Origin: an uncultured Planctomycetota bacterium
GTDB lineage: Bacteria; Planctomycetota; Planctomycetia; Isosphaerales; Isosphaeraceae
Direction of reading: 5' to 3'
Assembly: GCA_963823665.1 (NCBI GenBank)
Contig: CAWGMQ010000003.1
Location: 1,792,001 to 1,856,000 of the forward strand
Length of the DNA stretch: 64,000 nt
In this document: in pieces, positions 1 to 64,000 of the stretch
Numbering within the stretch: position 1 is the first letter of the stretch
How the letters are laid out: each line of letters begins with the position of its first letter
Program-made: the position numbers and the translations under genes
The notes under the pieces: generated by a model
The model's input: the letters and a program-made list of their open reading frames with translations, nothing else
What the model was told of the DNA's origin: nothing
The model's database searches: none

Positions 1-244
1 CTCGTCTCTCCTACGCCTTCGACCGGCTCGAAGGCTTCACCCGCCGGCGGCCTCGCGCCACCGTGATCACGCCGGTGCAAAGGCAGCATAGTATCTCCAA
101 AGCGCGCCGGATCGCCAAGTCCACTGATTCGCCACCGGATCCCTGGCTCAAGGTGACGAGTTTTCAGCCGCGCGTTAGAATGGGTTGTCGAGTGCTCGGG
201 TCCGATCGAAAGTCGAACGAGATCCTGGCTTGGAGGCTATGCAC

Positions 245-522
245 ATGAGCACCGTCTCGACGTCCCGGCCCGCGAAACGGCCACCCGATGAGCCGGATCC
301 GTTCCGGTACGGGTGGCGGTACGTCACCGTCCGCGGCAGCGATGGAAAGGCTACGATTGACCAGATTTCGCTGACTCTGGAGGACGTGCTGTTCCCCGAG
401 ACGGGAGATTTCATTGTGCAGACGCAGAGGCCCGGCAGATAGCCGAGACTGAAACCAAGCAAGCCGAAGCACGCGTGCGCAAGTTGGAAGAGGCACTCCG
501 ACGGCTCGGCCAGGGTTCTTGA
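245..522 (+). pseudogene. Internally deleted Uma2-family gene remnant (paralog of 5591..6427)
   Basis: 245..~420 encodes MSTVSTSRPAKRPPDEPDPFRYGWRYV...LEDVLFPE. 427..522, in another frame, encodes EARQIAETETKQAEARVRKLEEALRRLGQGS*. These match the N- and C-termini of 5591..6427; the nuclease core is absent. Confidence 0.88.
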
Positions 523-566
523 GGGGTCGCGACGGCATCGAACCGCCTACCCGCTGCTGCGCCCAC

Positions 567-595
567 TTGAATTCACCCGCCTGGGCGTCTATATT
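567..595 (+). promoter_or_regulatory. Sigma70-type promoter for arsR-arsM-acr3
   Basis: TTGAAT (567-572), a 17-nt spacer, then TATATT (590-595), just before the ATG at 601; possibly a leaderless transcript. Confidence 0.65.
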
Positions 596-608
596 CGGCT
601 ATGCGGAT
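593..608. promoter_or_regulatory. Putative ArsR operator, site 1
   Basis: ATTCGG-ctat-GCGGAT imperfect palindrome overlapping the -10 box and arsR start; the motif recurs at 988-1003 and 5421-5436. Confidence 0.7.
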
Positions 609-963
609 GAGCAATCAGACTGCTGAACCCCTGGATCTTTCAATTGAGCTCTTCAAGGCGTTTGCCGACCCGGTGCGGTTGCGGCTTCTGAACCTGCTGG
701 CGGACGACGAAGTGTGCGTCTGCCATCTGCACGCAGCTCTGGACCTGCCGCAATCCACCGTTTCCCGGCATCTGGCGTACCTCAGGAAAAGGGGGCTGGT
801 CCTCGGTCGTAAGGATGGGCTGTGGGTGCATTATCGCCTGGCGAAACCAGCGGGTGAGTTGCACCGGCATTTGATGGAGTGCCTGAGCGTATGCTCGAAG
901 GAGCTCGAACTCTTGAAGTTCGACCGGCAAAGGCTGGATCACGGCTCTTGTTGTGGCGACTGA
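601..963 (+). CDS. arsR: ArsR/SmtB-family arsenite-responsive repressor
   Basis: FKAFADPVRLRLL...EVCVCHL...QSTVSRHLAYLRKRGLV winged HTH with CVC site and C-terminal CC; lies upstream of arsM/acr3. Start may be 607. Confidence 0.92.
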   Translation: MRMSNQTAEPLDLSIELFKAFADPVRLRLLNLLADDEVCVCHLHAALDLPQSTVSRHLAYLRKRGLVLGRKDGLWVHYRLAKPAGELHRHLMECLSVCSKELELLKFDRQRLDHGSCCGD

Positions 964-987
964 CGCGAAGTTTTTTTGGCCAATTAT

Positions 988-1003
988 ATCCGTATTGACG
1001 GAT
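988..1003. promoter_or_regulatory. Putative ArsR operator, site 2
   Basis: Perfect palindrome ATCCGT-attg-ACGGAT between the arsR stop and arsM start. Confidence 0.7.
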
Positions 1004-1024
1004 GCATCAGAGAGGAAATACGCG

Positions 1025-1798
1025 ATGGAGGGTACTCAGATCAAGGCGGCGGTCAAGGAGCAGTATGGGAAGGTCGCCAAAGGCGAAGCGACGTGCGGCT
1101 CACTCTGCGGCTGCACCGAAAACGCGGAAGGGTTGGCGATTACATTCGGCTATTCCGCGGCCGAGCTGGCGACGCTACCCGAGGGCGCGAATCTTGGCCT
1201 TTCCTGCGGCAATCCGCAGTCAGTGGCAGCGATGCAGCCCGGGGAAACTGTGCTCGACCTCGGCAGCGGGGCTGGGTTCGATTGTTTCCTGGCTGCCCGA
1301 CAGGTTGGACAGTCGGGCCGGGTGATCGGCGTGGACATGACCGACGCCATGCTGGAAAAAGCCCGTGCCAATGCCGAGAAATCCGGCCTGGCCAATGTCG
1401 AATTCCGCAAGGGCGACATCGAGGCCCTGCCGGTCGATGACCATTCCGTCGATGTGACGATCAGCAACTGCGTGCTGAATCTCGTGCCGGACAAGGATCG
1501 GGCATTCCGCGAGATTCACCGGGTTCTGAAGCCCGGCGGGCGGCTGGCGGTTTCGGACATGGCGTGGGAGGCCGAGCCTCCGGCGGCCTTGCGACGGGAC
1601 ATGGAGGCAATGGTCGGCTGCATCGGCGGAGCACTGGTCGTGGATGATTACGTGGCCCGGCTCAAGCGGGCGGGTTTTAGCCGCGTCGAGGTTGAGAGGC
1701 ACACGGAAGCGGTTCGCAAGATGGTCGAAGTTTCAGGAGTGGCGCCGCCGCCTGGCATCGAGAATCTGCTGAGCGTCAACATCACGGCCACCAAATGA
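1025..1798 (+). CDS. arsM: Arsenite S-adenosylmethionine methyltransferase
   Basis: GLSCGNP, VLDLGSGAGFDCF SAM motif, ISNCVLNL and VGCIGGA conserved cysteines; GAGAGGA RBS before ATG 1025. Confidence 0.93.
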   Translation: MEGTQIKAAVKEQYGKVAKGEATCGSLCGCTENAEGLAITFGYSAAELATLPEGANLGLSCGNPQSVAAMQPGETVLDLGSGAGFDCFLAARQVGQSGRVIGVDMTDAMLEKARANAEKSGLANVEFRKGDIEALPVDDHSVDVTISNCVLNLVPDKDRAFREIHRVLKPGGRLAVSDMAWEAEPPAALRRDMEAMVGCIGGALVVDDYVARLKRAGFSRVEVERHTEAVRKMVEVSGVAPPPGIENLLSVNITATK

Positions 1799-1917
1799 AA
1801 CAGCCAAGTACGCCGAACGGCGTGACGACATCGGGCGGCTCCTGCTGTCGGTGATGATGCAGGCCCGCCAACGTATCGCGGCCGTGAGTCCGCCGACGGA
1901 AAGGAAACGCTGACGGC

Positions 1918-3030
1918 ATGGACGGAGTTTCGCCTAAACGCCTCGCCTGCCTCGACCGCTATCTGACGGTATGGATCTTTCTCGCCATGCTGGCCGGGAT
2001 CGGGCTGGGTTATTTCTGCCCTTCCGTCGCGCGCGCCGTCACGGGGCTGTCGGTCGGCACCACGTCGATTCCAATTGCGGCCGGGCTGATCCTGATGATG
2101 TATCCGCCGCTGGCCAAAGTGAAGTATGAAGAGCTGGGCGGAGTGTTCCGCAACACGCGGATACTGGCGCTTTCGCTCGTCCAGAATTGGCTGATCGGGC
2201 CGTTGCTGATGTTCGGGCTGGCTCTGGCGTTCCTCGCCGACCGGCCCGAATACGCCATCGGCCTCATCATGATCGGCCTGGCGCGTTGCATTGCGATGGT
2301 GATCGTCTGGAACGAGCTGGCGAAAGGGGATACCGAGTACGCCGCCGGGCTGGTGGCGTTCAACTCGGTTTTTCAGGTGCTGTTTTACCCGGTTTATGCC
2401 TATGTCTTTATCAAGCTTCTCCCGCCGCTCTTCGGTGTTCAGTTCGGCAATGTCGACCTGTCGCGGATCACGGTGAGTGCGATCGGCGAAAGCGTGATGA
2501 TCTACCTGGGGATTCCTTTCCTTGCCGGGATGGTGACGCGGTTCACGCTGTTGCGGGCCAGAGGCCGGGACTGGTATGAAAAGCGGTTCATCCCCCGAAT
2601 CAGTCCGCTCACGCTGATCGCGTTGCTGTTCACGATCGTCGTGATGTTTTCGCTCAAGGGCGGCTTCATCCTGAGCAATCCGCTCGATGTCGTCCGGATC
2701 GCGGTGCCCTTGCTCTTGTACTTCGTAGCGATGTTCATCGTTTCGTTCTTCATGGGCTGGCGGCTGGGAGCCAATTACGCGAAAACGGCGACGCTCGCGT
2801 TCACAGCGGCGAGCAACAACTTCGAGCTGGCGATTGCCGTGGCGGTCGCTGTGTTCGGCATCGACTCGGGGGCGGCCTTCGCGGCTGTGATAGGCCCGCT
2901 GGTCGAAGTGCCGGTGATGATCGGGCTCGTGAGCGTCGCCCTGCTCGTCCAAAGACAATACTTCAAAGCTCCTGCGAACAACGTTGATGTTGTGCACACT
3001 GAAGAAAATGCGGAGCCGTCTCTGCGTTAA
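1918..3030 (+). CDS. acr3: ACR3-family arsenite efflux transporter
   Basis: [41 protein letters not shown] and GPLVEVPV signature motifs; multiple hydrophobic helices. Confidence 0.96.
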
Positions 3031-3047
3031 CTCGACGGAATGCACAC

Positions 3048-3386
3048 ATGGGGAACGTAAAACATTGGTTGATCGTAAACACAAGCGGTAACGTATATGA
3101 AGATTCGGCGAACTTGCGCCGGGCGGCGTTTACGCTGAGCGCGATGTCGAACCCCATCCGCCTTGGGATTCTCCTGCGGCTCTCGCGCGGCGAACGGCAG
3201 ATTATGGAGTTAGTTACCGACCTGGGCCTTCAATCGACGACGCTTTCAGGCCATCTTTCTCTGCTGCGAAAGGCTGGCCTCGTAACGAGCGGGCATGTCG
3301 GCAGGCGCGCCTGCTATGCTCTCACTGAAATGGGCCAGGAAACGGCCAGACGACTTGCTATGTCGACATCGATCCGAATGGGTTGA
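3048..3386 (+). CDS. ArsR-type winged-helix protein lacking the CVC motif
   Basis: SNPIRLGILLRL...TLSGHLSLLRKAGLV...YALTEMG. Confidence 0.75.
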   Translation: MGNVKHWLIVNTSGNVYEDSANLRRAAFTLSAMSNPIRLGILLRLSRGERQIMELVTDLGLQSTTLSGHLSLLRKAGLVTSGHVGRRACYALTEMGQETARRLAMSTSIRMG

Positions 3387-3967
3387 CCGGCGGGGTTGGG
3401 TCGACCCCGGCGACGCCGTACCGGAACAAGCTCTCGCGAGCCAACGGCTTGCTCAAGCAGGGCAAGACTCGGATCGCCGAGATCACCGACGGCACGAGCA
3501 ACACGATCATGATGGGAGAGGATGCCGGCCGCGATCCGCGTTATTTGAGCCCCTACCTGCAAGACGTTTTTGCCGGTGTCGGGTCCAACGGCATCTACTA
3601 CGCAACGACGACGGCATACCTGACCGCGGTCAGCCCCAACGATCCCGGCCCTGCCGGCGGTGCGGGCCTGTACCGTCGGTACTGGCGTTGGTCAGAGCCC
3701 GACGAGAACTATGGTGTTTCCGGCCAGCCAAACAACAAGTATCGTCCCGATCACGAACCGACGGCCTGGCTCACGGCAGGTCCGTTCATCGCCCAGGGCA
3801 ACAATGCCGGCAATAACGATGAGCTTGCGTCGTTCCGTCCCAGCGGCGTCAACATTTTGATGGGTGATGGCAGCGTCCGTTTCCTCAAAGACTCGGTCAA
3901 CGTCGTCACGCTTCGCGGTCTGGTTACGCTCAATGGTGGCGAGGTCATCTCCGCCGACCAGTATTGA
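3383..3967 (+). pseudogene. C-terminal part of a DUF1559 (planctomycete prepilin-like) protein, N-terminus missing
   Basis: RIAEITDGTSNTIMMGE and SFRPSGVNILMGDGSVRFLKDSV...NGGEVISADQY; no GFTLIELL prepilin N-terminus; the usual His of H-X9-DG reads Arg. Confidence 0.8.
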
Positions 3968-3998
3968 CTTGTCGTCAGCCTCCCGTTGCCCTCTCCGC

Positions 3999-4063
3999 TT
4001 AAACGGGTCCGGGGCGGGCTCCCACCCCATCCATCAACACGGGTGGGAGCCCGAGCCGTTTAA
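3999..4063. repeat. Nested inverted repeat (stem-loop)
   Basis: CGGGCTCCCACCC (4015-4027) pairs perfectly with GGGTGGGAGCCCG (4041-4053); outer TTAAACGG (3999-4006) pairs with CCGTTTAA (4056-4063). Confidence 0.8.
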
Positions 4064-4113
4064 CCACGCCTCTAGACTGCTGAGCCAAACGCAGGATCGA
4101 GAGGAGTTCACGA

Positions 4114-4303
4114 ATGCGCCGAATTCGAGCCTTGTTACTCTCAGTGGGCCTGCTTTCCGTCACCGCCGTCGGCCTTACGGGTTGCGACGGGGGGGACCGA
4201 GTCAGGGACGAAACAGATTAGCGAGAAGTTCGGCCCCGATCCCGAATCGAACCCGGACGCGCAGCCGAAGGGTGCCATGGAGGCGAAACCGGCAAGAAAA
4301 TGA
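4114..4303 (+). CDS. Small lipoprotein with a probable frameshift in a G7 run
   Basis: GAGGAG RBS; MRRIRALLLSVGLLSVTAVGLTGC signal with lipobox. Removing one G from the run at 4189-4195 extends it to ...MEAKPARK* at 4303. Not in the ORF track. Confidence 0.6.
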
Positions 4304-4318
4304 GATGATCGATTGATC

Positions 4319-4678
4319 TCAGCTACAGGATGCCAGGGCATCGAGCCGCTCGTGGTCTCGCTGGAGTTCCTCGACGTCCGAAAGGCACGACTCGATGCAG
4401 AAAATAAGATGCCTATGAAGATTTGATTTCGGCTTGGCTAACCGGTAGTAGGCCCACCGCCCCTCCTTTCTCGCAACGACCCATCCGCTGATTTTCAGAA
4501 ATGCGAGGTGGCGGGAGACCGTTGGTTGAGGCAGGTCCAGGGCCTCGTGCAGATGGCACACACAGACCTCTCGCCCATCCGCCAGGAGGGCCAACAGGCG
4601 TAGCCTCACCGGTTCGGCAAAAGCCTTAAACAGTCCCATTGCATCGGTCAGGGGCAGGAGTCTCGAGACCTTTGTCAT
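4319..4678 (-). CDS. arsR: Second ArsR/SmtB-family repressor (paralog of 601..963)
   Basis: FKAFAEPVRLRLL...EVCVCHLHEALDLPQPTVSRHLAFL, closely matching 601..963. Confidence 0.88.
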   Translation of the reverse strand: MTKVSRLLPLTDAMGLFKAFAEPVRLRLLALLADGREVCVCHLHEALDLPQPTVSRHLAFLKISGWVVARKEGRWAYYRLAKPKSNLHRHLIFCIESCLSDVEELQRDHERLDALASCS

Positions 4679-5111
4679 TGGGACGGCGCTTGAAGTCGAT
4701 CTCTTCTTGGCTGGATTGCTCTGGTTCCGGGTGCCTTACTTTATTCATTTCCGATGTCTCCGACAATGCCCCTCTCCAGTGGAATGGACCAAAGGTTTGA
4801 CTGATGAACCGAACCGTCTTGAAGCCGATGTCGGTCAAGTCGTAGCAGTTCTCAAACCGCTTGCCACCACTTCTCACCAGCCCCCCGCGCCGCAACGGGT
4901 CAAGCATCTTCGCCGCGTCGGGCGTGGTGCATCCGAGGTCTCTAGCAAGCTCGTCAACGGTTTGCTCGCCATCCGCGAGGCGAAGGATAATCTTTAGCCG
5001 GCCAGGGTTTGAGGCGAGTCTGAGCGCCATCGCTCCTTCCCGGACCCTGGCAAGAGACCGCGTATCAAGTCTTCGGGTCGGCTTCGCAACTCTGCGCCTG
5101 ATACGGGCCAT
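4626..5111 (-). CDS. ArsR-type winged-helix protein lacking CVC (paralog of 3048..3386)
   Basis: SNPGRLKIILRLADGEQTVDELARDLG...LRRGGLV...CYDLTDIG. Confidence 0.72.
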   Translation of the reverse strand: MARIRRRVAKPTRRLDTRSLARVREGAMALRLASNPGRLKIILRLADGEQTVDELARDLGCTTPDAAKMLDPLRRGGLVRSGGKRFENCYDLTDIGFKTVRFISQTFGPFHWRGALSETSEMNKVRHPEPEQSSQEEIDFKRRPNDKGLETPAPDRCNGTV

Positions 5112-5420
5112 CGGATTACCCTGCCTCGCGTGTCCTGAATCTCGATCGGGGGGCTACATCGCTATTGTTTCCTTGCCAGATCTTCATCAAAACATCACGA
5201 TATTTGCGGAGCTTAGGGGGCCATGCTCAACTAAGTCGGCACCTCTAGCTAGGCTCGGTGGAAGACAACACCCGCTCCTGATGTGACAAATGGAGCTCGC
5301 CGAAATTATGAGATAGCGCCCTACGTCTTCATCTCAGATAACCGACACGAATATGATTTTCACCCCATCGTCGCTTCGCTCACGTTCGACCGATCGCTGT
5401 CACCGACCCACCATTCTTTC

Positions 5421-5436
5421 ATCCGGATAGCCGAAT
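5421..5436. promoter_or_regulatory. Putative ArsR operator, site 3
   Basis: ATCCGG-atag-CCGAAT; 5419-5439 matches the reverse complement of 590-610 at 20 of 21 positions. Confidence 0.65.
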
Positions 5437-5590
5437 ATACGATCCCGAAGGGAGGTAAACAAGTCCGAACCGATTCCTCCCGACAGGACCGGCCAAAGGT
5501 GACGAATTTTCGCCGTGGCGTTAGACCGGCTCGTGGAGCGCTCGGATCCGATCGAAATTCGAGCGAGATCCCGATGTGGAGCGCATGCGC

Positions 5591-6427
5591 ATGAGCACCG
5601 TCTCGACGTCCCGGCCTTCGAAACGCCCGCCTGACGACTCTGATCCAGTTCGCTACGGCTGGAGGTACGTGACCGCGTGTGGGCCGGACGGAAAGCCCAC
5701 GATTGACCAGATTCCGCTGACTCTGGAGGATGTACTGTTTCCGGAGTTGGACGATTTCATCGTCAACAGGGTCCTGCACAATGATGACGCAATGTATCTG
5801 AAGTGCGTCTTCAAGACGAGGCTCGAACGCAATCCCGAATCGGCGGTATTAAGCCGCTGTCGGGTGGATTGGAACCTGCTGGGTGTCCGCCCCCTTGCTC
5901 CGGATATCGCGGTATTCTCCGGCGTGAAGCGACGCAAGAACTGGGCGACATTCGACGTCGCGGCTGAGCGGGCGCAGCCGGCTTTGGTTGTGGAGGTGGC
6001 GTCGGTGCACACGCACACGAACGACGTCGATATCAAACCCGATTACTATTATCGCGCAGGTGTGCCGCTCTACGTGATCGCGGACGTTCTCGAAGAGTCA
6101 GATGAGGCTCGACGGTTGGAGTTGATGGGCTATCGACTCACCTCAGAGGGTTATCAGCGGGTTGCGCCAGATACACACGGGCGGATCTGGCTCGGTCCTC
6201 TGGACCTCTGGCTCGGGATTGTTCAACATCCGAGTCTGGACGGCCGCGAGCGTCTGGCCTGTTTCGACGGAAAGACGGGGGACGAGATCGGCGGCTACGA
6301 CGCGGTTACGGCCAGAGCCCAAACCGAGGCCGCTGCACGCCAGAAAGCCGAGGCCGAGACTCTGCAAGCCGAATCACGCGCGCGTGAGTTGGAAGAGGCA
6401 CTCCGGCGGCTTGGCCAGGGCTCTTGA
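5591..6427 (+). CDS. Uma2-family (restriction-endonuclease-like) protein with coiled-coil tail
   Basis: PDIAVF...PALVVEVAS...DVDIKPDYYYRAGVPLYVIAD motif order; alanine/glutamate-rich C-terminal tail. Confidence 0.88.
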   Translation: MSTVSTSRPSKRPPDDSDPVRYGWRYVTACGPDGKPTIDQIPLTLEDVLFPELDDFIVNRVLHNDDAMYLKCVFKTRLERNPESAVLSRCRVDWNLLGVRPLAPDIAVFSGVKRRKNWATFDVAAERAQPALVVEVASVHTHTNDVDIKPDYYYRAGVPLYVIADVLEESDEARRLELMGYRLTSEGYQRVAPDTHGRIWLGPLDLWLGIVQHPSLDGRERLACFDGKTGDEIGGYDAVTARAQTEAAARQKAEAETLQAESRARELEEALRRLGQGS

Positions 6428-6455
6428 GGGGTCGCGATTCACGAAAGGTCAGTTC

Positions 6456-6794
6456 ATGGAAGACAATCCGTCACGTCTCTGCCGGCGAAGAACGTTTACG
6501 CTCGGCTCAATGATGATGGCAATCGCCGGGCTCGCTGGCACTTTCACCCTGGCGCGACCGCTGGCGAAGCCGGCGACGGTCCGCGCGGCGGAGACCGTAC
6601 TGATACGCTACGGCCCGCCGGGGCTCGATCCGCGTCATTACAGAGCCGAGAGCGTGCGCAAGACCCCATCGGGCCACTGGCAGGTCGAGTTCGCGCGCGT
6701 TTCCGGCTCTGGCGCGCCCAGACAAACCGCCGTCGTCTCCGACGACCTGGTGAGCGCATGTCGTTTCAATCCGTGGTATTCGGTGCCGAAGTAG
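6456..6794 (+). CDS. Small hypothetical protein with N-terminal hydrophobic helix
   Basis: MEDNPSR...RTFTLGSMMMAIAGLAG leader; GAAAGG upstream of the ATG. Confidence 0.6.
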   Translation: MEDNPSRLCRRRTFTLGSMMMAIAGLAGTFTLARPLAKPATVRAAETVLIRYGPPGLDPRHYRAESVRKTPSGHWQVEFARVSGSGAPRQTAVVSDDLVSACRFNPWYSVPK

Positions 6795-6856
6795 TCATCG
6801 ACCTGACCGCCGTTTCGGGCGCGGAGCGGCGCGACGAAACGGACAGGCGACCAACA

Positions 6857-8470
6857 CTACAAAGGCTTGAAAAGCTCGTCCGGCATTGGAACGCCGAATT
6901 CGAGGTGGTATTTCCAAACCTGCTCGGTGTCGAAGTTTGACGTCTTGCGCCGCACCTGGGTCGGGTACCAGAAGCCGCTCGGCGATTGCAGTAGATTTTC
7001 CATGAGCATGGTGTCGACATACGCGATTTTGGGCGGGTTTTGCGATTCGAACACGCTCGCCTCCGTGCGCAGAGACATGTATCCCTTCGCTGGGTCGATC
7101 CAGAGCTTCCAGAAGTCGGGGTGAGCTGGATCGGTGGATCGCGTGTCGTGCACGCGCAGGCGGATCGTGTTGGCCGGACCGTCGGCTGGCCTGGCATCCA
7201 GAATGAACTCACGTTCCGGAGTCGGCGGCCACACCGTCGGGTGACTCAAGTGCTCGACAAAGAGATGCGGCCAGGGCATGAACGGGTCGTCGGACGGGTT
7301 GATCGCGTGCGTCATCGATAGCGTGAGTTTTGGGGGGGGTTCGTTCGCATCGCGATTGAAGAGATTGCCTTCTGGCTTGTAATAATAGACTTTTTCACCG
7401 TCACATACGGCCTGGAGCGAAACGGGATAATCGGCCTGGTGGGCCTTCCACCAGGTGGCATCTGCATCCGCCGGGAATGCCGGCCACTCTTTTCCGGAAA
7501 TGAGCAACGTCTCCGCGCGCCACTTCCGGCCTTTGCGCCAAACGCGCTTGATGTTCGTGCCATCGCCCATGTCCATGATGGCGCGGTAGTCGTCGAATCG
7601 GACACGGCCGATTTTCAGGCCCGCGCCGATGCGCTCGAGATCGTCGGCCGGCACGCGATCGACAATTTTCGCGGCTCGCGGCGCTCCGAGCTCATAGAGA
7701 TCGGCTGGACCGCGCTCGGGGTAATCGAAGAGCGTCGTGCCCTGTGGCCCTTCCTTCGACTGGAACACCATCGAATGCGGGAGCTTCGTTTTGGGGTCAA
7801 CGCGGATCCGAATCCGTTGCTCGCGATCAGCGCCGACGACGCGAAGCGTCAGCTCCAGGTCAACCCACGCCCGACCGTTTTCCACGACATCTTGCCGGCT
7901 CTGAGCGACCACATCCGTTCCCGGGAACGGTGATTTCGTCGGAGCCTTGGAATCAAGGAGCTGACTGAAAAAATCCAGCATCTGCACCGTGTGGTCCGGG
8001 CTTTCAGGCAGGCGGTAAATGACTCCTTCGTCGCGCAGATACTTCATGACGATACGCAGGCCGCGGTCGTGGTACTCAATCTCAGTTCCATGGCGGCCCG
8101 CGGTCACACCAAGCTTAGGGCTGAACCAGACTTCGCTTGCTTCCTTGCCGTCCGGGCCAACCGTCCGCGTGTGCACCCAGGGCTTTCCCTGCAGCGCCTG
8201 GGCGACCTCGGGCCACGCGTTCGCAGGCCGTGAAATCATGAGGAGAAGCGCCGCCGCCACCAGAGCGGCCGCTACCCCGGATCCGAACACCAGCGGCCTC
8301 GTCCAAAGCGCGACGCGCCGGATGGGTGGCAAGCGACTGAGGAAGAGGGTGCGAAGCTCCGAGACGTGCTCGCCGCGAGGCTCCACAGCCGGATCGCCGG
8401 CCTCGGCGATCATGCGTCCCATCATTTGCTCACCAAGGTCGTCAGACCCTGCGGGCGTCGTTTGGCTCAT
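6857..8470 (-). CDS. Putative anti-sigma factor: single TM helix plus large extracytoplasmic domain
   Basis: Overlaps the ECF gene end; short cytoplasmic N-terminus, TM segment GVAAALVAAALLLMI, then AWPEVAQAL...WVH and a beta-rich LolA-like region. Confidence 0.65.
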   Translation of the reverse strand: MSQTTPAGSDDLGEQMMGRMIAEAGDPAVEPRGEHVSELRTLFLSRLPPIRRVALWTRPLVFGSGVAAALVAAALLLMISRPANAWPEVAQALQGKPWVHTRTVGPDGKEASEVWFSPKLGVTAGRHGTEIEYHDRGLRIVMKYLRDEGVIYRLPESPDHTVQMLDFFSQLLDSKAPTKSPFPGTDVVAQSRQDVVENGRAWVDLELTLRVVGADREQRIRIRVDPKTKLPHSMVFQSKEGPQGTTLFDYPERGPADLYELGAPRAAKIVDRVPADDLERIGAGLKIGRVRFDDYRAIMDMGDGTNIKRVWRKGRKWRAETLLISGKEWPAFPADADATWWKAHQADYPVSLQAVCDGEKVYYYKPEGNLFNRDANEPPPKLTLSMTHAINPSDDPFMPWPHLFVEHLSHPTVWPPTPEREFILDARPADGPANTIRLRVHDTRSTDPAHPDFWKLWIDPAKGYMSLRTEASVFESQNPPKIAYVDTMLMENLLQSPSGFWYPTQVRRKTSNFDTEQVWKYHLEFGVPMPDELFKPL

Positions 8471-9029
8471 GGCGCTCACCTCCGACCTCAGTCGAAAAAT
8501 AGGGTTCGAGGAGATTCCGAAGCTCGGACCGCGCACGTGATAACAGCGACTCCACGGCTTTCGCGGATCGTCCTATCTGACTGGCGATCTCGGCGACACT
8601 GTTCCCGGCAACGTATTTGTCCAGGAGCACCCGGCGGTGGTCTTCCGGCAGCCGTAGAAGGGCCACCCGCACCAGGTCGGCGCGTTCGACTTCTTCCAGG
8701 AGGTCGGGCGGCAACAATGAGCCTGCGGGTGCGTCGAGATACTCATCGGCTCCGCCCGTGGCCGTGCGGCGGTGACGCCTCAATGCCCGGTGACGGCCGA
8801 TGCCCAGAATCCAGTCGCGGAACTTGCCGCGTGCAGGGTCAAACCGGTCGAACTGCTCGATCGCCAGCAGCCAGACCTCCTGGTTCACGTCCTCGGCCAG
8901 ACCGCGATCTCCGCCGAGCAGGTGATAAACCACGGCGAAGACGTCCCGGACGTGGCGATCGTACATTCGCGCCCACGCCGATCGGTCGCCCTTCGCCATC
9001 GCACGGATCAGGCGGAATTCGTCGTCCAT
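8442..9029 (-). CDS. ECF sigma factor
   Basis: Region 2 LAEDVNQEVWL...FRDWILGIGRH; region 4 SVAEIASQIGRSAKAVESLLSRAR. Confidence 0.92.
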   Translation of the reverse strand: MDDEFRLIRAMAKGDRSAWARMYDRHVRDVFAVVYHLLGGDRGLAEDVNQEVWLLAIEQFDRFDPARGKFRDWILGIGRHRALRRHRRTATGGADEYLDAPAGSLLPPDLLEEVERADLVRVALLRLPEDHRRVLLDKYVAGNSVAEIASQIGRSAKAVESLLSRARSELRNLLEPYFSTEVGGERHEPNDARRV

Positions 9030-9180
9030 CGTCTGACGGCCTCGTTATTGTGTTCGCCTTCACATACAGTATTGCCATACGAAGGCGAAATCCTTCGCGG
9101 AGTCCTGCTCGAAACCACATGGAACCTTTCGACGTCCTTGTATCGATTACTTTCTCCAGCTCCTCCCGTGAGTTCGTCCT

Positions 9181-11214
9181 ATGTTCGAACGATTCACCGA
9201 CCGCGCCCGCAAGGTGATGGAACTGGCCGACCAGGAGGCCCTACGCTTCAATCACGATCACCTCGGCACCGAACACATCCTGCTCGGCCTGGTCAAGGAG
9301 GGCACGGGCATCGGGGCCAACGTCTTGAAGAACCTGAACGTGGACCTGCGGAATATCCGCGACGAGGTCGAGAAGATCGTGCCAGCCGGGCGGGAAAAAG
9401 TCACGATGGGAAAACTGCCTCTTCGTCCCGCGGCAAAGAAAGGCATCGAAGCGGCAATCGCGGAAGCTCGCGGCCTGACCCACAACTACGTCGGGACCGA
9501 ACACCTGCTGCTCGGCTTGCTGCGTGAGCAGGACAGTGTCGCCGCCCAGGTGCTCACAAGCCTGAACTTGAAGCCCGAAGAAATGCGCAGGCAGGTCCTC
9601 AACTTGATGGGCCACGGAATGGATATCGGCGAAGGGAATCCCGACGCATGGAAAACCGGCCGCCGCAAGACACCCGCCCTGGACTCCTTCGGCACGGATC
9701 TGACGGAAAAGGCCCGTCAGGGCAAGCTCGACCCTGTCATCGGCCGCCAGAATGAGATTGACATGGTGGTCCAGGTGCTCTCGCGCCGGAGCCGGAACAA
9801 CCCCGTTTTGATCGGTGAGGCGGGAGTCGGCAAGACCGCAATTGTCCATGGCCTGGCCCAGTTGATCGTCGACGGCCGAGTTCCCGATCCATTGCACAAC
9901 CGCCGCGTGATCCTCCTCGATTGGGGCCTTTTGAACAGTGGCATCAAGCAGACCGGCCAGCTCGAGGAGCGGATCAAGGCCGTTTCGTTTGAAGTGCGCC
10001 GAGTGAAGGACGTCATCCTCTACCTCGACGATCTGCGCGGTTGCGCGCGATGATGATGCCGATGCCGGGCCCTCGAACCCGCTCGAGGTTGCGCTCACTC
10101 GCGGTGAATTCCAGCTCATCGTGGAAACGACACCCGAACAGTACAGTCGCTGTGCCGAGAATGCGCGTATTTTCGAACGGTGCTTTCAATCCGTGATGAT
10201 CGGCGCACGAACAAGAGCGAAACGTTCGATATCCTGCGCACGCTGCGCGACCGGTACGAGGCTCACCACCGAGCCCGGATCACGGACGACGCTCTCGCGG
10301 CGGCCGTCGAGCTGAGCTCGCTCTATCTACCGGACGAGCACTTTCCGCTCAAGGCCATCGAGCTGATCGACCAGGCCGGCGCTCGCGTCCGGCTTGATGC
10401 AACGATTCTTCCGCCTGACGTGAAAGAACTCGACGACCAGATCGAACGGCTCGATCAGCAAAAGGAAGAGGCGGTCGCCAATCAGGACTTCGAGCGGGCA
10501 GCCTCGTTGTACCGCCAGGCCGACGCGCTCAAGAAGAATAAGGCGACGATCGACCACGATTGGCACAAACGGTCAAGTGAGATCGACGGCACAGTCGACG
10601 CACAGGTGGTTGAAGAAGTCTTGAGCCGTGTAGTTGGGGTGCCGCTCGAGGTCGTTCAGAAGCGTGACGTTTCGACGGTCCTTCACAGCGCGAGGTTTCT
10701 CCGCGCGGGACCGACCAAGTTTGAGCGGCTTCTGGCCGATTGGATTTTGCGGGGCGAAGGCGTCAAGATCCAGCAGAGCACGGGTTTCGTGTTGTTGCCT
10801 CAACACGAGGCATTCGACCGTCTTTTCGAGAATGTGATCCGGCCTGCGATGATCGCCAACGGCATCATCGCCAAGAAGGCCGACAACATTGACGAGCGCG
10901 GCTCGACGCTTGCCCAGGTCTGGGCCCAGATCCGCTCGGCCGAGGTGATCGTGGCCGACGTCTCGTCCCTGAGCCCCACCAGTGAGGTCAGTTCAAACGC
11001 CAACGTGATTTTTGAGGTCGGCCTCTGCTTGGGCCTCCACCGCTGCCCGATCCTGCTGGGACGCAACCCGGCAATGCTCCCGTTCAACCTTCGGAGCCTT
11101 CCCTACATCCTTTACGAAGATTCCATCGACGGTGCGGCGAATCTCAAGGCCGACCTGACGAGGGCAATCGAGGAGTTCCTCTCCGCGTCGCGCGGGAGTC
11201 GGGCGGAAACTTGA
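9181..11214 (+). CDS. ClpC-derived protein (Clp-N, AAA+ D1, UVR coil) fused to a nucleoside-deoxyribosyltransferase/TIR-like C-terminal domain; two compensating frameshifts
   Basis: MFERFTDRARKVM and two TEHxLLGL repeats; Walker A GEAGVGKT; ALTRGEFQLI in the frame of 10121; LRDRYEAHH; KEEAVANQDFERAASL; C-terminal FVLLP...KADNI...VIVADVS...NANVIFEVG...LPFNLR. Indels near 10045 and 10210. Confidence 0.82.
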
Positions 11215-11270
11215 GGTCCATCGAACTGTCAGCCCAGATCTGGCAGGTTGGCAGTCACAGAGGGCCGAGT

Positions 11271-13080
11271 TCAGTGCCCGACAACCTCGAGTCTTGCTTG
11301 CACGATCGCCTGATCGGGTTGCCGGCAGGAGAACGCGTCACATGCCTGGAAACGGACTGTGCAGGAGGTAACGGCCGACCCTGAACGAGCGTCGCCGGCG
11401 ACTCGAAGGCGGCGGCGGAACTCGAACGAGCCGTCGTAGGTGAGACGGCCTTCCGAAGCGGGCGCCGGATCGGGCACGGTCCAGTCGCCGAGAGCCTCGA
11501 AGCCCTCCGGAGGCTTCAATTCGAGGCTCGTGGCGACTTCAGGGCCGCTCGAGCCCTTCACGGCGGTGATATGCCATCCCGGGGCTGTGGCGACGCGGAT
11601 GACGAGCGTGACGACCTCGCCGGCGCGAGCTCGACTGGGCGCGAACTCGGCCTGAGCAGCGACAGGATTGCGATGCGTCGGCTCGAGCGCGCTGAGCGGT
11701 GTCCGAGGGAGCCGCGGTGGAGCAGTGAGTCCCTTCGGAGCAACCCGGAACCCGTAACCACCGACTTCATCAAAGAACAGCCGGTCGCGGTTGCCGTCGA
11801 GCCATTTGCGCCACGACGTCGCGTCGTCGTACGATTCGCTCGTGTAACGCTTCAGAACGCGAAGTGCGACCTCTGCCTGTTCCTTCCGTTCCAGCAGCTT
11901 GACCCAAGCGTCCAAGGATTCCGCCTTTCGGTTCGACTGGCCCAGCGCCTTCGCGTCCTCGTCGATGGCGATCTCCGTAAGGTCCGAGGCCGCGGCTCCC
12001 GGGCGAAGCCACTCGTAGTTGTCCAGGACCCAGGCGATGTACTTCTCCGCGTCGGTTCCGCACTGCTTTCGAACGCCTTCCGAAAAGAAGCGGTCGACCA
12101 GCCTGAGCGAGCCTTGGTAAAGCCTTTTTGCCCGGACAGGATCTTTTGCCACGGACTCCGGCAGCGAGTGTACGAAGGCGTCCTCGTCGAAAACGACCCT
12201 CAGGTTTTGGGCGACCATCGAGCGCCCATTCACGCGTGAATTCCTGGTCGGTTTTGCGAACGATCGGCCGCTGGCGATCGAACTTCTTGATGTAGCAGAC
12301 GACGTTGACGAAACACTTACGTGCCTCTGGCGTCATGTCACGCGGGGACGCCGAGAAGCCCCAAAGGAAGAAGTTGCCCTGGCGCCCCAGCGCGACGGAA
12401 CCGGGCGTCTTCGTGTTGATGCCCGACGCGACGACCTCCGCGTCAGGAGACGCGTCGAAATCCCAGGGGCTGGAAACCAATCCCCAATCGACTTCCGGAT
12501 GATCCTTTGTCTGAACCCGCCAGACCTTGATGGACTTGCCGATCGGCCGGCCGGATGCCAGGCCCGGATATTGAGGCGGAGTGGGCTGGTCTTCGAGCGA
12601 CAGCTTCACGGGGAACGGCGAGCAGAAGACCTCGTGCCCCGAGGCGATCCCGTGGGCAAACGCGCCCAGGCAGATGCAGCAGGAATCAATCTTGAGGCGG
12701 AGATTCCGGATTGCCATCTGCCCCCCCGCGCCGATCAAGACTGTCGGCCGATCGTACGACTCGGAAACCTTCGCCCCCTTGGGCCCTCGCAAGCCTCTGA
12801 TCGGTTCGACGATCTTGCCGTTCGAATCGCGCGGGAAAACCGTATCCCAGTCGAAGATGACGACGTCGTGTCCGTCGGCTTTTTCGTCGGTGAACGACAC
12901 GAGCGGAACGCGGTCGACCTTGCGGAAAGTCTGCTCGAGAAACCCGGTGAAATCCTTCTCGCGCTCGGTGCCCGATGGACCAGCGTAGAGGATCGACAGC
13001 GGAATCGGGTCGTCGGCTCGTAGCGACGGTGAGAAGGCAAGCAGGGAGAGCAACCCGAGTGTTCGGAGCTCGCTTCGCAT
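11271..13080 (-). CDS. Exported hypothetical protein with C-terminal DsbD-N-like domain (frameshift near 12222)
   Basis: Signal peptide MRSELRTLGLLSLLAFSPSLRA; CCICL motif; ORFs 11770..13119 and 11271..12233 join; C-terminal APGWHI...FQACDAFSC. Confidence 0.7.
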
Positions 13081-13339
13081 GGTCGGACTCCTGTTCTCAT
13101 TCAAGGCGACGGGGCGCACGCCTGTCGATTGCTGGGGCGACCGGGATTATATTCGATGAGCCACTTGAACGCGAATGGGAGGTTCCGTTCGAGGTAAAAA
13201 CGGTTGACGTCACTTCCCGCCAGGGCGAAAGTATTGTTTTGCGGAGGCTTTGATCCTTCGGGTCGCATTCCGGTGCGGCGTAGAACAAGCTCCCGAGTTG
13301 AAAACAGCGAGCTTAATTGTGAACGATGACTTGCACGCG

Positions 13340-13852
13340 ATGTTTCGCCATCTCGACACCTTGACCGGCCGCCCGGACCTGGCCCACCTCGTCGAGGAAT
13401 TGTCTCAATTCGACATAGATCTCGATTGTTTGTCCGAACATTTGCACTTCGCCGAAACCGGCTACAAGCGCAACCTGGTTCGCGCAGCCCCCAATTATCA
13501 CGCCTGGTTGCTGTGCTGGAAGAACGGTCAGCGGTCGCCGATTCACAACCACAGCGGCTCCGCTTGCGTTGTGCGCGTGCTGCGGGGCACGCTGACCGAG
13601 ACGCTGTTCGAGCGCGCTCCCAACGGCCAAGTCAAAGCGTCGTTCTCGCGCGACTTCGCCCAGGGGAGTCTCATGGGGAGTGAAGACACGGACATCCATC
13701 AAGTCTCGAACCTCCAAGCCGAGGGTGCGGACCTCGTCACCCTGCACGTCTATTCGCCCCCCTTGCACCGCATGGAAATCTATTCGCTCTACGACAACAA
13801 CCGCGGCTACGAAGTGTGGATTCCGGAATTCAGCGACGCCGGCGGTATTTGA
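13340..13852 (+). CDS. Cysteine dioxygenase-family cupin (start uncertain, ORF open from 13250)
   Basis: YKRNLV, LLCWKNGQRSPIHNHSGS, IHQVSN and TLHVYSPP motifs with three His ligands. Confidence 0.88.
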   Translation: MFRHLDTLTGRPDLAHLVEELSQFDIDLDCLSEHLHFAETGYKRNLVRAAPNYHAWLLCWKNGQRSPIHNHSGSACVVRVLRGTLTETLFERAPNGQVKASFSRDFAQGSLMGSEDTDIHQVSNLQAEGADLVTLHVYSPPLHRMEIYSLYDNNRGYEVWIPEFSDAGGI

Positions 13853-14031
13853 AAAGTCCGGCAATCTCCTGGCGAAGGCCGAGCGAGTGATCCGGTAGGC
13901 CGATCCGGGGCGAGCATTGCCCCACAACCCACTCGAGCTGACGGCGCACTGCGCGCCGGAATTGCGCCAAATCTTCCGAATAACGGGCTTCGGAAGCTCG
14001 TCTCAGTTTCAGAGTAACTGAGGAGCATCAA

Positions 14032-15402
14032 ATGCCCATCAATTCGGGTTTCCGTGATGTGTTCGGTGTGCGCTGCATCGCCTTGATCGGGGCCTGCTGC
14101 GTGATTGCGGCAACGTGTTCCGTGATTCTCGCGGGCGATCGTCGCGAGCGATCGAGCTCGCTGATCGATCGCGAAGTGTTCGACGGCAAGACGCTGTTCG
14201 AGAAGTCGTGGGAACCTGGAAAGCCAAGCCCGAAGGGGGGAGACGGGGTTGGGCCGCTTTATAACGAAGTCTCCTGCGTTGCATGCCACAACCAGGGCGG
14301 CACAGGTGGCGCGGGCGCTAAAGAACACGATGTGGAGATGCTGACGGCCGTCGACGCTACCCCGGAGTCGCTGCGTGACCGGAAGATCTACCAGGGCGAG
14401 TTGCACGATCTGCATCCCGGATTCTGGGACCGCACCAGTATCGTGGTTCATCGATACGCGGTCGATGATGACATGCAGAAACGCCTGCACAAGGTCTGGA
14501 GTTTCGACGCGGTGCAGGCGCCAGGTCAGACCAAGATCATCCGAAAGTCACGGCGGAATACGCCGGCTCTCTTCGGGGCGGGCCTGATCGATGCGATTCC
14601 CGATGCCGTCTTGCGTGGCGCTGAGAAGCGGACCTTCGCCAGTTTTCCCGAGATAAAGGGACGGGGCAGTGCTCTTCCCGACGGAAGCGTCGGCCGATTC
14701 GGCTGGAAGGGTCAAATCTCGAGTCTCGACACGTTCGTGCGGGCTGCTTGTTCGAATGAGCTCGGCCTCGAGGTGCCCGGCCATCACCAGGCCAGCTTCG
14801 CCTCGCCGAGCGCGAAAACCGCCGCCAATGTGAATCTCGACCTGGATGAGGAAGAATGCAAGACGATCACCGCGTTCCTCTTGCACCTGCGGCCGCCGCT
14901 CCAGCGCTCGCCGGAGGGACGCACCGCGCTACCGTGGGGATACACGGTATTCGAGTCGGTCGGCTGCGCAACGTGTCACGCGCCCACACTGGGAGACGTG
15001 CAGGGGATCTATAGCGATCTACTCCTGCACGATATCGGAGACGCCTTCATGGAGTCTGCAACGGGGTATGGCTCTGGGAGCCCGACCGTGCGAAGCGTCC
15101 GCGACGTTGCCGATGCGAACGGACCGGCGAAGCGATCAGGCATGGCCGACGCCATCGAATGGCGCACGCCTCCGCTGTGGGGAATCGCTGACTCAGCTCC
15201 CTACTTTCATGACGGCCGGGCCGGAACCCTCGACGATGCGATCCGTCTCCACGCCGGTGAAGCGTCCAAGACAACGAAACGATACACCAAGCTCTCGCCG
15301 AGCGACCGCAAGGCCATGCTCTCGTTTCTAAGCACGCTCAAGGTCTCGCCCGAAATTAAGAAAACCGCGAGCAAGGCTCGCAGGCGCAGCCGGGGCATTT
15401 GA
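14032..15402 (+). CDS. Di-heme oxidoreductase-family (DHOR-like) c-type cytochrome
   Basis: GDGVGPLYNEVSCVACH and GCATCH CxxCH motifs; GRFGWKG, SDLLLHD, WRTPPLWG, HDGRA; N-terminal hydrophobic leader. Confidence 0.88.
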   Translation: MPINSGFRDVFGVRCIALIGACCVIAATCSVILAGDRRERSSSLIDREVFDGKTLFEKSWEPGKPSPKGGDGVGPLYNEVSCVACHNQGGTGGAGAKEHDVEMLTAVDATPESLRDRKIYQGELHDLHPGFWDRTSIVVHRYAVDDDMQKRLHKVWSFDAVQAPGQTKIIRKSRRNTPALFGAGLIDAIPDAVLRGAEKRTFASFPEIKGRGSALPDGSVGRFGWKGQISSLDTFVRAACSNELGLEVPGHHQASFASPSAKTAANVNLDLDEEECKTITAFLLHLRPPLQRSPEGRTALPWGYTVFESVGCATCHAPTLGDVQGIYSDLLLHDIGDAFMESATGYGSGSPTVRSVRDVADANGPAKRSGMADAIEWRTPPLWGIADSAPYFHDGRAGTLDDAIRLHAGEASKTTKRYTKLSPSDRKAMLSFLSTLKVSPEIKKTASKARRRSRGI

Positions 15403-15679
15403 ACGCGCCAGGGCGCTGGATCGACGGCGATCCGTGATAGGCTCGTCAGCAACCTCCAAGAAAACGAGCTTTGCGCTCACCGTCGCCTCTACCAGCAACA
15501 AGGACATCTATGACGCCGTGATTTACCTCTGAATGGCCCTTTCTCCTCGCACACTCGGGCGTTATTCTTTTCAGGAGAGATCCCCCAATTGCCCGGACCG
15601 GGTAGAGGGGCGATCCGAGCGACGGTGCTTGGATTCATGTCCGGGCAACGGGTTTGCTGGCCTCGAGCGGGTTTCTGCG

Positions 15680-16255
15680 ATGAGTGACATCTCACATATC
15701 CTTTCGGCGATCGAGCGCGGCGAGCCGGGGGCCGCTGAGAAGCTCCTTCCGCTGGTCTACCAGGACCTGCGCAGGCTGGCCGCCAAGAGGCTCGCTCGCG
15801 AGGCGCCGGGGCAATCCCTGCTTTCTTCCGATCTGGTACATGAGGCCTATCTCAGGCTTGTCGGTGGAAGAACCCAGGAGGAGTGGGATGGTCGCGGTCA
15901 CTTCTTCGCCGCGGCCGCGGAGGCGATGCGGCGGATCCTGGTCGAAAAGGCGCGTCGCCGCAACCGTCACAAGCACGGTGGCGGTTGCTCGCAAGTCGAC
16001 CTCGACGCCGCTGCTATGCTGGCGGAGCAACCATCCGAGGACCTCGAAGCCCTCGATAAGGCGCTCAGCAAGCTGGCGGAGGAAGACCCGGCGAAGGCGG
16101 AGGTGGTGAAGCTCCGCTTCTTCACCGGTCTGACCATGCCCGAGATCGCCAAGATCATGAGATTCTCGCTGGCAACCGCCGAGCGCCACTGGACTTACGC
16201 CCGCACCTGGCTCTATGCCGAGCTCAAAGACCGGGGCGATTCCGCGAAGTCCTGA
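15680..16255 (+). CDS. ECF sigma factor, TIGR02999-type (kinase-associated)
   Basis: MSDISHILSAIERGEPGAAEKLLPLVY, LVHEAYLRL, HFFAAAAEAMRRILVE, VVKLRFF, RHWTYARTWL. Confidence 0.93.
   Translation: MSDISHILSAIERGEPGAAEKLLPLVYQDLRRLAAKRLAREAPGQSLLSSDLVHEAYLRLVGGRTQEEWDGRGHFFAAAAEAMRRILVEKARRRNRHKHGGGCSQVDLDAAAMLAEQPSEDLEALDKALSKLAEEDPAKAEVVKLRFFTGLTMPEIAKIMRFSLATAERHWTYARTWLYAELKDRGDSAKS
16182..16247 (+). repeat. 66-nt direct repeat, copy 1 (3' end of the ECF gene)
   Basis: AGCGCCACTGGACTTACG...ACCGGGGCGATTCCGCGA recurs, with a few substitutions, at 21393-21458. Confidence 0.85.
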
Positions 16256-16352
16256 CGTAACAGACCGTCCGTCCGTTTGAACGCAGCGGCGCTTTCGCGG
16301 AGAGCCTGGCGACACTATGATGTGACAATGGGCAAGCTCTGCGAGCGGATTC

Positions 16353-16382
16353 GCGAGGGGTTCCTAGGGGATTCATCGGATC
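16353..16382 (+). promoter_or_regulatory. Putative ECF promoter motif A (degenerate copy)
   Basis: GCGAGGGG-16 nt-CGGATC upstream of the kinase ATG at 16416. Confidence 0.45.
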
Positions 16383-16415
16383 GAGATCACGGCCCTTCGG
16401 GATTGGAACCACGCC

Positions 16416-19400
16416 ATGAGTAGTCCGGCGCTCGTCGAGTCGATTTTCTTTGCGGCGCTCGAAAAGAAAACGGCCGCGGAGCGGGCGGATTATCTGGACG
16501 AAGCCTGCGGCGCCGACGCGGCGCTTCGCCTCAAGGTGGAACGGTTGCTGGACGCTCATCCCCTGGCGCAGCAATACCTGGCTCAGCCCGCCGTCGATCG
16601 TCAGGCCTTCGACCCAGGCGATTCGGCTCGGGGCTCGACGAGTCTTGCGTCCACGAGCGGCCCGGAATCAGTTTCGCAGGGTCCGGGCGCGGATGGCGAC
16701 CGGTTCGGGACGCTCGCCGACCTTCCGGTCGATGGTGGTGCGGCCCCATCCGCGGTCGACGCCACTGTCGAACAAACTTGCCATGCGTCCGAGCCGATTG
16801 AGCGAACCAGCGGCAACGGAGCCAACCGCGACCTGCCGCGCGGCGCCGCCGGCGCCGGCGAATACGAGACTCAAAAGGAACTTGGTCGCGGCGATATGGG
16901 AGTTGTCGACCTGGCCGGTCACGTCATCAAGAACTGGCCCTGCGGCGGCCAGCACGGCGAACCTTCCCGGGTTGGGCGCTATCGGATCATCCATCGGCTG
17001 GGCCACGGCGGGTTCGGTACGGTTTATCTTGCACACGACGATGAGCTGGATCGGCCGGTGGCCGTCAAGGTGCCGAACCCGGAACGAATCACTGGCGCGC
17101 TGGATGTCGAGGCGTTCCTTGAGGAAGCCCGAACGCTTGCCAAACTCGACCATCCCAACATTGTGCCGGTATTCGATGTGGGCCGCACGGAAGACGGGCT
17201 CTGCTTCGTGGTCTCGAAGCTCGTCGAAGGCAGCGATCTCGCGGTCAGAATGGGACAGGGTCGACCTTCGTTCCGAGATTCTGCGCACCTTGTTGCCACC
17301 ATCGCCGACGCCCTACACTACGCCCACACCCGCGGGCTGGTTCATCGGGACATCAAGCCCGCGAACATCCTTATCGACGCCGCAGGCAAAACGTGCGTGG
17401 CGGATTTCGGTCTCGCCCTCAAGGATGAAGACTTCGGCAAGGGTGGCGGGCTAGCGGGCACACCGGCCTACATGAGTCCCGAACAGGCCAGGGGCGAAGG
17501 CCACCGGGTGGATGGCCGATCCGATGTCTTCAGCCTGGGAGTCGTCTTCTACGAACTGCTCACCGGAAAGAAGCCATTCCGAGGTGATTCTCTCCTGGAC
17601 TTGATCGAGTCGATCCAGACCGCTGAGCCACGTCCGCCTCGTCAGCGGGATGATACGATTCCCAGGGAGCTGGAACGGATCTGCCTCCAGGCACTCTTGA
17701 AGCGAGCGTCGGAGCGGTACAGCACCGCGAAGGACATGGCGGAAGACCTTCGCGCGTTCCTAGAAGCCACGAGTGGCACGGTCTCGCCTCTCGCCCCCGC
17801 GGCTTCCGAGGCTCGACCCGGATCCACCCTCGAAGCCGGCTCACCCCCGACGACCTTGCGGCAATCCGACTCCGACCGAAGACCAATCAAGATCGTTCCG
17901 AAGGGTCTGCGGTCCTTCGACGAGCATGATGCCGACTTCTTCCTGGAATTGCTTCCAGGTCCTTGTGATCGGGACCGACTGCCCGAGAGCATCCGTTTCT
18001 GGAAGCGAAGAATCGAGCAGCTCGACCCCGACCTGACTTTCAAGGTGGGGCTGATCTACGGCCCCTCGGGCTGCGGCAAGTCATCGCTCGTCAAGGCAGG
18101 ACTTCTGCCCCGGCTCGGCAATCACGTTCTTCCGGTATACATCGAGGCCACGCCGGACGAGAACCGAAGCTCGGCTGAAGAAGGGTTTGCGCAAGGTTTG
18201 TCCGGATATGCCCGCTGACTTGGGGTTGGTCGATTCGCTGGCAAATCTGCGGAGGGGCCGGGTCTTGCCAGCAGAGCGCAAGGTGCTGCTGGTCCTCGAT
18301 CAATTCGAACAGTGGCTCCATGGCAACAGGAGCGCTCTGAATTCCCAGCTGGTCGCCGCCCTTCGTCACTGCGATGGTGAGCATCTTCAAGCAGTTGTGC
18401 TGGTGCGGGACGATTTTTGGCTTGCCGCCAGCCGCTTCATGCGTGAACTGGAGATCCGATTGGTCGAGGGCGAGAATAGCGCCCTGGTGGATCTCTTCGA
18501 TCCCCGTCATGCCAGGAAAGTGCTCATGGCTTTCGGACGGGCCTATGGGGCGTTGCCCGAAAACGCGCGTGATCAGAGCGGCGATCAAGAAGCTTTTCTG
18601 GATCAATCGATTTCCGGCCTCGCCCAGGACGGGAAGATCATCTCGGTGCGGCTAGCTCTCTTCGCCGAGATGCTCAAAGGGAAGCCCTGGACCGCGGCGA
18701 AGCTGCGTGAGGTGGGCGGCACCGAGGGGATCGGTGTGACTTTCCTGGAAGAAACCTTTAGCGCCGCGACCGCACCGCCCGAGCACCGCCTGCACCAGAA
18801 AGCCGCTCGCGCGGTCTTGAAAGCTTTGCTACCCGAGGGCGGCACCGACATCAAGGGGCAGATGCGATCGCGCCAGCAGTTGCTTGAAGCTTCAGGGTAC
18901 GTAAACCGCCCCCGCGACTTCGACGACCTGATTCACATCCTCGACATGGCACTTCGACTGATCACGCCGACCGACCCGGAAGGTTCCTCGCGTGAAGGTC
19001 AGAAGGCCGCGGCGAGTGGGCAGTATTATCAGCTCACACACGATTACCTGGTCCAGTCTCTGCAAGACTGGCTCACCCGCAAGCAGCGCGAGACCCGCCG
19101 AGGAAGGGCGGAGTTGTTGCTGGCGGAACGTTCATTCCAGTGGAACTCGAGAACCCGAGAACCGCCATCTGCCGTCTGCCCTCGAATGGGCGCGTCTTCG
19201 ACTGCTGACCAGCAGTCGGGGCCGGACGGAGCTAGAGCGCAGAATGCTGAAGCACGCCGGGCGAGTGCACGGTTCGCGGTTGCTCTTATCAATCCTGCTG
19301 ATCGCCTTGACCACATGGGGAGCGATCGAGGGCTATGGCACGCTGCGGGCTTCGGCCCTGGTGGACTCGCTCCGGGCAGCCGGCACCACCGACGTCCCGG

Positions 19401-21429
19401 CGGTCATCGAGCAGCTAACCGTGTACCGGCGGTGGGCCGACCGTCGGCTCCTGCGGATGCTCCGCGATTCGGACGAGTCGAGCCGCGACCGCCTGCACGC
19501 CAGCCTCGCCCTGCTGCCGGTCGATCCCTCTCAGGCCGATTACCTTGGGAAGCGGCTGCTCGGTATCGCACCGGCCGAGCTGCCGGTGCTACGCGAGGCC
19601 CTGGCGCCGTATCGAAACCGCCTGACCCCGACGCTCTGGGCCGAGCTGAAAAAGGCCAGGCCGGACGATCCGGCGCTTCTGGCCTCCGCGGCAGCCCTGG
19701 CGCTCTATGACCCCGACGCCCCCCGCTGGTCCGAGCTTGGCGCCAAAGTCGCCGAGGCGCTCGTCCAGGTCAATCCCATCTTGCTCGGTCACTGGCTCGA
19801 TGCGCTGCGCCCCGTGCGGGTCCGGCTCGCCGGGCCGCTCGAGCGGATCTTTCTCAGCGGAGGCGCCGGGGCCAAGCACGAGCTGGCCACCAGCATCCTC
19901 GCCGATTACGCGGCCGACGACCCGGACCGTCTCGCGGGCCTGCTCGTGGCCGCCGACCCGAAGGCATACGTCGTGCTCTTCCCGGTTGCCGAGCGCCGCG
20001 CCGCGCAGGTGCTCCCCCACTTCAAGGCCGAGCTGGAGAAGAGGGCGAAGTCCCAGGGGCCGGCTTTGACCGAGCCGGCCAAGGATGAGCTGGCCGAGCG
20101 GCAGGCGCGCGCAGCCGTGTCCCTGGTCCGGCTTGGTCATTCCCGCGATGTCTGGCCGCTCTTGCGTTACAGCGCCGATCCCCAGCTTCGCAGCTACATC
20201 GTCAACTGGCTGAATCCCTTGGGTGCCGATCCGAAGCAGATCCTCGCCGAGCTTGACCGTCTCGCCAGCGTGGGGCGCAGCGCAGCCACGAGCGTGGAGC
20301 GCGGGGCTCCGGTCCCCGACCGGAAAGTAATCACCAATGCAATGGCGGAAATCCTTTTCCAGCCCGAGACCTCGATACGGCGGGCGCTCATCCTTGCCCT
20401 GGTGCTTACGGGACCGAAGCCCTTTCTCCCGGCGAGCGCGAGGCCATGGTCGCCCGGCTCCTCGAGCTATTTGAGCACGACCCGGATGCCGGTATTCATG
20501 GCGCATCGGCCTGGGCTCTGCGGAAGTGGAATCAACACCGGAAGCTCAGAGCGCTCACCGCGAGCTTGAGCGGCAAGGATCGCGGCGACCGCCACTGGTA
20601 CGTCAATAGCCAGGGACAGTCGCTCGCCATCGTCGACGGTCCGCTGGAGTTCCGCATGGGCTCACCGCCCGATGAGCCGGCACGGCACGATACCGAGCCT
20701 GCCCACCAGCAAGTCGTCCCACGCCGTTTCGCGGTCGCCGACACGGAGGTGACCGTCGAGCAATACCAGGTATTCGTAAAGGAGAGCCCCGGAGTCGAAC
20801 ACGTCAGGAACGACGATCGCAGCCCCGATGCGAAAGGCCCCATCAATGGACTGAACTGGTTTCATGCCGCGGCCTATTGCAACTGGCTTAGCCGCAAGGA
20901 GCACCTGCCGGAGTGCTACGAGCCGAACGAGCAGGGGCACTATGCCCTTGGGATGCGCACGAAGGCCGATGCCTTGAAATCGGGGGGATACCGCTTACCT
21001 ACCGAAGCGGAATGGGAGTATGCCGCGCGCGCCGGGGCTACGACCAGCCGGCACTTTGGTTCCACCGACCGCCTTCTCGGGCAATATGCCTGGTACCTGG
21101 GAAACAGCAAGAACCAAGCTTGGCCCGTCGGAGCCTTGCTGCCGAACGACCTGGGGCTGTTTGACATGCTGGGGAACATGTACGAATGGTGTGAGGATCC
21201 GCAGGATAGTTTGACTGGGTCCATTCCATCTACATATGACCATCAATACAAAATAACTCTTTGCCTTCGGGGCGGTTCGTTCTACGATGTAGCGGGGTTC
21301 CTCCGCTCGGCGGGTTACCGACGCGGGCCCCTCGCACCTGAGGACATCCGGTACCGCGACTTCGGGTTCCGCCCCGCCAGGACTTACCACTCAGCGCCAC
21401 TGGACTTACGACCGCACCTGGCTCTATGA
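16416..21429 (+). CDS. Ser/Thr kinase - nSTAND-type NTPase - helical region - FGE-sulfatase (C-type lectin fold) protein; three frameshifts
   Basis: GHGGFGTVY, VAVK, HRDIKPAN, DFG, YMSPE; PKGLRSFDEHDADFF and GPSGCGKSS, then VLDQFE; RLPTEAEWEYAAR, NDLGLFDMLGNMYEW, RGGSF, GFR. Single-base indels near 18162, 19153 and 20401. Confidence 0.88.
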
Positions 21430-21458
21430 CGAGCTGAGAGACCGGGGCGATTCCGCGA
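21393..21458 (+). repeat. 66-nt direct repeat, copy 2 (orphan ECF 3'-end remnant)
   Basis: Encodes RHWTYDRTWLYDELRDRGDSA versus RHWTYARTWLYAELKDRGDSA in the intact ECF. Confidence 0.85.
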
Positions 21459-21482
21459 TTTCCGGAAAGATTTTTTGAAGGC

Positions 21483-21512
21483 GTGAGGGGTTTGGCGCCG
21501 GTTCGTCGCATT
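21483..21512 (+). promoter_or_regulatory. Putative ECF promoter motif A
   Basis: GTGAGGGG-16 nt-CGCATT upstream of the beta-helix gene. Confidence 0.65.
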
Positions 21513-21674
21513 ACCTGAAGCGAGCGAACAAACGAGCCCGCAACAATCGTCACCGTTTGACCCCTGGAGACACATCAGGCCGCTGAAGGCAAGGGTTTCC
21601 CGCATTGTCAAGCGTCGCCGGGCTTCATCCCGGCCGCGGAAGTGATCGTTCTGCGCGCCGGGGACCTCAGATTT

Positions 21675-21734
21675 GTAGGGTGGGCGCAACCCACCGGCAT
21701 ATTCAAGAACGATGGTGGGTTGCACCCACCCTAC
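21675..21734. repeat. GTAG-type REP doublet (REPIN-like)
   Basis: GTAGGGTGGGCGCAACCCACC (21675-21695) and inverted GGTGGGTTGCACCCACCCTAC (21714-21734), one mismatch; intergenic. Confidence 0.8.
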
Positions 21735-21848
21735 GAGCCTCGCGGAGCTGCGATCGCCGGCCGTGAACGGGCGGGCGCCGCAGGTAGCGCTCGCGTCAGC
21801 CTGAAAAGGTCCACAGGGTTTTGCCATCACCAGAGGAGCAACAGCAAG

Positions 21849-23816
21849 ATGACTCGCAATTCAACCAGCGTCGAGCAAACGAGCGGGAGTCGCACGGTCG
21901 CAAGCCGGCAACGACGCCGGTGGCGGATGCAGCCGGCACTGCTGCCGCTCGAGGACCGCAAGCTGCTCTCCACGATCGTCGTCAACAACCCCACCGACAC
22001 GCCAGTCGCTGGCCAGATCGACCTGCGGCAAGCGATCGTCCAGGCGAATACGACCGGCGGCAACCAGACGATCACCTTTGACAAGACGGTGTTCAAGACG
22101 CCGCAGACGATCAACCTCACGGGCGGCCAGCTCGAGCTCTCCGACACGACCGGGACGGAGACGATCACCGGCCCGAATGCGGGCGTGACGGTGAGCGCCG
22201 GCGGGAACAGCCGGGTGTTCGAGGTCGACGCGAACGTCACGGCGTCGATGTCGGGAATGACGATCACCGGGGGCAGCGCGACGGGTTCGGGAACGAGCGC
22301 CTATGGCGGCGGGCTGCTCAACTTTGGCACGACCACGCTGAAAAACTGCACGGTCAGCGGCAACTCGGCCGGCTACGGTGGGGGTGGCATCTCGAGCGGC
22401 ACCTACTTGGACGAGACGACGGGCACGATCGCGCTGACCAACTGCCTGGTCAGCGGAAACACCGCCGGCACGTACGCCGGCGGGGGCCTGGCCAATTACT
22501 CCGGCACGACCAATCTGACCAACTGTATCGTCAGCGGCAACACGGCCCCCGCCGGTGGCGGCTTATACAGCTTAGGTGGTACGAACACACTGACCAACTG
22601 CACCGTCATCAACAACACCGCTGACAAAAAGGTGGGCGGAGGCCTGATAGTCATTAGCTGCACGACCACTCTGACCAACTGCAACGTCAGCGGAAATACT
22701 GCCGTCATGGCCGGAGGTGGCGTGGCCAGCGCGGCTCGCGACGGCGGAACGGCAGTGACGACGTTGATCAATTGCACCGTCAGCGGCAACTCCGCGGGCG
22801 GCTACGGCGGCGGTGGCGTGGCAACTTATGACTACGCCACGACCAAGCTGACCAACTGCACTGTCAGCAGCAATTCCTCCTCCACGAACGGCGGCGGCAT
22901 CTGGAACGCCTACCTCGGCACGCTCGATCTCAGCCAATGCACCGTAAGCGGCAACTCCGCCGCGAGCGGCGGCGGGATCTTCAACAACGTGTCCACGCTG
23001 CACGGCGAGGGGGGCACGGTGGATGTCAGCTCCAGCAGCATCATCAACAACAAGGCGACGACCGCGGGGGGCGGCGTCAGCACGATCGGTGGCACCGTGA
23101 CGATCGCTGATTCGGTCGTGAGCGGCAACACCGCCGCGGGCGGCGGTGGCATTTCCAACGAGGCCACGTTGATCGTCACTTCCAGCATTCTCAACAGCAA
23201 CAAGGCCATCGGTAGCGCCGGTGGCGCTGGGATCGGTGGCGGCATCTTGAGCAACGGCGGGAGTCTCGCGCTCGGCGGCAGCACGCTTTCCGCTAACACG
23301 GCAATGGGCGGTGCCGGGACAAGCGGAGTCGGTGGTGGCGCTGGCATCGGCGGCGGTGTCGCTCTCGAGAATGACGCGACGGCGACCATCACCAGCACCA
23401 TCATCCTGCGCAACCTGGCCCAGGGCGGAGCCATCGGTACAGGGACGGGCGCCGGCGACGGCATCGGCGGCGGCATCGCCGTGGGCGTCAGCGGTGCGTC
23501 GGACGCGTCGTCCCTGACCCTCAGCAACAGCTTGCTGACCGGCAACCTGGCCCAGGGCGGCCGCGGCGGCTCGGGACCTGGCGCCGGCAACGGCGAAGGC
23601 GGCGGCGCCTTCGTCGGCGCGAGCGGCTCGGCGAGTTTTGACGAGACGAATATCTTCGCGAACTCGGCTGTCGGCATGGGCTTCGGCGGCACCGGCATCG
23701 GCGGCGGCCTCTATGTCGCCACTGGCGGCGTGGTCACGCTCAAGAAAACGAGCTATGCGCTCAACTTCGCCTCCACCAGCAACAACGACATCTTTGGCAC
23801 GGTGACTTACCTCTGA
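21849..23816 (+). CDS. Exported right-handed beta-helix repeat protein with LEDRKLL leader motif
   Basis: RRRWRMQPALLPLEDRKLL; many (T)LTNCTVSGNxA...GGG repeats; Gly-rich C-terminus; GAGGAG RBS. Confidence 0.85.
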   Translation: MTRNSTSVEQTSGSRTVASRQRRRWRMQPALLPLEDRKLLSTIVVNNPTDTPVAGQIDLRQAIVQANTTGGNQTITFDKTVFKTPQTINLTGGQLELSDTTGTETITGPNAGVTVSAGGNSRVFEVDANVTASMSGMTITGGSATGSGTSAYGGGLLNFGTTTLKNCTVSGNSAGYGGGGISSGTYLDETTGTIALTNCLVSGNTAGTYAGGGLANYSGTTNLTNCIVSGNTAPAGGGLYSLGGTNTLTNCTVINNTADKKVGGGLIVISCTTTLTNCNVSGNTAVMAGGGVASAARDGGTAVTTLINCTVSGNSAGGYGGGGVATYDYATTKLTNCTVSSNSSSTNGGGIWNAYLGTLDLSQCTVSGNSAASGGGIFNNVSTLHGEGGTVDVSSSSIINNKATTAGGGVSTIGGTVTIADSVVSGNTAAGGGGISNEATLIVTSSILNSNKAIGSAGGAGIGGGILSNGGSLALGGSTLSANTAMGGAGTSGVGGGAGIGGGVALENDATATITSTIILRNLAQGGAIGTGTGAGDGIGGGIAVGVSGASDASSLTLSNSLLTGNLAQGGRGGSGPGAGNGEGGGAFVGASGSASFDETNIFANSAVGMGFGGTGIGGGLYVATGGVVTLKKTSYALNFASTSNNDIFGTVTYL

Positions 23817-24032
23817 GACAAGTATGGCTTCAGCGCACGCAGACCGAGGATGGGTAGTCGTGGCCCGGTGTCGTCCGGGTAGATGGCGATGCCTTCGGGG
23901 TGAGAGAAGCAGGGCAAACGGTCGAGGATTCTCACGCTTCCGTAAGGTCGTCTTCTAGGTGCTGGTGGCCGAGCGGCTCGACTTCCTCGGGCTCCCGGAA
24001 CGGTCGACAGCGTGACACAATTCGTTTCGCTC

Positions 24033-24062
24033 GTGAGGGGTTCCGAGGGCATTCGTCGCATT
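24033..24062 (+). promoter_or_regulatory. Putative ECF promoter motif A
   Basis: GTGAGGGG-16 nt-CGCATT upstream of the GTG at 24100. Confidence 0.65.
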
Positions 24063-24099
24063 AACGTTAGGGCCCTCTTAGAGGGATCGGAGCGATTTC

Positions 24100-24967
24100 G
24101 TGAGCAATCCAGCGCAGATCGAATCGATCTTTTTCGCTGCGCTGGAGAAGAAATCCGCCGCGGAACGGGCGGAGTATCTGGACCAAGCCTGCGGCGGCGA
24201 CACCGCGCTGAGCGAACGCGTGGAACGGCTGCTGGAATCCCATCCGCAGGTGAAGGATTTCCTGTCCCGGCCAGCCGTCGATCGGCGCGAGTTCGACTCG
24301 CGGATCGCAGCGGAGGACTCGAGCGGCCTGGAAGCATCGGCACGCGATTCCGGGGCAGGCGCCGAGATGATCAAAACGCTCGCCGACGAGCGCGGCGACC
24401 TGGTGGCGAGCGCCTTGAGGTTCCTGGAGCCAACGGACAAGCCCGGCTCGCTGGGACGGCTGGGGCACTATGAGGTGCTAGAGGTCCTGGGGAACGGTGG
24501 CTTCGGCACCGTGGTCAAGGCGTTCGACGGGAAAGGGAATGCCTCTGACAAGCTTTGCGACCTATTCATCGCTGGTAGACGACCTGTCGCCGCTCCAGGG
24601 GAATGAAGCTGAAGCATCTCGTCTGTGCCAACGTTGGGAGAGTGTCCAACATCTCGGTACTCTCCGGAATGCCGCCGGAAACTCTGGAGCTGAGCGGAAC
24701 GAAAGTGCACGACCTGACGCCCCTCGCCGAGATGAAGCTGAAGAAATTGAACCTGAGCAACACGAAAGTCGAAGATCTGTCGGTCCTCGCGAGCATGAAG
24801 GTAGATGAACTGGATCTTTCACCCCCAGGAACATAACCAAGCAGGGCCTGGAAATCCTCCGTAACATGAAGAGTCTGAAAACCATCGGCAACGACGTTCA
24901 CTACGAGTTAGCCTGGCCGCCGGCGGAATTCTGGGCTCGCTACGAGAAGGGCGAGTTCAAGAAATAA
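24100..24967 (+). pseudogene. Internally deleted kinase-LRR gene (paralog of 25039..27864)
   Basis: ESIFFAALEKK N-terminus and GNGGFGTVVKAFD join directly near 24532 to LRR sequence matching 27037 onward; ends AWPPAEFWARYEKGEFKK* as in the downstream gene. Confidence 0.88.
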
Positions 24968-24977
24968 CTGAATCCGC

Positions 24978-25007
24978 GTGAGGGGTTCCGGGCCGTTTCG
25001 GCGCATT
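24978..25007 (+). promoter_or_regulatory. Putative ECF promoter motif A
   Basis: GTGAGGGG-16 nt-CGCATT upstream of the ATG at 25039. Confidence 0.65.
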
Positions 25008-25038
25008 GCAGGTAGGGGATGTTTGTCGGAGTCAGACC

Positions 25039-27864
25039 ATGAGCAGGTCGTCGCAAGTCGAATCCATCTTTTTCGCCGCGCTGGAAAAAAGAGCGCGGAA
25101 GAACGGGTGGCGTTCGTGAAATCGGCTTGCGAGGGCGATGCCTTGCTCCGCCGCCAGGTCCAGAGGTTGTTGAACGTCCATCCCAAGCTGGGTGATTTCC
25201 TCATGAAACCTGCCTCGGAGCAGTTGACCGAGGCGGCTACCTGGCCGGATGTTAACGACGAGCCAGGACCGCTCTATGGTCGAGCAAGCGCTGGGATGTC
25301 CACGCGAGAAAACCCCACCCTCGCGCTGAATGAAAATGACGAATCGAGCGAAGACGAGGATGGCGGGCTCGATTTCCTGGAGCCTTCGACCAGGCCGGAC
25401 TCCATCGGCCGGATCGGACATTACGAGGTTCTCGAAGTGCTCGGCAAGGGCGGGTTCGGCATCGTGTTCCGCGCGTTCGACGAAACGCTGCACCGCGTGG
25501 TCGCGATCAAGGTGCTGGCCGCGCAGATCGCCGCCACTTCCCCCGCCCGCAAGCGGTTTCTGCGCGAGGCCCGGTCGTCGGCCAAGGTCCGGCACGAGAA
25601 CGTCGTCCAGGTGTATGCGGTCGAGGAGCAACCGCTGCCCTACCTGGTGATGGAGTTCATCCCCGGCGAAACCCTCCAGCAACGGCTCGATCGGACGGGC
25701 CCTCTGGAGACGGTGGATGTGGTGCAGATCGGCCGGCAGATCGCCCTGGGCCTGGCCGCCGCCCACAACATGGGGCTGATTCACCGGGACATCAAGCCGG
25801 GAAACATCCTGATCGAGGCCGGGCCGAGCCAGCGACGTCAAGATCACCGACTTCGGACTGGCCCGGACGGTCGACGACGCCAGCATGACCCAATCCGGGT
25901 TCGTCGCCGGGACGCCGATGTTCATGGCCCCGGAACAGGCGCATGGCGACACGCTCGACCATCGGGCCGACCTGTTCAGCCTCGGCAGCGTGCTCTACAC
26001 GATGTGTTCTGGCCGGCCGCCGTTCCGGGCCAATGGCACGCTCGCAGTCCTCAAACGGGTGGCCGAGGATACGCCGCGGCCGATCCCGGAGATCATCCCC
26101 GAGGTGCCGCAGTGGCTCTGCGACATCATCACCCGGCTGCACGCCAAGAAGCCGGAAGACCGGATCGCCACGGCCAAAGAAGTGGCAGACCTGCTGGGAT
26201 ATGGCCTGGCGGTGACGGCAAGGTTCGAGGAGCGACTCGTCGTTCCCGGATGTCGCGCCGCCGGCGGTGGAGAAAAAGCCGCTGCCGCTTGAAGAACTTT
26301 CAGAAGCCGCGGCCTGGCGAGGCGATGGCCACGTTTCCGCACCAGCCGGTCTGGGCCGCCGCCGCGGCCGTCCTCGTGATGCTTTTCGGCGGCCTCGGTT
26401 TCACGGAAGCGACGCGGCGTCACCGATGTGCACGGCACAGTCATTCGCCTGTTCTCGCCGGAGGGCACGCTGGTCGTCGAAGTCGATGACCCCGGCGTCA
26501 GCGTCAAGATCGACGGGTCGGATATCGTCATCACGGGAGCGGGGGCGAAGGAAATCCGCTTGAAGCCCGGCAGCTACACGGTCGAGGCCCGCAAGGACGG
26601 CAAGCTCGTGCGCCGCGAGCTGGTCACCGTCACGCGAAACGGCCGGCAGGTCGTGCGGGTCAGCCAGGAGCCGCCGGCGCATGCCGCGAAGGTTGCCACG
26701 CGGTCAGCCGACGCGTCTGCGTGGGAAAGTGTCGTGGCCGTCCTGTCGGCAGCCGAGCAGGTGAAGGCTGTGGGAGCGCGTTTGAAGGAACTCAATCCCG
26801 ATTTTGACGGGGCCATTGTGCCCACCATCGAGTACGACGTCCTGCGGGGACTACAGTTCAACGCGGACGACGTGAGCGATATCTCGCCGGTGCGCGCGCT
26901 GACCAAGTTGAGGTCTCTCAATTGTTCGGGCAAAGGCGACCGCATCAGTCCGCTGATTGACCTCTCGCCCCTTTCCGGGTTGCCTCTGACAAGCTTGACG
27001 GTCGGCAAGGGCCAACTGGTCGACCTCTCACCGCTCAAGGGGATGCCCCTGATCCGTTTCGCGACCTATGCCACGCTGGTGGACGACCTGTCGCCGCTTG
27101 AGGGAATGAAGCTGAGGCATCTCGTCTGTGCCAACGCCGGCAGGGTGTCTGACCTTTCACCGCTCAAGAGAATGCCGCTGGAAACTCTGGACCTGAGCGG
27201 AACGAAAGTCGACGACCTGACACCCCTCACGGGCATGAAGCTGGAAAAACTGTATCTGAGCGGAACGAAAGTTGAGGAGTTGAGGGCCCTGGCCGGCATA
27301 AAGTTGGAGACGTTAGATATCTCCGGCACGAAGATCGCCAATCTCTCGCAATTGAAGGGAATGAAACTAACCACGCTCAATGTGGCTGGCACGGCGGTAT
27401 CCGACCTGTCGCCGCTCAAGGGCATGAAGCTGACATGGCTACAATGTGCCGGTACGAACGTGTCTGACCTCTCACCGCTCTCAGGGATGCCGCTGAAGGA
27501 GCTCAACTGTAGCGATTCGAAGGTGAGCGACGCGAGCCTGGCTCACTTCGCTGGGTGCAAGGACCTGATCAAGCTTTTGCTGAATGGCACGCGAGTGAGC
27601 GACGCGGGGCTAACTCACCTCAAGGACTGCAAGAAACTGAGCGTGCTCTCTCTGGTCGACACCAAGGTCTCCGGCCTGGGGCCTCTCCAGGGCATGATGC
27701 TCGACGTGATCCGCGTGACGCCGAAGAACTTGAGCGCTCGGGGCCTGGAAATCCTCCGCAACATGAAGAGCCTGAAAACGATCGGTAGCGACATTCACTA
27801 CCATGTAGCCTGGCCGCCGGCGGAGTTCTGGGCTCGCTACGAGAAGGGGGAGTTCAAGAAGTAG
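25039..27864 (+). CDS. Membrane Ser/Thr kinase with C-terminal leucine-rich repeats; several frameshifts
   Basis: MSRSSQVESIFFAALEK, then an A6-run frameshift near 25085; GKGGFGIVF, HRDIKPGN, KITDFGLAR, FMAPE; TM WAAAAAVLVMLFGGLGF; repeats of DLSPLKGMxLxxL. Confidence 0.87.
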
Positions 27865-28034
27865 AATTGTCCAAAAACGATTGCATCGAACGGCAGTCGG
27901 AGATAGGCTTGCGACAAAGAAAGTGGTCGCTCACGCGCGGCGGCGTTGGGCGTCTGTTTTCCATTACGCGTTCGTCGCGTTAGCCGTTGCTTCGCTCGCT
28001 GGTGCGCTCGAGTTCCTGACAGGTTCGACCGGGC

Positions 28035-29309
28035 ATGTATTTCCCGTTCAACTGCCTTGGCTGCGGTCACGAAAACCACGCCGGATGGTCGCAGATCGGC
28101 GAGCGACTTTCCTGCCGTGTGTGCGGAAGGGCGGCGATCGTTCCGGCGCCGATGGAACCGGTCGAAGGGGGAACCCGGTGGGAGTTCGTGGTGCGGTTCG
28201 CATGCCTGATCTGTGGACGCAGCTTCGCCGCGAAGCCGGAACTTGTCGGCCAGAAGATCCGGTGCAGTGGTTGCGGGGCGGGCGTGAGGGTGCCGGCGGG
28301 CAATTCGTTCCCCGTCGAACACGAGACGCGAATTGTGCTTCAGGCGCTGTCCGGCAGAAACCGCGCGCTCGCTCCGCCGACCGAGCCTACGCGCGGGGAG
28401 AGGCCGCCGGCGGATCGTTCAATCCCGGCCGCAAATCCCTGGTGGCGCGACCCAAATGACGGCACTTCCGACAGCGATCGCTCGAATGCTCCGACGACCG
28501 GGCCGAGGAGCGATGTGAGACCGCCGGCGGGTCATTCAAGCCCGGTCGCGAATCCCTGGCCCGTTCCGCCTGACGACGATTCGGGCGATACCCCCTGGAT
28601 CGCTCCGTCGACCACTGACGCAGTCCCGGCCGCTGAGGCCAGGTCCGAGATTGACCCGTGGCGGTCACAGGACCAGCTTGAGGCGATCGCGGACTTCACG
28701 CGCTCAGAGCATGCCGCCGTGGTCCTCCCATCGCGCGGCGAGATGGTGGAGCCGGCCTTGCAGGAGGTGGCCAAGCAAGAGGCCGCGGAAGTAGCGCAAG
28801 TCGCCGAGAAGGCGAAAAAGGCGAAGAAAAAGCGAAGGAAGAAATCGGGCCTCTCTGACCTGAAAGAGACGTTGACCATGCTCGGGGGAGTGGGCGTCGT
28901 CGTCGCGGTGCTGGGATTCGTGGCCTGGCGTTTTCCGGAGTCTCGATTTCCCCTCGCCGGTCTACTGGTCGTGATCGGCGCCGTTCTCTACCTGCTCGGT
29001 GCAATGTCGCTCAGCCGCGTGGCAGAACATGAAAGCTTTCTCAAGTCGATGGCGTTCCGATTCTTCCCACCATACCAGTGGTGGTACGTGGTGATGCACT
29101 GGGAAGACACGCGGGATTTCATGGCGTTCATCGTGTCAGGAGTGATTATCTTGGGAATCGGTCTTGGCGTGTACAGAACGTCCAACACCTTCCTGGAAGC
29201 GGAGAAGGCGAACCGTGATTATCAAATCGCGGTCGATGAGGCAGTGCACGGCAAGCTGGCCAAACCCCTGGCGCCATTGACGGACAAAACGGCCGCGCCC
29301 AAGAACTAA
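28035..29309 (+). CDS. Membrane protein with N-terminal double zinc ribbon
   Basis: Four CxxC motifs (CLGC, CRVC, CLIC, CSGC), Pro-rich linker, basic KKAKKKRRKK patch, then 3-4 TM segments. Confidence 0.75.
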   Translation: MYFPFNCLGCGHENHAGWSQIGERLSCRVCGRAAIVPAPMEPVEGGTRWEFVVRFACLICGRSFAAKPELVGQKIRCSGCGAGVRVPAGNSFPVEHETRIVLQALSGRNRALAPPTEPTRGERPPADRSIPAANPWWRDPNDGTSDSDRSNAPTTGPRSDVRPPAGHSSPVANPWPVPPDDDSGDTPWIAPSTTDAVPAAEARSEIDPWRSQDQLEAIADFTRSEHAAVVLPSRGEMVEPALQEVAKQEAAEVAQVAEKAKKAKKKRRKKSGLSDLKETLTMLGGVGVVVAVLGFVAWRFPESRFPLAGLLVVIGAVLYLLGAMSLSRVAEHESFLKSMAFRFFPPYQWWYVVMHWEDTRDFMAFIVSGVIILGIGLGVYRTSNTFLEAEKANRDYQIAVDEAVHGKLAKPLAPLTDKTAAPKN

Positions 29310-32300
29310 TGGATCGTGCCTCGGGCCTCGGCGGAGAGTAGATCGAGCTCTGCCTTCACTTGCCAGGGAACAGGCCGGCCGGCGAGCGCGGCGAGCGCCT
29401 TCAGGGCCTTCGCGAGCCGGGCTTCGGCCTCGGAGATTTGTCCGGTGCGGGCGTGCGCGATGACGAGCAGAAGATCGGTGAGCGGGTCGGAGTCGTCTCC
29501 GGCGGCCGTAGTCGCCAGCTTGGCCTGGGCCTCGGCGAGCCGCCCGGCGCGGAGCAGGATGGCGGCATGCGTCCGGCGAGCTCCGTGGCGAAGCTCGCGA
29601 AACTCGGCGGAGGTGTCAATCTCCTTGTCCAGCGCGGCGCTGGCATTCGAAGCGAGCTCGATCGGCCGGGCGTAGTCGTCGACGGCGTCCGGGGCCAGGC
29701 AGATCGTCCAGACCGCTTCGATCGCGATGTCCGCGCGCACCGGCCCGGTGGCGATCGGGGTCAGAAGCGCGGCGCAGGCCCGGCGATAGCCGGCGCGGTT
29801 GCCGATTATCAGGCAGTTGATGGCACGCTCGACGAGATAAGCGGGCTCAGCCCCGAGGCTCGTCGCGCGGTCGTGCTCGGCCGCCGCGTCGCCGGGCCTC
29901 CCCAGGCCTTCAAAGGCTTCGGCTCGGTGGGCGTGGACGCGCCAGTCATCCGGCCGGGCCGCGGCGACCTTGTCGAGGTACCACGCGGCGACGTCGAACC
30001 GGCTCACGGTGGATCGGCCGACGGAGCTGGCCAGATGTTCGACAGCCTCGGACCAGTACCAGGAGGTCAACTCATCGGGCGTGGCGAGCCGCGCGGCGCG
30101 GGCGTACTCCCGGTCGGCCAGGGCGAACTGGCCGGCATTGGCGAAGCTAGCGGCTCGTCGTGCGGTTGGCAGCCAGTCAGCGGGATGGAGGGCGGCGAGC
30201 TGGTCGAGGTGGTGGCGATAGGCGATCGTGTCGCCGAGCCGCCTGGAGTCCTCGGCGCGGTCCCGATGCCAGCGCGCGAGGGCCTCCCGGCCATCGGGAT
30301 TCGGGACTGCCTCCGGCCAGAGCCGTTCGAGTCGATCGCGGCCGTTGCGCCATGCCTCGATCGTCAGGTCGACGACCTCGTCTCCGCCGGCCGATCGCAG
30401 GCCCGAGACCGTTTCGATCTAGAGTCGGAGCCGCTCCGGATCATCGACGGCGACCGGGCGAGGCACCGGCCAGGACGTGGCCCGTCCGTCGATTGTCACT
30501 GCGTTCAGACTGGTGCCGTCAGGGCTGAAGAAGAGGCCGATAGCCGGCAGCCCGAGGACCAGGGCCGGGCCGATCGCGCGACTGCATCGGGCGTCCCAGA
30601 GCCGGACCGTGCCGTCAGGGCAGGCGGAGGCCAGCGTGGCGCCATCCGGGCTGTAGGCCAGCCAGCCGATCGTGTCGCGATGATCCATCGGCGGGCCGAT
30701 CGGCCGGCCGGTCCGGACGTCATACTGGCGCGCCTGGCTCGAGGAGGGGCTCTCAACGATTTCGGCGCAGTCGGGCCGGAACGCGATGGCCAGCGAGAGC
30801 GGCGAAGCCTCGGGACGATCGCCGGAGGGGTCCTCCGCGTCCTGCCCTGGCAACGCCACCGCCCTGGCGACCGTCCCGCCGTCTATGGGGTTGATCCGGG
30901 TGACGCGACGGCTCGCCGTATCGACGACGACCAGCTCATCGCCCGCGGGTGTAAACTGGAACGCGGGCAGCCTTCCAGTGCTCACGAGGGGCCCGGCCGT
31001 TTGGAACGTGGCGAGGTCCCAGAGCTGGACGCCTGGGGGTGAGGGCCAGCCCGAGCGGGCACCGGCGGCCAGCCGACGGCCGTCGGGGCTGAACTCCAGC
31101 CTGGCGATCGGGCCCCGTTGGGTGATGAACATGGGCCGCCGCCGTGCGGCGATGTCGAGCAGCGAGATGCCGTGCATGGCTCCCACGGCGAGGGTCTGGC
31201 CGTCGGGGCTGAAGGCGAGGCTGTGAATGAACCGGGAAACCGGAGTCCACGGCAGGACCGGCCGCCCGGACTGGCGGTCCCAGGCGGCGACGAGCATCGA
31301 TTGGTAGCTGCCATCCTTGACTGTTTGTGTTCGACAGGCGGCGACCAGCCGGCCATCGGGGCTGTAGCACGGGTGGCAATTCAGCGGGTAGAACGGGTCG
31401 CCGAGCGGGCGTCCGTTGGATGTCGCGAATCGATGGCCGCCGCGTCGATCTTTTTGCCAGCCGCTCACCTGAATGAGATCCCTGAGCACGTCCCGCCCCA
31501 TGAAGGAGCCGTCCGCCCGCGCCTCGCCGACCATGTACTCATCGCCTGTGGGTGCCACGGCCATTGCGGGGTAGAACGGCCCCAGCGCCTCGGTGACGCT
31601 CGGATGGGCGGGCCGGGCGCGCCGGGTACCTGCCAGACGGCGAGCGCGTCTCCGCGGCGGGCGAGCAAGAACGAGCCTTGCGGGGAGATGCTGGCGCGGC
31701 TGCTCCTCAAGACCGGCGTCGGGCCGCATTCCTGGCCGCTGGCCAGGTCGTAGTAGCGGACCCGGTTGTCATCGCAACGGACGGCCATGCTCCGGCCGTC
31801 TCCGGCGAGTGTCGCCGCGGTCCTCGCGCGGCGCGGGCGCCAGTCGGGCCGCGCCGGCCGGCCCGTCGTCACGTCCCACCACCGCACGAGGCCATACTCG
31901 AGGACAAAGACCAGGCAAGTTCCATCGAACGCGCAGTCGGAATACCTGTCTTCAATGTTCCCGGAACGCGCGATGATCGGGCCGGCCTCCGGCTCGATGC
32001 GCTCGACGGGCGTTCCCGCATCCAGGTCCCAGAAAAGAAGGCGTTCCGAGAAGTTAAGAAGTGCGGGTTTCTCCGGGTACGCCAGCACCGTCCGCCCCCC
32101 CCGAACGGCGATCATGCGGAATTCAGTCCGTTCGCCGCGATCGAGCACGTCTCCGGGCACGCGGACCGGGGTCGCGGTGTCGAGCCGCCAGACCCTCCGG
32201 ATTGACCAGTCCGATCCGGCGCCCTTGGGAACGGGAGGCGGCAGCCTCAGACTGATGTAGCGGCCGTTCGGGTCGAAGAGCACTTCGGAGCCGACTGTGT

Positions 32301-34407
32301 CGCACTCGAGGGGCGGGAGCTGAGTGCGGGCGCGGCCCGAATCGGCGTCCAGGACGCGAACGTCCCACGTCGTGCGGCTACGTCCGGGTATCTTCGCAGC
32401 GGTGACGACGAGCGCCCCATCGGGTGACGCGTCGAGGATCGGGGCGGGAAATTCCCGGCCGGCCGGGTCTCCGAGCGGGCGTCCGGTCGCCAGGTCGAAC
32501 CGCCTTAGCCGGTTGTCATCGATCAAGCTCGCCACCCTGCGATCTGGACCTGTGAAGACGATGCGAGTCCGGCGGTCGATCCCACCGATCAAGTGCCGCA
32601 GGACCGGCTGGGCGGCCATCCACGCGGTGATGTTGCACCGCAGGGCGATGCGGCGGGCCTGGTCAAGGGCGGTGACATCGGGTGCGCGCTCGAGTGCTTC
32701 GATCAGGCCGAAGACACCGCGGTCGATCTCGCCGGACTCGGCCGCCGCGAGGGCACCCACGGTCCGCGAGTCGGCGGCCACGCGGCTGGCTTCGATGGCC
32801 GCGGCGGAGGAGTCCCGGGCCCGCGCGTTGGCCAGGTCGGCGTAGTGCCTGGCCTGGAGCGAAAAGCCCAGCGAGGCCGCCATGCCGCCGATCAGAGAGA
32901 TGACGCCGAAGAGCAAGAGCCCGGCGATTGCCTTGCGGCGCATCGCCCACTTCCAGACGCGCTCCAGCTCGCCGACCTTGCGCGCGCGGATTGGCTCACC
33001 GTCGAGGAACCGCCGCAGATCCTCGGCCATGTCGGCGGCCGCCTGGTAGCGGCGCCTCGGGTCCTTCTCGATCGCCTTGAGCAGGAGGGTCTCCAGGTCG
33101 CGGGAGATCCGCGGGTCGAGGGCGCGGGGCCGGACCGGCTCCTGATTTTTGATCTGGTCGATGAGCCGCAGGCGGTCGGCCGAGTCGAATGCCGGGCGGA
33201 GCGTCGCGAGCTCGTAGAGCGTAAGGCCCAGGGCGTAGACGTCGGCGCGGGCGTCGCCCTCGCCGCGAAGTCGCTCCGGCGCGATGTATCGCAAGGTACC
33301 GAGCAGGTCACCGGTGGCAGTCAGCCCGCTTTCGTCCGACTTGGCCAGGCCGAAGTCGGTGATCCAGACGACGCCCGAGGTGTCGAGCAGGAGGTTGGAG
33401 GGCTTGACGTCGCGGTGCAAGACGCCGCGGGCATGGGCGTAGGCCAGGGCCTCGGCCGCCTGCCGCCCGATCTGGGCGACGCTGCGGAAGAACGGCTGCC
33501 CGCTCCCCGACGACTCGATCGTCGAGATCTGCGCGCCGCCCGGCATCGCGGCGGAATCGACGGAGCGAGCGGCCAGGCCGGACCCGTCGCCGGCAGGCGA
33601 TTGTTCTGCGGTCGTCGCGACTGGCCGCTCCGGCACTTGCGGCCGGATCGGCTCCGCCGCGTCGATCGCGATCCGGCCGCTCAGGAGCGATTGGGCGATA
33701 GAGCTCGCCGGAACCGTCTGCGTTCTGCGGGGCCGGTCCGACGGCGCTCCCCGAAGCTCGCGCGCGCCGGGCATGGCCCTCGGGGCCGGCGCGCGTCCGA
33801 TTCCGCTCGAACGCCCCGGCTCGCCCACGGTCGGGTTGCCGTGCCCGCGCAGCCGCTTCAGTTCCTCGACGACCAGATCGAGCCCCTGGCCGCGAATGAA
33901 CTGCATCGTGTAGTAGAGGATGTCGCCTTCCTGGCCGACCTCGAAGACGGGCACGATATTGGTATGATGGAGCCGTGCGGCGGCGCGGGCCTCGTGGCGG
34001 AACCGCTCCAGGGCCTTGGCGTCGCGGCGCGGGCCGGCCGGGAGGACCTTGAGCGCGACCTGGCGGCCCAGTGAGATCTGCTCGGCTTCATAGACTACGC
34101 CCATGCCGCCGCGGCCGACCTCGCGGAGGATGCGGAAGTCGCCGACCTGGGAGAGGGCCGGCGCCCGATCAGGGGATTCGTCCCCGCTCTGGTCCTTGCG
34201 GATTTCCTCGGCCTTCTCGAGCCCGACCATCGCCGGGAAGAGGTCGCGGATCTCCTCGGCCAGCTCGGGATGGCGATCGGCGTACTCCTCGAGGGTGGGC
34301 CGCTCGCCCCGCCGATAGCGCGCGGCAAACTCGGCCGCCAGCCGATCGAGCCGGGCATATTTCCCGGGGTCTGAGTCGTCATCGACGGGTTGGTCGGGGG
34401 CAGGCAT
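29306..34407 (-). CDS. Ser/Thr kinase with WD40 repeats and C-terminal TPR-like region; several frameshifts
   Basis: GRGGMGVVY, HRDVKPSN, ITDFGLAK, YIAPE in 31465..34407; LAFSPDG and YSPDGATLASACPDGTVRLWD in 30419..31729; helical TPR-like tail 29306..30070; starts 1 nt after the ECF stop. Confidence 0.85.
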
Positions 34408-34408
34408 G

Positions 34409-35053
34409 CTAGATCGCCTCCAAACCGCCGGGCATGCTGGCGAGCACGTCTTTCATCCGCTTGAGCGCGCGGATGTACCGCTTCGACGCCGCGTCGGGCT
34501 TGAGATCCAGTGCGATGGCCGTCTCGGCCTGTGTGAGCTGCTCGAAGTGCCGCAGGGCCAGCACCTCACGATCGATCGGGTCGAGCGCGTTGAGTGCGTC
34601 CTGGATGCGCAGCAGCCGTTCGGCCCGGACCGCGGCCTGGGTCGGCGAGGAGAGGTGGCCGAGCAGCATCGAGGCCAGCGCGAACGAGCTGGCTGCCGGC
34701 AGCGAGCTTCGGTAGAGCGAGACCTCACGGCCGATGTCCCGCATCTTCGAGCCTAAGTGCTGGCGGTGCAGTCGTATGAGCCGTTCGCCGGCCACGAGGC
34801 GCATCCAGAGAAAGAACGGGACCTTGGGATCCGTGAGATAGTCGTCGAGTCGGGACGCGATGTCCAGCAGGGCGTCCTGGACGACATCCGAGGCGTCGAG
34901 CCGGCGGTAGAGCCGCGAGTCCATCCGGAGCTCGATCATGCGGCGAAGTCGCTCGCGGTAGCGAGCGAGCAACTCGGCCGCGGCCTGGCGGTCACCCTGC
35001 TGCAGCCGGTCGAGCAGGCGCTCGCCTTCGATATCGTCGGCCAGATCGCTCAA
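34409..35053 (-). CDS. ECF sigma factor, TIGR02984-type (planctomycete subfamily)
   Basis: LLARYRERLRRMIELRMDSRL...DASDVVQD, SSPTQAA, DREVLALRHFEQL, ASKRYIRALKR. Confidence 0.92.
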   Translation of the reverse strand: MSDLADDIEGERLLDRLQQGDRQAAAELLARYRERLRRMIELRMDSRLYRRLDASDVVQDALLDIASRLDDYLTDPKVPFFLWMRLVAGERLIRLHRQHLGSKMRDIGREVSLYRSSLPAASSFALASMLLGHLSSPTQAAVRAERLLRIQDALNALDPIDREVLALRHFEQLTQAETAIALDLKPDAASKRYIRALKRMKDVLASMPGGLEAI

Positions 35054-35074
35054 GTGGAATTCCCCCTATAAGGA

Positions 35075-35103
35075 ACCTGCGCGGCCGACGCGATCACGGA
35101 CAG
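35075..35103 (-). promoter_or_regulatory. Putative ECF promoter motif B, facing the ECF-kinase operon
   Basis: Minus strand reads CTGTCCGT-13 nt-GCGCAGGT; mirrored at 35290-35317 on the plus strand. Confidence 0.55.
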
Positions 35104-35289
35104 CTCAGGCGCAGTTTTTTTCCAGATTGCGCGTGTGCTTCCCTGTCGATCGCATGAGCTCGAGGCCAGCCTCGGCGCCGCGCACTAATCATGATAGATC
35201 GCTGCTCTGCGATTCGCCCGAGAATTCGACTGACGACCGGTATCTCCGGGCTCGCGTCGCAAAAGACATTTCCGGATTCCCGAGAATTC

Positions 35290-35317
35290 CTGTCCGTAAA
35301 TCCGGATGTGCGCAGGT
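35290..35317 (+). promoter_or_regulatory. Putative ECF promoter motif B, facing the beta-helix gene
   Basis: CTGTCCGT-12 nt-GCGCAGGT. Confidence 0.55.
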
Positions 35318-35507
35318 CTCTGTGTATGGCCCGGGCGCGAACCCGGCCGGTCGTGAGGACACCGTCCATCGGGGCGAGCTGTCGGTTGTCGATCCCAAGC
35401 GGAATCAGCTTCATGCGCCGGGCGGTGCGCCCGGCCCCTGGAGAATCCGCGCGTTTTACCGGTCAGTCCGGTGGGTTACTTCCATTCGTTTGAAAGCGAG
35501 GCAGGCC

Positions 35508-38500
35508 ATGAATCGCAACGGGATGTGGGATCGGCGGAGCAGTCGGGCGGGATCGAACTCGAAGGTCGGCTCGAAGAGGAACCGTCGCCGGCTGGCGCCT
35601 GGCGTGCTGGCACTGGAGGATCGGCGGCTGCTGGCGACGTTCACGGTGACCAGCACGGCCGATACCGCACCAGTGAACAAGCCCGCCCCGGGCACGCTGC
35701 GGTGGGCCGTCGAGCAGGCGAACCTGGCGACGACGAGCCCGAGCACGATTGACTTCAGCCTGGGGAGCGGGGCAGAGACGATCCAGCTCAAAAAAGGCGA
35801 GCTGGATCTGACCAACACGAAAGATCCGACCACAATCGACGGATCCGGGGCAAACCTCCTCGCTATCAGCGGCGGAGGACGCGACAGGATTTTCTTCGTC
35901 GAGGGCGGTGTCACGGCTACGCTCTCGGGCCTGACGATCACGCATGGCTACAGCGCCTATGGCGGCGGCGTCTGGAATGACGGCACCGCAAGCTTCACCG
36001 GATGCACCATCAGTGGAAACTCGGCCACCTATGGCGGCGGCCTGAGCAATACCGGTACGGCGATCTTGACCGGATGCACGATCAGCGGAAACTCGGCCTA
36101 CTACAACGGCGGAGGCGTGTACGACAACGGAGGCGGTACGGCGACCTTGACCGGATGCAACATCAGCGGAAACTCGGCCGAATCTGGCGGGGGCGTGGAG
36201 AATGATTCCGCAGTGATCTTGACCGGATGCACCATCAGCGGAAACTCGGCCGAGGCTGGCGGCGGCCTCTCTAACTATGAAGGAGGCACGGCGACCTTGA
36301 CCGGATGCACCATCAGCGGAAACTCGGCAGAATTTGGAAGCGGCGGCGTGGCGAATTATTCCGCGGCAACGTTGACAAAATGCACCATCAGCGGAAACCA
36401 GGGGTCAGCGGCCGGCGGCGTGTACAACAGCAAACAATGCACTGCGACCTTGACCGAATGCACCATCAGCGGAAACTCAGCAGAGTACGCCGGCGGCCTG
36501 GGGAATTACGGCGACGTGACGGTGAGCGGCTGCACCATCAGCGGAAACTCGGCGAGCGGCGGCAACACCAGCGATAGTGGCGGCGTGGCGAACTCTGGCA
36601 CGGCAACGCTGACCGATACCATCGTCGCCGGCAATTACGATGGCGATCTGGGCGGTAACAAGGCCGCGTCGGGCTCGTTTAACCTGATCGGCACGGGCGG
36701 CTCGGACGGCCTCACGAACGGCGTCAACGGCAACATCGTCTTGACCAGCCTGACGAACCTGGACCTGGCCCCGCTGGGTTTCTACGGCGGGCCGACCGAG
36801 ACCATGGCGCTCGAGCCGAGTAGCGCGGCCATCGGCAAAGGCACCGCCATGAGCGGCGTGACCACCGACGGGCGCGGCTTTTCGCTGGACAAGCCCGTAG
36901 ACATCGGTGCGTTCCAGACCGGGCCGCTGGTGGTGAACACCACGAGCGATAGCGCCGCGTCTCCCCTGGGCGAACTGAGCCTGCGCCAAGCCGTGAACCT
37001 GGCCAACGTGTACTCTGGGGCCCCGACGATCACGTTCAACCCGACGCTCTTCGCCACCGCCCAGACGATCACGCTGGGCGGGACATCGCTTGAGCTCAGC
37101 AACCCCACCGGCGCGACGGAAACGATCACGGGTCCGACGGCTGGCGTGACGATCAGCGGCGGCGGGCTCTCCAAGGTCTTCCAGGTCGACACGGAAGTCA
37201 CGGCCTCCTTCTCCGGGCTGACGATCACCGGCGGCTTCGCTGCTAACGGCGCCGGCGTGGCAGACCTGGGCACGGCGGTTCTGACCAACTGCAAGCTCTC
37301 CGGCAATTCGGCCTCTTCCGGTGCCGGCCTCGAGGTCCTCGGCGGTGACTTAACGCTGAGCGACTGTTCGATCACTGGCTCGACAACCGCAATCCAGGTT
37401 ACCAACGAATCCACGGCCACGATCAGCGGCACGGTAATCGGCGGCGGAGGCACGGGCATCCAGGTAGGGTCCAGCACAACCGACGATTCCACCGTGGTGG
37501 CGAACCAAGACGACCTCTCGGGCGAGAAGGTGGGCGTCCAGAACCTTGAAGCTAAGGCGGCTAGCGTGAATGCCACGTTCGACTGGTGGGGCAGCAGCGG
37601 AGGGCCCGGCAGCAAGGGGGCGTCAACCGCCGTCGGACTGGTCGCTGACAGCCCCTGGCTGGGTGATGCCAAGAGCGTAACGCTGGCCACTCCCGATTCC
37701 CTCGGCTTCGCCAGCAGGTCCGGCGATTCGTACGTGGTGACTCCCAACACCATCGGCCCCAAGCTGAGTGTTTCGCTGGGCGGCAGTCCCGTCGGAACCG
37801 TGACGCCTGGTGGCACGATCTTCTTCACCGGTAGCGCCGGGAGCGTAACCATCAACGGCGAGTCCGGCGCCGGCTTCAGCACGGATGCCTTCACGATCAC
37901 CAATGCCGCCGTTACCTTCGCCGCGGCCGATGCCTTTGGCGGCGCCTCGATTAGCTTCAGCGGCGCCGTCGGCCGGACCATCGCCGCACAAGGGACCGCG
38001 AATACCTTCAATGTGAGCGGCTGGACGGGAACGGGTACATTGACTGCCCCGGCGGGCACGGGAACCGTGATCGCCACCAAGAACTCCGGCTACGCCCTGT
38101 CCAATACTTCGCTGGTGGCTGGCACGATGTCCCTGACCTTGAGTGGAATCACCTCAGCCAACCTGACGGACAGCGGCAGCGGCAATAACTTCACCGTGAC
38201 TGGCTGGACGGGGACCGGCACACTGACCGGCTCGTCGGACATGATCACAGCCACGGAGAGCACCAATACCACTCTGACCAACACGCGTCTGACGGCCGGC
38301 AATATGTCCTTGAACCTAAGCGGAATCACCAAGGTCAAGCTGACTGCCAGCGCCGCCAGCGTGAACACACCGGTGATCGTCGACGCCAGTGCATTCACGG
38401 GAACCACCAGCCTGACCGCGGGCGGCACCGGCAACACCATCCTCCTGGGGGGCTCGGGAAGCGGAGGCACATTGACCAACCAGGGATCGGGCAACGACAT

Positions 38501-38891
38501 CTTGATCGGCGGGCCAGGCGCAGACACCCTGACGGATTCGGGCACGGGCCACAACATTCTAATCGGTGGCGGCGGAGCCGATACGATCACCGGCAACGGC
38601 AAAGACATCCTGATCAGCGGCACCACCAGCTATGACAGCAACACGAGCGCGCACATCACTGCGCTCGACGCGATCCTGGCCGAGTGGTCCTCAAGCGATT
38701 CCTACACCGTGAGGATCAACAAGATCAAGCAGGGGATCACGGTGAATTCTCAGACTTACGCGCTCTCTTCCAGCACGGTGCAGCCCGATAGCGTGGCCAG
38801 CACCGTCAGCGACGGCACCCAGTCGAGCCAGAACAACTGGTTCATCGTGAGCGGCCTCGACAAGGTGACCAAGAAGTCGACCGAGACGTAG
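35508..38891 (+). CDS. Large exported beta-helix protein with LEDRRLL motif, choice-of-anchor-Q-like segment and RTX-like Ca-binding repeats
   Basis: RRRLAPGVLALEDRRLL; LTGCTISGNSA repeats; LAPLGFYGGPTETMAL...SAAIGKG...DIGAFQ; GNDILIGGPGADTL repeats. Confidence 0.87.
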   Translation: MNRNGMWDRRSSRAGSNSKVGSKRNRRRLAPGVLALEDRRLLATFTVTSTADTAPVNKPAPGTLRWAVEQANLATTSPSTIDFSLGSGAETIQLKKGELDLTNTKDPTTIDGSGANLLAISGGGRDRIFFVEGGVTATLSGLTITHGYSAYGGGVWNDGTASFTGCTISGNSATYGGGLSNTGTAILTGCTISGNSAYYNGGGVYDNGGGTATLTGCNISGNSAESGGGVENDSAVILTGCTISGNSAEAGGGLSNYEGGTATLTGCTISGNSAEFGSGGVANYSAATLTKCTISGNQGSAAGGVYNSKQCTATLTECTISGNSAEYAGGLGNYGDVTVSGCTISGNSASGGNTSDSGGVANSGTATLTDTIVAGNYDGDLGGNKAASGSFNLIGTGGSDGLTNGVNGNIVLTSLTNLDLAPLGFYGGPTETMALEPSSAAIGKGTAMSGVTTDGRGFSLDKPVDIGAFQTGPLVVNTTSDSAASPLGELSLRQAVNLANVYSGAPTITFNPTLFATAQTITLGGTSLELSNPTGATETITGPTAGVTISGGGLSKVFQVDTEVTASFSGLTITGGFAANGAGVADLGTAVLTNCKLSGNSASSGAGLEVLGGDLTLSDCSITGSTTAIQVTNESTATISGTVIGGGGTGIQVGSSTTDDSTVVANQDDLSGEKVGVQNLEAKAASVNATFDWWGSSGGPGSKGASTAVGLVADSPWLGDAKSVTLATPDSLGFASRSGDSYVVTPNTIGPKLSVSLGGSPVGTVTPGGTIFFTGSAGSVTINGESGAGFSTDAFTITNAAVTFAAADAFGGASISFSGAVGRTIAAQGTANTFNVSGWTGTGTLTAPAGTGTVIATKNSGYALSNTSLVAGTMSLTLSGITSANLTDSGSGNNFTVTGWTGTGTLTGSSDMITATESTNTTLTNTRLTAGNMSLNLSGITKVKLTASAASVNTPVIVDASAFTGTTSLTAGGTGNTILLGGSGSGGTLTNQGSGNDILIGGPGADTLTDSGTGHNILIGGGGADTITGNGKDILISGTTSYDSNTSAHITALDAILAEWSSSDSYTVRINKIKQGITVNSQTYALSSSTVQPDSVASTVSDGTQSSQNNWFIVSGLDKVTKKSTET
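35990..36600 (+). repeat. Intragenic tandem repeats encoding beta-helix turns
   Basis: Recurrent (TTG)ACCGGATGCACCATCAGCGGAAACTCGGC cores separated by variable segments; boundaries approximate. Confidence 0.75.
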
Positions 38892-39090
38892 ACAATCATT
38901 TGAACCGTCGCTGCTTTCCTGGCACGAAGATCATCGCCTGAGTCGCCGCGCCGCCGTTTGCGCCTGCGGCGGGCCGCCGGACTTCGTTTTCCTTCAGCTT
39001 GCCTCCGATCCGGTCGATTTGCTATGAATAGTGCAGGTATTCAGAAAATGGTTCTTCCACGGAGCCTTGCCTGAAGTCAACAAGCCTACA

Positions 39091-39180
39091 CCATCTCGTC
39101 GAGGGGCGCTGCGACGGCACGCATGGGCGTTCCTGCCAGGCTCGCCGGGGTGGATTATTACTGTGCAACGGCGCCCGTTC
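39091..39180 (+). ncRNA. SAH (S-adenosylhomocysteine) riboswitch
   Basis: CGAGGGGCGCTGCGAC...CAGGCTCG...AACGGCGCCC consensus; pairings CGAG/CTCG, GGCA/TGCC and pseudoknot GGGCGC (39104-39109) with GCGCCC (39171-39176); directly upstream of ahcY. Confidence 0.9.
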
Positions 39181-39196
39181 ATCGTTTTAGGAGACT

Positions 39197-40624
39197 TTGA
39201 ACGTGACCGCCGTTTCGCAAAAGCCTGCTACTTCCAGCGACTACCACGTCGCCGACATCTCGCTTGCCCCCTGGGGCCGCCGCGAGATTGCCATTGCCGA
39301 AACCGAGATGCCCGGCCTCATGGCCATCCGCGAGGAGTATGCCTCGCGCCAGCCCCTCAAGGGCGCTCGCATCACCGGCTCGCTCCACATGACCATCCAG
39401 ACAGCCGTCCTGATCGAGACGCTCAAGGCCCTCGGTGCCGAGGTCCGCTGGGCCTCGTGCAACATCTTCTCAACCCAGGATCATGCCGCTGCCGCAATCG
39501 CCGCCGCCGGTATTCCCGTTTTTGCCTACAAGGGTGAGTCCCTCGAGGAGTACTGGGAATACACTCACAAGATCTTCGAGTGGGCCGACGGCGGCCACTC
39601 GAACATGATCCTCGACGATGGCGGAGATGCGACCTTGCTCCTTCACCTCGGCGCCCGTGCCGAGGCGGACATCCACGTCCTCGACAAGCCCACCAGCGAG
39701 GAGGAGCGCGTCCTCTATGCCGCCATCAAGAAACGTATCGCCTCGCAACCCGGCTGGTACGCCAAGAAACTCGCCGCCGTCAAGGGTGTCACCGAGGAGA
39801 CCACCACCGGCGTCCACCGTCTCTATCAGATGCATAAGCGCGGCGACCTGAAATTCCCCGCCATCAACGTCAACGACTCCGTCACCAAGTCCAAGTTCGA
39901 CAACCTGTACGGCTGCCGCGAGTCACTGGTGGACGGCATCAAGCGCGCCACCGACGTGATGGTCGCCGGCAAGATCGCCGTCGTCTGCGGCTACGGCGAT
40001 GTGGGTAAGGGTTCGGCCCAGGCCCTGCGCGCCCTCTCTGCCCAGGTGTGGATCACCGAGATCGACCCGATCTGCGCGTTGCAGGCCGCCATGGAAGGCT
40101 ACCGCGTCGTCACGATGGACTACGCCTGCGACAAGGCCGACATCTTCGTGACGGCCACGGGTAACTACAAGGTCATCACGCATGCCCACATGGCCAAGAT
40201 GAAGAATCAGGCCATCGTCTGCAACATCGGTCACTTCGATAACGAGATCGACGTGGCGTCGCTTGAAGACTACCCCTGGGAGGAGATCAAGCCGCAGGTC
40301 GATCACGTCATCTTCCCCGACCGAAAGCGGATCATCCTGCTCGCCAAGGGGCGCCTGGTTAACCTGGGCTGCGGCACCGGCCACCCCTCGTACGTGATGA
40401 GTTCTTCCTTCGCCAACCAGGTTCTGGCCCAGATCGAGTTGTGGCAGCACAACGCCAAGTACCCTGTCGGCGTCTACGTCCTGCCCAAGAAGCTGGACGA
40501 GCACGTGGCCCGCTTGCAGCTCAAAAAACTGAACGTCGAGTTAACCGAACTGACGCCCGAACAGGCCGCCTACATCCACGTCCCCAAGGAAGGCCCCTTC
40601 AAGTCCGACCATTACCGCTATTGA
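39197..40624 (+). CDS. ahcY: Adenosylhomocysteinase
   Basis: [51 protein letters not shown], ending HYRY. Start is TTG 39197 or GTG 39203. Confidence 0.98.
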
Positions 40625-43600
40625 TCGGCTTTTCCTGGCAGCAGGGAGCGTAACTCCCTGCTGCCTTCCCGGGGGGACGGATTGACTCCGTGCTTCAAGC
40701 CGTCGTACAGCGTGGATAGATCCCACACGATCGCGGTCGTATCGTTCCCCGCGGAGACCAAGGTCTTCCCATCGGGCGAAAAGGCCAGCGACCAGCACTC
40801 AGTCGTTTGAGGCTCGAGCCGGAGGACTTCGCGTTTGGTGGCGACCTCCCAGATCCGGATCGACGCATCGGCCATCGCTCTGGGCTCGCGGCCGTCATCG
40901 GCGCTGAAGGGAGTCACGGCTGCGGCGAGGAGACGTCCATCGCCCGAGAGGGCCAGCGACGCCCCGCTGTACGTCTTGAGAAGGAACGTTCGCGTCGGCC
41001 TGCCGGTCCTCAGATCCCAGCCCAGGAGCTGGTCGCCGAATCCGCTGGTCGCAGCCGTGGTGAGATTCGGCCCGAAAACTGCGGAGGCCAGCGCCTCTGG
41101 CGCTTGCGGCTGGGGCGGCCCGGCGGCGCGGCGATGGCCTGTGATCGGAATCTCCCTGGTCAATCGACTCGTGGCCAGATCCCAGAACCGAAACTTGGGG
41201 TCCTGGCCGTTCATCTCCTGGCCTGCGGAAATCAATGTCTTGGCGTCGCGAGTGAAGGCCATCGCGCGGGTTTCTCCTCGGTGGCCTGGGAGCTCGGCCT
41301 CCTTCTTGCCGGTCGTCACGTCGAAGACGCTGATGACATCCGAGGCGACGGCCAACTTTCGGCCGTCGGGAGCAAACTCGAGCACAACACCAGGTAGGCC
41401 GAGGTGCAGCGCACGGCGGAGGGAAAAGTCACCGAGGTCCCAGAGGCGGACAATGCCGTGAACGCCATCGTTGTCGTGGCCGGCGCCGGCGAGGATCCGC
41501 CCATCCGGGGAGAACCGAACCGCCCAGACTCGACAGCCGAGCTCAAACCGGCGGACGACCTTCGCCTTGCCCGCATCCCACAGGCGAACCGCGCCGTTAT
41601 CGTCCCCGGTGGCGACGAAGCCGCCGCTGGCGGCTATTGCCACGCTGCGCACTTCGGATTCATGGGAATTTTCTTGATGGAAGAGCGGTTGCCCCGTGGA
41701 GAGGTCCCACAGGCGGACCGTTTCATCGCCACGCTCGAGTGCGACGGTCTTGCCGTCAGACGAAAGCGCGATTCCGGGACATCGCTTCGCAGGTGTTTTT
41801 TCAGCACCGATTGCGATGGTCCGGCGGAGCGTTTCCGTGGCAAGGTCCCAGACGAGGAGGCGGTCATGATGGGCAGAGACCAGCGTTCTTCCATCGCGAG
41901 ACAGGGCGAGCCCTGACATGCCTTCGGTCACCCCCGGGTCGAGATCCTTCAGCTTCTGCCCGGATTTTGCATCCCAGATCCGAATTTGCGGGATGCTCAG
42001 CTCGTCGGAAATGTTTCCCTGGGGGTCCCGGACGCGCCTGGCCCCCCAGCCGCAGGAAATGATCTTTCCTCCGGGGGCGAAGGCCAGGTTCACGAGCCGT
42101 CCCCGATGGGCATCGCGGATGATCGTCGGGCCCGGGTCGCCGTCACATTGCCAAACAAAGATCGAATGGCTTTCGGAATTTCTTGCGGATGCACCAAGCG
42201 CCAGAGACTTGCCGTCGGGGGAGAATACCAGCGACGGATAGAAGATCGGCCCCGCATCATGCGCGAACGTCCGTGTCTCGAGGCCGGTCGCAGAATCCCA
42301 GATTCGGACGAGTGGATCCTGATCACTGCCCGTTGCGAATGTGAGGCCATCGGGGGCGAACGCGATTCCCCACACACAATCCCTGTGAGCTTGGAAACAG
42401 ACGCGTTCCTTGCCCGTCGTGACGTCCCAAACTTGAACCAGGCCGCTGCGACGGCCGATGACCAGTGCGGAACCGTCTGGAGAGTAGGCGACGCTCTGCG
42501 CGATAGCTTCCCTCGAGGGTACGGACTCCTTGATTGCCGGGAGTTCTGCGGCCGGCTCGCCGGTCGCCAGGTCCCAGAACCGAACGGCTCCGTCGGCGCC
42601 AGCAGATGCAACGATTCGGTTATCGGGCGCGAACGCGATGCTGGTGACCCAGCTTGTATGCCGCAACCGCGTGGTCCCTAACCGTACGCGAGCGTGCTGC
42701 GGAAGCTTTGTCTCGGGTGGCTTCGCGGCCACGGTGCTAGCCCGATTCCGCTCTGGCGCGAGTCGGTTCTGATCGCGATGCCCCTTGCCAAGCGCACCCG
42801 GCAGCTCGCCGGTCTGGGCCAGCGCCGTCGCGACGGCGAGCGAAAGCAGGAGCCCCCCGAGCGCCAGCTTGATTCGCGTTACGAACATCGCCTGTAAAGC
42901 ACCGTTGGCCAGCGCCACGACCGACCGCGAAGCGACACTCGCCTCCGGCCGGCCCAGGGCTAAACCCATCGCGGCTCGCACCGTCGAAGCCGCGAGCGGC
43001 ACCGGAACGCCCACCGGGGCTTGCGAAGGCGGAAGGAGCATCGGAACGAGACCGGCCGACGGCGCCATGCCGCGGCGGCAGAGCCGTGTGCGGAGTAGGT
43101 CCTTGGCGCGCGCCAGGCGGCCCGAGACCGTTCCCTTGGTCCAGCCCAGCTCACGCGCGGCGTCTTCCTGGGTCTTGCCCTGGAGATAGCAGAGAAGCAC
43201 CGCGACGCGATACGGGTGCGGAAGGCGATGGAGCTCCTCGTCGAGTACCGAACGAAGCTCAATGGCCTCAAAGTCGCTCTCCGCGGAAGGACTTGACGTC
43301 AAACTCGCGTGCGGCGTTGGTTGCACCGCGCGGCGGCGCGACATTTCCCTGGCCCGCCGCGAGATCCTGGCAGCGACGCCGTGCAGCCACGAGCCGAGAG
43401 AGTCTCGATTGCGGATCGTGCCGGCCTTGAGCGCCAGAGCCAGAAACGTTGCCTGGAAGGCGTCTTCGGCCGTGTGGTCATCGCGAAGGACCCTGCGGCA
43501 AACCCCCAGTACCATCGGACCATGCCGGCCGACGATCGCCTCGAAGGCCCGCCGGCCGACCGTATCTGCCTTCGTGGTGAAGTGATCGAGAAGCTCCCGG

Positions 43601-43680
43601 TCGGTCAAGTCGCCGACCGGTCCTGCGCGATACAGGATATCGAGGTCGCGAACGAATGATTGGGCTCTGGCGGACTTCAT
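40618..43680 (-). CDS. ECF sigma factor fused through a TM segment to WD40 repeats
   Basis: TDRELL...[14 protein letters not shown]...[27 protein letters not shown] segment; [10 protein letters not shown] followed by many AF(S/A)PDG...WD repeats. Confidence 0.92.
40637..40665. terminator. 12-bp hairpin at the ahcY / ECF-WD40 convergence
   Basis: GGCAGCAGGGAG-cgtaa-CTCCCTGCTGCC, 12 nt after the ahcY stop; U-tract weak. Confidence 0.55.
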
Positions 43681-43866
43681 TACGAAAGCCTCCCTGCGCG
43701 GCTGCTGGGTCGTCTACACAATAGTGCGCGGAAGGGCCGTCTTGAATACCGGATTTCTTGTGGGTCGATCTCAGTGGAACCGAGCCAGGTCGGGATTCGC
43801 GCGACCACGGGTGGGCCGCTCGAGCTGTCGGCGGAAGCGGCATCGCCTGGTGGGTGCTCGGCTTCC

Positions 43867-44853
43867 TTACGAAATGCCGATCACCGGGTGCGGCACGTAG
43901 GAAGCCTCGAGCCGCGCGGTCTCGTCCGCTGATAATTTGATCTCGAGAGCCGCCAGGCCGTCCTCGAGGTGATGCGGCTTCGTTACCCCCAGGATCGGCG
44001 CCGACACGCTGGGTTTGCTGAGCAACCAGCCCAGGGCGACCTGAGCACGAGACACGCCGCGAGCGTTGGCCACTTCGCCGAGTCGATCGATCACGGCGCG
44101 GTCGACGTCTCCACTCTGCAAGAATATCCGCTTGCCAAACTCGTCGGTTCCTGCCCGCTTGGTCGAATCTCGTTCTTCCCACGCGCGAGTTAGCCGGCCA
44201 CGCGCGAGTGGGCTCCAGGGAATTACGCCCACACCCTCGGTGGCGCACAAGCCCATCATCTCTCGCTCTTCTTCACGATAAAGAAGGTTGTAGTGATTCT
44301 GCATTGAAATGAACCGCGTCCACCCACGGCGATCAGCCACATAAAGCGCTTTGCAAAACTGCCACGCACACATCGATGAAGCACCGAGGTACCTCGCCTT
44401 GCCGGCTTTAACGACATCGTGCAGTGCCTCGAGAGTCTCTTCGATTGGCGTGGTGTCGTCCCAGCGATGAATCTGGTACAGATCGACATAATCTGTCCCG
44501 AGCCGTACCAAGCTCGAGTCGATCTCAGTCATGATCGCCTTACGCGAGAGGCCCCGGCTATTAGGGCCCGTACGGGTCGAGAAAAAGACTTTGGTCGCGA
44601 GGACGACCTCGTCGCGCCGTGCAAAATCACGAAGCGCTCGCCCCAAGATTTCTTCACTCGAACCGTCGGAGTAGGAGTTCGATGTATCGAAGAAATTGAT
44701 GCCAGATTCCAGAGACCGCTTGATGATCGGCCGGCTTGCTGCTTCATCAAGCGTCCAGGCATGCATCCCGCGTTCGGGCACGCCAAAGCTCATGCAGCCC
44801 AGACAGAGCCGCGACACCTTGAGACCGGAATGACCGAGGTTCACATAATTCAT
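43867..44853 (-). CDS. Aldo/keto reductase
   Basis: GLKVSRLCLGCMSFG, FFDTSNSY, LATK, DLYQIHRWD, PWSPLARG. Confidence 0.93.
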   Translation of the reverse strand: MNYVNLGHSGLKVSRLCLGCMSFGVPERGMHAWTLDEAASRPIIKRSLESGINFFDTSNSYSDGSSEEILGRALRDFARRDEVVLATKVFFSTRTGPNSRGLSRKAIMTEIDSSLVRLGTDYVDLYQIHRWDDTTPIEETLEALHDVVKAGKARYLGASSMCAWQFCKALYVADRRGWTRFISMQNHYNLLYREEEREMMGLCATEGVGVIPWSPLARGRLTRAWEERDSTKRAGTDEFGKRIFLQSGDVDRAVIDRLGEVANARGVSRAQVALGWLLSKPSVSAPILGVTKPHHLEDGLAALEIKLSADETARLEASYVPHPVIGIS

Positions 44854-44940
44854 CGTGCCGAATCCTGCCACAGCCCGATCACGTTTCCAGCCGGATCGCG
44901 CGCCGTCGCGACCCAAAGGCTTCCTTCCGCGTACTCGGCT
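44850..44940 (-). pseudogene. C-terminal remnant of a VOC/glyoxalase-like gene
   Basis: Reads YAEGSLWVATARDPAGNVIGLWQDSAR*, with the stop overlapping the AKR start (ATGA); no N-terminal part recognisable. Confidence 0.5.
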
Positions 44941-45072
44941 TGACGATTGCGCCGCCGTGTGCCGTTACGCGCCTCAAAGTGGATTGCAGCCGTGCGAGAT
45001 CTCGACCACTTGAAGCTCGTGGACACCCCGTTACACGCTAGCCCGGGGTGAGCGAAAGCACAAGCCGCCCAC

Positions 45073-48000
45073 TCAGGACCGCCATGGCGACTTTCCGGTG
45101 TTGCCGGCATGGTCGAACAAGGCGTCGATGAACCACGGCTGCGCCGCGTGCGCGGGATTCTCACTGGGCCGGACGAGCGCCGGGAACGCTTCCGCATGAA
45201 GTGGAGACGTCGCGCCTCCCGGTTGATCGACCAGTACGACCTTGGGTTTCTTCGGCTTCTTTGGAGGCTTGGGCAGCTTCGCGGACTTGCCGAAGTAAAA
45301 GACGTCATTTGCTCCAGGCGCTCCGCTGGCCGAGGCATTGAGAAGCTTTCCTCCGGCACTTTCCAGCCCTGAGGGAGACTGCGCGCTGACCGTGAGCCGG
45401 ATCGAATCCTTCAGGCTGTCCGGCTTTTTCAGGACGAGCGTGACCGCGTCGGTTGCGCTCGCGTAGGTTGCGCTCGCGATCTTGACACCCTGATTGCCCT
45501 TGCCGCCGAAGATGTGACTGGAGCCAGCATCCAGCAATGTATAGTTACTGATATTCGTGACGGAGCTCAGGCTCATGGGTTCATTGAACGCAAGGGTAAT
45601 CTTGCTCAAGGCTCCCTTTTTCTTGGTGATCTGTGGGGCACCGACAACCGTCGGGCCGGGGACGCCGGTTGTGCTTGTGCCGGCCGACACGGAGAACGTG
45701 CCCACCGTCGCGTTTACGGCGTTGCCGGCCAGATCGGTGGGCCGCGCCGAGCCGAAAGAGACTGTGTAGACGCCGTTCGGGCTCGTGGCCCAACTGCCAC
45801 CCGGCGGCGAGATCTGGTAGGTGACGGTCTCGACCGGCGCGTCGCCCGAAGAGTCCTGGGGCGATCCCGATGGGGTGCTCGATAACACGGTGGTGCGCAG
45901 TGGCGATGCCCCGCCGGGGGGCTGGACCAGGACGACCGCATCCGACAGCGAGGCCTTGGCGACGGCGACGTTATCGGCGTAGGTTATCGTGAACGTGTAT
46001 GGGACGAGCGCAGAAGCATTGGCGGCGGTCACGGCCGGGGCGCTCGACAGCGTTGCGGTGGGAGGCGTGGTGTCGGGGGTGGCGAGGGTCTGGTAGGCAC
46101 CCAGATCGGGGTGGTCACCGCTTTGGAGGGCAAAGCCTCGCTCGTCGGTAAAGAGGCCCGTGGTCGTGCCGGCCTTGCCAATGGCGGGGCTGCCGGGTTG
46201 CAGGCTCAGCGTCTGGGTCGGTCCGCCGTTGTTCTGCAGACCGGCGGGTGAGAACAGCGGGTTGACGCCGGTGATGTTTCCGGAGCCGGTGACGGTGCCG
46301 GTTGGCGCGGTCTGGAACAGGCTGTTGCTGGTCGTGACTTTTCCCGCGTAGTCGGCTCCTTTGGCGCGGAGTTTCCGCCGAACAGGGAGCTCGCAACCGT
46401 TATCGCCCCGGCGCCGGACTGGTAGGCTCCGCCGCCGGCAATGGACGGGTTGCCGGGCGGGTCGACGGCGCTGTTGTCGGCGACGGTGACATAGTCGATC
46501 GTGAGGGTGCCTCCGCTCACGAAGATGCCGCCGCCGAACGCGTCGCCTGGGTCGCCGGGCGCGCCGTCGGCGCCGGCCACGCCGGTGGCGCCATTGCGGC
46601 GGCCAGTCGCGCCGGCTGCCCCGCTGGCTCCGGGGTTGCCGATCAAGCCGCCGCCTGGTGAGTGACCGGGCAATCCACCGTGGCCGCCGCCGCCTGCTTT
46701 GCCGCGGAGCCCATAATTCCCTCGCGTCGTGAAGCCGCCGTTGCCGTTTGGCAGATTCGAGTAGACGACCTTTCCGCCCGCGCCCCCGGCACCGAGACGC
46801 CGGCTGCGACGGTGTTTTCGAAGAACGTGCTGTTCAGAACGTCCACATGGCCCGCGCTCAAATAGATCCCGCCACCGAGTCCGAACCCGCCACCGCCGCC
46901 GTTGCCGCCGTTACCGCCGCTGCCACCGGTGCCGCCGGTGCCGCCCGCGCCACCTTTGCCGCCGTTGCCACCATTGCCGCCGTGGCCGTTCTTGCCCATG
47001 AAACCGGACGGGCCGCTGACGCCGCCGTTGCCGCCGCTGCCGCCGCTGCCGCCGTGGCCACCGTAGCCTCCGGTGCCGCCGGCGCCGCCGTGGCCACCTT
47101 TGCCCCCGACACCAGCGGCGGCTCCGTCCGCTTCATTCTGGGCGAGGGTGTCAGCGGTTAACGTGAGCGATCCGCCGGCGACGGCGATGCCGCCGCCGTC
47201 TCCGCTGCCGCCGGCACCCGCGGCGCCACCGTCGCCGCCGGAGCCGCCGATACCTCCCTTACCACCTTTGCCGCCAGTGCCGCCGAGGCCGCCGACGCCG
47301 CCGGATGCACCGGGGCCAAAGTCTATTCCGCCATCGCCGCCGTGGCCGCCATCGCCGCCACGACCACCCGCGGGACCGGCGTTCAAGATGATGGCGCCGC
47401 CAATGCCTCCCGCTCCTCCGTTTCCGCCGTCGCCGCCGCGACCGCCCGCGCCGCCGGCGGCGGTGTTTGCTGTGAGCGTGGAGGCGCTCAGGCTCAACTG
47501 TCCGGCCGCGATGTCGATTGCGCCGCCGGCACCGACGCCGCCATTGCCGCCGGCACCGCCGAAACCACCGACGCCGCCGGTGCCGCCGCGACCGTCGTTC
47601 CCGGCCAAGCCACCACGGCCGCCAGCAGCGGCCTTGCCACCGGCCCCGCCTACACCGCCCTTCAAGTTGTCGCCACCGCCGCCGCCGCTGCCGCCGCGAC
47701 CGCCCGCGCCGCCGCCGCCGCCGCCGCCTCCCTGAGTTCCAATGGCCGCGGTGCGGCCGTCACCGCCGTCGCCGCCGTCACCGCCCTGGGCCGTACTGTG
47801 CTCGAAAGTCGCGGCGCGAATCGTCATGCTGCCGCCGGCGAGAAAGATGGCGCCTCCGAAGCCGGTTCCCCCGCTGCCTCCGTCGCCGCCGACCGTCCCA
47901 TTGACCCCGTGACCGCCCGGGCCACCAACACCGCCGACTCCGCCGGTGCCGCCCTTGGCGCCGTTGCCACCGACGCCGCCCGAGCTGCCGTGCTTACCGC

Positions 48001-49099
48001 CGCCACCGCCACCGGCGCCCCCCATACCGCCGATGCCGCCCGCGCCGCCTCTGCCCGACCCGCCGCCGAGTTGGCCTTCGGCTCCGTGACCGCCTGATCC
48101 GCCCGCTCCGCCGTAGGCACTGTTTGACTGGAACGATGACTGAAAGATCGAGACCGTGCCGGCGGCAACATAGATCGCGCCGCCCGCAGCACTGCCACCA
48201 TTGCCGCCAGGGCCGCCAGGGCCAAACTGCCTGGTCGATGGGGCGCCCGCGGCCCCATTGCCGCCAGAGTGGCCTTTCATCCCGGGCTGGCCGCTGGCGC
48301 CGGAGGCTCCGGTCGCGCCGGCCTGGCCCGATTGGCCGTTCTTCCCCGCAGCCCCAGTCTTTCCGCGGCTGAAATTGATCTGGCCCCCGGAGCCACCTGC
48401 TCCAGCAGGACCTCCGCGAGCGATATTGCCCGACAGCCTGGAGCTGATGACGCTCAGACTACCGGATGCAAGGTAAACACCGCCGCCCATCGCGTCGCCG
48501 CCGGCCCCCCCGCGCCCTCCGCCGGCGCTCCCGGTACCGGCCAAGCCGGGGACGCCGGACAAGCCCGACGCGGTGTTGTCCGCCAGCAACACGGAGCTCA
48601 ACACGACGTTTCCGCCGTCGATCAGCAGGCCGCCCCCGAGACCTGCGTGGCCGCCGAGCACGCCCCCGTCGAGCGCCCGCCCGCCCTCAAGAATGACGTT
48701 CTCGAAAACGACGGACATGCCCGCCGACGGCGTGCCGAGGACCTGTAAGATGCGGAATGCCCCCTGCGGAGTGATCGTCGACTGCAAGCTCCCCGCGCCC
48801 TCGATCGTCAGCGACTTGTTCGCAACGCCGCTCGCCAGGTCCTGGATGAGCAGACTGCCGCCGGCGCCTTCAGTCAGCGTAAATGTGCCGGGACCAAGCT
48901 CGATCGTGTTGCTCGAGTCGGCGTTGGAATCTGCTTGATTGATGGCGGATCGCAGGCTGTTCTGCGCGCCGTCGGCGACTCCCGCCGAGATCGTGAAGAC
49001 CGCCGGCGACAGACGTGGCTCGAGGGATTCGAGGAGATGCCGGAACGATCGATTGCGCCGACGTCGAGCCCGCCCCACGGAACGCGCTGGATGCGACAT
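45073..49099 (-). CDS. Large Gly-rich exported protein with LESLEPRL leader motif and choice-of-anchor-Q-like segment; frameshifts at about 46350-46780
   Basis: RRRRNRSFRHLLESLEPRLSP; long GGxGGxGG tracts; GLQNNGGPTQTLSLQPGSPAIG...DLGAYQ; Ig-like C-terminal region 45073..46032. Confidence 0.78.
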
Positions 49100-49311
49100 A
49101 TCAATCTCCTCGACGACGAAACTCCGTCTCGACGATTGATCGCGCCCGGGACTCGACCGCGGGCGCACGCACGACGTCAACCATACTATCACGAGTGCGT
49201 TGAATTTCAACGAGGTTGTATCTGTTGTGGCCGGCACGCGGAGCGGCTCACGGAGTGTTGGCCGCGCCTGCATGGCAGTATAATTGGGCACGCACCGAAG
49301 GAGACACAAGC

Positions 49312-49947
49312 ATGTCGACGATCACGAGACCGCCTCTGCAGTCGAGGTGGGTCCCAAAACGCCTGGCGCGGCTAACTGTCGGCCAGTACGAGGCGATGGT
49401 CGACGCCGGCGTGTTCGCCAAGCGCGATCGGTTTACTCTCATCAACGGATTCCTGGTGGCCAAAGTGCCGAAGAGCCCACGCCATACCTTCGTCGCCAAG
49501 AATCTCGTCAGAAAACTCCAGAGGCTGGTCCCCTCCGGCTGGGATTTCCGGATCGAGGGTGCGATAGGACTGGCGTTTTCCAAGCCAGAGCCCGACGTTT
49601 CGATCGCGCGTGGAGACATCGAAGACTACACCGCTCGCGATCCAGGGCCGGCTGATCTGGCAATGGTCGTCGAAATCGCCGCGTCGAGCGTTTCGGAGGA
49701 TCGGCAGATGGCAAAGGTCTACGGTCCGGCTGGCATCCCGGTTTACTGGATCGTCAATTTAAAGGCCCGCCAAGTCGAAGTCTATTCACTTTTAAAGCGG
49801 CGGGGGACTTCTGGCTACGGCAGGCCTCGGGTCTTCATGGTGGGGCAATCAGTGCCCGTCATGTTCGAGGGCCTGGAGGTAGGGCGACTGGCCGTGGCCG
49901 ACATCGTGCCGCTCTTCGAGCCGGCGGCCGGCGGCAACGGGGCTTGA
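49312..49947 (+). CDS. Uma2-family endonuclease-like protein
   Basis: LTVGQYEAM, PEPDVSI, VVEIAASS, YGPAGIPVYWIVNL; AAGGAG RBS; TATAAT at 49279-49284. Confidence 0.9.
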   Translation: MSTITRPPLQSRWVPKRLARLTVGQYEAMVDAGVFAKRDRFTLINGFLVAKVPKSPRHTFVAKNLVRKLQRLVPSGWDFRIEGAIGLAFSKPEPDVSIARGDIEDYTARDPGPADLAMVVEIAASSVSEDRQMAKVYGPAGIPVYWIVNLKARQVEVYSLLKRRGTSGYGRPRVFMVGQSVPVMFEGLEVGRLAVADIVPLFEPAAGGNGA

Positions 49948-50018
49948 CCGTTCCATGGCAAACTTCCGTCCGACGAGCAACCTTTATCCGTCAGACCATT
50001 CAAGCCAGCCACCAGATC

Positions 50019-50924
50019 ATGAAACGAATCAAACTCGCGACCCATGGCCCAGAATTCTCGCGCATGGTTTATGGCACGTGGCGGCTGCTCGAGGCGAGGT
50101 CGACCTCACAGGCAATCAACCGCCGGCTCCATGCCTGCGTCGATCTCGGCATCACGACCATTGATACCGCGGAGATTTACGGTAACTACGAAGTGGAGCA
50201 ACAACTCGGTGAGGCGCTCGCCTTGTCGCCGGGATTGCGTGATCAACTCGAGCTGGTCACGAAGGCCGGTATTTATGTGCCTTGCTCGCACCATCCCGAA
50301 CGCCGCACGGCTCATTACAACGCCACTGGCCCGCGTTTGATCAAAAGCCTCGAAAAATCCCTGCGCCTGCTCGGCACCGACCATGTCGAACTGTTTCTCG
50401 TCCATCGCCCCGACTGGCTGACGCGAGCCGACGACACGGCCGCGGGATTGAATGAGCTCTTGGGCAACGGCAAGATTCGCGCAGCGGGCGTGTCCAACTA
50501 CAGTGCTTCGCAGTTTGATCTGCTCTACTCGCGGATGGAACAACCGCTCGTGACGAACCAGATCGAGTTCCACCTGCTGCACCCGGAGCCAATCGACGAC
50601 GGCACATTGCATCAGTGCGAGAAACTTGGCCTGCACCCGATGGCGTGGAGCCCGCTCGCGGGTGGGCGAATCTTTGATCCAATCAATCCCGCCGCGGGCC
50701 GTCTGGCTGCGGCAGCGAAGAACATGTCGTCCCGTTACAACGCGGCACCGCTGGAACAGCTAGCGTACGCCTGGATTCTCGCGCACCCGAGTCAACCGCT
50801 TGCTGTCTTCGGCACGAACAAACTCGAACGCCTGCAATCCGCCGCGCAGGCCGACTCCATCGTGCTGGAACGTGAAGACTGGTATGCGCTCTGGGAAGCG
50901 GCGCAAGGCCGAAGGATTCCCTGA
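50019..50924 (+). CDS. Aldo/keto reductase (YdhF-like)
   Basis: FSRMVYGTWRL, DTAEIYG, LVTKAGI, LVHRPD, GVSNY, PMAWSPLAGG. Confidence 0.9.
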   Translation: MKRIKLATHGPEFSRMVYGTWRLLEARSTSQAINRRLHACVDLGITTIDTAEIYGNYEVEQQLGEALALSPGLRDQLELVTKAGIYVPCSHHPERRTAHYNATGPRLIKSLEKSLRLLGTDHVELFLVHRPDWLTRADDTAAGLNELLGNGKIRAAGVSNYSASQFDLLYSRMEQPLVTNQIEFHLLHPEPIDDGTLHQCEKLGLHPMAWSPLAGGRIFDPINPAAGRLAAAAKNMSSRYNAAPLEQLAYAWILAHPSQPLAVFGTNKLERLQSAAQADSIVLEREDWYALWEAAQGRRIP

Positions 50925-51049
50925 GTCAGAATGGGCATCAACCGTCCAATTTGAAAGCGTCGATTGTCGCGGCCGAGCAGGCGGCCGGTCTTGAGTTTTT
51001 CGAGCCACGCTCGCCACCGTTCGGCTTGGCTGCCGGGTCGCCGAGAGGA

Positions 51050-51430
51050 TCAAGCGACCGAATCAGTCGCGGACTGATGAATCCGCTTGAGGCAGATCGA
51101 GAGCTCCCGCTTGACGTCGGCTCTCGCCGCATCGGAGAGAGGACCGGCAAGTGCAGCGCGATAAAGATTGGCAGCGCGGCTCAATTCACCGGACTTCGCG
51201 AAACAACCAGCGGCGCTGACACGGTGCAGTGCGGCCTCGGCATCACGGCCGATCACATCGAACAAAGGCGCGATACGTTCTTCGTACGACGCTGCGCACG
51301 ACCACACGGGCCCAACCGTTTCCTCCAAGCCCATGTCAGAAAATGCCTGCGCCTTCGAGAGTAGGCGAGATTTTTCGGCCATCAGAGCCTTTACGCGCTC
51401 GCCGTATGGCTTAGGCTGGCGATTGGTCAT
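51050..51430 (-). CDS. Small helical hypothetical protein
   Basis: MTNRQPKPYG...AALHRVSAAGCFAKSGELSRAANLYRAALAG; start overlaps the upstream ORF end. Confidence 0.6.
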   Translation of the reverse strand: MTNRQPKPYGERVKALMAEKSRLLSKAQAFSDMGLEETVGPVWSCAASYEERIAPLFDVIGRDAEAALHRVSAAGCFAKSGELSRAANLYRAALAGPLSDAARADVKRELSICLKRIHQSATDSVA

Positions 51431-51730
51431 CGACCGGCTCCTGAACACGGTGAAAGGAAAAGCGAATGCGGTGACCCCGGGACGAGAAAACGCAGACCAT
51501 AACATAGGCGTCCCAACCAAGCGGGTTGGCCATGGCTTGTGCGCCTTTCTGCCGATGGCGCCGGGTGAGTTGGCTGTGGATCGCGGTAACAGTCGACGTC
51601 GAGAAACGCGGGCGGCCCACCGTGACGAGCGAGCATTGCAACGCAGGCGACGACCTGGGGTTCGACAAAGAACCACGGATGCCACGTCGCCAAATCCTCG
51701 ATGTTACAGCGTAGCGTGCGCACGATCACC
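51411..51730 (-). pseudogene. Disrupted hypothetical gene upstream of 51050..51430
   Basis: Protein-like N-part (RTLRCNIEDLATWHPWFFVEPQVVACVAML) and C-part in another frame (RRHRQKGAQAMANPLGWDAYVMVCVFSSRGHRIRF) joined near 51580. Confidence 0.4.
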
Positions 51731-51998
51731 CCTGAGTTCGCATCGACCTTCGACTCCGCCAAGCGATGAATTTGCCGGTCGCCTAAAGAGTTTCCCACGA
51801 GGGAACTCACGCGGGCAAGTCACGTGAAGCCGGTCCGCCGTTCAACGTCGGACCTCCGCGCCGTGCCGCAGCGTCCTGGAGAACTGCGGTCGCGCCCGGA
51901 GGCGGGGTCGGAGACGCCCAACATTGCGGCCGCGGGCGCTGGAACAGGCGCCGTCTCGCGCGCCCACCATCGCACCGACCGAGCCCGCGCAACACCGA

Positions 51999-53192
51999 TC
52001 AGTAAACCGGCAGGCTGGGGTCGACATCCTTGATCCACGCCAGAATGCCGCCTGTCAAGTTCTTGAGGCGGGTGAATCCGGCCGCTTGCATAACCCCAAT
52101 CGCCTTCGCGCTTCGCATCCCGCTCTTGCAATGGACAACGTACGACCCGGACGCGTCCAGCTCGGAGAGACGGGCGGCTAGCTCCGGCAGCGGAATCACC
52201 GTCGAACCTGCAATCCGGCAGATCGCGATCTCCTCCGGGTTGCGCACGTCCAGAATAACCGTCTCGACGCCCTGCTCCAGAAGAGCCTTGAGCTCGACGG
52301 GCGTGATCTCGCCGCTGCCGTTTGTCGCTGCCGGAGCCGCATGAACCGCCGGGGCGTGTAATCCGCAAAACTCCTGGTAATCAATCAGCTCGCGGATCGT
52401 CGCGTTTGGGCCGCAGATCGGGCACCTCGGATTCTTGCGCACCTTCATCTCGCGGAACGTCATTTCGAGCGCATCATAGAGAAGCAACCGGCCGATCAGC
52501 GGCCTCCCGGCGCGCAGGATCAGCTTGACTGTCTCGGTCGCCTGCACCACTCCGATCAGGCCCGGCAGGATGCCGAGCACGCCCCCTTCTGCACAATTCG
52601 GCACAAGGTCCGGCGGCGGGGGCTCGGGATAGAGGCAGCGATAGCATGGGCCTTGCGGTGGGAAGAACACCGTTGCCTGGCCGTCGAACCGGAAGATCGA
52701 GCCATAGACATTCGGCTTTCCCAGCAGCACACAGGCGTCGTTCACCAGGTAACGAGTCGGGAAATTGTCGGTGCCGTCGACGATGACGTCGTAATCGGCA
52801 AACAGTTGCAGCGCGTTCGAGCTGTCGATCGTCTGCTCGTGGGTCATGATTTTCAGGTCGGGGTTGAGCGCATGGAGCTTCTCCTCGGCGCTCTGGATCT
52901 TGGATCGGCCGACGTCACTGGTGAAATGGATGATCTGGCGCTGGAGGTTCGAGACGTCAACGACATCGAAATCGGCAAGCCCGAGTGTGCCGACTCCGGC
53001 CGCCGCGAGATAAAGGGACAGCGGCGATCCCAAGCCCCCGGTCCCGATGCAGAGCACCTTGGCGGCCTTGAGCCGCTTCTGCCCCTCCATCGCCACTTCG
53101 GGCATGATGAGATGCCGGGCATAGCGCTGAACTTGTGCTGGATTCAGGGAAACGGCTGAGACGCGATCGCCCAATAAGTCCGGTATAATCAT
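51999..53192 (-). CDS. moeB: Molybdopterin-synthase adenylyltransferase MoeB with C-terminal rhodanese domain (MoeZ-like)
   Basis: RYARHL, GTGGLGS, SNLQRQ, DGTDNF, CYRC and CPIC; rhodanese LDVR...HCKSGMRS...GGILAW. Confidence 0.93.
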   Translation of the reverse strand: MIIPDLLGDRVSAVSLNPAQVQRYARHLIMPEVAMEGQKRLKAAKVLCIGTGGLGSPLSLYLAAAGVGTLGLADFDVVDVSNLQRQIIHFTSDVGRSKIQSAEEKLHALNPDLKIMTHEQTIDSSNALQLFADYDVIVDGTDNFPTRYLVNDACVLLGKPNVYGSIFRFDGQATVFFPPQGPCYRCLYPEPPPPDLVPNCAEGGVLGILPGLIGVVQATETVKLILRAGRPLIGRLLLYDALEMTFREMKVRKNPRCPICGPNATIRELIDYQEFCGLHAPAVHAAPAATNGSGEITPVELKALLEQGVETVILDVRNPEEIAICRIAGSTVIPLPELAARLSELDASGSYVVHCKSGMRSAKAIGVMQAAGFTRLKNLTGGILAWIKDVDPSLPVY

Positions 53193-53307
53193 GGTTGCAT
53201 CCTCGACGTTCAGCAGGCGGTTACCTTCAACATTGTATACAGAAAGAGGCGGCAGATCGCCGGTTCCTTCGCTGCGCGCTCGGACACCGGCACAATTGCC
53301 GATTCAC

Positions 53308-53772
53308 GTGGAAGAACAGATCATCGAAACCTGGGCCATCCATAATCGAATCAATCTCTACCTGCTCGACGCGATCCTGGACGACGCACTGGGCTGTTGC
53401 CTGCCGACCAAGAGCCGCTCGGTATACGATTTGTTCGCGCACATCCACAACGTGCGATTGCTCTGGCTGAAGTCGGCCGCTCCGGCCCTGCTCGAGGGTT
53501 TGACGAAGCTGGAAACCAAGACGGTCGGGAAGAAAGCCGAGCTGCGGAAGGCCCTCGAAGCATCCGGAACTGCAATCGAAACTCTGTTGCGCGAGGCGAT
53601 GGCCGCTGGCGGCAAGGTCAAGGGATTCAAGCCGCACGCAGTTGCGTTCATGGGATACTTGATCTCGCACGAATCCCATCACCGCGGGCAGGCGGGATGG
53701 GCGCTCAAGGCGTCGGGCCGCCCTCTCGATCAGAAAACTGCGTTCGGGCTGTGGGAATGGGGCGTGCGCTGA
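53308..53772 (+). CDS. DinB-family protein
   Basis: FAHIHNVR and YLISHESHHRGQ His-triad motifs. Confidence 0.85.
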   Translation: MEEQIIETWAIHNRINLYLLDAILDDALGCCLPTKSRSVYDLFAHIHNVRLLWLKSAAPALLEGLTKLETKTVGKKAELRKALEASGTAIETLLREAMAAGGKVKGFKPHAVAFMGYLISHESHHRGQAGWALKASGRPLDQKTAFGLWEWGVR

Positions 53773-53779
53773 ATCCGAC

Positions 53780-55243
53780 TTAGCCCGGCCACTTGCCGAT
53801 CGGGCAGTCTTCGTGTGCCATCTTGATTTTCACATGGGTGAAGCAACCGCAGATCTTGCAGCGCATGCCGGTGTGGTGCTCACACGAGGCGCACGTTTGG
53901 CTTCGCTTGGCCTGCATTTCGGCGGGGGTTGTTTTCATGCCCGATCCGACGAATGTGGCCATCGCCTTGGTTGCGGACATCGCCATGCGCAACAGGCCTG
54001 GTCCGCTGTTGGCCTTCGATGCGCCCGGGCCCTGGGCTTGGCCCTGGCTCTGGCCGCCCATAACGCTGGCGACAATGGCGCCGCCCAGATACGAGTGCGG
54101 CGACGTGCTCACTCCGGCCGGCGCCGCGGCCGGGGCGTCTTCGTAGAGTCCCATCCTGTACTTTTGCAAGTGTGAGCCGTACCACGCGGCCTGGGGGCGA
54201 CCCATTGCTCTGAACAGAGCTATTGATTCCTCGGCCTTGGCGATCGCGAGGTCGCGCTGGCCGAGCTCGGCGTATTGAATGCCCTGGTACCAGAGCAAGT
54301 TGGCGGCCTGCATTCGATCGCCGACGAGATTCGCCAGACCCAGCGCCTGGTCGAAGCAGCTCAGTGCGGTGGCAAACTCGCGGAGGTGCCAGTGCGCGAG
54401 CCCGAGGCGCTCCAACGCGGTTTTTTCACCGAGGTGATCGCGTTTGGCGCGGGCAAAGGCCAGACCGTGCTCGAACATCTGCCGCGCTCGCGGGGCCTGA
54501 CCGACGCCCAGCATCGCCAGGCCGAGATTGCCTACGACGTCGACTTCGCGCTCGCGGTCGGCGAGCTCGCGAGTGATCTGGAGAGCTGATTCGAGCGCCG
54601 CGACCGCGCCTGCGTGGTCGCCTTCGCTGAGCTTGGTCACCCCCACGTCGGTGAGCGCCGTGGCCTCGGCAGCGCGGTTGCCGGCCGTGCGTGCGGCGGC
54701 CAGGAGAAGCTCGGCCTGGTCGCGCGGGGTGCCCGTCATCGTCGGGTCCGGCGGAGGAGCGGCGGGATGCTCGGGGCTTGCGGTCTGCGATTCGATGCCG
54801 GAGACCAGGTAAAGTTCCTTGCAAAGGCGTCTGACGCGCTTCGCGTGCGGCCAGGCGGCTTGAACGAGCGATTCGTCAATCGGGGTCTCGGCCGCCGGCG
54901 ACCAGACCAGCAGCAGATCGGCATTGCGCTCGCCGCATTGCTCCGAAGACGAGCCGTCGGGGAGCGAAAAATCCCGGTTCTTGCTCGACTTGCGCAGCGA
55001 GCCCCAAAGCCGGCTCAGCCCGCCTCGGAGCCGCTGCCTGGCGCGCATCGACGTGGCCGGGGTGGCGAATAGCCCCTGCTCCGAGACGATCTCGCCGCGG
55101 ATGACGTTGCCGACGCGCTCCCAGTACTGAAAGGTCGCGTCGCGGTCATCAGGAATCCAGAGGACCAGCCGGTTGCCGTCCGAAATCGGTTCGGTCAGGA
55201 TTCCCGATTCAAATGCAAAGGTCCGCCAGTCGGGTAGGTTCAT
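53780..55243 (-). CDS. TPR-repeat protein with C-terminal Cys-rich (DUF6171-like) domain
   Basis: GDRxxEAxAL-type TPRs; RSQTCASCEH...CKICGCF...CPIGKW; start overlaps the fabF stop (ATGA). Confidence 0.8.
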   Translation of the reverse strand: MNLPDWRTFAFESGILTEPISDGNRLVLWIPDDRDATFQYWERVGNVIRGEIVSEQGLFATPATSMRARQRLRGGLSRLWGSLRKSSKNRDFSLPDGSSSEQCGERNADLLLVWSPAAETPIDESLVQAAWPHAKRVRRLCKELYLVSGIESQTASPEHPAAPPPDPTMTGTPRDQAELLLAAARTAGNRAAEATALTDVGVTKLSEGDHAGAVAALESALQITRELADREREVDVVGNLGLAMLGVGQAPRARQMFEHGLAFARAKRDHLGEKTALERLGLAHWHLREFATALSCFDQALGLANLVGDRMQAANLLWYQGIQYAELGQRDLAIAKAEESIALFRAMGRPQAAWYGSHLQKYRMGLYEDAPAAAPAGVSTSPHSYLGGAIVASVMGGQSQGQAQGPGASKANSGPGLLRMAMSATKAMATFVGSGMKTTPAEMQAKRSQTCASCEHHTGMRCKICGCFTHVKIKMAHEDCPIGKWPG

Positions 55244-56499
55244 GCGGGTCGATTCGCCGTGTATCGGCGGATGAGCAGGCTGGCATTATGACCGCCGAAC
55301 CCGAAACTGTTGGACATCACCGTGTCGACGCGGGCTTCGCGTGCAACGTTGGGGATGTAGTCGAGGTCGCAGCCTTCGCCGGGGTGGTCGAGATTGATGG
55401 TCGGGGGAAGCACGCCGTTGTGAATTGCGAGGGCCGAAATGATCAGCTCCACCCCGCCCGAAGCGCCGAGCAGGTGGCCGAGCTGGCTCTTGGTGCTCGA
55501 GATCTGGAGATTCGGCGCTTGATTTCCGAAGACCTGCTTCATCGCGCGGGTTTCGGCCAGGTCGCCCAATGGGGTGCTCGTGCCGTGAGCATTGATGTAT
55601 CCGACAGCCTCGGGACCCAGCCGCGCGTCTTTCAAGCAGGCGTTCATGGCCCGCATCGCGCCACGGCCTTCCTCATCCGGTGCCGTGATGTGCGACCCGT
55701 CGGCCGACATGCCGTAGCCCACCACCTCGGCATAGATTCTCGCTCCGCGGCGGACGGCCACCTCTTCGGCCTCGAGCACCAGAATGCCCGCACCTTCGGC
55801 CAGGATGAACCCGTCGCGATCGCGGTCGAATGGCCGGCTGGCGCGCGTCGGATCGTCGTTGCGCGTGGAGAGGGCTCGCATCGAGGCAAAGCCGCCGAGC
55901 CCCATATGCGTGATCGCCGCTTCGCTGCCGCCGGTGATCATGACGTCGGCATGTTCGGACTGGATGAGGCGGTACGCGTCGCCGATGGCGTTGGCCGCCG
56001 AAGCACAGGCCGTGGCCACCGCCGAGCACGGGCCTTTGAGCCCCCAGCGGATCGAGACCTGCCCGCTGGCGGCATTCACCATGAGCTTCGGTATCACGAA
56101 CGGGCTGATCCGCGACGGCCCCTTCTGCATCATGATCGTGTGCTGGCTCTCAAACTCGTTGAGCCCGCCGATCCCCGACCCAATCAAGACGCCGCAGTTT
56201 TCAGAGGGAAGCGCCGAGAAATCGATTCCGGAGTCGTCGACCGCGGAAATCGCCGCTGCCAGCGCGAACTGCGCGAAGCGATCGAGATGCCGCGCCTCCT
56301 TGACGCCGAACCGGGCCGCGGCATCCCAATCATGCACCTGGCCGCCGAAATGGACGCGAAACTCGGTGGTGTCAAAAAGCGTGAGCGTGCCGACGCCGCT
56401 CTGACCGGCGCAGAGTGCGTCCCAGAACCGCCCGAGATCCTCACCAAGCGACGTGACCACTCCCATGCCGGTAATCACGACACGGCGTGCATGTGCCAT
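55240..56499 (-). CDS. fabF: Beta-ketoacyl-ACP synthase II
   Basis: RRVVITGMG, TACAS, INAHGTST, KSQLGHLLGA, NSFGFGGHN. Confidence 0.97.
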   Translation of the reverse strand: MAHARRVVITGMGVVTSLGEDLGRFWDALCAGQSGVGTLTLFDTTEFRVHFGGQVHDWDAAARFGVKEARHLDRFAQFALAAAISAVDDSGIDFSALPSENCGVLIGSGIGGLNEFESQHTIMMQKGPSRISPFVIPKLMVNAASGQVSIRWGLKGPCSAVATACASAANAIGDAYRLIQSEHADVMITGGSEAAITHMGLGGFASMRALSTRNDDPTRASRPFDRDRDGFILAEGAGILVLEAEEVAVRRGARIYAEVVGYGMSADGSHITAPDEEGRGAMRAMNACLKDARLGPEAVGYINAHGTSTPLGDLAETRAMKQVFGNQAPNLQISSTKSQLGHLLGASGGVELIISALAIHNGVLPPTINLDHPGEGCDLDYIPNVAREARVDTVMSNSFGFGGHNASLLIRRYTANRPA

Positions 56500-56586
56500 A
56501 GCGCCACTGATAGTTAGAAAACCGCCGCCTGGAATGAATGGCTCCGCGCGATCTCCGCCGCGATGCCTGCGGAGACCGCACCTCTC

Positions 56587-56826
56587 TCACTTGGCGTGCG
56601 CATGCTGTTCGATGTACTCAATTGCCTGGCCGACCGTCTGAATTTTCTCGGCCTCCTCGTCCGGGATGGTGATGTCGAACTCTTCTTCGAATTCCATCAC
56701 CAACTCCACCGTATCGAGGGAGTCGGCACCAAGGTCATTGACGAAGGAGGTCTCCTTGGTGACCTGGTCCTTGGAGACACCCATCTGCTCGCTCACGATT
56801 TCGATCACACGCTCTTCCACGGACAC
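56587..56826 (-). CDS. acpP: Acyl carrier protein
   Basis: [30 protein letters not shown] before the GTG start. Confidence 0.97.
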
Positions 56827-57508
56827 GGGCGAACCTCCTCGTCTCGTCTACTGACATTCCCGCAAACACAAAATCGTACGCTCTCGGCACGCCGGCCGTG
56901 AAAATCAGGCGAGCCACTTCGGCGGCAGGCAATGGCGCTACAGGCCGTGAGACCGAAAATCGAGCACGGGGACATAGCTTTGAAGGTCAAAAAATCCGCC
57001 GAAACAGCTTCCCGCCACCGGCGAACGTAACGACCTCGCGAACCCCGATCCCCACAAACACGACTCAACTTAGCATCATCCTACCTAAATGTCCATTGGA
57101 CATCGTATTCCATCCTGGACGCAATTCTTCCCCGCGATCGCGCCGAAAACAAGGGCCAATCCTTCGTACGAAGGAGTGAACACGCCGCCCTCAAGCGAAT
57201 GGAACGAGTAGAAGGAGCCGTTTGCCGTGCTTTCGCAGTCTTTGCATCTTTACTAGACATCCTAAGGGTCCACATTCATGCCCGTTCTGGGGGACGGTGG
57301 GTCGCGAAGATGTGATCGGGGCATGCGTTCTGAGGTGCGCTCGTCGTCCGGTGCATCCAATCCATCGCAAGCCGTGTGAAGCCGGTGGGTTGCACCCATC
57401 TTCCAAGGCTGCATGGATCCTGCCTCTGGGCTCTCGTGGCCGCGCCGAAAATCTGCTAGTGTTTTGTTTACATCAATCACGAGCCGGGCCGGTCACAGGG
57501 GGCGTTAC

Positions 57509-60260
57509 ATGTTCCACCTTGATTTGTCCGCAATGCGCCTGCGATCTCGACTGACGTTCGCGAGAACGATGGTGCTCTTTGCAAGCTATGTCGTGGCACT
57601 TGCGTGTGATCCCGGGAGCGGCGCGGTCGCTTTCGGCGTGCGGCCGATCGAGCAGGCCTCCGGCGCGGTTGAGCCTCAAAAAGACATTGCTGGCCGCGAT
57701 GGAGAAGCCGAACGAAAGTTGCTGGCCGAGCTGCAGTCGGCCATCGAGGCGCACGCCGATCACCTTGAGTTCTCGCGGCTCGATCGCGAGCTGGCGGCGG
57801 CTTTTCGCCGTTACGGTCTGGATCTCGATGTGGTTGATCCCAAGGCCGCCGGAGCGCGGCTGGCCGGTCGGCCGGAGACTCCCGAGATCGCCGCGGTGCT
57901 CGATGAGTGGTGCCGCGTGCGGCGATCGAGACTGAAAGTCGACACGTGGCGAAAGCTGGCCGCAGTGGCGCGGGCCGCTGATCAGGACCCATGGCGGAAC
58001 GCAATACGCGACCAATGTGACCGGCCGATCGCTGATGCATTGCCCGTCCTCGCGGCACGGGCCGCCGATGCGCGGGAGCTTGAAAAGCAGCCGGTGAACA
58101 GCCTGGTCGTGCTCTCGCAGATGCTCGTCGAGGCAGACGACCGGCCGAGCACCATCGCGGTCTTGCAGGTTGGCAGGCGAAGGTTCCCACGGGATTTCTG
58201 GGTCTGCATGATGCTGGGACGTGCGCATTACGAGAAGCTGCCGAAGCCCGAACTCGCAGAGGCCGCGCGGTTGTGTGCAGCGGCGGTGGCGCTGCGGCCC
58301 AAGAGCCTGTTTGCCCACGCGTACCTGGCGACGGCCTTGCATCGCCATGGGAAATTGACCGAGGCGGCAGCCGAGCTTCGTGAGGCGACCGCGCTCAAGC
58401 CCCAGAACGCAGAGAGCCACCTCGCGCTGGGATATGCTCTCGAACAGATCGGGAAGCGCGATCTGGCGATTGCCGAGTACCGCGAGGCGATCCGGCTGAA
58501 ACCCGGTGATGCCCAGCTTCACTCCTACCTGGGGACGGCCCTGTCGGTGCAGGGCAAGCACGACGAGGCCATTGCCGAATGCCGGGAGGCGGTCCGGCTG
58601 ACGCCCGATGATGCGGATGCTCAGCTCATCTTGGGCTATGCACTCTGTCAAGCCGGCAAGATCGACGACGGGATCGCCAGCTATCGTAAATCGATCCGCA
58701 TCACACCCGCTCAGGCCAAGGCGCAGTCCTACCTGGGAAGCGCTCTTCTGCAACAGCACAAATTTGACGAGGCCATGAGTGCTTTTCGCGAGGCGCTCCG
58801 GCTCAAGCCGCAGGATCCCGAATGCCATCGCCGCCTTGGCGGAGCTCTGCTCGCGCAGGGAAAAGTGGACGAGGCCGTCCCGTCGTTCCGCGAGGCGATC
58901 CGGCTCAATCGCGACGACGGCGAGGCGCACTTCAATCTCGGCATGGTCTTGAGCAGACTAGGAAAGCAGCAGGAAGCCAACGCAGAATTTGATGAGGCGA
59001 AACGCCTCGAGCTGAACAATCCACACGTCCTGCTCGACCTCGGGCACGCGCTCATGCGCGCCGGCAAGGTGGACGATGCGATCGCCAAGTTTCGCGACGC
59101 GGTCCGGCTGATGCCGGGCGATGCGCAGGCGCAGCATGTACTTCGGTGCCGCGTTATCGCTCAAGGGTCAGCAAGAGGAGGCCATAACCGCACTGCGCGA
59201 GTCCGTTCGCCTCGCGCCGGAGAACGCACAAGCCCAGCACGGCCTCGCCTTTGCGCTGGCCACAAGCGGCAAGTTCGACGAAGCGATTGTTGCGTATCGC
59301 GCGGCGATCCGGCTCAAACCCGACGATGCCCGGGCTCACATGGGCCTGGCTTCCATATTGACCAAGCAGGGCAAGCGCCAAGAGGCTGAGCATGAATTCG
59401 CCGAGGCCAAGCGTCTGAAAGCGGATGATGGCGGATTGCAGCTCGCCGTCGGGTACTCGCTGGAACAGGCCGGCAAGCTCGACGAAGCCATCGCGGCTTT
59501 TCGGGAGGCGGTGCGGATCGCGCCCGGCGATTCCCAGGCTCACCTCTACCTCGGGTCTGCTCTTTCACGGCGGGGAAAGCGCGACGAGGGGATCGCCGCT
59601 CTTCGCGAGGCCGTCCGGATCGCGCCCGGTGTCGCCAGTAACCAGCTCGGCCTCGGTTACGCCTTATCGGAAGCCGGCAAGCTCGACGAAGCGATCGACG
59701 CCTATCGCGAGGCCGTCCGAATCGAGCCCGGCAATGCCCGGACTCACTTGTACCTCGGGTCGGCGCTATCGCGGCAGGAAAAGCACGAGCAAGGCATCGC
59801 CGCGCTCCGCGAGGGGGTCCGGCTCGCGCCCGACGACGCGGAGATCCGGATCGGACTTGGTTACGCCTTCTCGTCAGCCGGCAAGCTCGACGAAGCGATC
59901 GACGCCTATTGCGAGGCGATCCGGATCAAACCGGCGAACGCACAGGCTTACATGTATCTCGGGGCGATGCTCTTGCAACAGGAAAAGCCGGATGAGGCCG
60001 TCACTGCATTGCGAGAGGCGATCAAGCTCAAGCCCGATGACGTGCACACTCATTTCAGCCTGGCCTTCGCACTTCAGCGAGCAGAGAAGCTCGATGAGGC
60101 GATCGCCGCGTACCGCGAAACGATTCGTCTCAAGCCCGACTACGCCGAGGCCCACTACAACCTGGGCACCGCCTTGCTTGCCAACGGCAATGACGATGAG
60201 GCGAAGGCCGAATTCGACGAGGCCAGGCGGTTGAAGCCTGACATTGATGACGAACCGTGA
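57509..60260 (+). CDS. Exported TPR protein, paralog 1 (frameshift near 59135)
   Basis: Hydrophobic leader; AAFRRYGLDLD...ARAADQDPWRN...FPRDFW domain; many GKLDEAIxAxREAIRLxP repeats; ends PDIDDEP. Confidence 0.85.
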
Positions 60261-60293
60261 TTCCATTCTCGCGCCTGGGTGCAGGGGTGTCGC

Positions 60294-63255
60294 ATGTTCG
60301 ACGTGATCGGATTCGCAATGAAAAATGCTCTGTGTCGTCGGCCGGCGGCCTCGAGCGCAATGGTGTTATTCTTCGGCGGCGTGCTCGTCGTTCGCGTGTG
60401 ATGCCGGGCATGCTGCGTCCGCTTCCGGTGCCGAGCAGCAGCAGCCACGTGCCGGGCCCGGCGGGGTTCAAAAGGAAGGCGCACCGCGCGCGGCGAAGGC
60501 GAACGGAAGTTGCTGGCGGATCTTGCCGCGGCGACTGGATCGTATGCCAATCACTATGATGATGCGCAATTTGATCGAGAGATGGCGGCGGCTTTTCGGA
60601 GTTATGGGCTGGATCTTGACGCGGTTGATGCCAAGACGGCCGGAGCGCGACTGGCCGGACATGCGGAGACGCCGGAGATCGCCGCGGCGATCGACATCTG
60701 GTCGCGCGTGCGGCGCAGGGGGTTGAAGGTCGCTTCCTGGCGCCGGTTAGTCGAGATCGCGCGGGCCGCCGATCCCGACCCGTGGCGGAATGCGCTGCGC
60801 GACCAGGCCGGCAAGCCATTGGCCGATGGACTGCCGGTGCTCAAAGCGCGGGCGGCGGGATGCTCAGGCGCTGGAAAAGCAGCCCGCCATGAGCTTGCTG
60901 CTCGTGGCTCGGATGCTCAACGAGGCCGACGACCGGCCGGCAGCCGCCGCGGTCTTGAAGGTCGCCAGGCGACGGTTTCCACGGGATTACTGGATCTGCA
61001 TGATGGACGGAACGCTGAACCTCCAGGGAGCACCCAAACCTGATCCGGCCGAGGCCGCCCGTTCTTTCGCCGCGGCCATGGCGCTTGAGCCCCGCAGCGT
61101 GGCGGCGCACACGAATCTGGCGATCGCCCTGCACCGCGAGGGAAAGCTCGACGAGGCGAGCGAAAGAGCTGGACGAGGCAAGACGGCTCAAGCCCAGGAC
61201 GGCAGATGCTCAACTGAGCTCTGGGTTACGCGCTCGAAGAAACCGGGAAGATCGATGAAGCGATTGCTGCGTACCGCGAGGCGATCCGGATCAAGCCGGG
61301 CGATGTCGAGGGTCACACGTACCTCGGCCATGTCTTATCACGCCGAAGAAACTACGACGAGGCCATCACCGCTCTTCGCGAGGCGATCCGGATCGCGCCG
61401 GACGCGGATCTTTATTTCAACCTGGCCTTTGATCTGCAAGCGCAGGGAAAACTGGACGAGGCAATCGCGGCTTACGGAGAGGCGATCAAACTCAAGCACG
61501 ACTCCTTCGATGCCCACTACAACCTGGGCACGGCCTTGTTCCAGCAGGGCAAGAAGGAAGAGGCGGAAGCAGAATTTGCCGTGGCGAGACGGCTCAAACC
61601 GGATGATCCGACTGCGCAGTTGATGGTCGGCTACGAACTGCAAACAGCGGGCAAGCTCGACGAAGCGATCGCCAAGTATCGCGAGGTGGTCCGGCGCAAT
61701 CCCGGCAATTCCCAGGCTCACGGCTACCTCGGCGGTGCGCTTTCGCTACAGGGGAAACACGCCGAGGCCCTGGCGGCGCAGCGCGAGGCGGCCCGCCTCG
61801 CGCCGGATGACGCATTCCACAGGCTGGCCCTCGGGCATGCACTTGAGATGTCGGGCAAGCTCGACGAAGCAATCGCCTGCTATCGCGAGGCGACGAAGCT
61901 CGATCCCCGCGCTGCGCAGAGTTTTTTGTACCTGGGGCGAGCCCTCTCCGGGCAGAAAAAGTATGACGAAGCAGTCGTGGCTCTGCGCGAGGCGATCAAG
62001 CTCGCCCCAAAGGACGCCGAGGCCAAGGTTGCCCTTGGCCGCGTGCTCGTGGACGTTGACAAGCTGGACGAAGCGATTGCGGTCTATCGCGAGGCGATCG
62101 AGCTCGCCCCAGATGACGCCTGGTCAAGGGCCGCCCTTGGCTATGCGCTCGGACAGAGCGGCAAGCCGGACGATGCGGCCGCGGCCTATCGCGAGGCGAT
62201 ACGCCTTGCGCCTGGTGACGCGCAGTCTCATCACGGGCTTGGTTACGCGCTCGCGGAAACCGGCAAGCTGGACGACGCAGTCGGCGAGTACCGTGAAGCA
62301 ATCCGGCTCAAACCGGACGAAGACGATTACCACGGCAGCCTGGGCTACGCTCTCCAGCGCCTAGGAAAGCTCGACGAAGCGATCGCTGCGTACTGGCAAG
62401 CAATTCGGCTCAAGCCGGACGATGCCACTCACCATTTCAATCTGGGCTGCGCCCTCTCGAGTCAAGGGAAGCTCGATGATGCGATCACCGCTTTCCGCGA
62501 GGCCATCCGGCTCAAACCGGACGATGCTCCGTTCCGTCAAAGCCTTGGCTACACGCTACTGGAAACCGGCAAACTGGATGAGGCGGTTGGCGCCTACCGT
62601 GAGGCCATCCGGCTCAAACCCGATGAGGCCGTCTACCATGAGTCTCCTGGGCTATGTTCTGCAACTTCAAGATAAGCTCGACGACGCAGTCGCCGCCTTC
62701 CGCGAGGCCATCCGGCTCAAGCCCAACCAAGCGTCGCACCACAGCAGTCTAGGCCACGTACTGCGACGTCAGGAAAAGCTCGATGACGCAGTCGCCGCCT
62801 ACCGCGAGGCGATCCGGCTCAAACCCGATGAGGCTGCCTACCATAACAGCGTGGGCTTCGCCCTGGAACTTCAGGAAAAGCTCGACGAGGCGATCGCGGC
62901 TTATCGAGAGGCGATCCGGCTCAAGCCCGAGGTAGCCCACTATCATCTCAGCCTGGGCCGCGCTCTGCAGCGTCAAGAGAAGCTCGACGAAGCGGTGGCT
63001 GCTTTCCGCGAGGCGATCCGGCTGAAGCCTGAAGTTGCCGACTATCATTTCTGCGTGGGGTGCGCTTTGCATCTTCAGGAAAAGCTCGACGAGGCGATCG
63101 CCGCCTTCCGTGATGCGATTCGGCTTGAGCCCAAGCACGCCGCGGCCCACTTCGCGCTCGGCACTGCCTTGATACAAGACGGCAATGAGGATGAAGGGCA
63201 GGCAGAAATCGCCGAAGCCAAGCGATTGGATCCGGACATCGACGCAGAGCCTTGA
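60294..63255 (+). CDS. Exported TPR protein, paralog 2 (multiple frameshifts)
   Basis: Same N-domain (AAFRSYGLDLD...AADPDPWRN...FPRDYW) split over ORFs 60510 and 60790; TPRs in 61536..62675 and 62422..63255; ends PDIDAEP. Confidence 0.8.
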
Positions 63256-63316
63256 TTGATCTGTTGTCGTTTGGCGAGGATCGATCAAGAATCGGCTCCG
63301 CTGAAGAGGTCATCGC

Positions 63317-64000
63317 ATGTTTCGACTTGGTGTGCGCTTCGTGAAGAATGCCATATGTCGTCGACCGACGGTTTCTCGTGCAATGACGTTGGCAATTACT
63401 GCCGTCATGGCAATTGGATACTGCCTCGAGCCGACAGAAGCCGCGATCGGCGCACTTCAAACAGACTCTCGACCTCGCGACGGCGACGCTGAACGGAAGT
63501 TAATGGCTGAGCTCGATATGACGATCGATTCGCTTGCCGATCATCTTGATCGTGCGCAATTCGATCGCGAATTTGGGGCGGCGTTCCGCCGGTACGGTCT
63601 GGATCTGGACGTGGTTGATCCCAAGGCCGCTGGAGCGCGGCTCGCCGGTCGCCCGGAAACCCCTGCAATCGCGGCGGCAATTGACGATTGGTGTCGCACG
63701 CGCCGGATTTTCTTGGGAGTGGCGTCCTGGCGCAGGCTGGAGGAAGTTGCGCGGGCTGCTGACCCCGACCCCTGGCGCAATGCCCTCCGCGACCAGAATG
63801 ACAAGCCGGTCGCGGATGCGCTGCGGGAATTTAAAGCACGGGCCGCAGATGCTCAGGCGCTCGAGAAGCAGCCGGCGGGCAGCTTGTTGCTTCTGTCTCG
63901 GTTGCTCGACAGGGCAGGTGCTCTGTCGGAAGCTGAGCCGGTTCTACAGGTCGCCAGACGGCGGTTCCCGCGGGATTATTGGTTCTGCATGATGGAAGGT
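63317..64000 (+). CDS. TPR-family paralog 3, N-terminal domain only (frameshifted, runs off the window)
   Basis: AERKLMAEL...AAFRRYGLDLDVVDPKAAGARLAGRPETP...AADPDPWRN...FPRDYWFCMMEG. Confidence 0.8.
   Translation, partial: MFRLGVRFVKNAICRRPTVSRAMTLAITAVMAIGYCLEPTEAAIGALQTDSRPRDGDAERKLMAELDMTIDSLADHLDRAQFDREFGAAFRRYGLDLDVVDPKAAGARLAGRPETPAIAAAIDDWCRTRRIFLGVASWRRLEEVARAADPDPWRNALRDQNDKPVADALREFKARAADAQALEKQPAGSLLLLSRLLDRAGALSEAEPVLQVARRRFPRDYWFCMMEG

Follow-up and report, generated by a model that had tools for sequence, protein, structure and literature searches.

A ClpC-derived pseudo-ATPase fused to a nucleotide-hydrolase-like domain, and its small upstream partner, as a candidate two-gene conflict system

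Results

Layout of the fusion gene

The gene clpC'-ndt occupies positions 9181–11214 on the plus strand of the window (the whole stretch of 64,000 nucleotides that was analysed, from an uncultured Planctomycetota bacterium of the family Isosphaeraceae). It joins the front half of ClpC to a nucleotide-hydrolase-like domain within a single gene, and comprises ~678 codons if both of its indels are errors. The assembly splits this fusion gene into two ORFs, 9181–10053 and 10180–11214, and an intact relative of 678 amino acids aligns to it over its full length (76%). Matches to Pfam consist of two Clp_N repeats (E 5e-33), a partial AAA, AAA_lid_9 (E 5e-27), and UVR.

The Clp-N double repeat (9181–9615, +) is of the Planctomycetota type and is 74% identical to that of the ClpC encoded by the same genome; the TPR motif of its second repeat has become RPA. 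The large subdomain of D1 (9676–10212, +) reads as a pseudo-ATPase by its motifs: Walker A is intact (9814–9837), the pore loop is without tyrosine (GIKQTG, 9940–9957), Walker B is LYLDD (10018–10032), and the arginine-finger motif is ERCF, which lies in a shifted frame. The AAA lid with an inserted UVR/M-domain coil, as assigned by Pfam, comes next (10213–10509, +; UVR at 10435–10509). These domain matches and motif positions bear out an initial annotation made from the sequence alone, which had recognised the Clp-N repeats, a D1 with intact Walker A, and the UVR coil, and had described the Walker B and ERCF motifs as deviant.

The window fusion has no D2, and the ClpP-docking part is likewise absent, in agreement with the earlier claim that D2 had been replaced. 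The switch had been placed just after the linker that normally leads to D2. Instead, the new domain begins ~45 residues past VDAQVVEEV, behind a family-specific linker motif (10720–10755, +; consensus ExLQxxS[VI]LxG) whose Q and S are altered in the window copy. The effector domain itself (10783–11199, +; ~140 amino acids) is assigned to the NDT/DRHyd/TIR fold from its predicted fold and its motifs, with a predicted catalytic glutamate at 11014–11016 and a PFN loop at 11080–11088.

Upstream of the fusion is an intergenic gap (9030–9180), which in other loci is the site of a small NDT partner gene and which holds no partner in the window. The gap adjoins a divergent ECF sigma gene (8442–9029, −). 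A scan for sigma-70 promoters returned 0 sites and is uninformative.

Frame breaks and the state of the window copy

The first frame break (10036–10040, +) falls within a CG dinucleotide repeat at a position that no reads cover, and is probably an assembly error. The second (10204–10208, +) lies where a short-read contig of a relative has one more base, at 10206; this contig has 22 other differences in 373 bases. A codon-usage model also found frame switches, at 10034 and 10204. Because rpoB and mcsB of the same assembly are likewise split between frames, and because the related contig has the extra base at 10206, both indels are probably assembly errors and the window copy is probably an intact ORF. 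Of the two indels, whose repair from reads the initial annotation had proposed, the related contigs cover the second only. Another contig of the same related run spans 10342–10781, which includes the coil, the linker, and the start of the effector domain, so the junction is not chimeric. Chimeric assembly, which had been raised as a concern, is ruled out by this spanning contig, by intact homologs of 672–741 amino acids, and by the family-wide occurrence of the architecture.

The window copy has the appearance of an eroded orphan, with no upstream partner gene, no pore-loop tyrosine, and 7 of the 57 conserved positions of the effector altered. Two other family members, P0005 and P0006, depart from the consensus at 8 and 7 of these columns, respectively, and the median is 1. 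Lacking a partner and carrying these effector changes, the window copy may be a decaying or a specialised orphan. It is somewhat unlikely, in our estimation, that this particular copy is a pseudogene or decaying relic, either through real frameshifts or because it ceased to function once the partner was gone. The two frame breaks (the first covered by no related contig), the excess of changed columns over the median, and the missing partner are all consistent with such decay. Against it stand the frame splits in rpoB and mcsB, the presence of the missing base in a relative, the absence of in-frame stops from the segments alignable to intact relatives, and the retention of the catalytic glutamate.

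Frame switches are also seen in other long genes of the window, at 11271–13119 (−), 16416–21429 (+), 24978–27864 (+), 29306–34407 (−), and 57413–63255 (+). The split long genes comprise a gene with a DsbD_N-like end and Ser/Thr kinase-NTPase-FGE, kinase-LRR, kinase-WD40, and TPR genes, as would be expected if indels are frequent in the assembly.

Family members and distribution

A profile search with the C-terminal part retrieved 55 clusters at E ≤ 2e-55, the window's own included, with the next match at 1e-23. The 54 other clusters carry the window-type C-terminal domain, nearly all of them behind ClpC parts, and a precomputed AAA_lid_9 match is present in 53 of the 55. Searching 50% representatives yielded further family members. 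Among 69 classified proteins, Clp-N and D1 occur together in 33 and D1 but no Clp-N in 20; five have Clp-N joined directly to the effector, six have the lid or coil only, and five have none of these parts; a D2 module occurs in none of the 69. Some of the short members are probably fragments. The form without Clp-N at locus L009 is real, because only two bases separate its start from the end of the partner gene. The fusion of Clp-N/D1/M with an NDT/TIR-like domain, which the initial annotation had suggested looking for in other genomes, is by these sequence comparisons real and conserved across clusters.

Minimal Clp-N-NDT fusions of 265–335 amino acids were also seen, as were standalone linker-NDT versions of 155–163 amino acids in which the glutamate is lost (P0056, P0093, P0098, P0128, P0176; P0123, P0141, P0188). 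Positions 1–2450 of L017 hold two fusion genes in tandem, which are possibly several sensors for one partner; cluster 10 also has members of 682 and 741 amino acids, encoded on contigs of equal length.

Named carriers belong to the Verrucomicrobiota, Phycisphaerae, Saprospiraceae, and Ignavibacteria. No other carriers were found in 400 genomes of the class of the window host or 120 of its family (overlapping sets), nor in 400, 300, 250, and 150 genomes around four other carriers, many of these genomes being incomplete. The family is very sporadic. Viral contigs gave 18 pattern matches, none related to the family, and plasmids gave three distant matches only. Phage records contain distant, generic NDT genes (<60% identity; 29–41% among the matches listed). 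Small NDT-like genes annotated as hypothetical (H5–H13) occur in records of temperate phages of Streptococcus, Enterococcus, and Staphylococcus, at 29–33% to the partner.

A small NDT-like partner gene

Thirteen fusion loci were fetched, of which five begin inside the gene (L008, L010, L018, L019, and L023) and two are the same DNA (L011 and L021), giving eight loci with upstream sequence when the window is counted. A standalone NDT-like gene of ~128 amino acids is located directly upstream of the fusion, on the same strand, in six of the eight (L007, L009, L011, L012, L020, and L022). These partner-carrying loci span at least three phyla, and in three of them the partner overlaps the start of the fusion or ends ≤2 bases from it. 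At L017, the upstream DNA, read by hand, is the end of the second fusion copy. The neighbourhood check proposed by the initial annotation thus turned up a gene that the annotation itself had missed and that is absent from the window genome. The family appears to be a two-gene system consisting of a small NDT gene, A, and the fusion, B, with A lacking from the window genome.

Profile matches revealed no standalone partner in the window genome, which is 91.9% complete. The five NDT-like matches there are the fusion itself, three in frames of 305–326 amino acids, and one in a frame of 110 amino acids that continues an upstream domain across an apparent frameshift; none is a standalone gene of ~128 amino acids. 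Two other NDT/DRHyd-like genes of this genome are fused to uncharacterised domains (L002, G000:C4:1200283–1200633; and L003, C3:80965–81261), and the one at L002 is near a kinase gene.

The partners reach the cut-off of PF05014 in two of six cases, and the partner profile matches Rcl/DNPH1 structures weakly (E 0.003–0.02) and NDT structures also weakly. The six partners form one clade (SH-aLRT 88; quick tree, 124 columns). NCBIfam has no match to the effector domain or to the two partners scanned.

Fold and active site of the effector domain

Pfam gave no match to the window effector domain alone, a PDB sequence search with it returned nothing, and PF05014 matched 5 of 17 effector rows weakly (best E 0.023). 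An AF2 model of the effector from a relative (P0007; pLDDT 75) matches TIR domains (Z 12.2, rmsd 2.8, 131 aligned), MilB (Z 11.5, rmsd 3.3, 130 aligned), and NDTs (Z about 10), and Foldseek returned the same mix of TIR, MilB, and NDT. The model points to a TIR/NDT flavodoxin-like fold, as the initial annotation had supposed, with the Z scores for the two types being near ties (12.2 versus 11.5). In the ESM Atlas, the effector matches NDT-named clusters (0.90–0.93), which together with the motifs favours assignment to the NDT/DRHyd branch. The DRHyd subfamily is widespread, with 24,096 representatives at E ≤ 0.001.

The predicted catalytic glutamate is located in the helix after strand 3, is retained in the window copy, and aligns with the YELG motif of DNPH1 via the partner profile. 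In the fused domain, the glutamate is present in 82 of 88 rows, PFN in 76, and PFD in none, these rows including redundant cluster members and three window rows. Core members have an invariant glutamate (54/54), and a few diverged members have lost it. All six partners have both the glutamate and PFD, and PFD is present in 70 of 78 single-domain kin.

The nearest non-fusion kin are tandem-NDT proteins (47 scanned), which carry receiver, GAF, EAD7/8, death-like, CHAT, trypsin, PNP, or TIR domains. The glutamate is restricted to domain 1 and the PFD-loop aspartate to domain 2 in 32 of 54 tandems, and for tandems with one glutamate and one aspartate the arrangement is trans in 34 and cis in 2. 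As the tandems are largely one related clade, the instances of this trans pattern are not independent. A large set of proteins (P0094–P0210) combines a receiver or GAF domain and tandem NDT-NDT domains, whose catalytic motifs are split, with variable tails (EAD7, EAD8, bDLD1, CHAT, trypsin, PNP, or TIR). It resembles a nucleotide hydrolase module of conflict systems that is pseudo-heterodimeric and gated by phosphorylation.

The active site of DNPH1 is described as taking S128' from the adjacent subunit (PMC10603095), and an NDT is described as also taking residues from a neighbouring subunit (PMC12645435). By ungapped extension beyond the aligned stretch, the PFD aspartate would fall at S128 of DNPH1. 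On the simplest reading of these motifs, the active site of the fusion would be completed by the partner. The PFD loop seems to operate in trans, and as the fusion has PFN in its place, bringing fusion proteins together might not by itself yield an active enzyme. The earlier idea of an NDT/TIR effector activated by clustering accordingly stands as to its nucleotide-hydrolase fold, but the fusion by itself may not suffice.

The ClpC-derived portion

Among the 47 members with D1, Walker A (GK[TS]) is kept in 15, the DE of Walker B in eight, the two arginines in four, and all three features in one; the pore-loop YxG is kept in 35. The family D1 is, as judged from these motifs, a pseudo-ATPase. 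The window D1 is atypical, in that it retains Walker A alone of the three ATPase features and has lost the pore-loop tyrosine. The degeneracy of D1 noted in the initial annotation is therefore a family-wide property, but the lost pore loop is a trait of the window clade and the intact Walker A an exception.

The best structural matches of the full model are ClpC proteins, and the fusion scores far under the NCBIfam cut-offs for ClpA, ClpB, ClpG, and ClpK. Five other carrier hosts were tested and all encode a full clpC; the window genome also encodes an ordinary clpC and clpB. McsB is present in three of the five hosts, with no match in two Bacteroidota-group hosts, whose genomes are incomplete. 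The TEH and arginine positions of Clp-N are largely retained (20, 21, 18, and 26 of 27).

Fusion Clp-N domains are close to the ClpC of their own lineage (81% in Verrucomicrobiota; 75% in Ignavibacteria, for which cluster representative P0016 was used since the genome's own copy is cut; and 79% and 94% in Phycisphaerae), as compared with 26–54% for ClpC of other phyla. The corresponding range for D1 versus ClpC is 30–74%. The window Clp-N, at 74% to its own ClpC, is at 75–76% to Phycisphaerae ClpC. Clp-N matches the lineage of the host, not the strain.

In a tree of 28 fusion and six ClpC N-domains, the starred branches force at least five label changes, and monophyly of the fusion Clp-N domains is rejected (p-AU 0.00025; LG+G4, six ClpC references only, bootstrap not fully settled). 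For D1, a quick tree requires four or more such changes. The 34 sampled effector domains, on the other hand, form one clade (SH-aLRT 100; quick tree, 124 columns). As the effectors form one clade and the Clp-N domains do not, one effector pair acquired ClpC fronts several times.

For the Verrucomicrobiota pair of fusion and clpC, Clp-N is 81% identical despite four-fold sites at chance (13/61) and a D1 identity of 37%, and Clp-N is therefore under purifying selection. Recent gene conversion from host clpC was considered and is not supported, as identity at four-fold sites is at or near chance in the window (22/55 versus 36% expected) and in G401 (13/61 versus 22% expected). In G404 and G405 it is 50–55% versus 29–35% by chance, yet this does not exceed the value for the two hosts' own clpC pair (55%). 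The ClpC fronts were acquired by duplication or by old gene conversion, and not recently. No single putative bait surface is universal, because ~20 members have no Clp-N and five have no D1.

Genomic context

The neighbours of L011 include a relaxase, NikA, ArdC, HerA, and PADLOC candidate genes. L009 adjoins an Hhe-like helicase-nuclease and L019 a PDC-M28C-like NTPase, and L007 is located beside parE and also clpB and hsp20. The surroundings thus have a defence or mobile character at L009, L011, and L019, and weakly so at L007. No defence neighbours were found among the ORFs scanned at L012, L022, or the window, and the window fusion lies outside any defence island.

Discussion

Proposed mechanism and alternatives

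With some reserve, we favour a reading of the family as a two-gene conflict system built on a ClpC decoy and most likely directed against phages, in which A is a small NDT/DRHyd protein and B a ClpC-decoy-NDT protein. B carries the front portion of ClpC that binds adaptors and substrates (Clp-N, D1 including the pore loop, and M-domain) without the ATPase motifs, D2, or ClpP-docking part, and would serve as bait for whatever engages the host ClpC. The engaging factor could be encoded by a phage (an adaptor, or an inhibitor like SPO1 Gp53), could be a compound directed at ClpC, or could be client proteins that are tagged or unfolded. SPO1 Gp53 is described as binding the N-domain of ClpC in competition with MecA (PMC6873191). 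Binding would assemble or rearrange B as it would ClpC, with nothing threaded away. A and B would then form a heterodimeric N-glycosidase site, with the glutamate contributed by B and the PFD loop by A, and cleavage of NAD+ or another nucleotide at this site would lead to arrest or death.

A role in conflict is likely, given the patchy distribution and the kinship with proteins that have EAD, death-like, CHAT, PNP, and TIR domains. The repurposed chaperone sensor envisaged in the initial annotation is upheld in its conserved architecture, its degenerate D1, and its likely conflict role, although the two-gene nature of the system was missed. Several observations sit less well with the decoy reading. 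The window copy is without a partner in a genome that is 91.9% complete and is not in a defence island, L012 and L022 are without defence neighbours among the ORFs scanned, and the position of L007 beside clpB and hsp20 would suit a role in stress. Furthermore, because the partner holds both the glutamate and PFD, it could be an active homodimer without B.

A fuller version of the decoy reading, which we advance more cautiously, is that a single ancestral NDT pair took over the front of its current host's essential clpC gene time and again, in at least five lineage-level events, with the ATPase decaying and the bait surfaces staying matched to the host. Phage proteins or compounds that hijack ClpC would thereby cause a heterodimeric site for nucleotide cleavage to be completed, with death or arrest of the cell as the outcome.

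The full set of glutamate and PFD in A (6/6), with PFD never found in B, also suits a toxin-antitoxin or guard arrangement, which we regard as unlikely. A would be a toxin that is active as a homodimer, B would hold it inactive through its PFN-type domain, and engagement or degradation of the bait would free A. The window retains an eroded B without A, as expected of an orphan antitoxin, the glutamate is lost in a few diverged B members, and chaperone-gated release of a toxin is described for CmdTAC (PMC13276650). However, the invariance of the B glutamate across all 54 core members is a feature that a purely sequestering domain would not need, and the tandem kin show complementation, not inhibition.

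The same parts might instead sense proteotoxic stress or antibiotics and lead to dormancy or a signal nucleotide, with no phage defence, but this appears distinctly unlikely. The retention of the Clp-N TEH and arginine positions, the presence of McsB in three of five hosts, and the proximity of L007 to clpB and hsp20 are in keeping with such a sensor, and mycobacterial ClpC2 is described as a decoy of ClpC1 against cyclomarin A (PMC10030653). The extreme patchiness of the family and the mobile-element genes around L011 (relaxase, NikA, and ArdC) are more typical of defence cargo, and McsB had no match in the two Bacteroidota-group hosts with incomplete genomes. Very unlikely, finally, is the model of the initial annotation, in which B senses and acts on its own, with clustering on a hexamer switching on its NDT/TIR domains, and A is accessory: the window clade persists with an intact member of 678 amino acids (P0006), the window genome has no A, the fold is close to filament-forming TIR domains, and the conserved PFN asparagine could be a functional variant, but A precedes the fusion in six of eight loci, drawn from three phyla or more, and groups in a clade of its own, and the partner-less window copy is among the most eroded.

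Relation to known systems

The fusion resembles ClpC in its Clp-N repeats (74% to the ClpC of the window genome), D1, lid, and UVR/M-domain, and differs from it in lacking D2 and the ClpP-docking region, in its degenerate ATPase motifs, and in the added C-terminal NDT/TIR domain. Class I Hsp100 proteins need two AAA+ modules, whereas the family has D1 at most. The effector is similar to the NDT, DNPH1 (Rcl), and MilB N-glycosidases in fold (by the Z scores above for MilB and NDTs) and in glutamate position, and the family departs from NDT/DRHyd N-glycosidases in being split into an A/B pair with PFD versus PFN.

The domains carried by the nearest kin, EAD and death-like ones among them, belong to the vocabulary of the DRHyd conflict systems. 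The passages of PMC7159879 on these systems list DRHyd with vWA, VMAP, and iSTAND, and ClpN with vWA, and include no ClpC-D1-M fusion. The effector of retron-Ec86 (Eco1) is likewise described as NDT-like, kept within a complex, and responsible for NAD+ depletion once the cell is infected (PMC13276650); the sensor of this retron, in contrast, is RT-msDNA, and no RT or ncRNA was seen among the ORFs scanned in family loci. Mycobacterial ClpC2 is a partial ClpC homolog described as sensing and soaking up a ClpC-targeting compound (PMC10030653), but it acts as a sponge and a transcription factor and has neither an enzymatic effector nor a partner. Dodola (dolA-dolB) is a two-gene anti-phage system with a ClpB-like domain, for which the relevant text of PMC11514479 describes no NDT domain. 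CmdTAC is similar in that a chaperone-derived phage sensor gates a toxic enzyme (PMC13276650). It differs in having three genes and in its toxin, which is an ADP-ribosyltransferase. The chaperone of CmdTAC is SecB-like.

PADLOC 2.0, which covers Dodola, CBASS, Thoeris, and retrons, gave no cyclase, RT, or Dol match among the scanned fusion and partner proteins. Its effector model PDLC00733 (TIR) matches parts of the system, namely the window domain (E 2e-3) and the partners (1e-7 to 1e-12). No published description of a ClpC-front and NDT fusion was found in a search of mainly open-access literature. These searches agree with the earlier proposal of an undescribed system and suggest that the ClpC-decoy-NDT pair is an undescribed variant of the sensor-plus-TIR/NDT conflict systems.

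If the decoy reading is correct, bacteria guard a core proteostasis machine with a host-matched decoy that is wired to a TIR/NDT-fold enzyme. Decoy guarding of a core machine is a logic known from plant immune receptors. The decoy reading also predicts that phages of Planctomycetota, Verrucomicrobiota, and Bacteroidota encode ClpC-targeting proteins yet to be discovered, would provide a selection for finding such phage proteins, and would make DRHyd active sites of the heterodimeric kind accessible in a small two-gene model.

Other features of the window

An arsenic-resistance-like (ars) cluster is located at 601–3386 and 4319–5111. Its genes encode a methyltransferase, an SBF/Acr3-type transporter, and regulators of the ArsR type, and more ArsR-like ORFs are found nearby. 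Putative Uma2 restriction-endonuclease genes are found at 5576–6427 and 49216–49947, with a near-identical start also at 185–442. The window contains ECF sigma-kinase pairs, and the 16.5-Mb genome has at least 150 protein-kinase matches at E ≤ 1e-20 (150 scored of 542 candidates).
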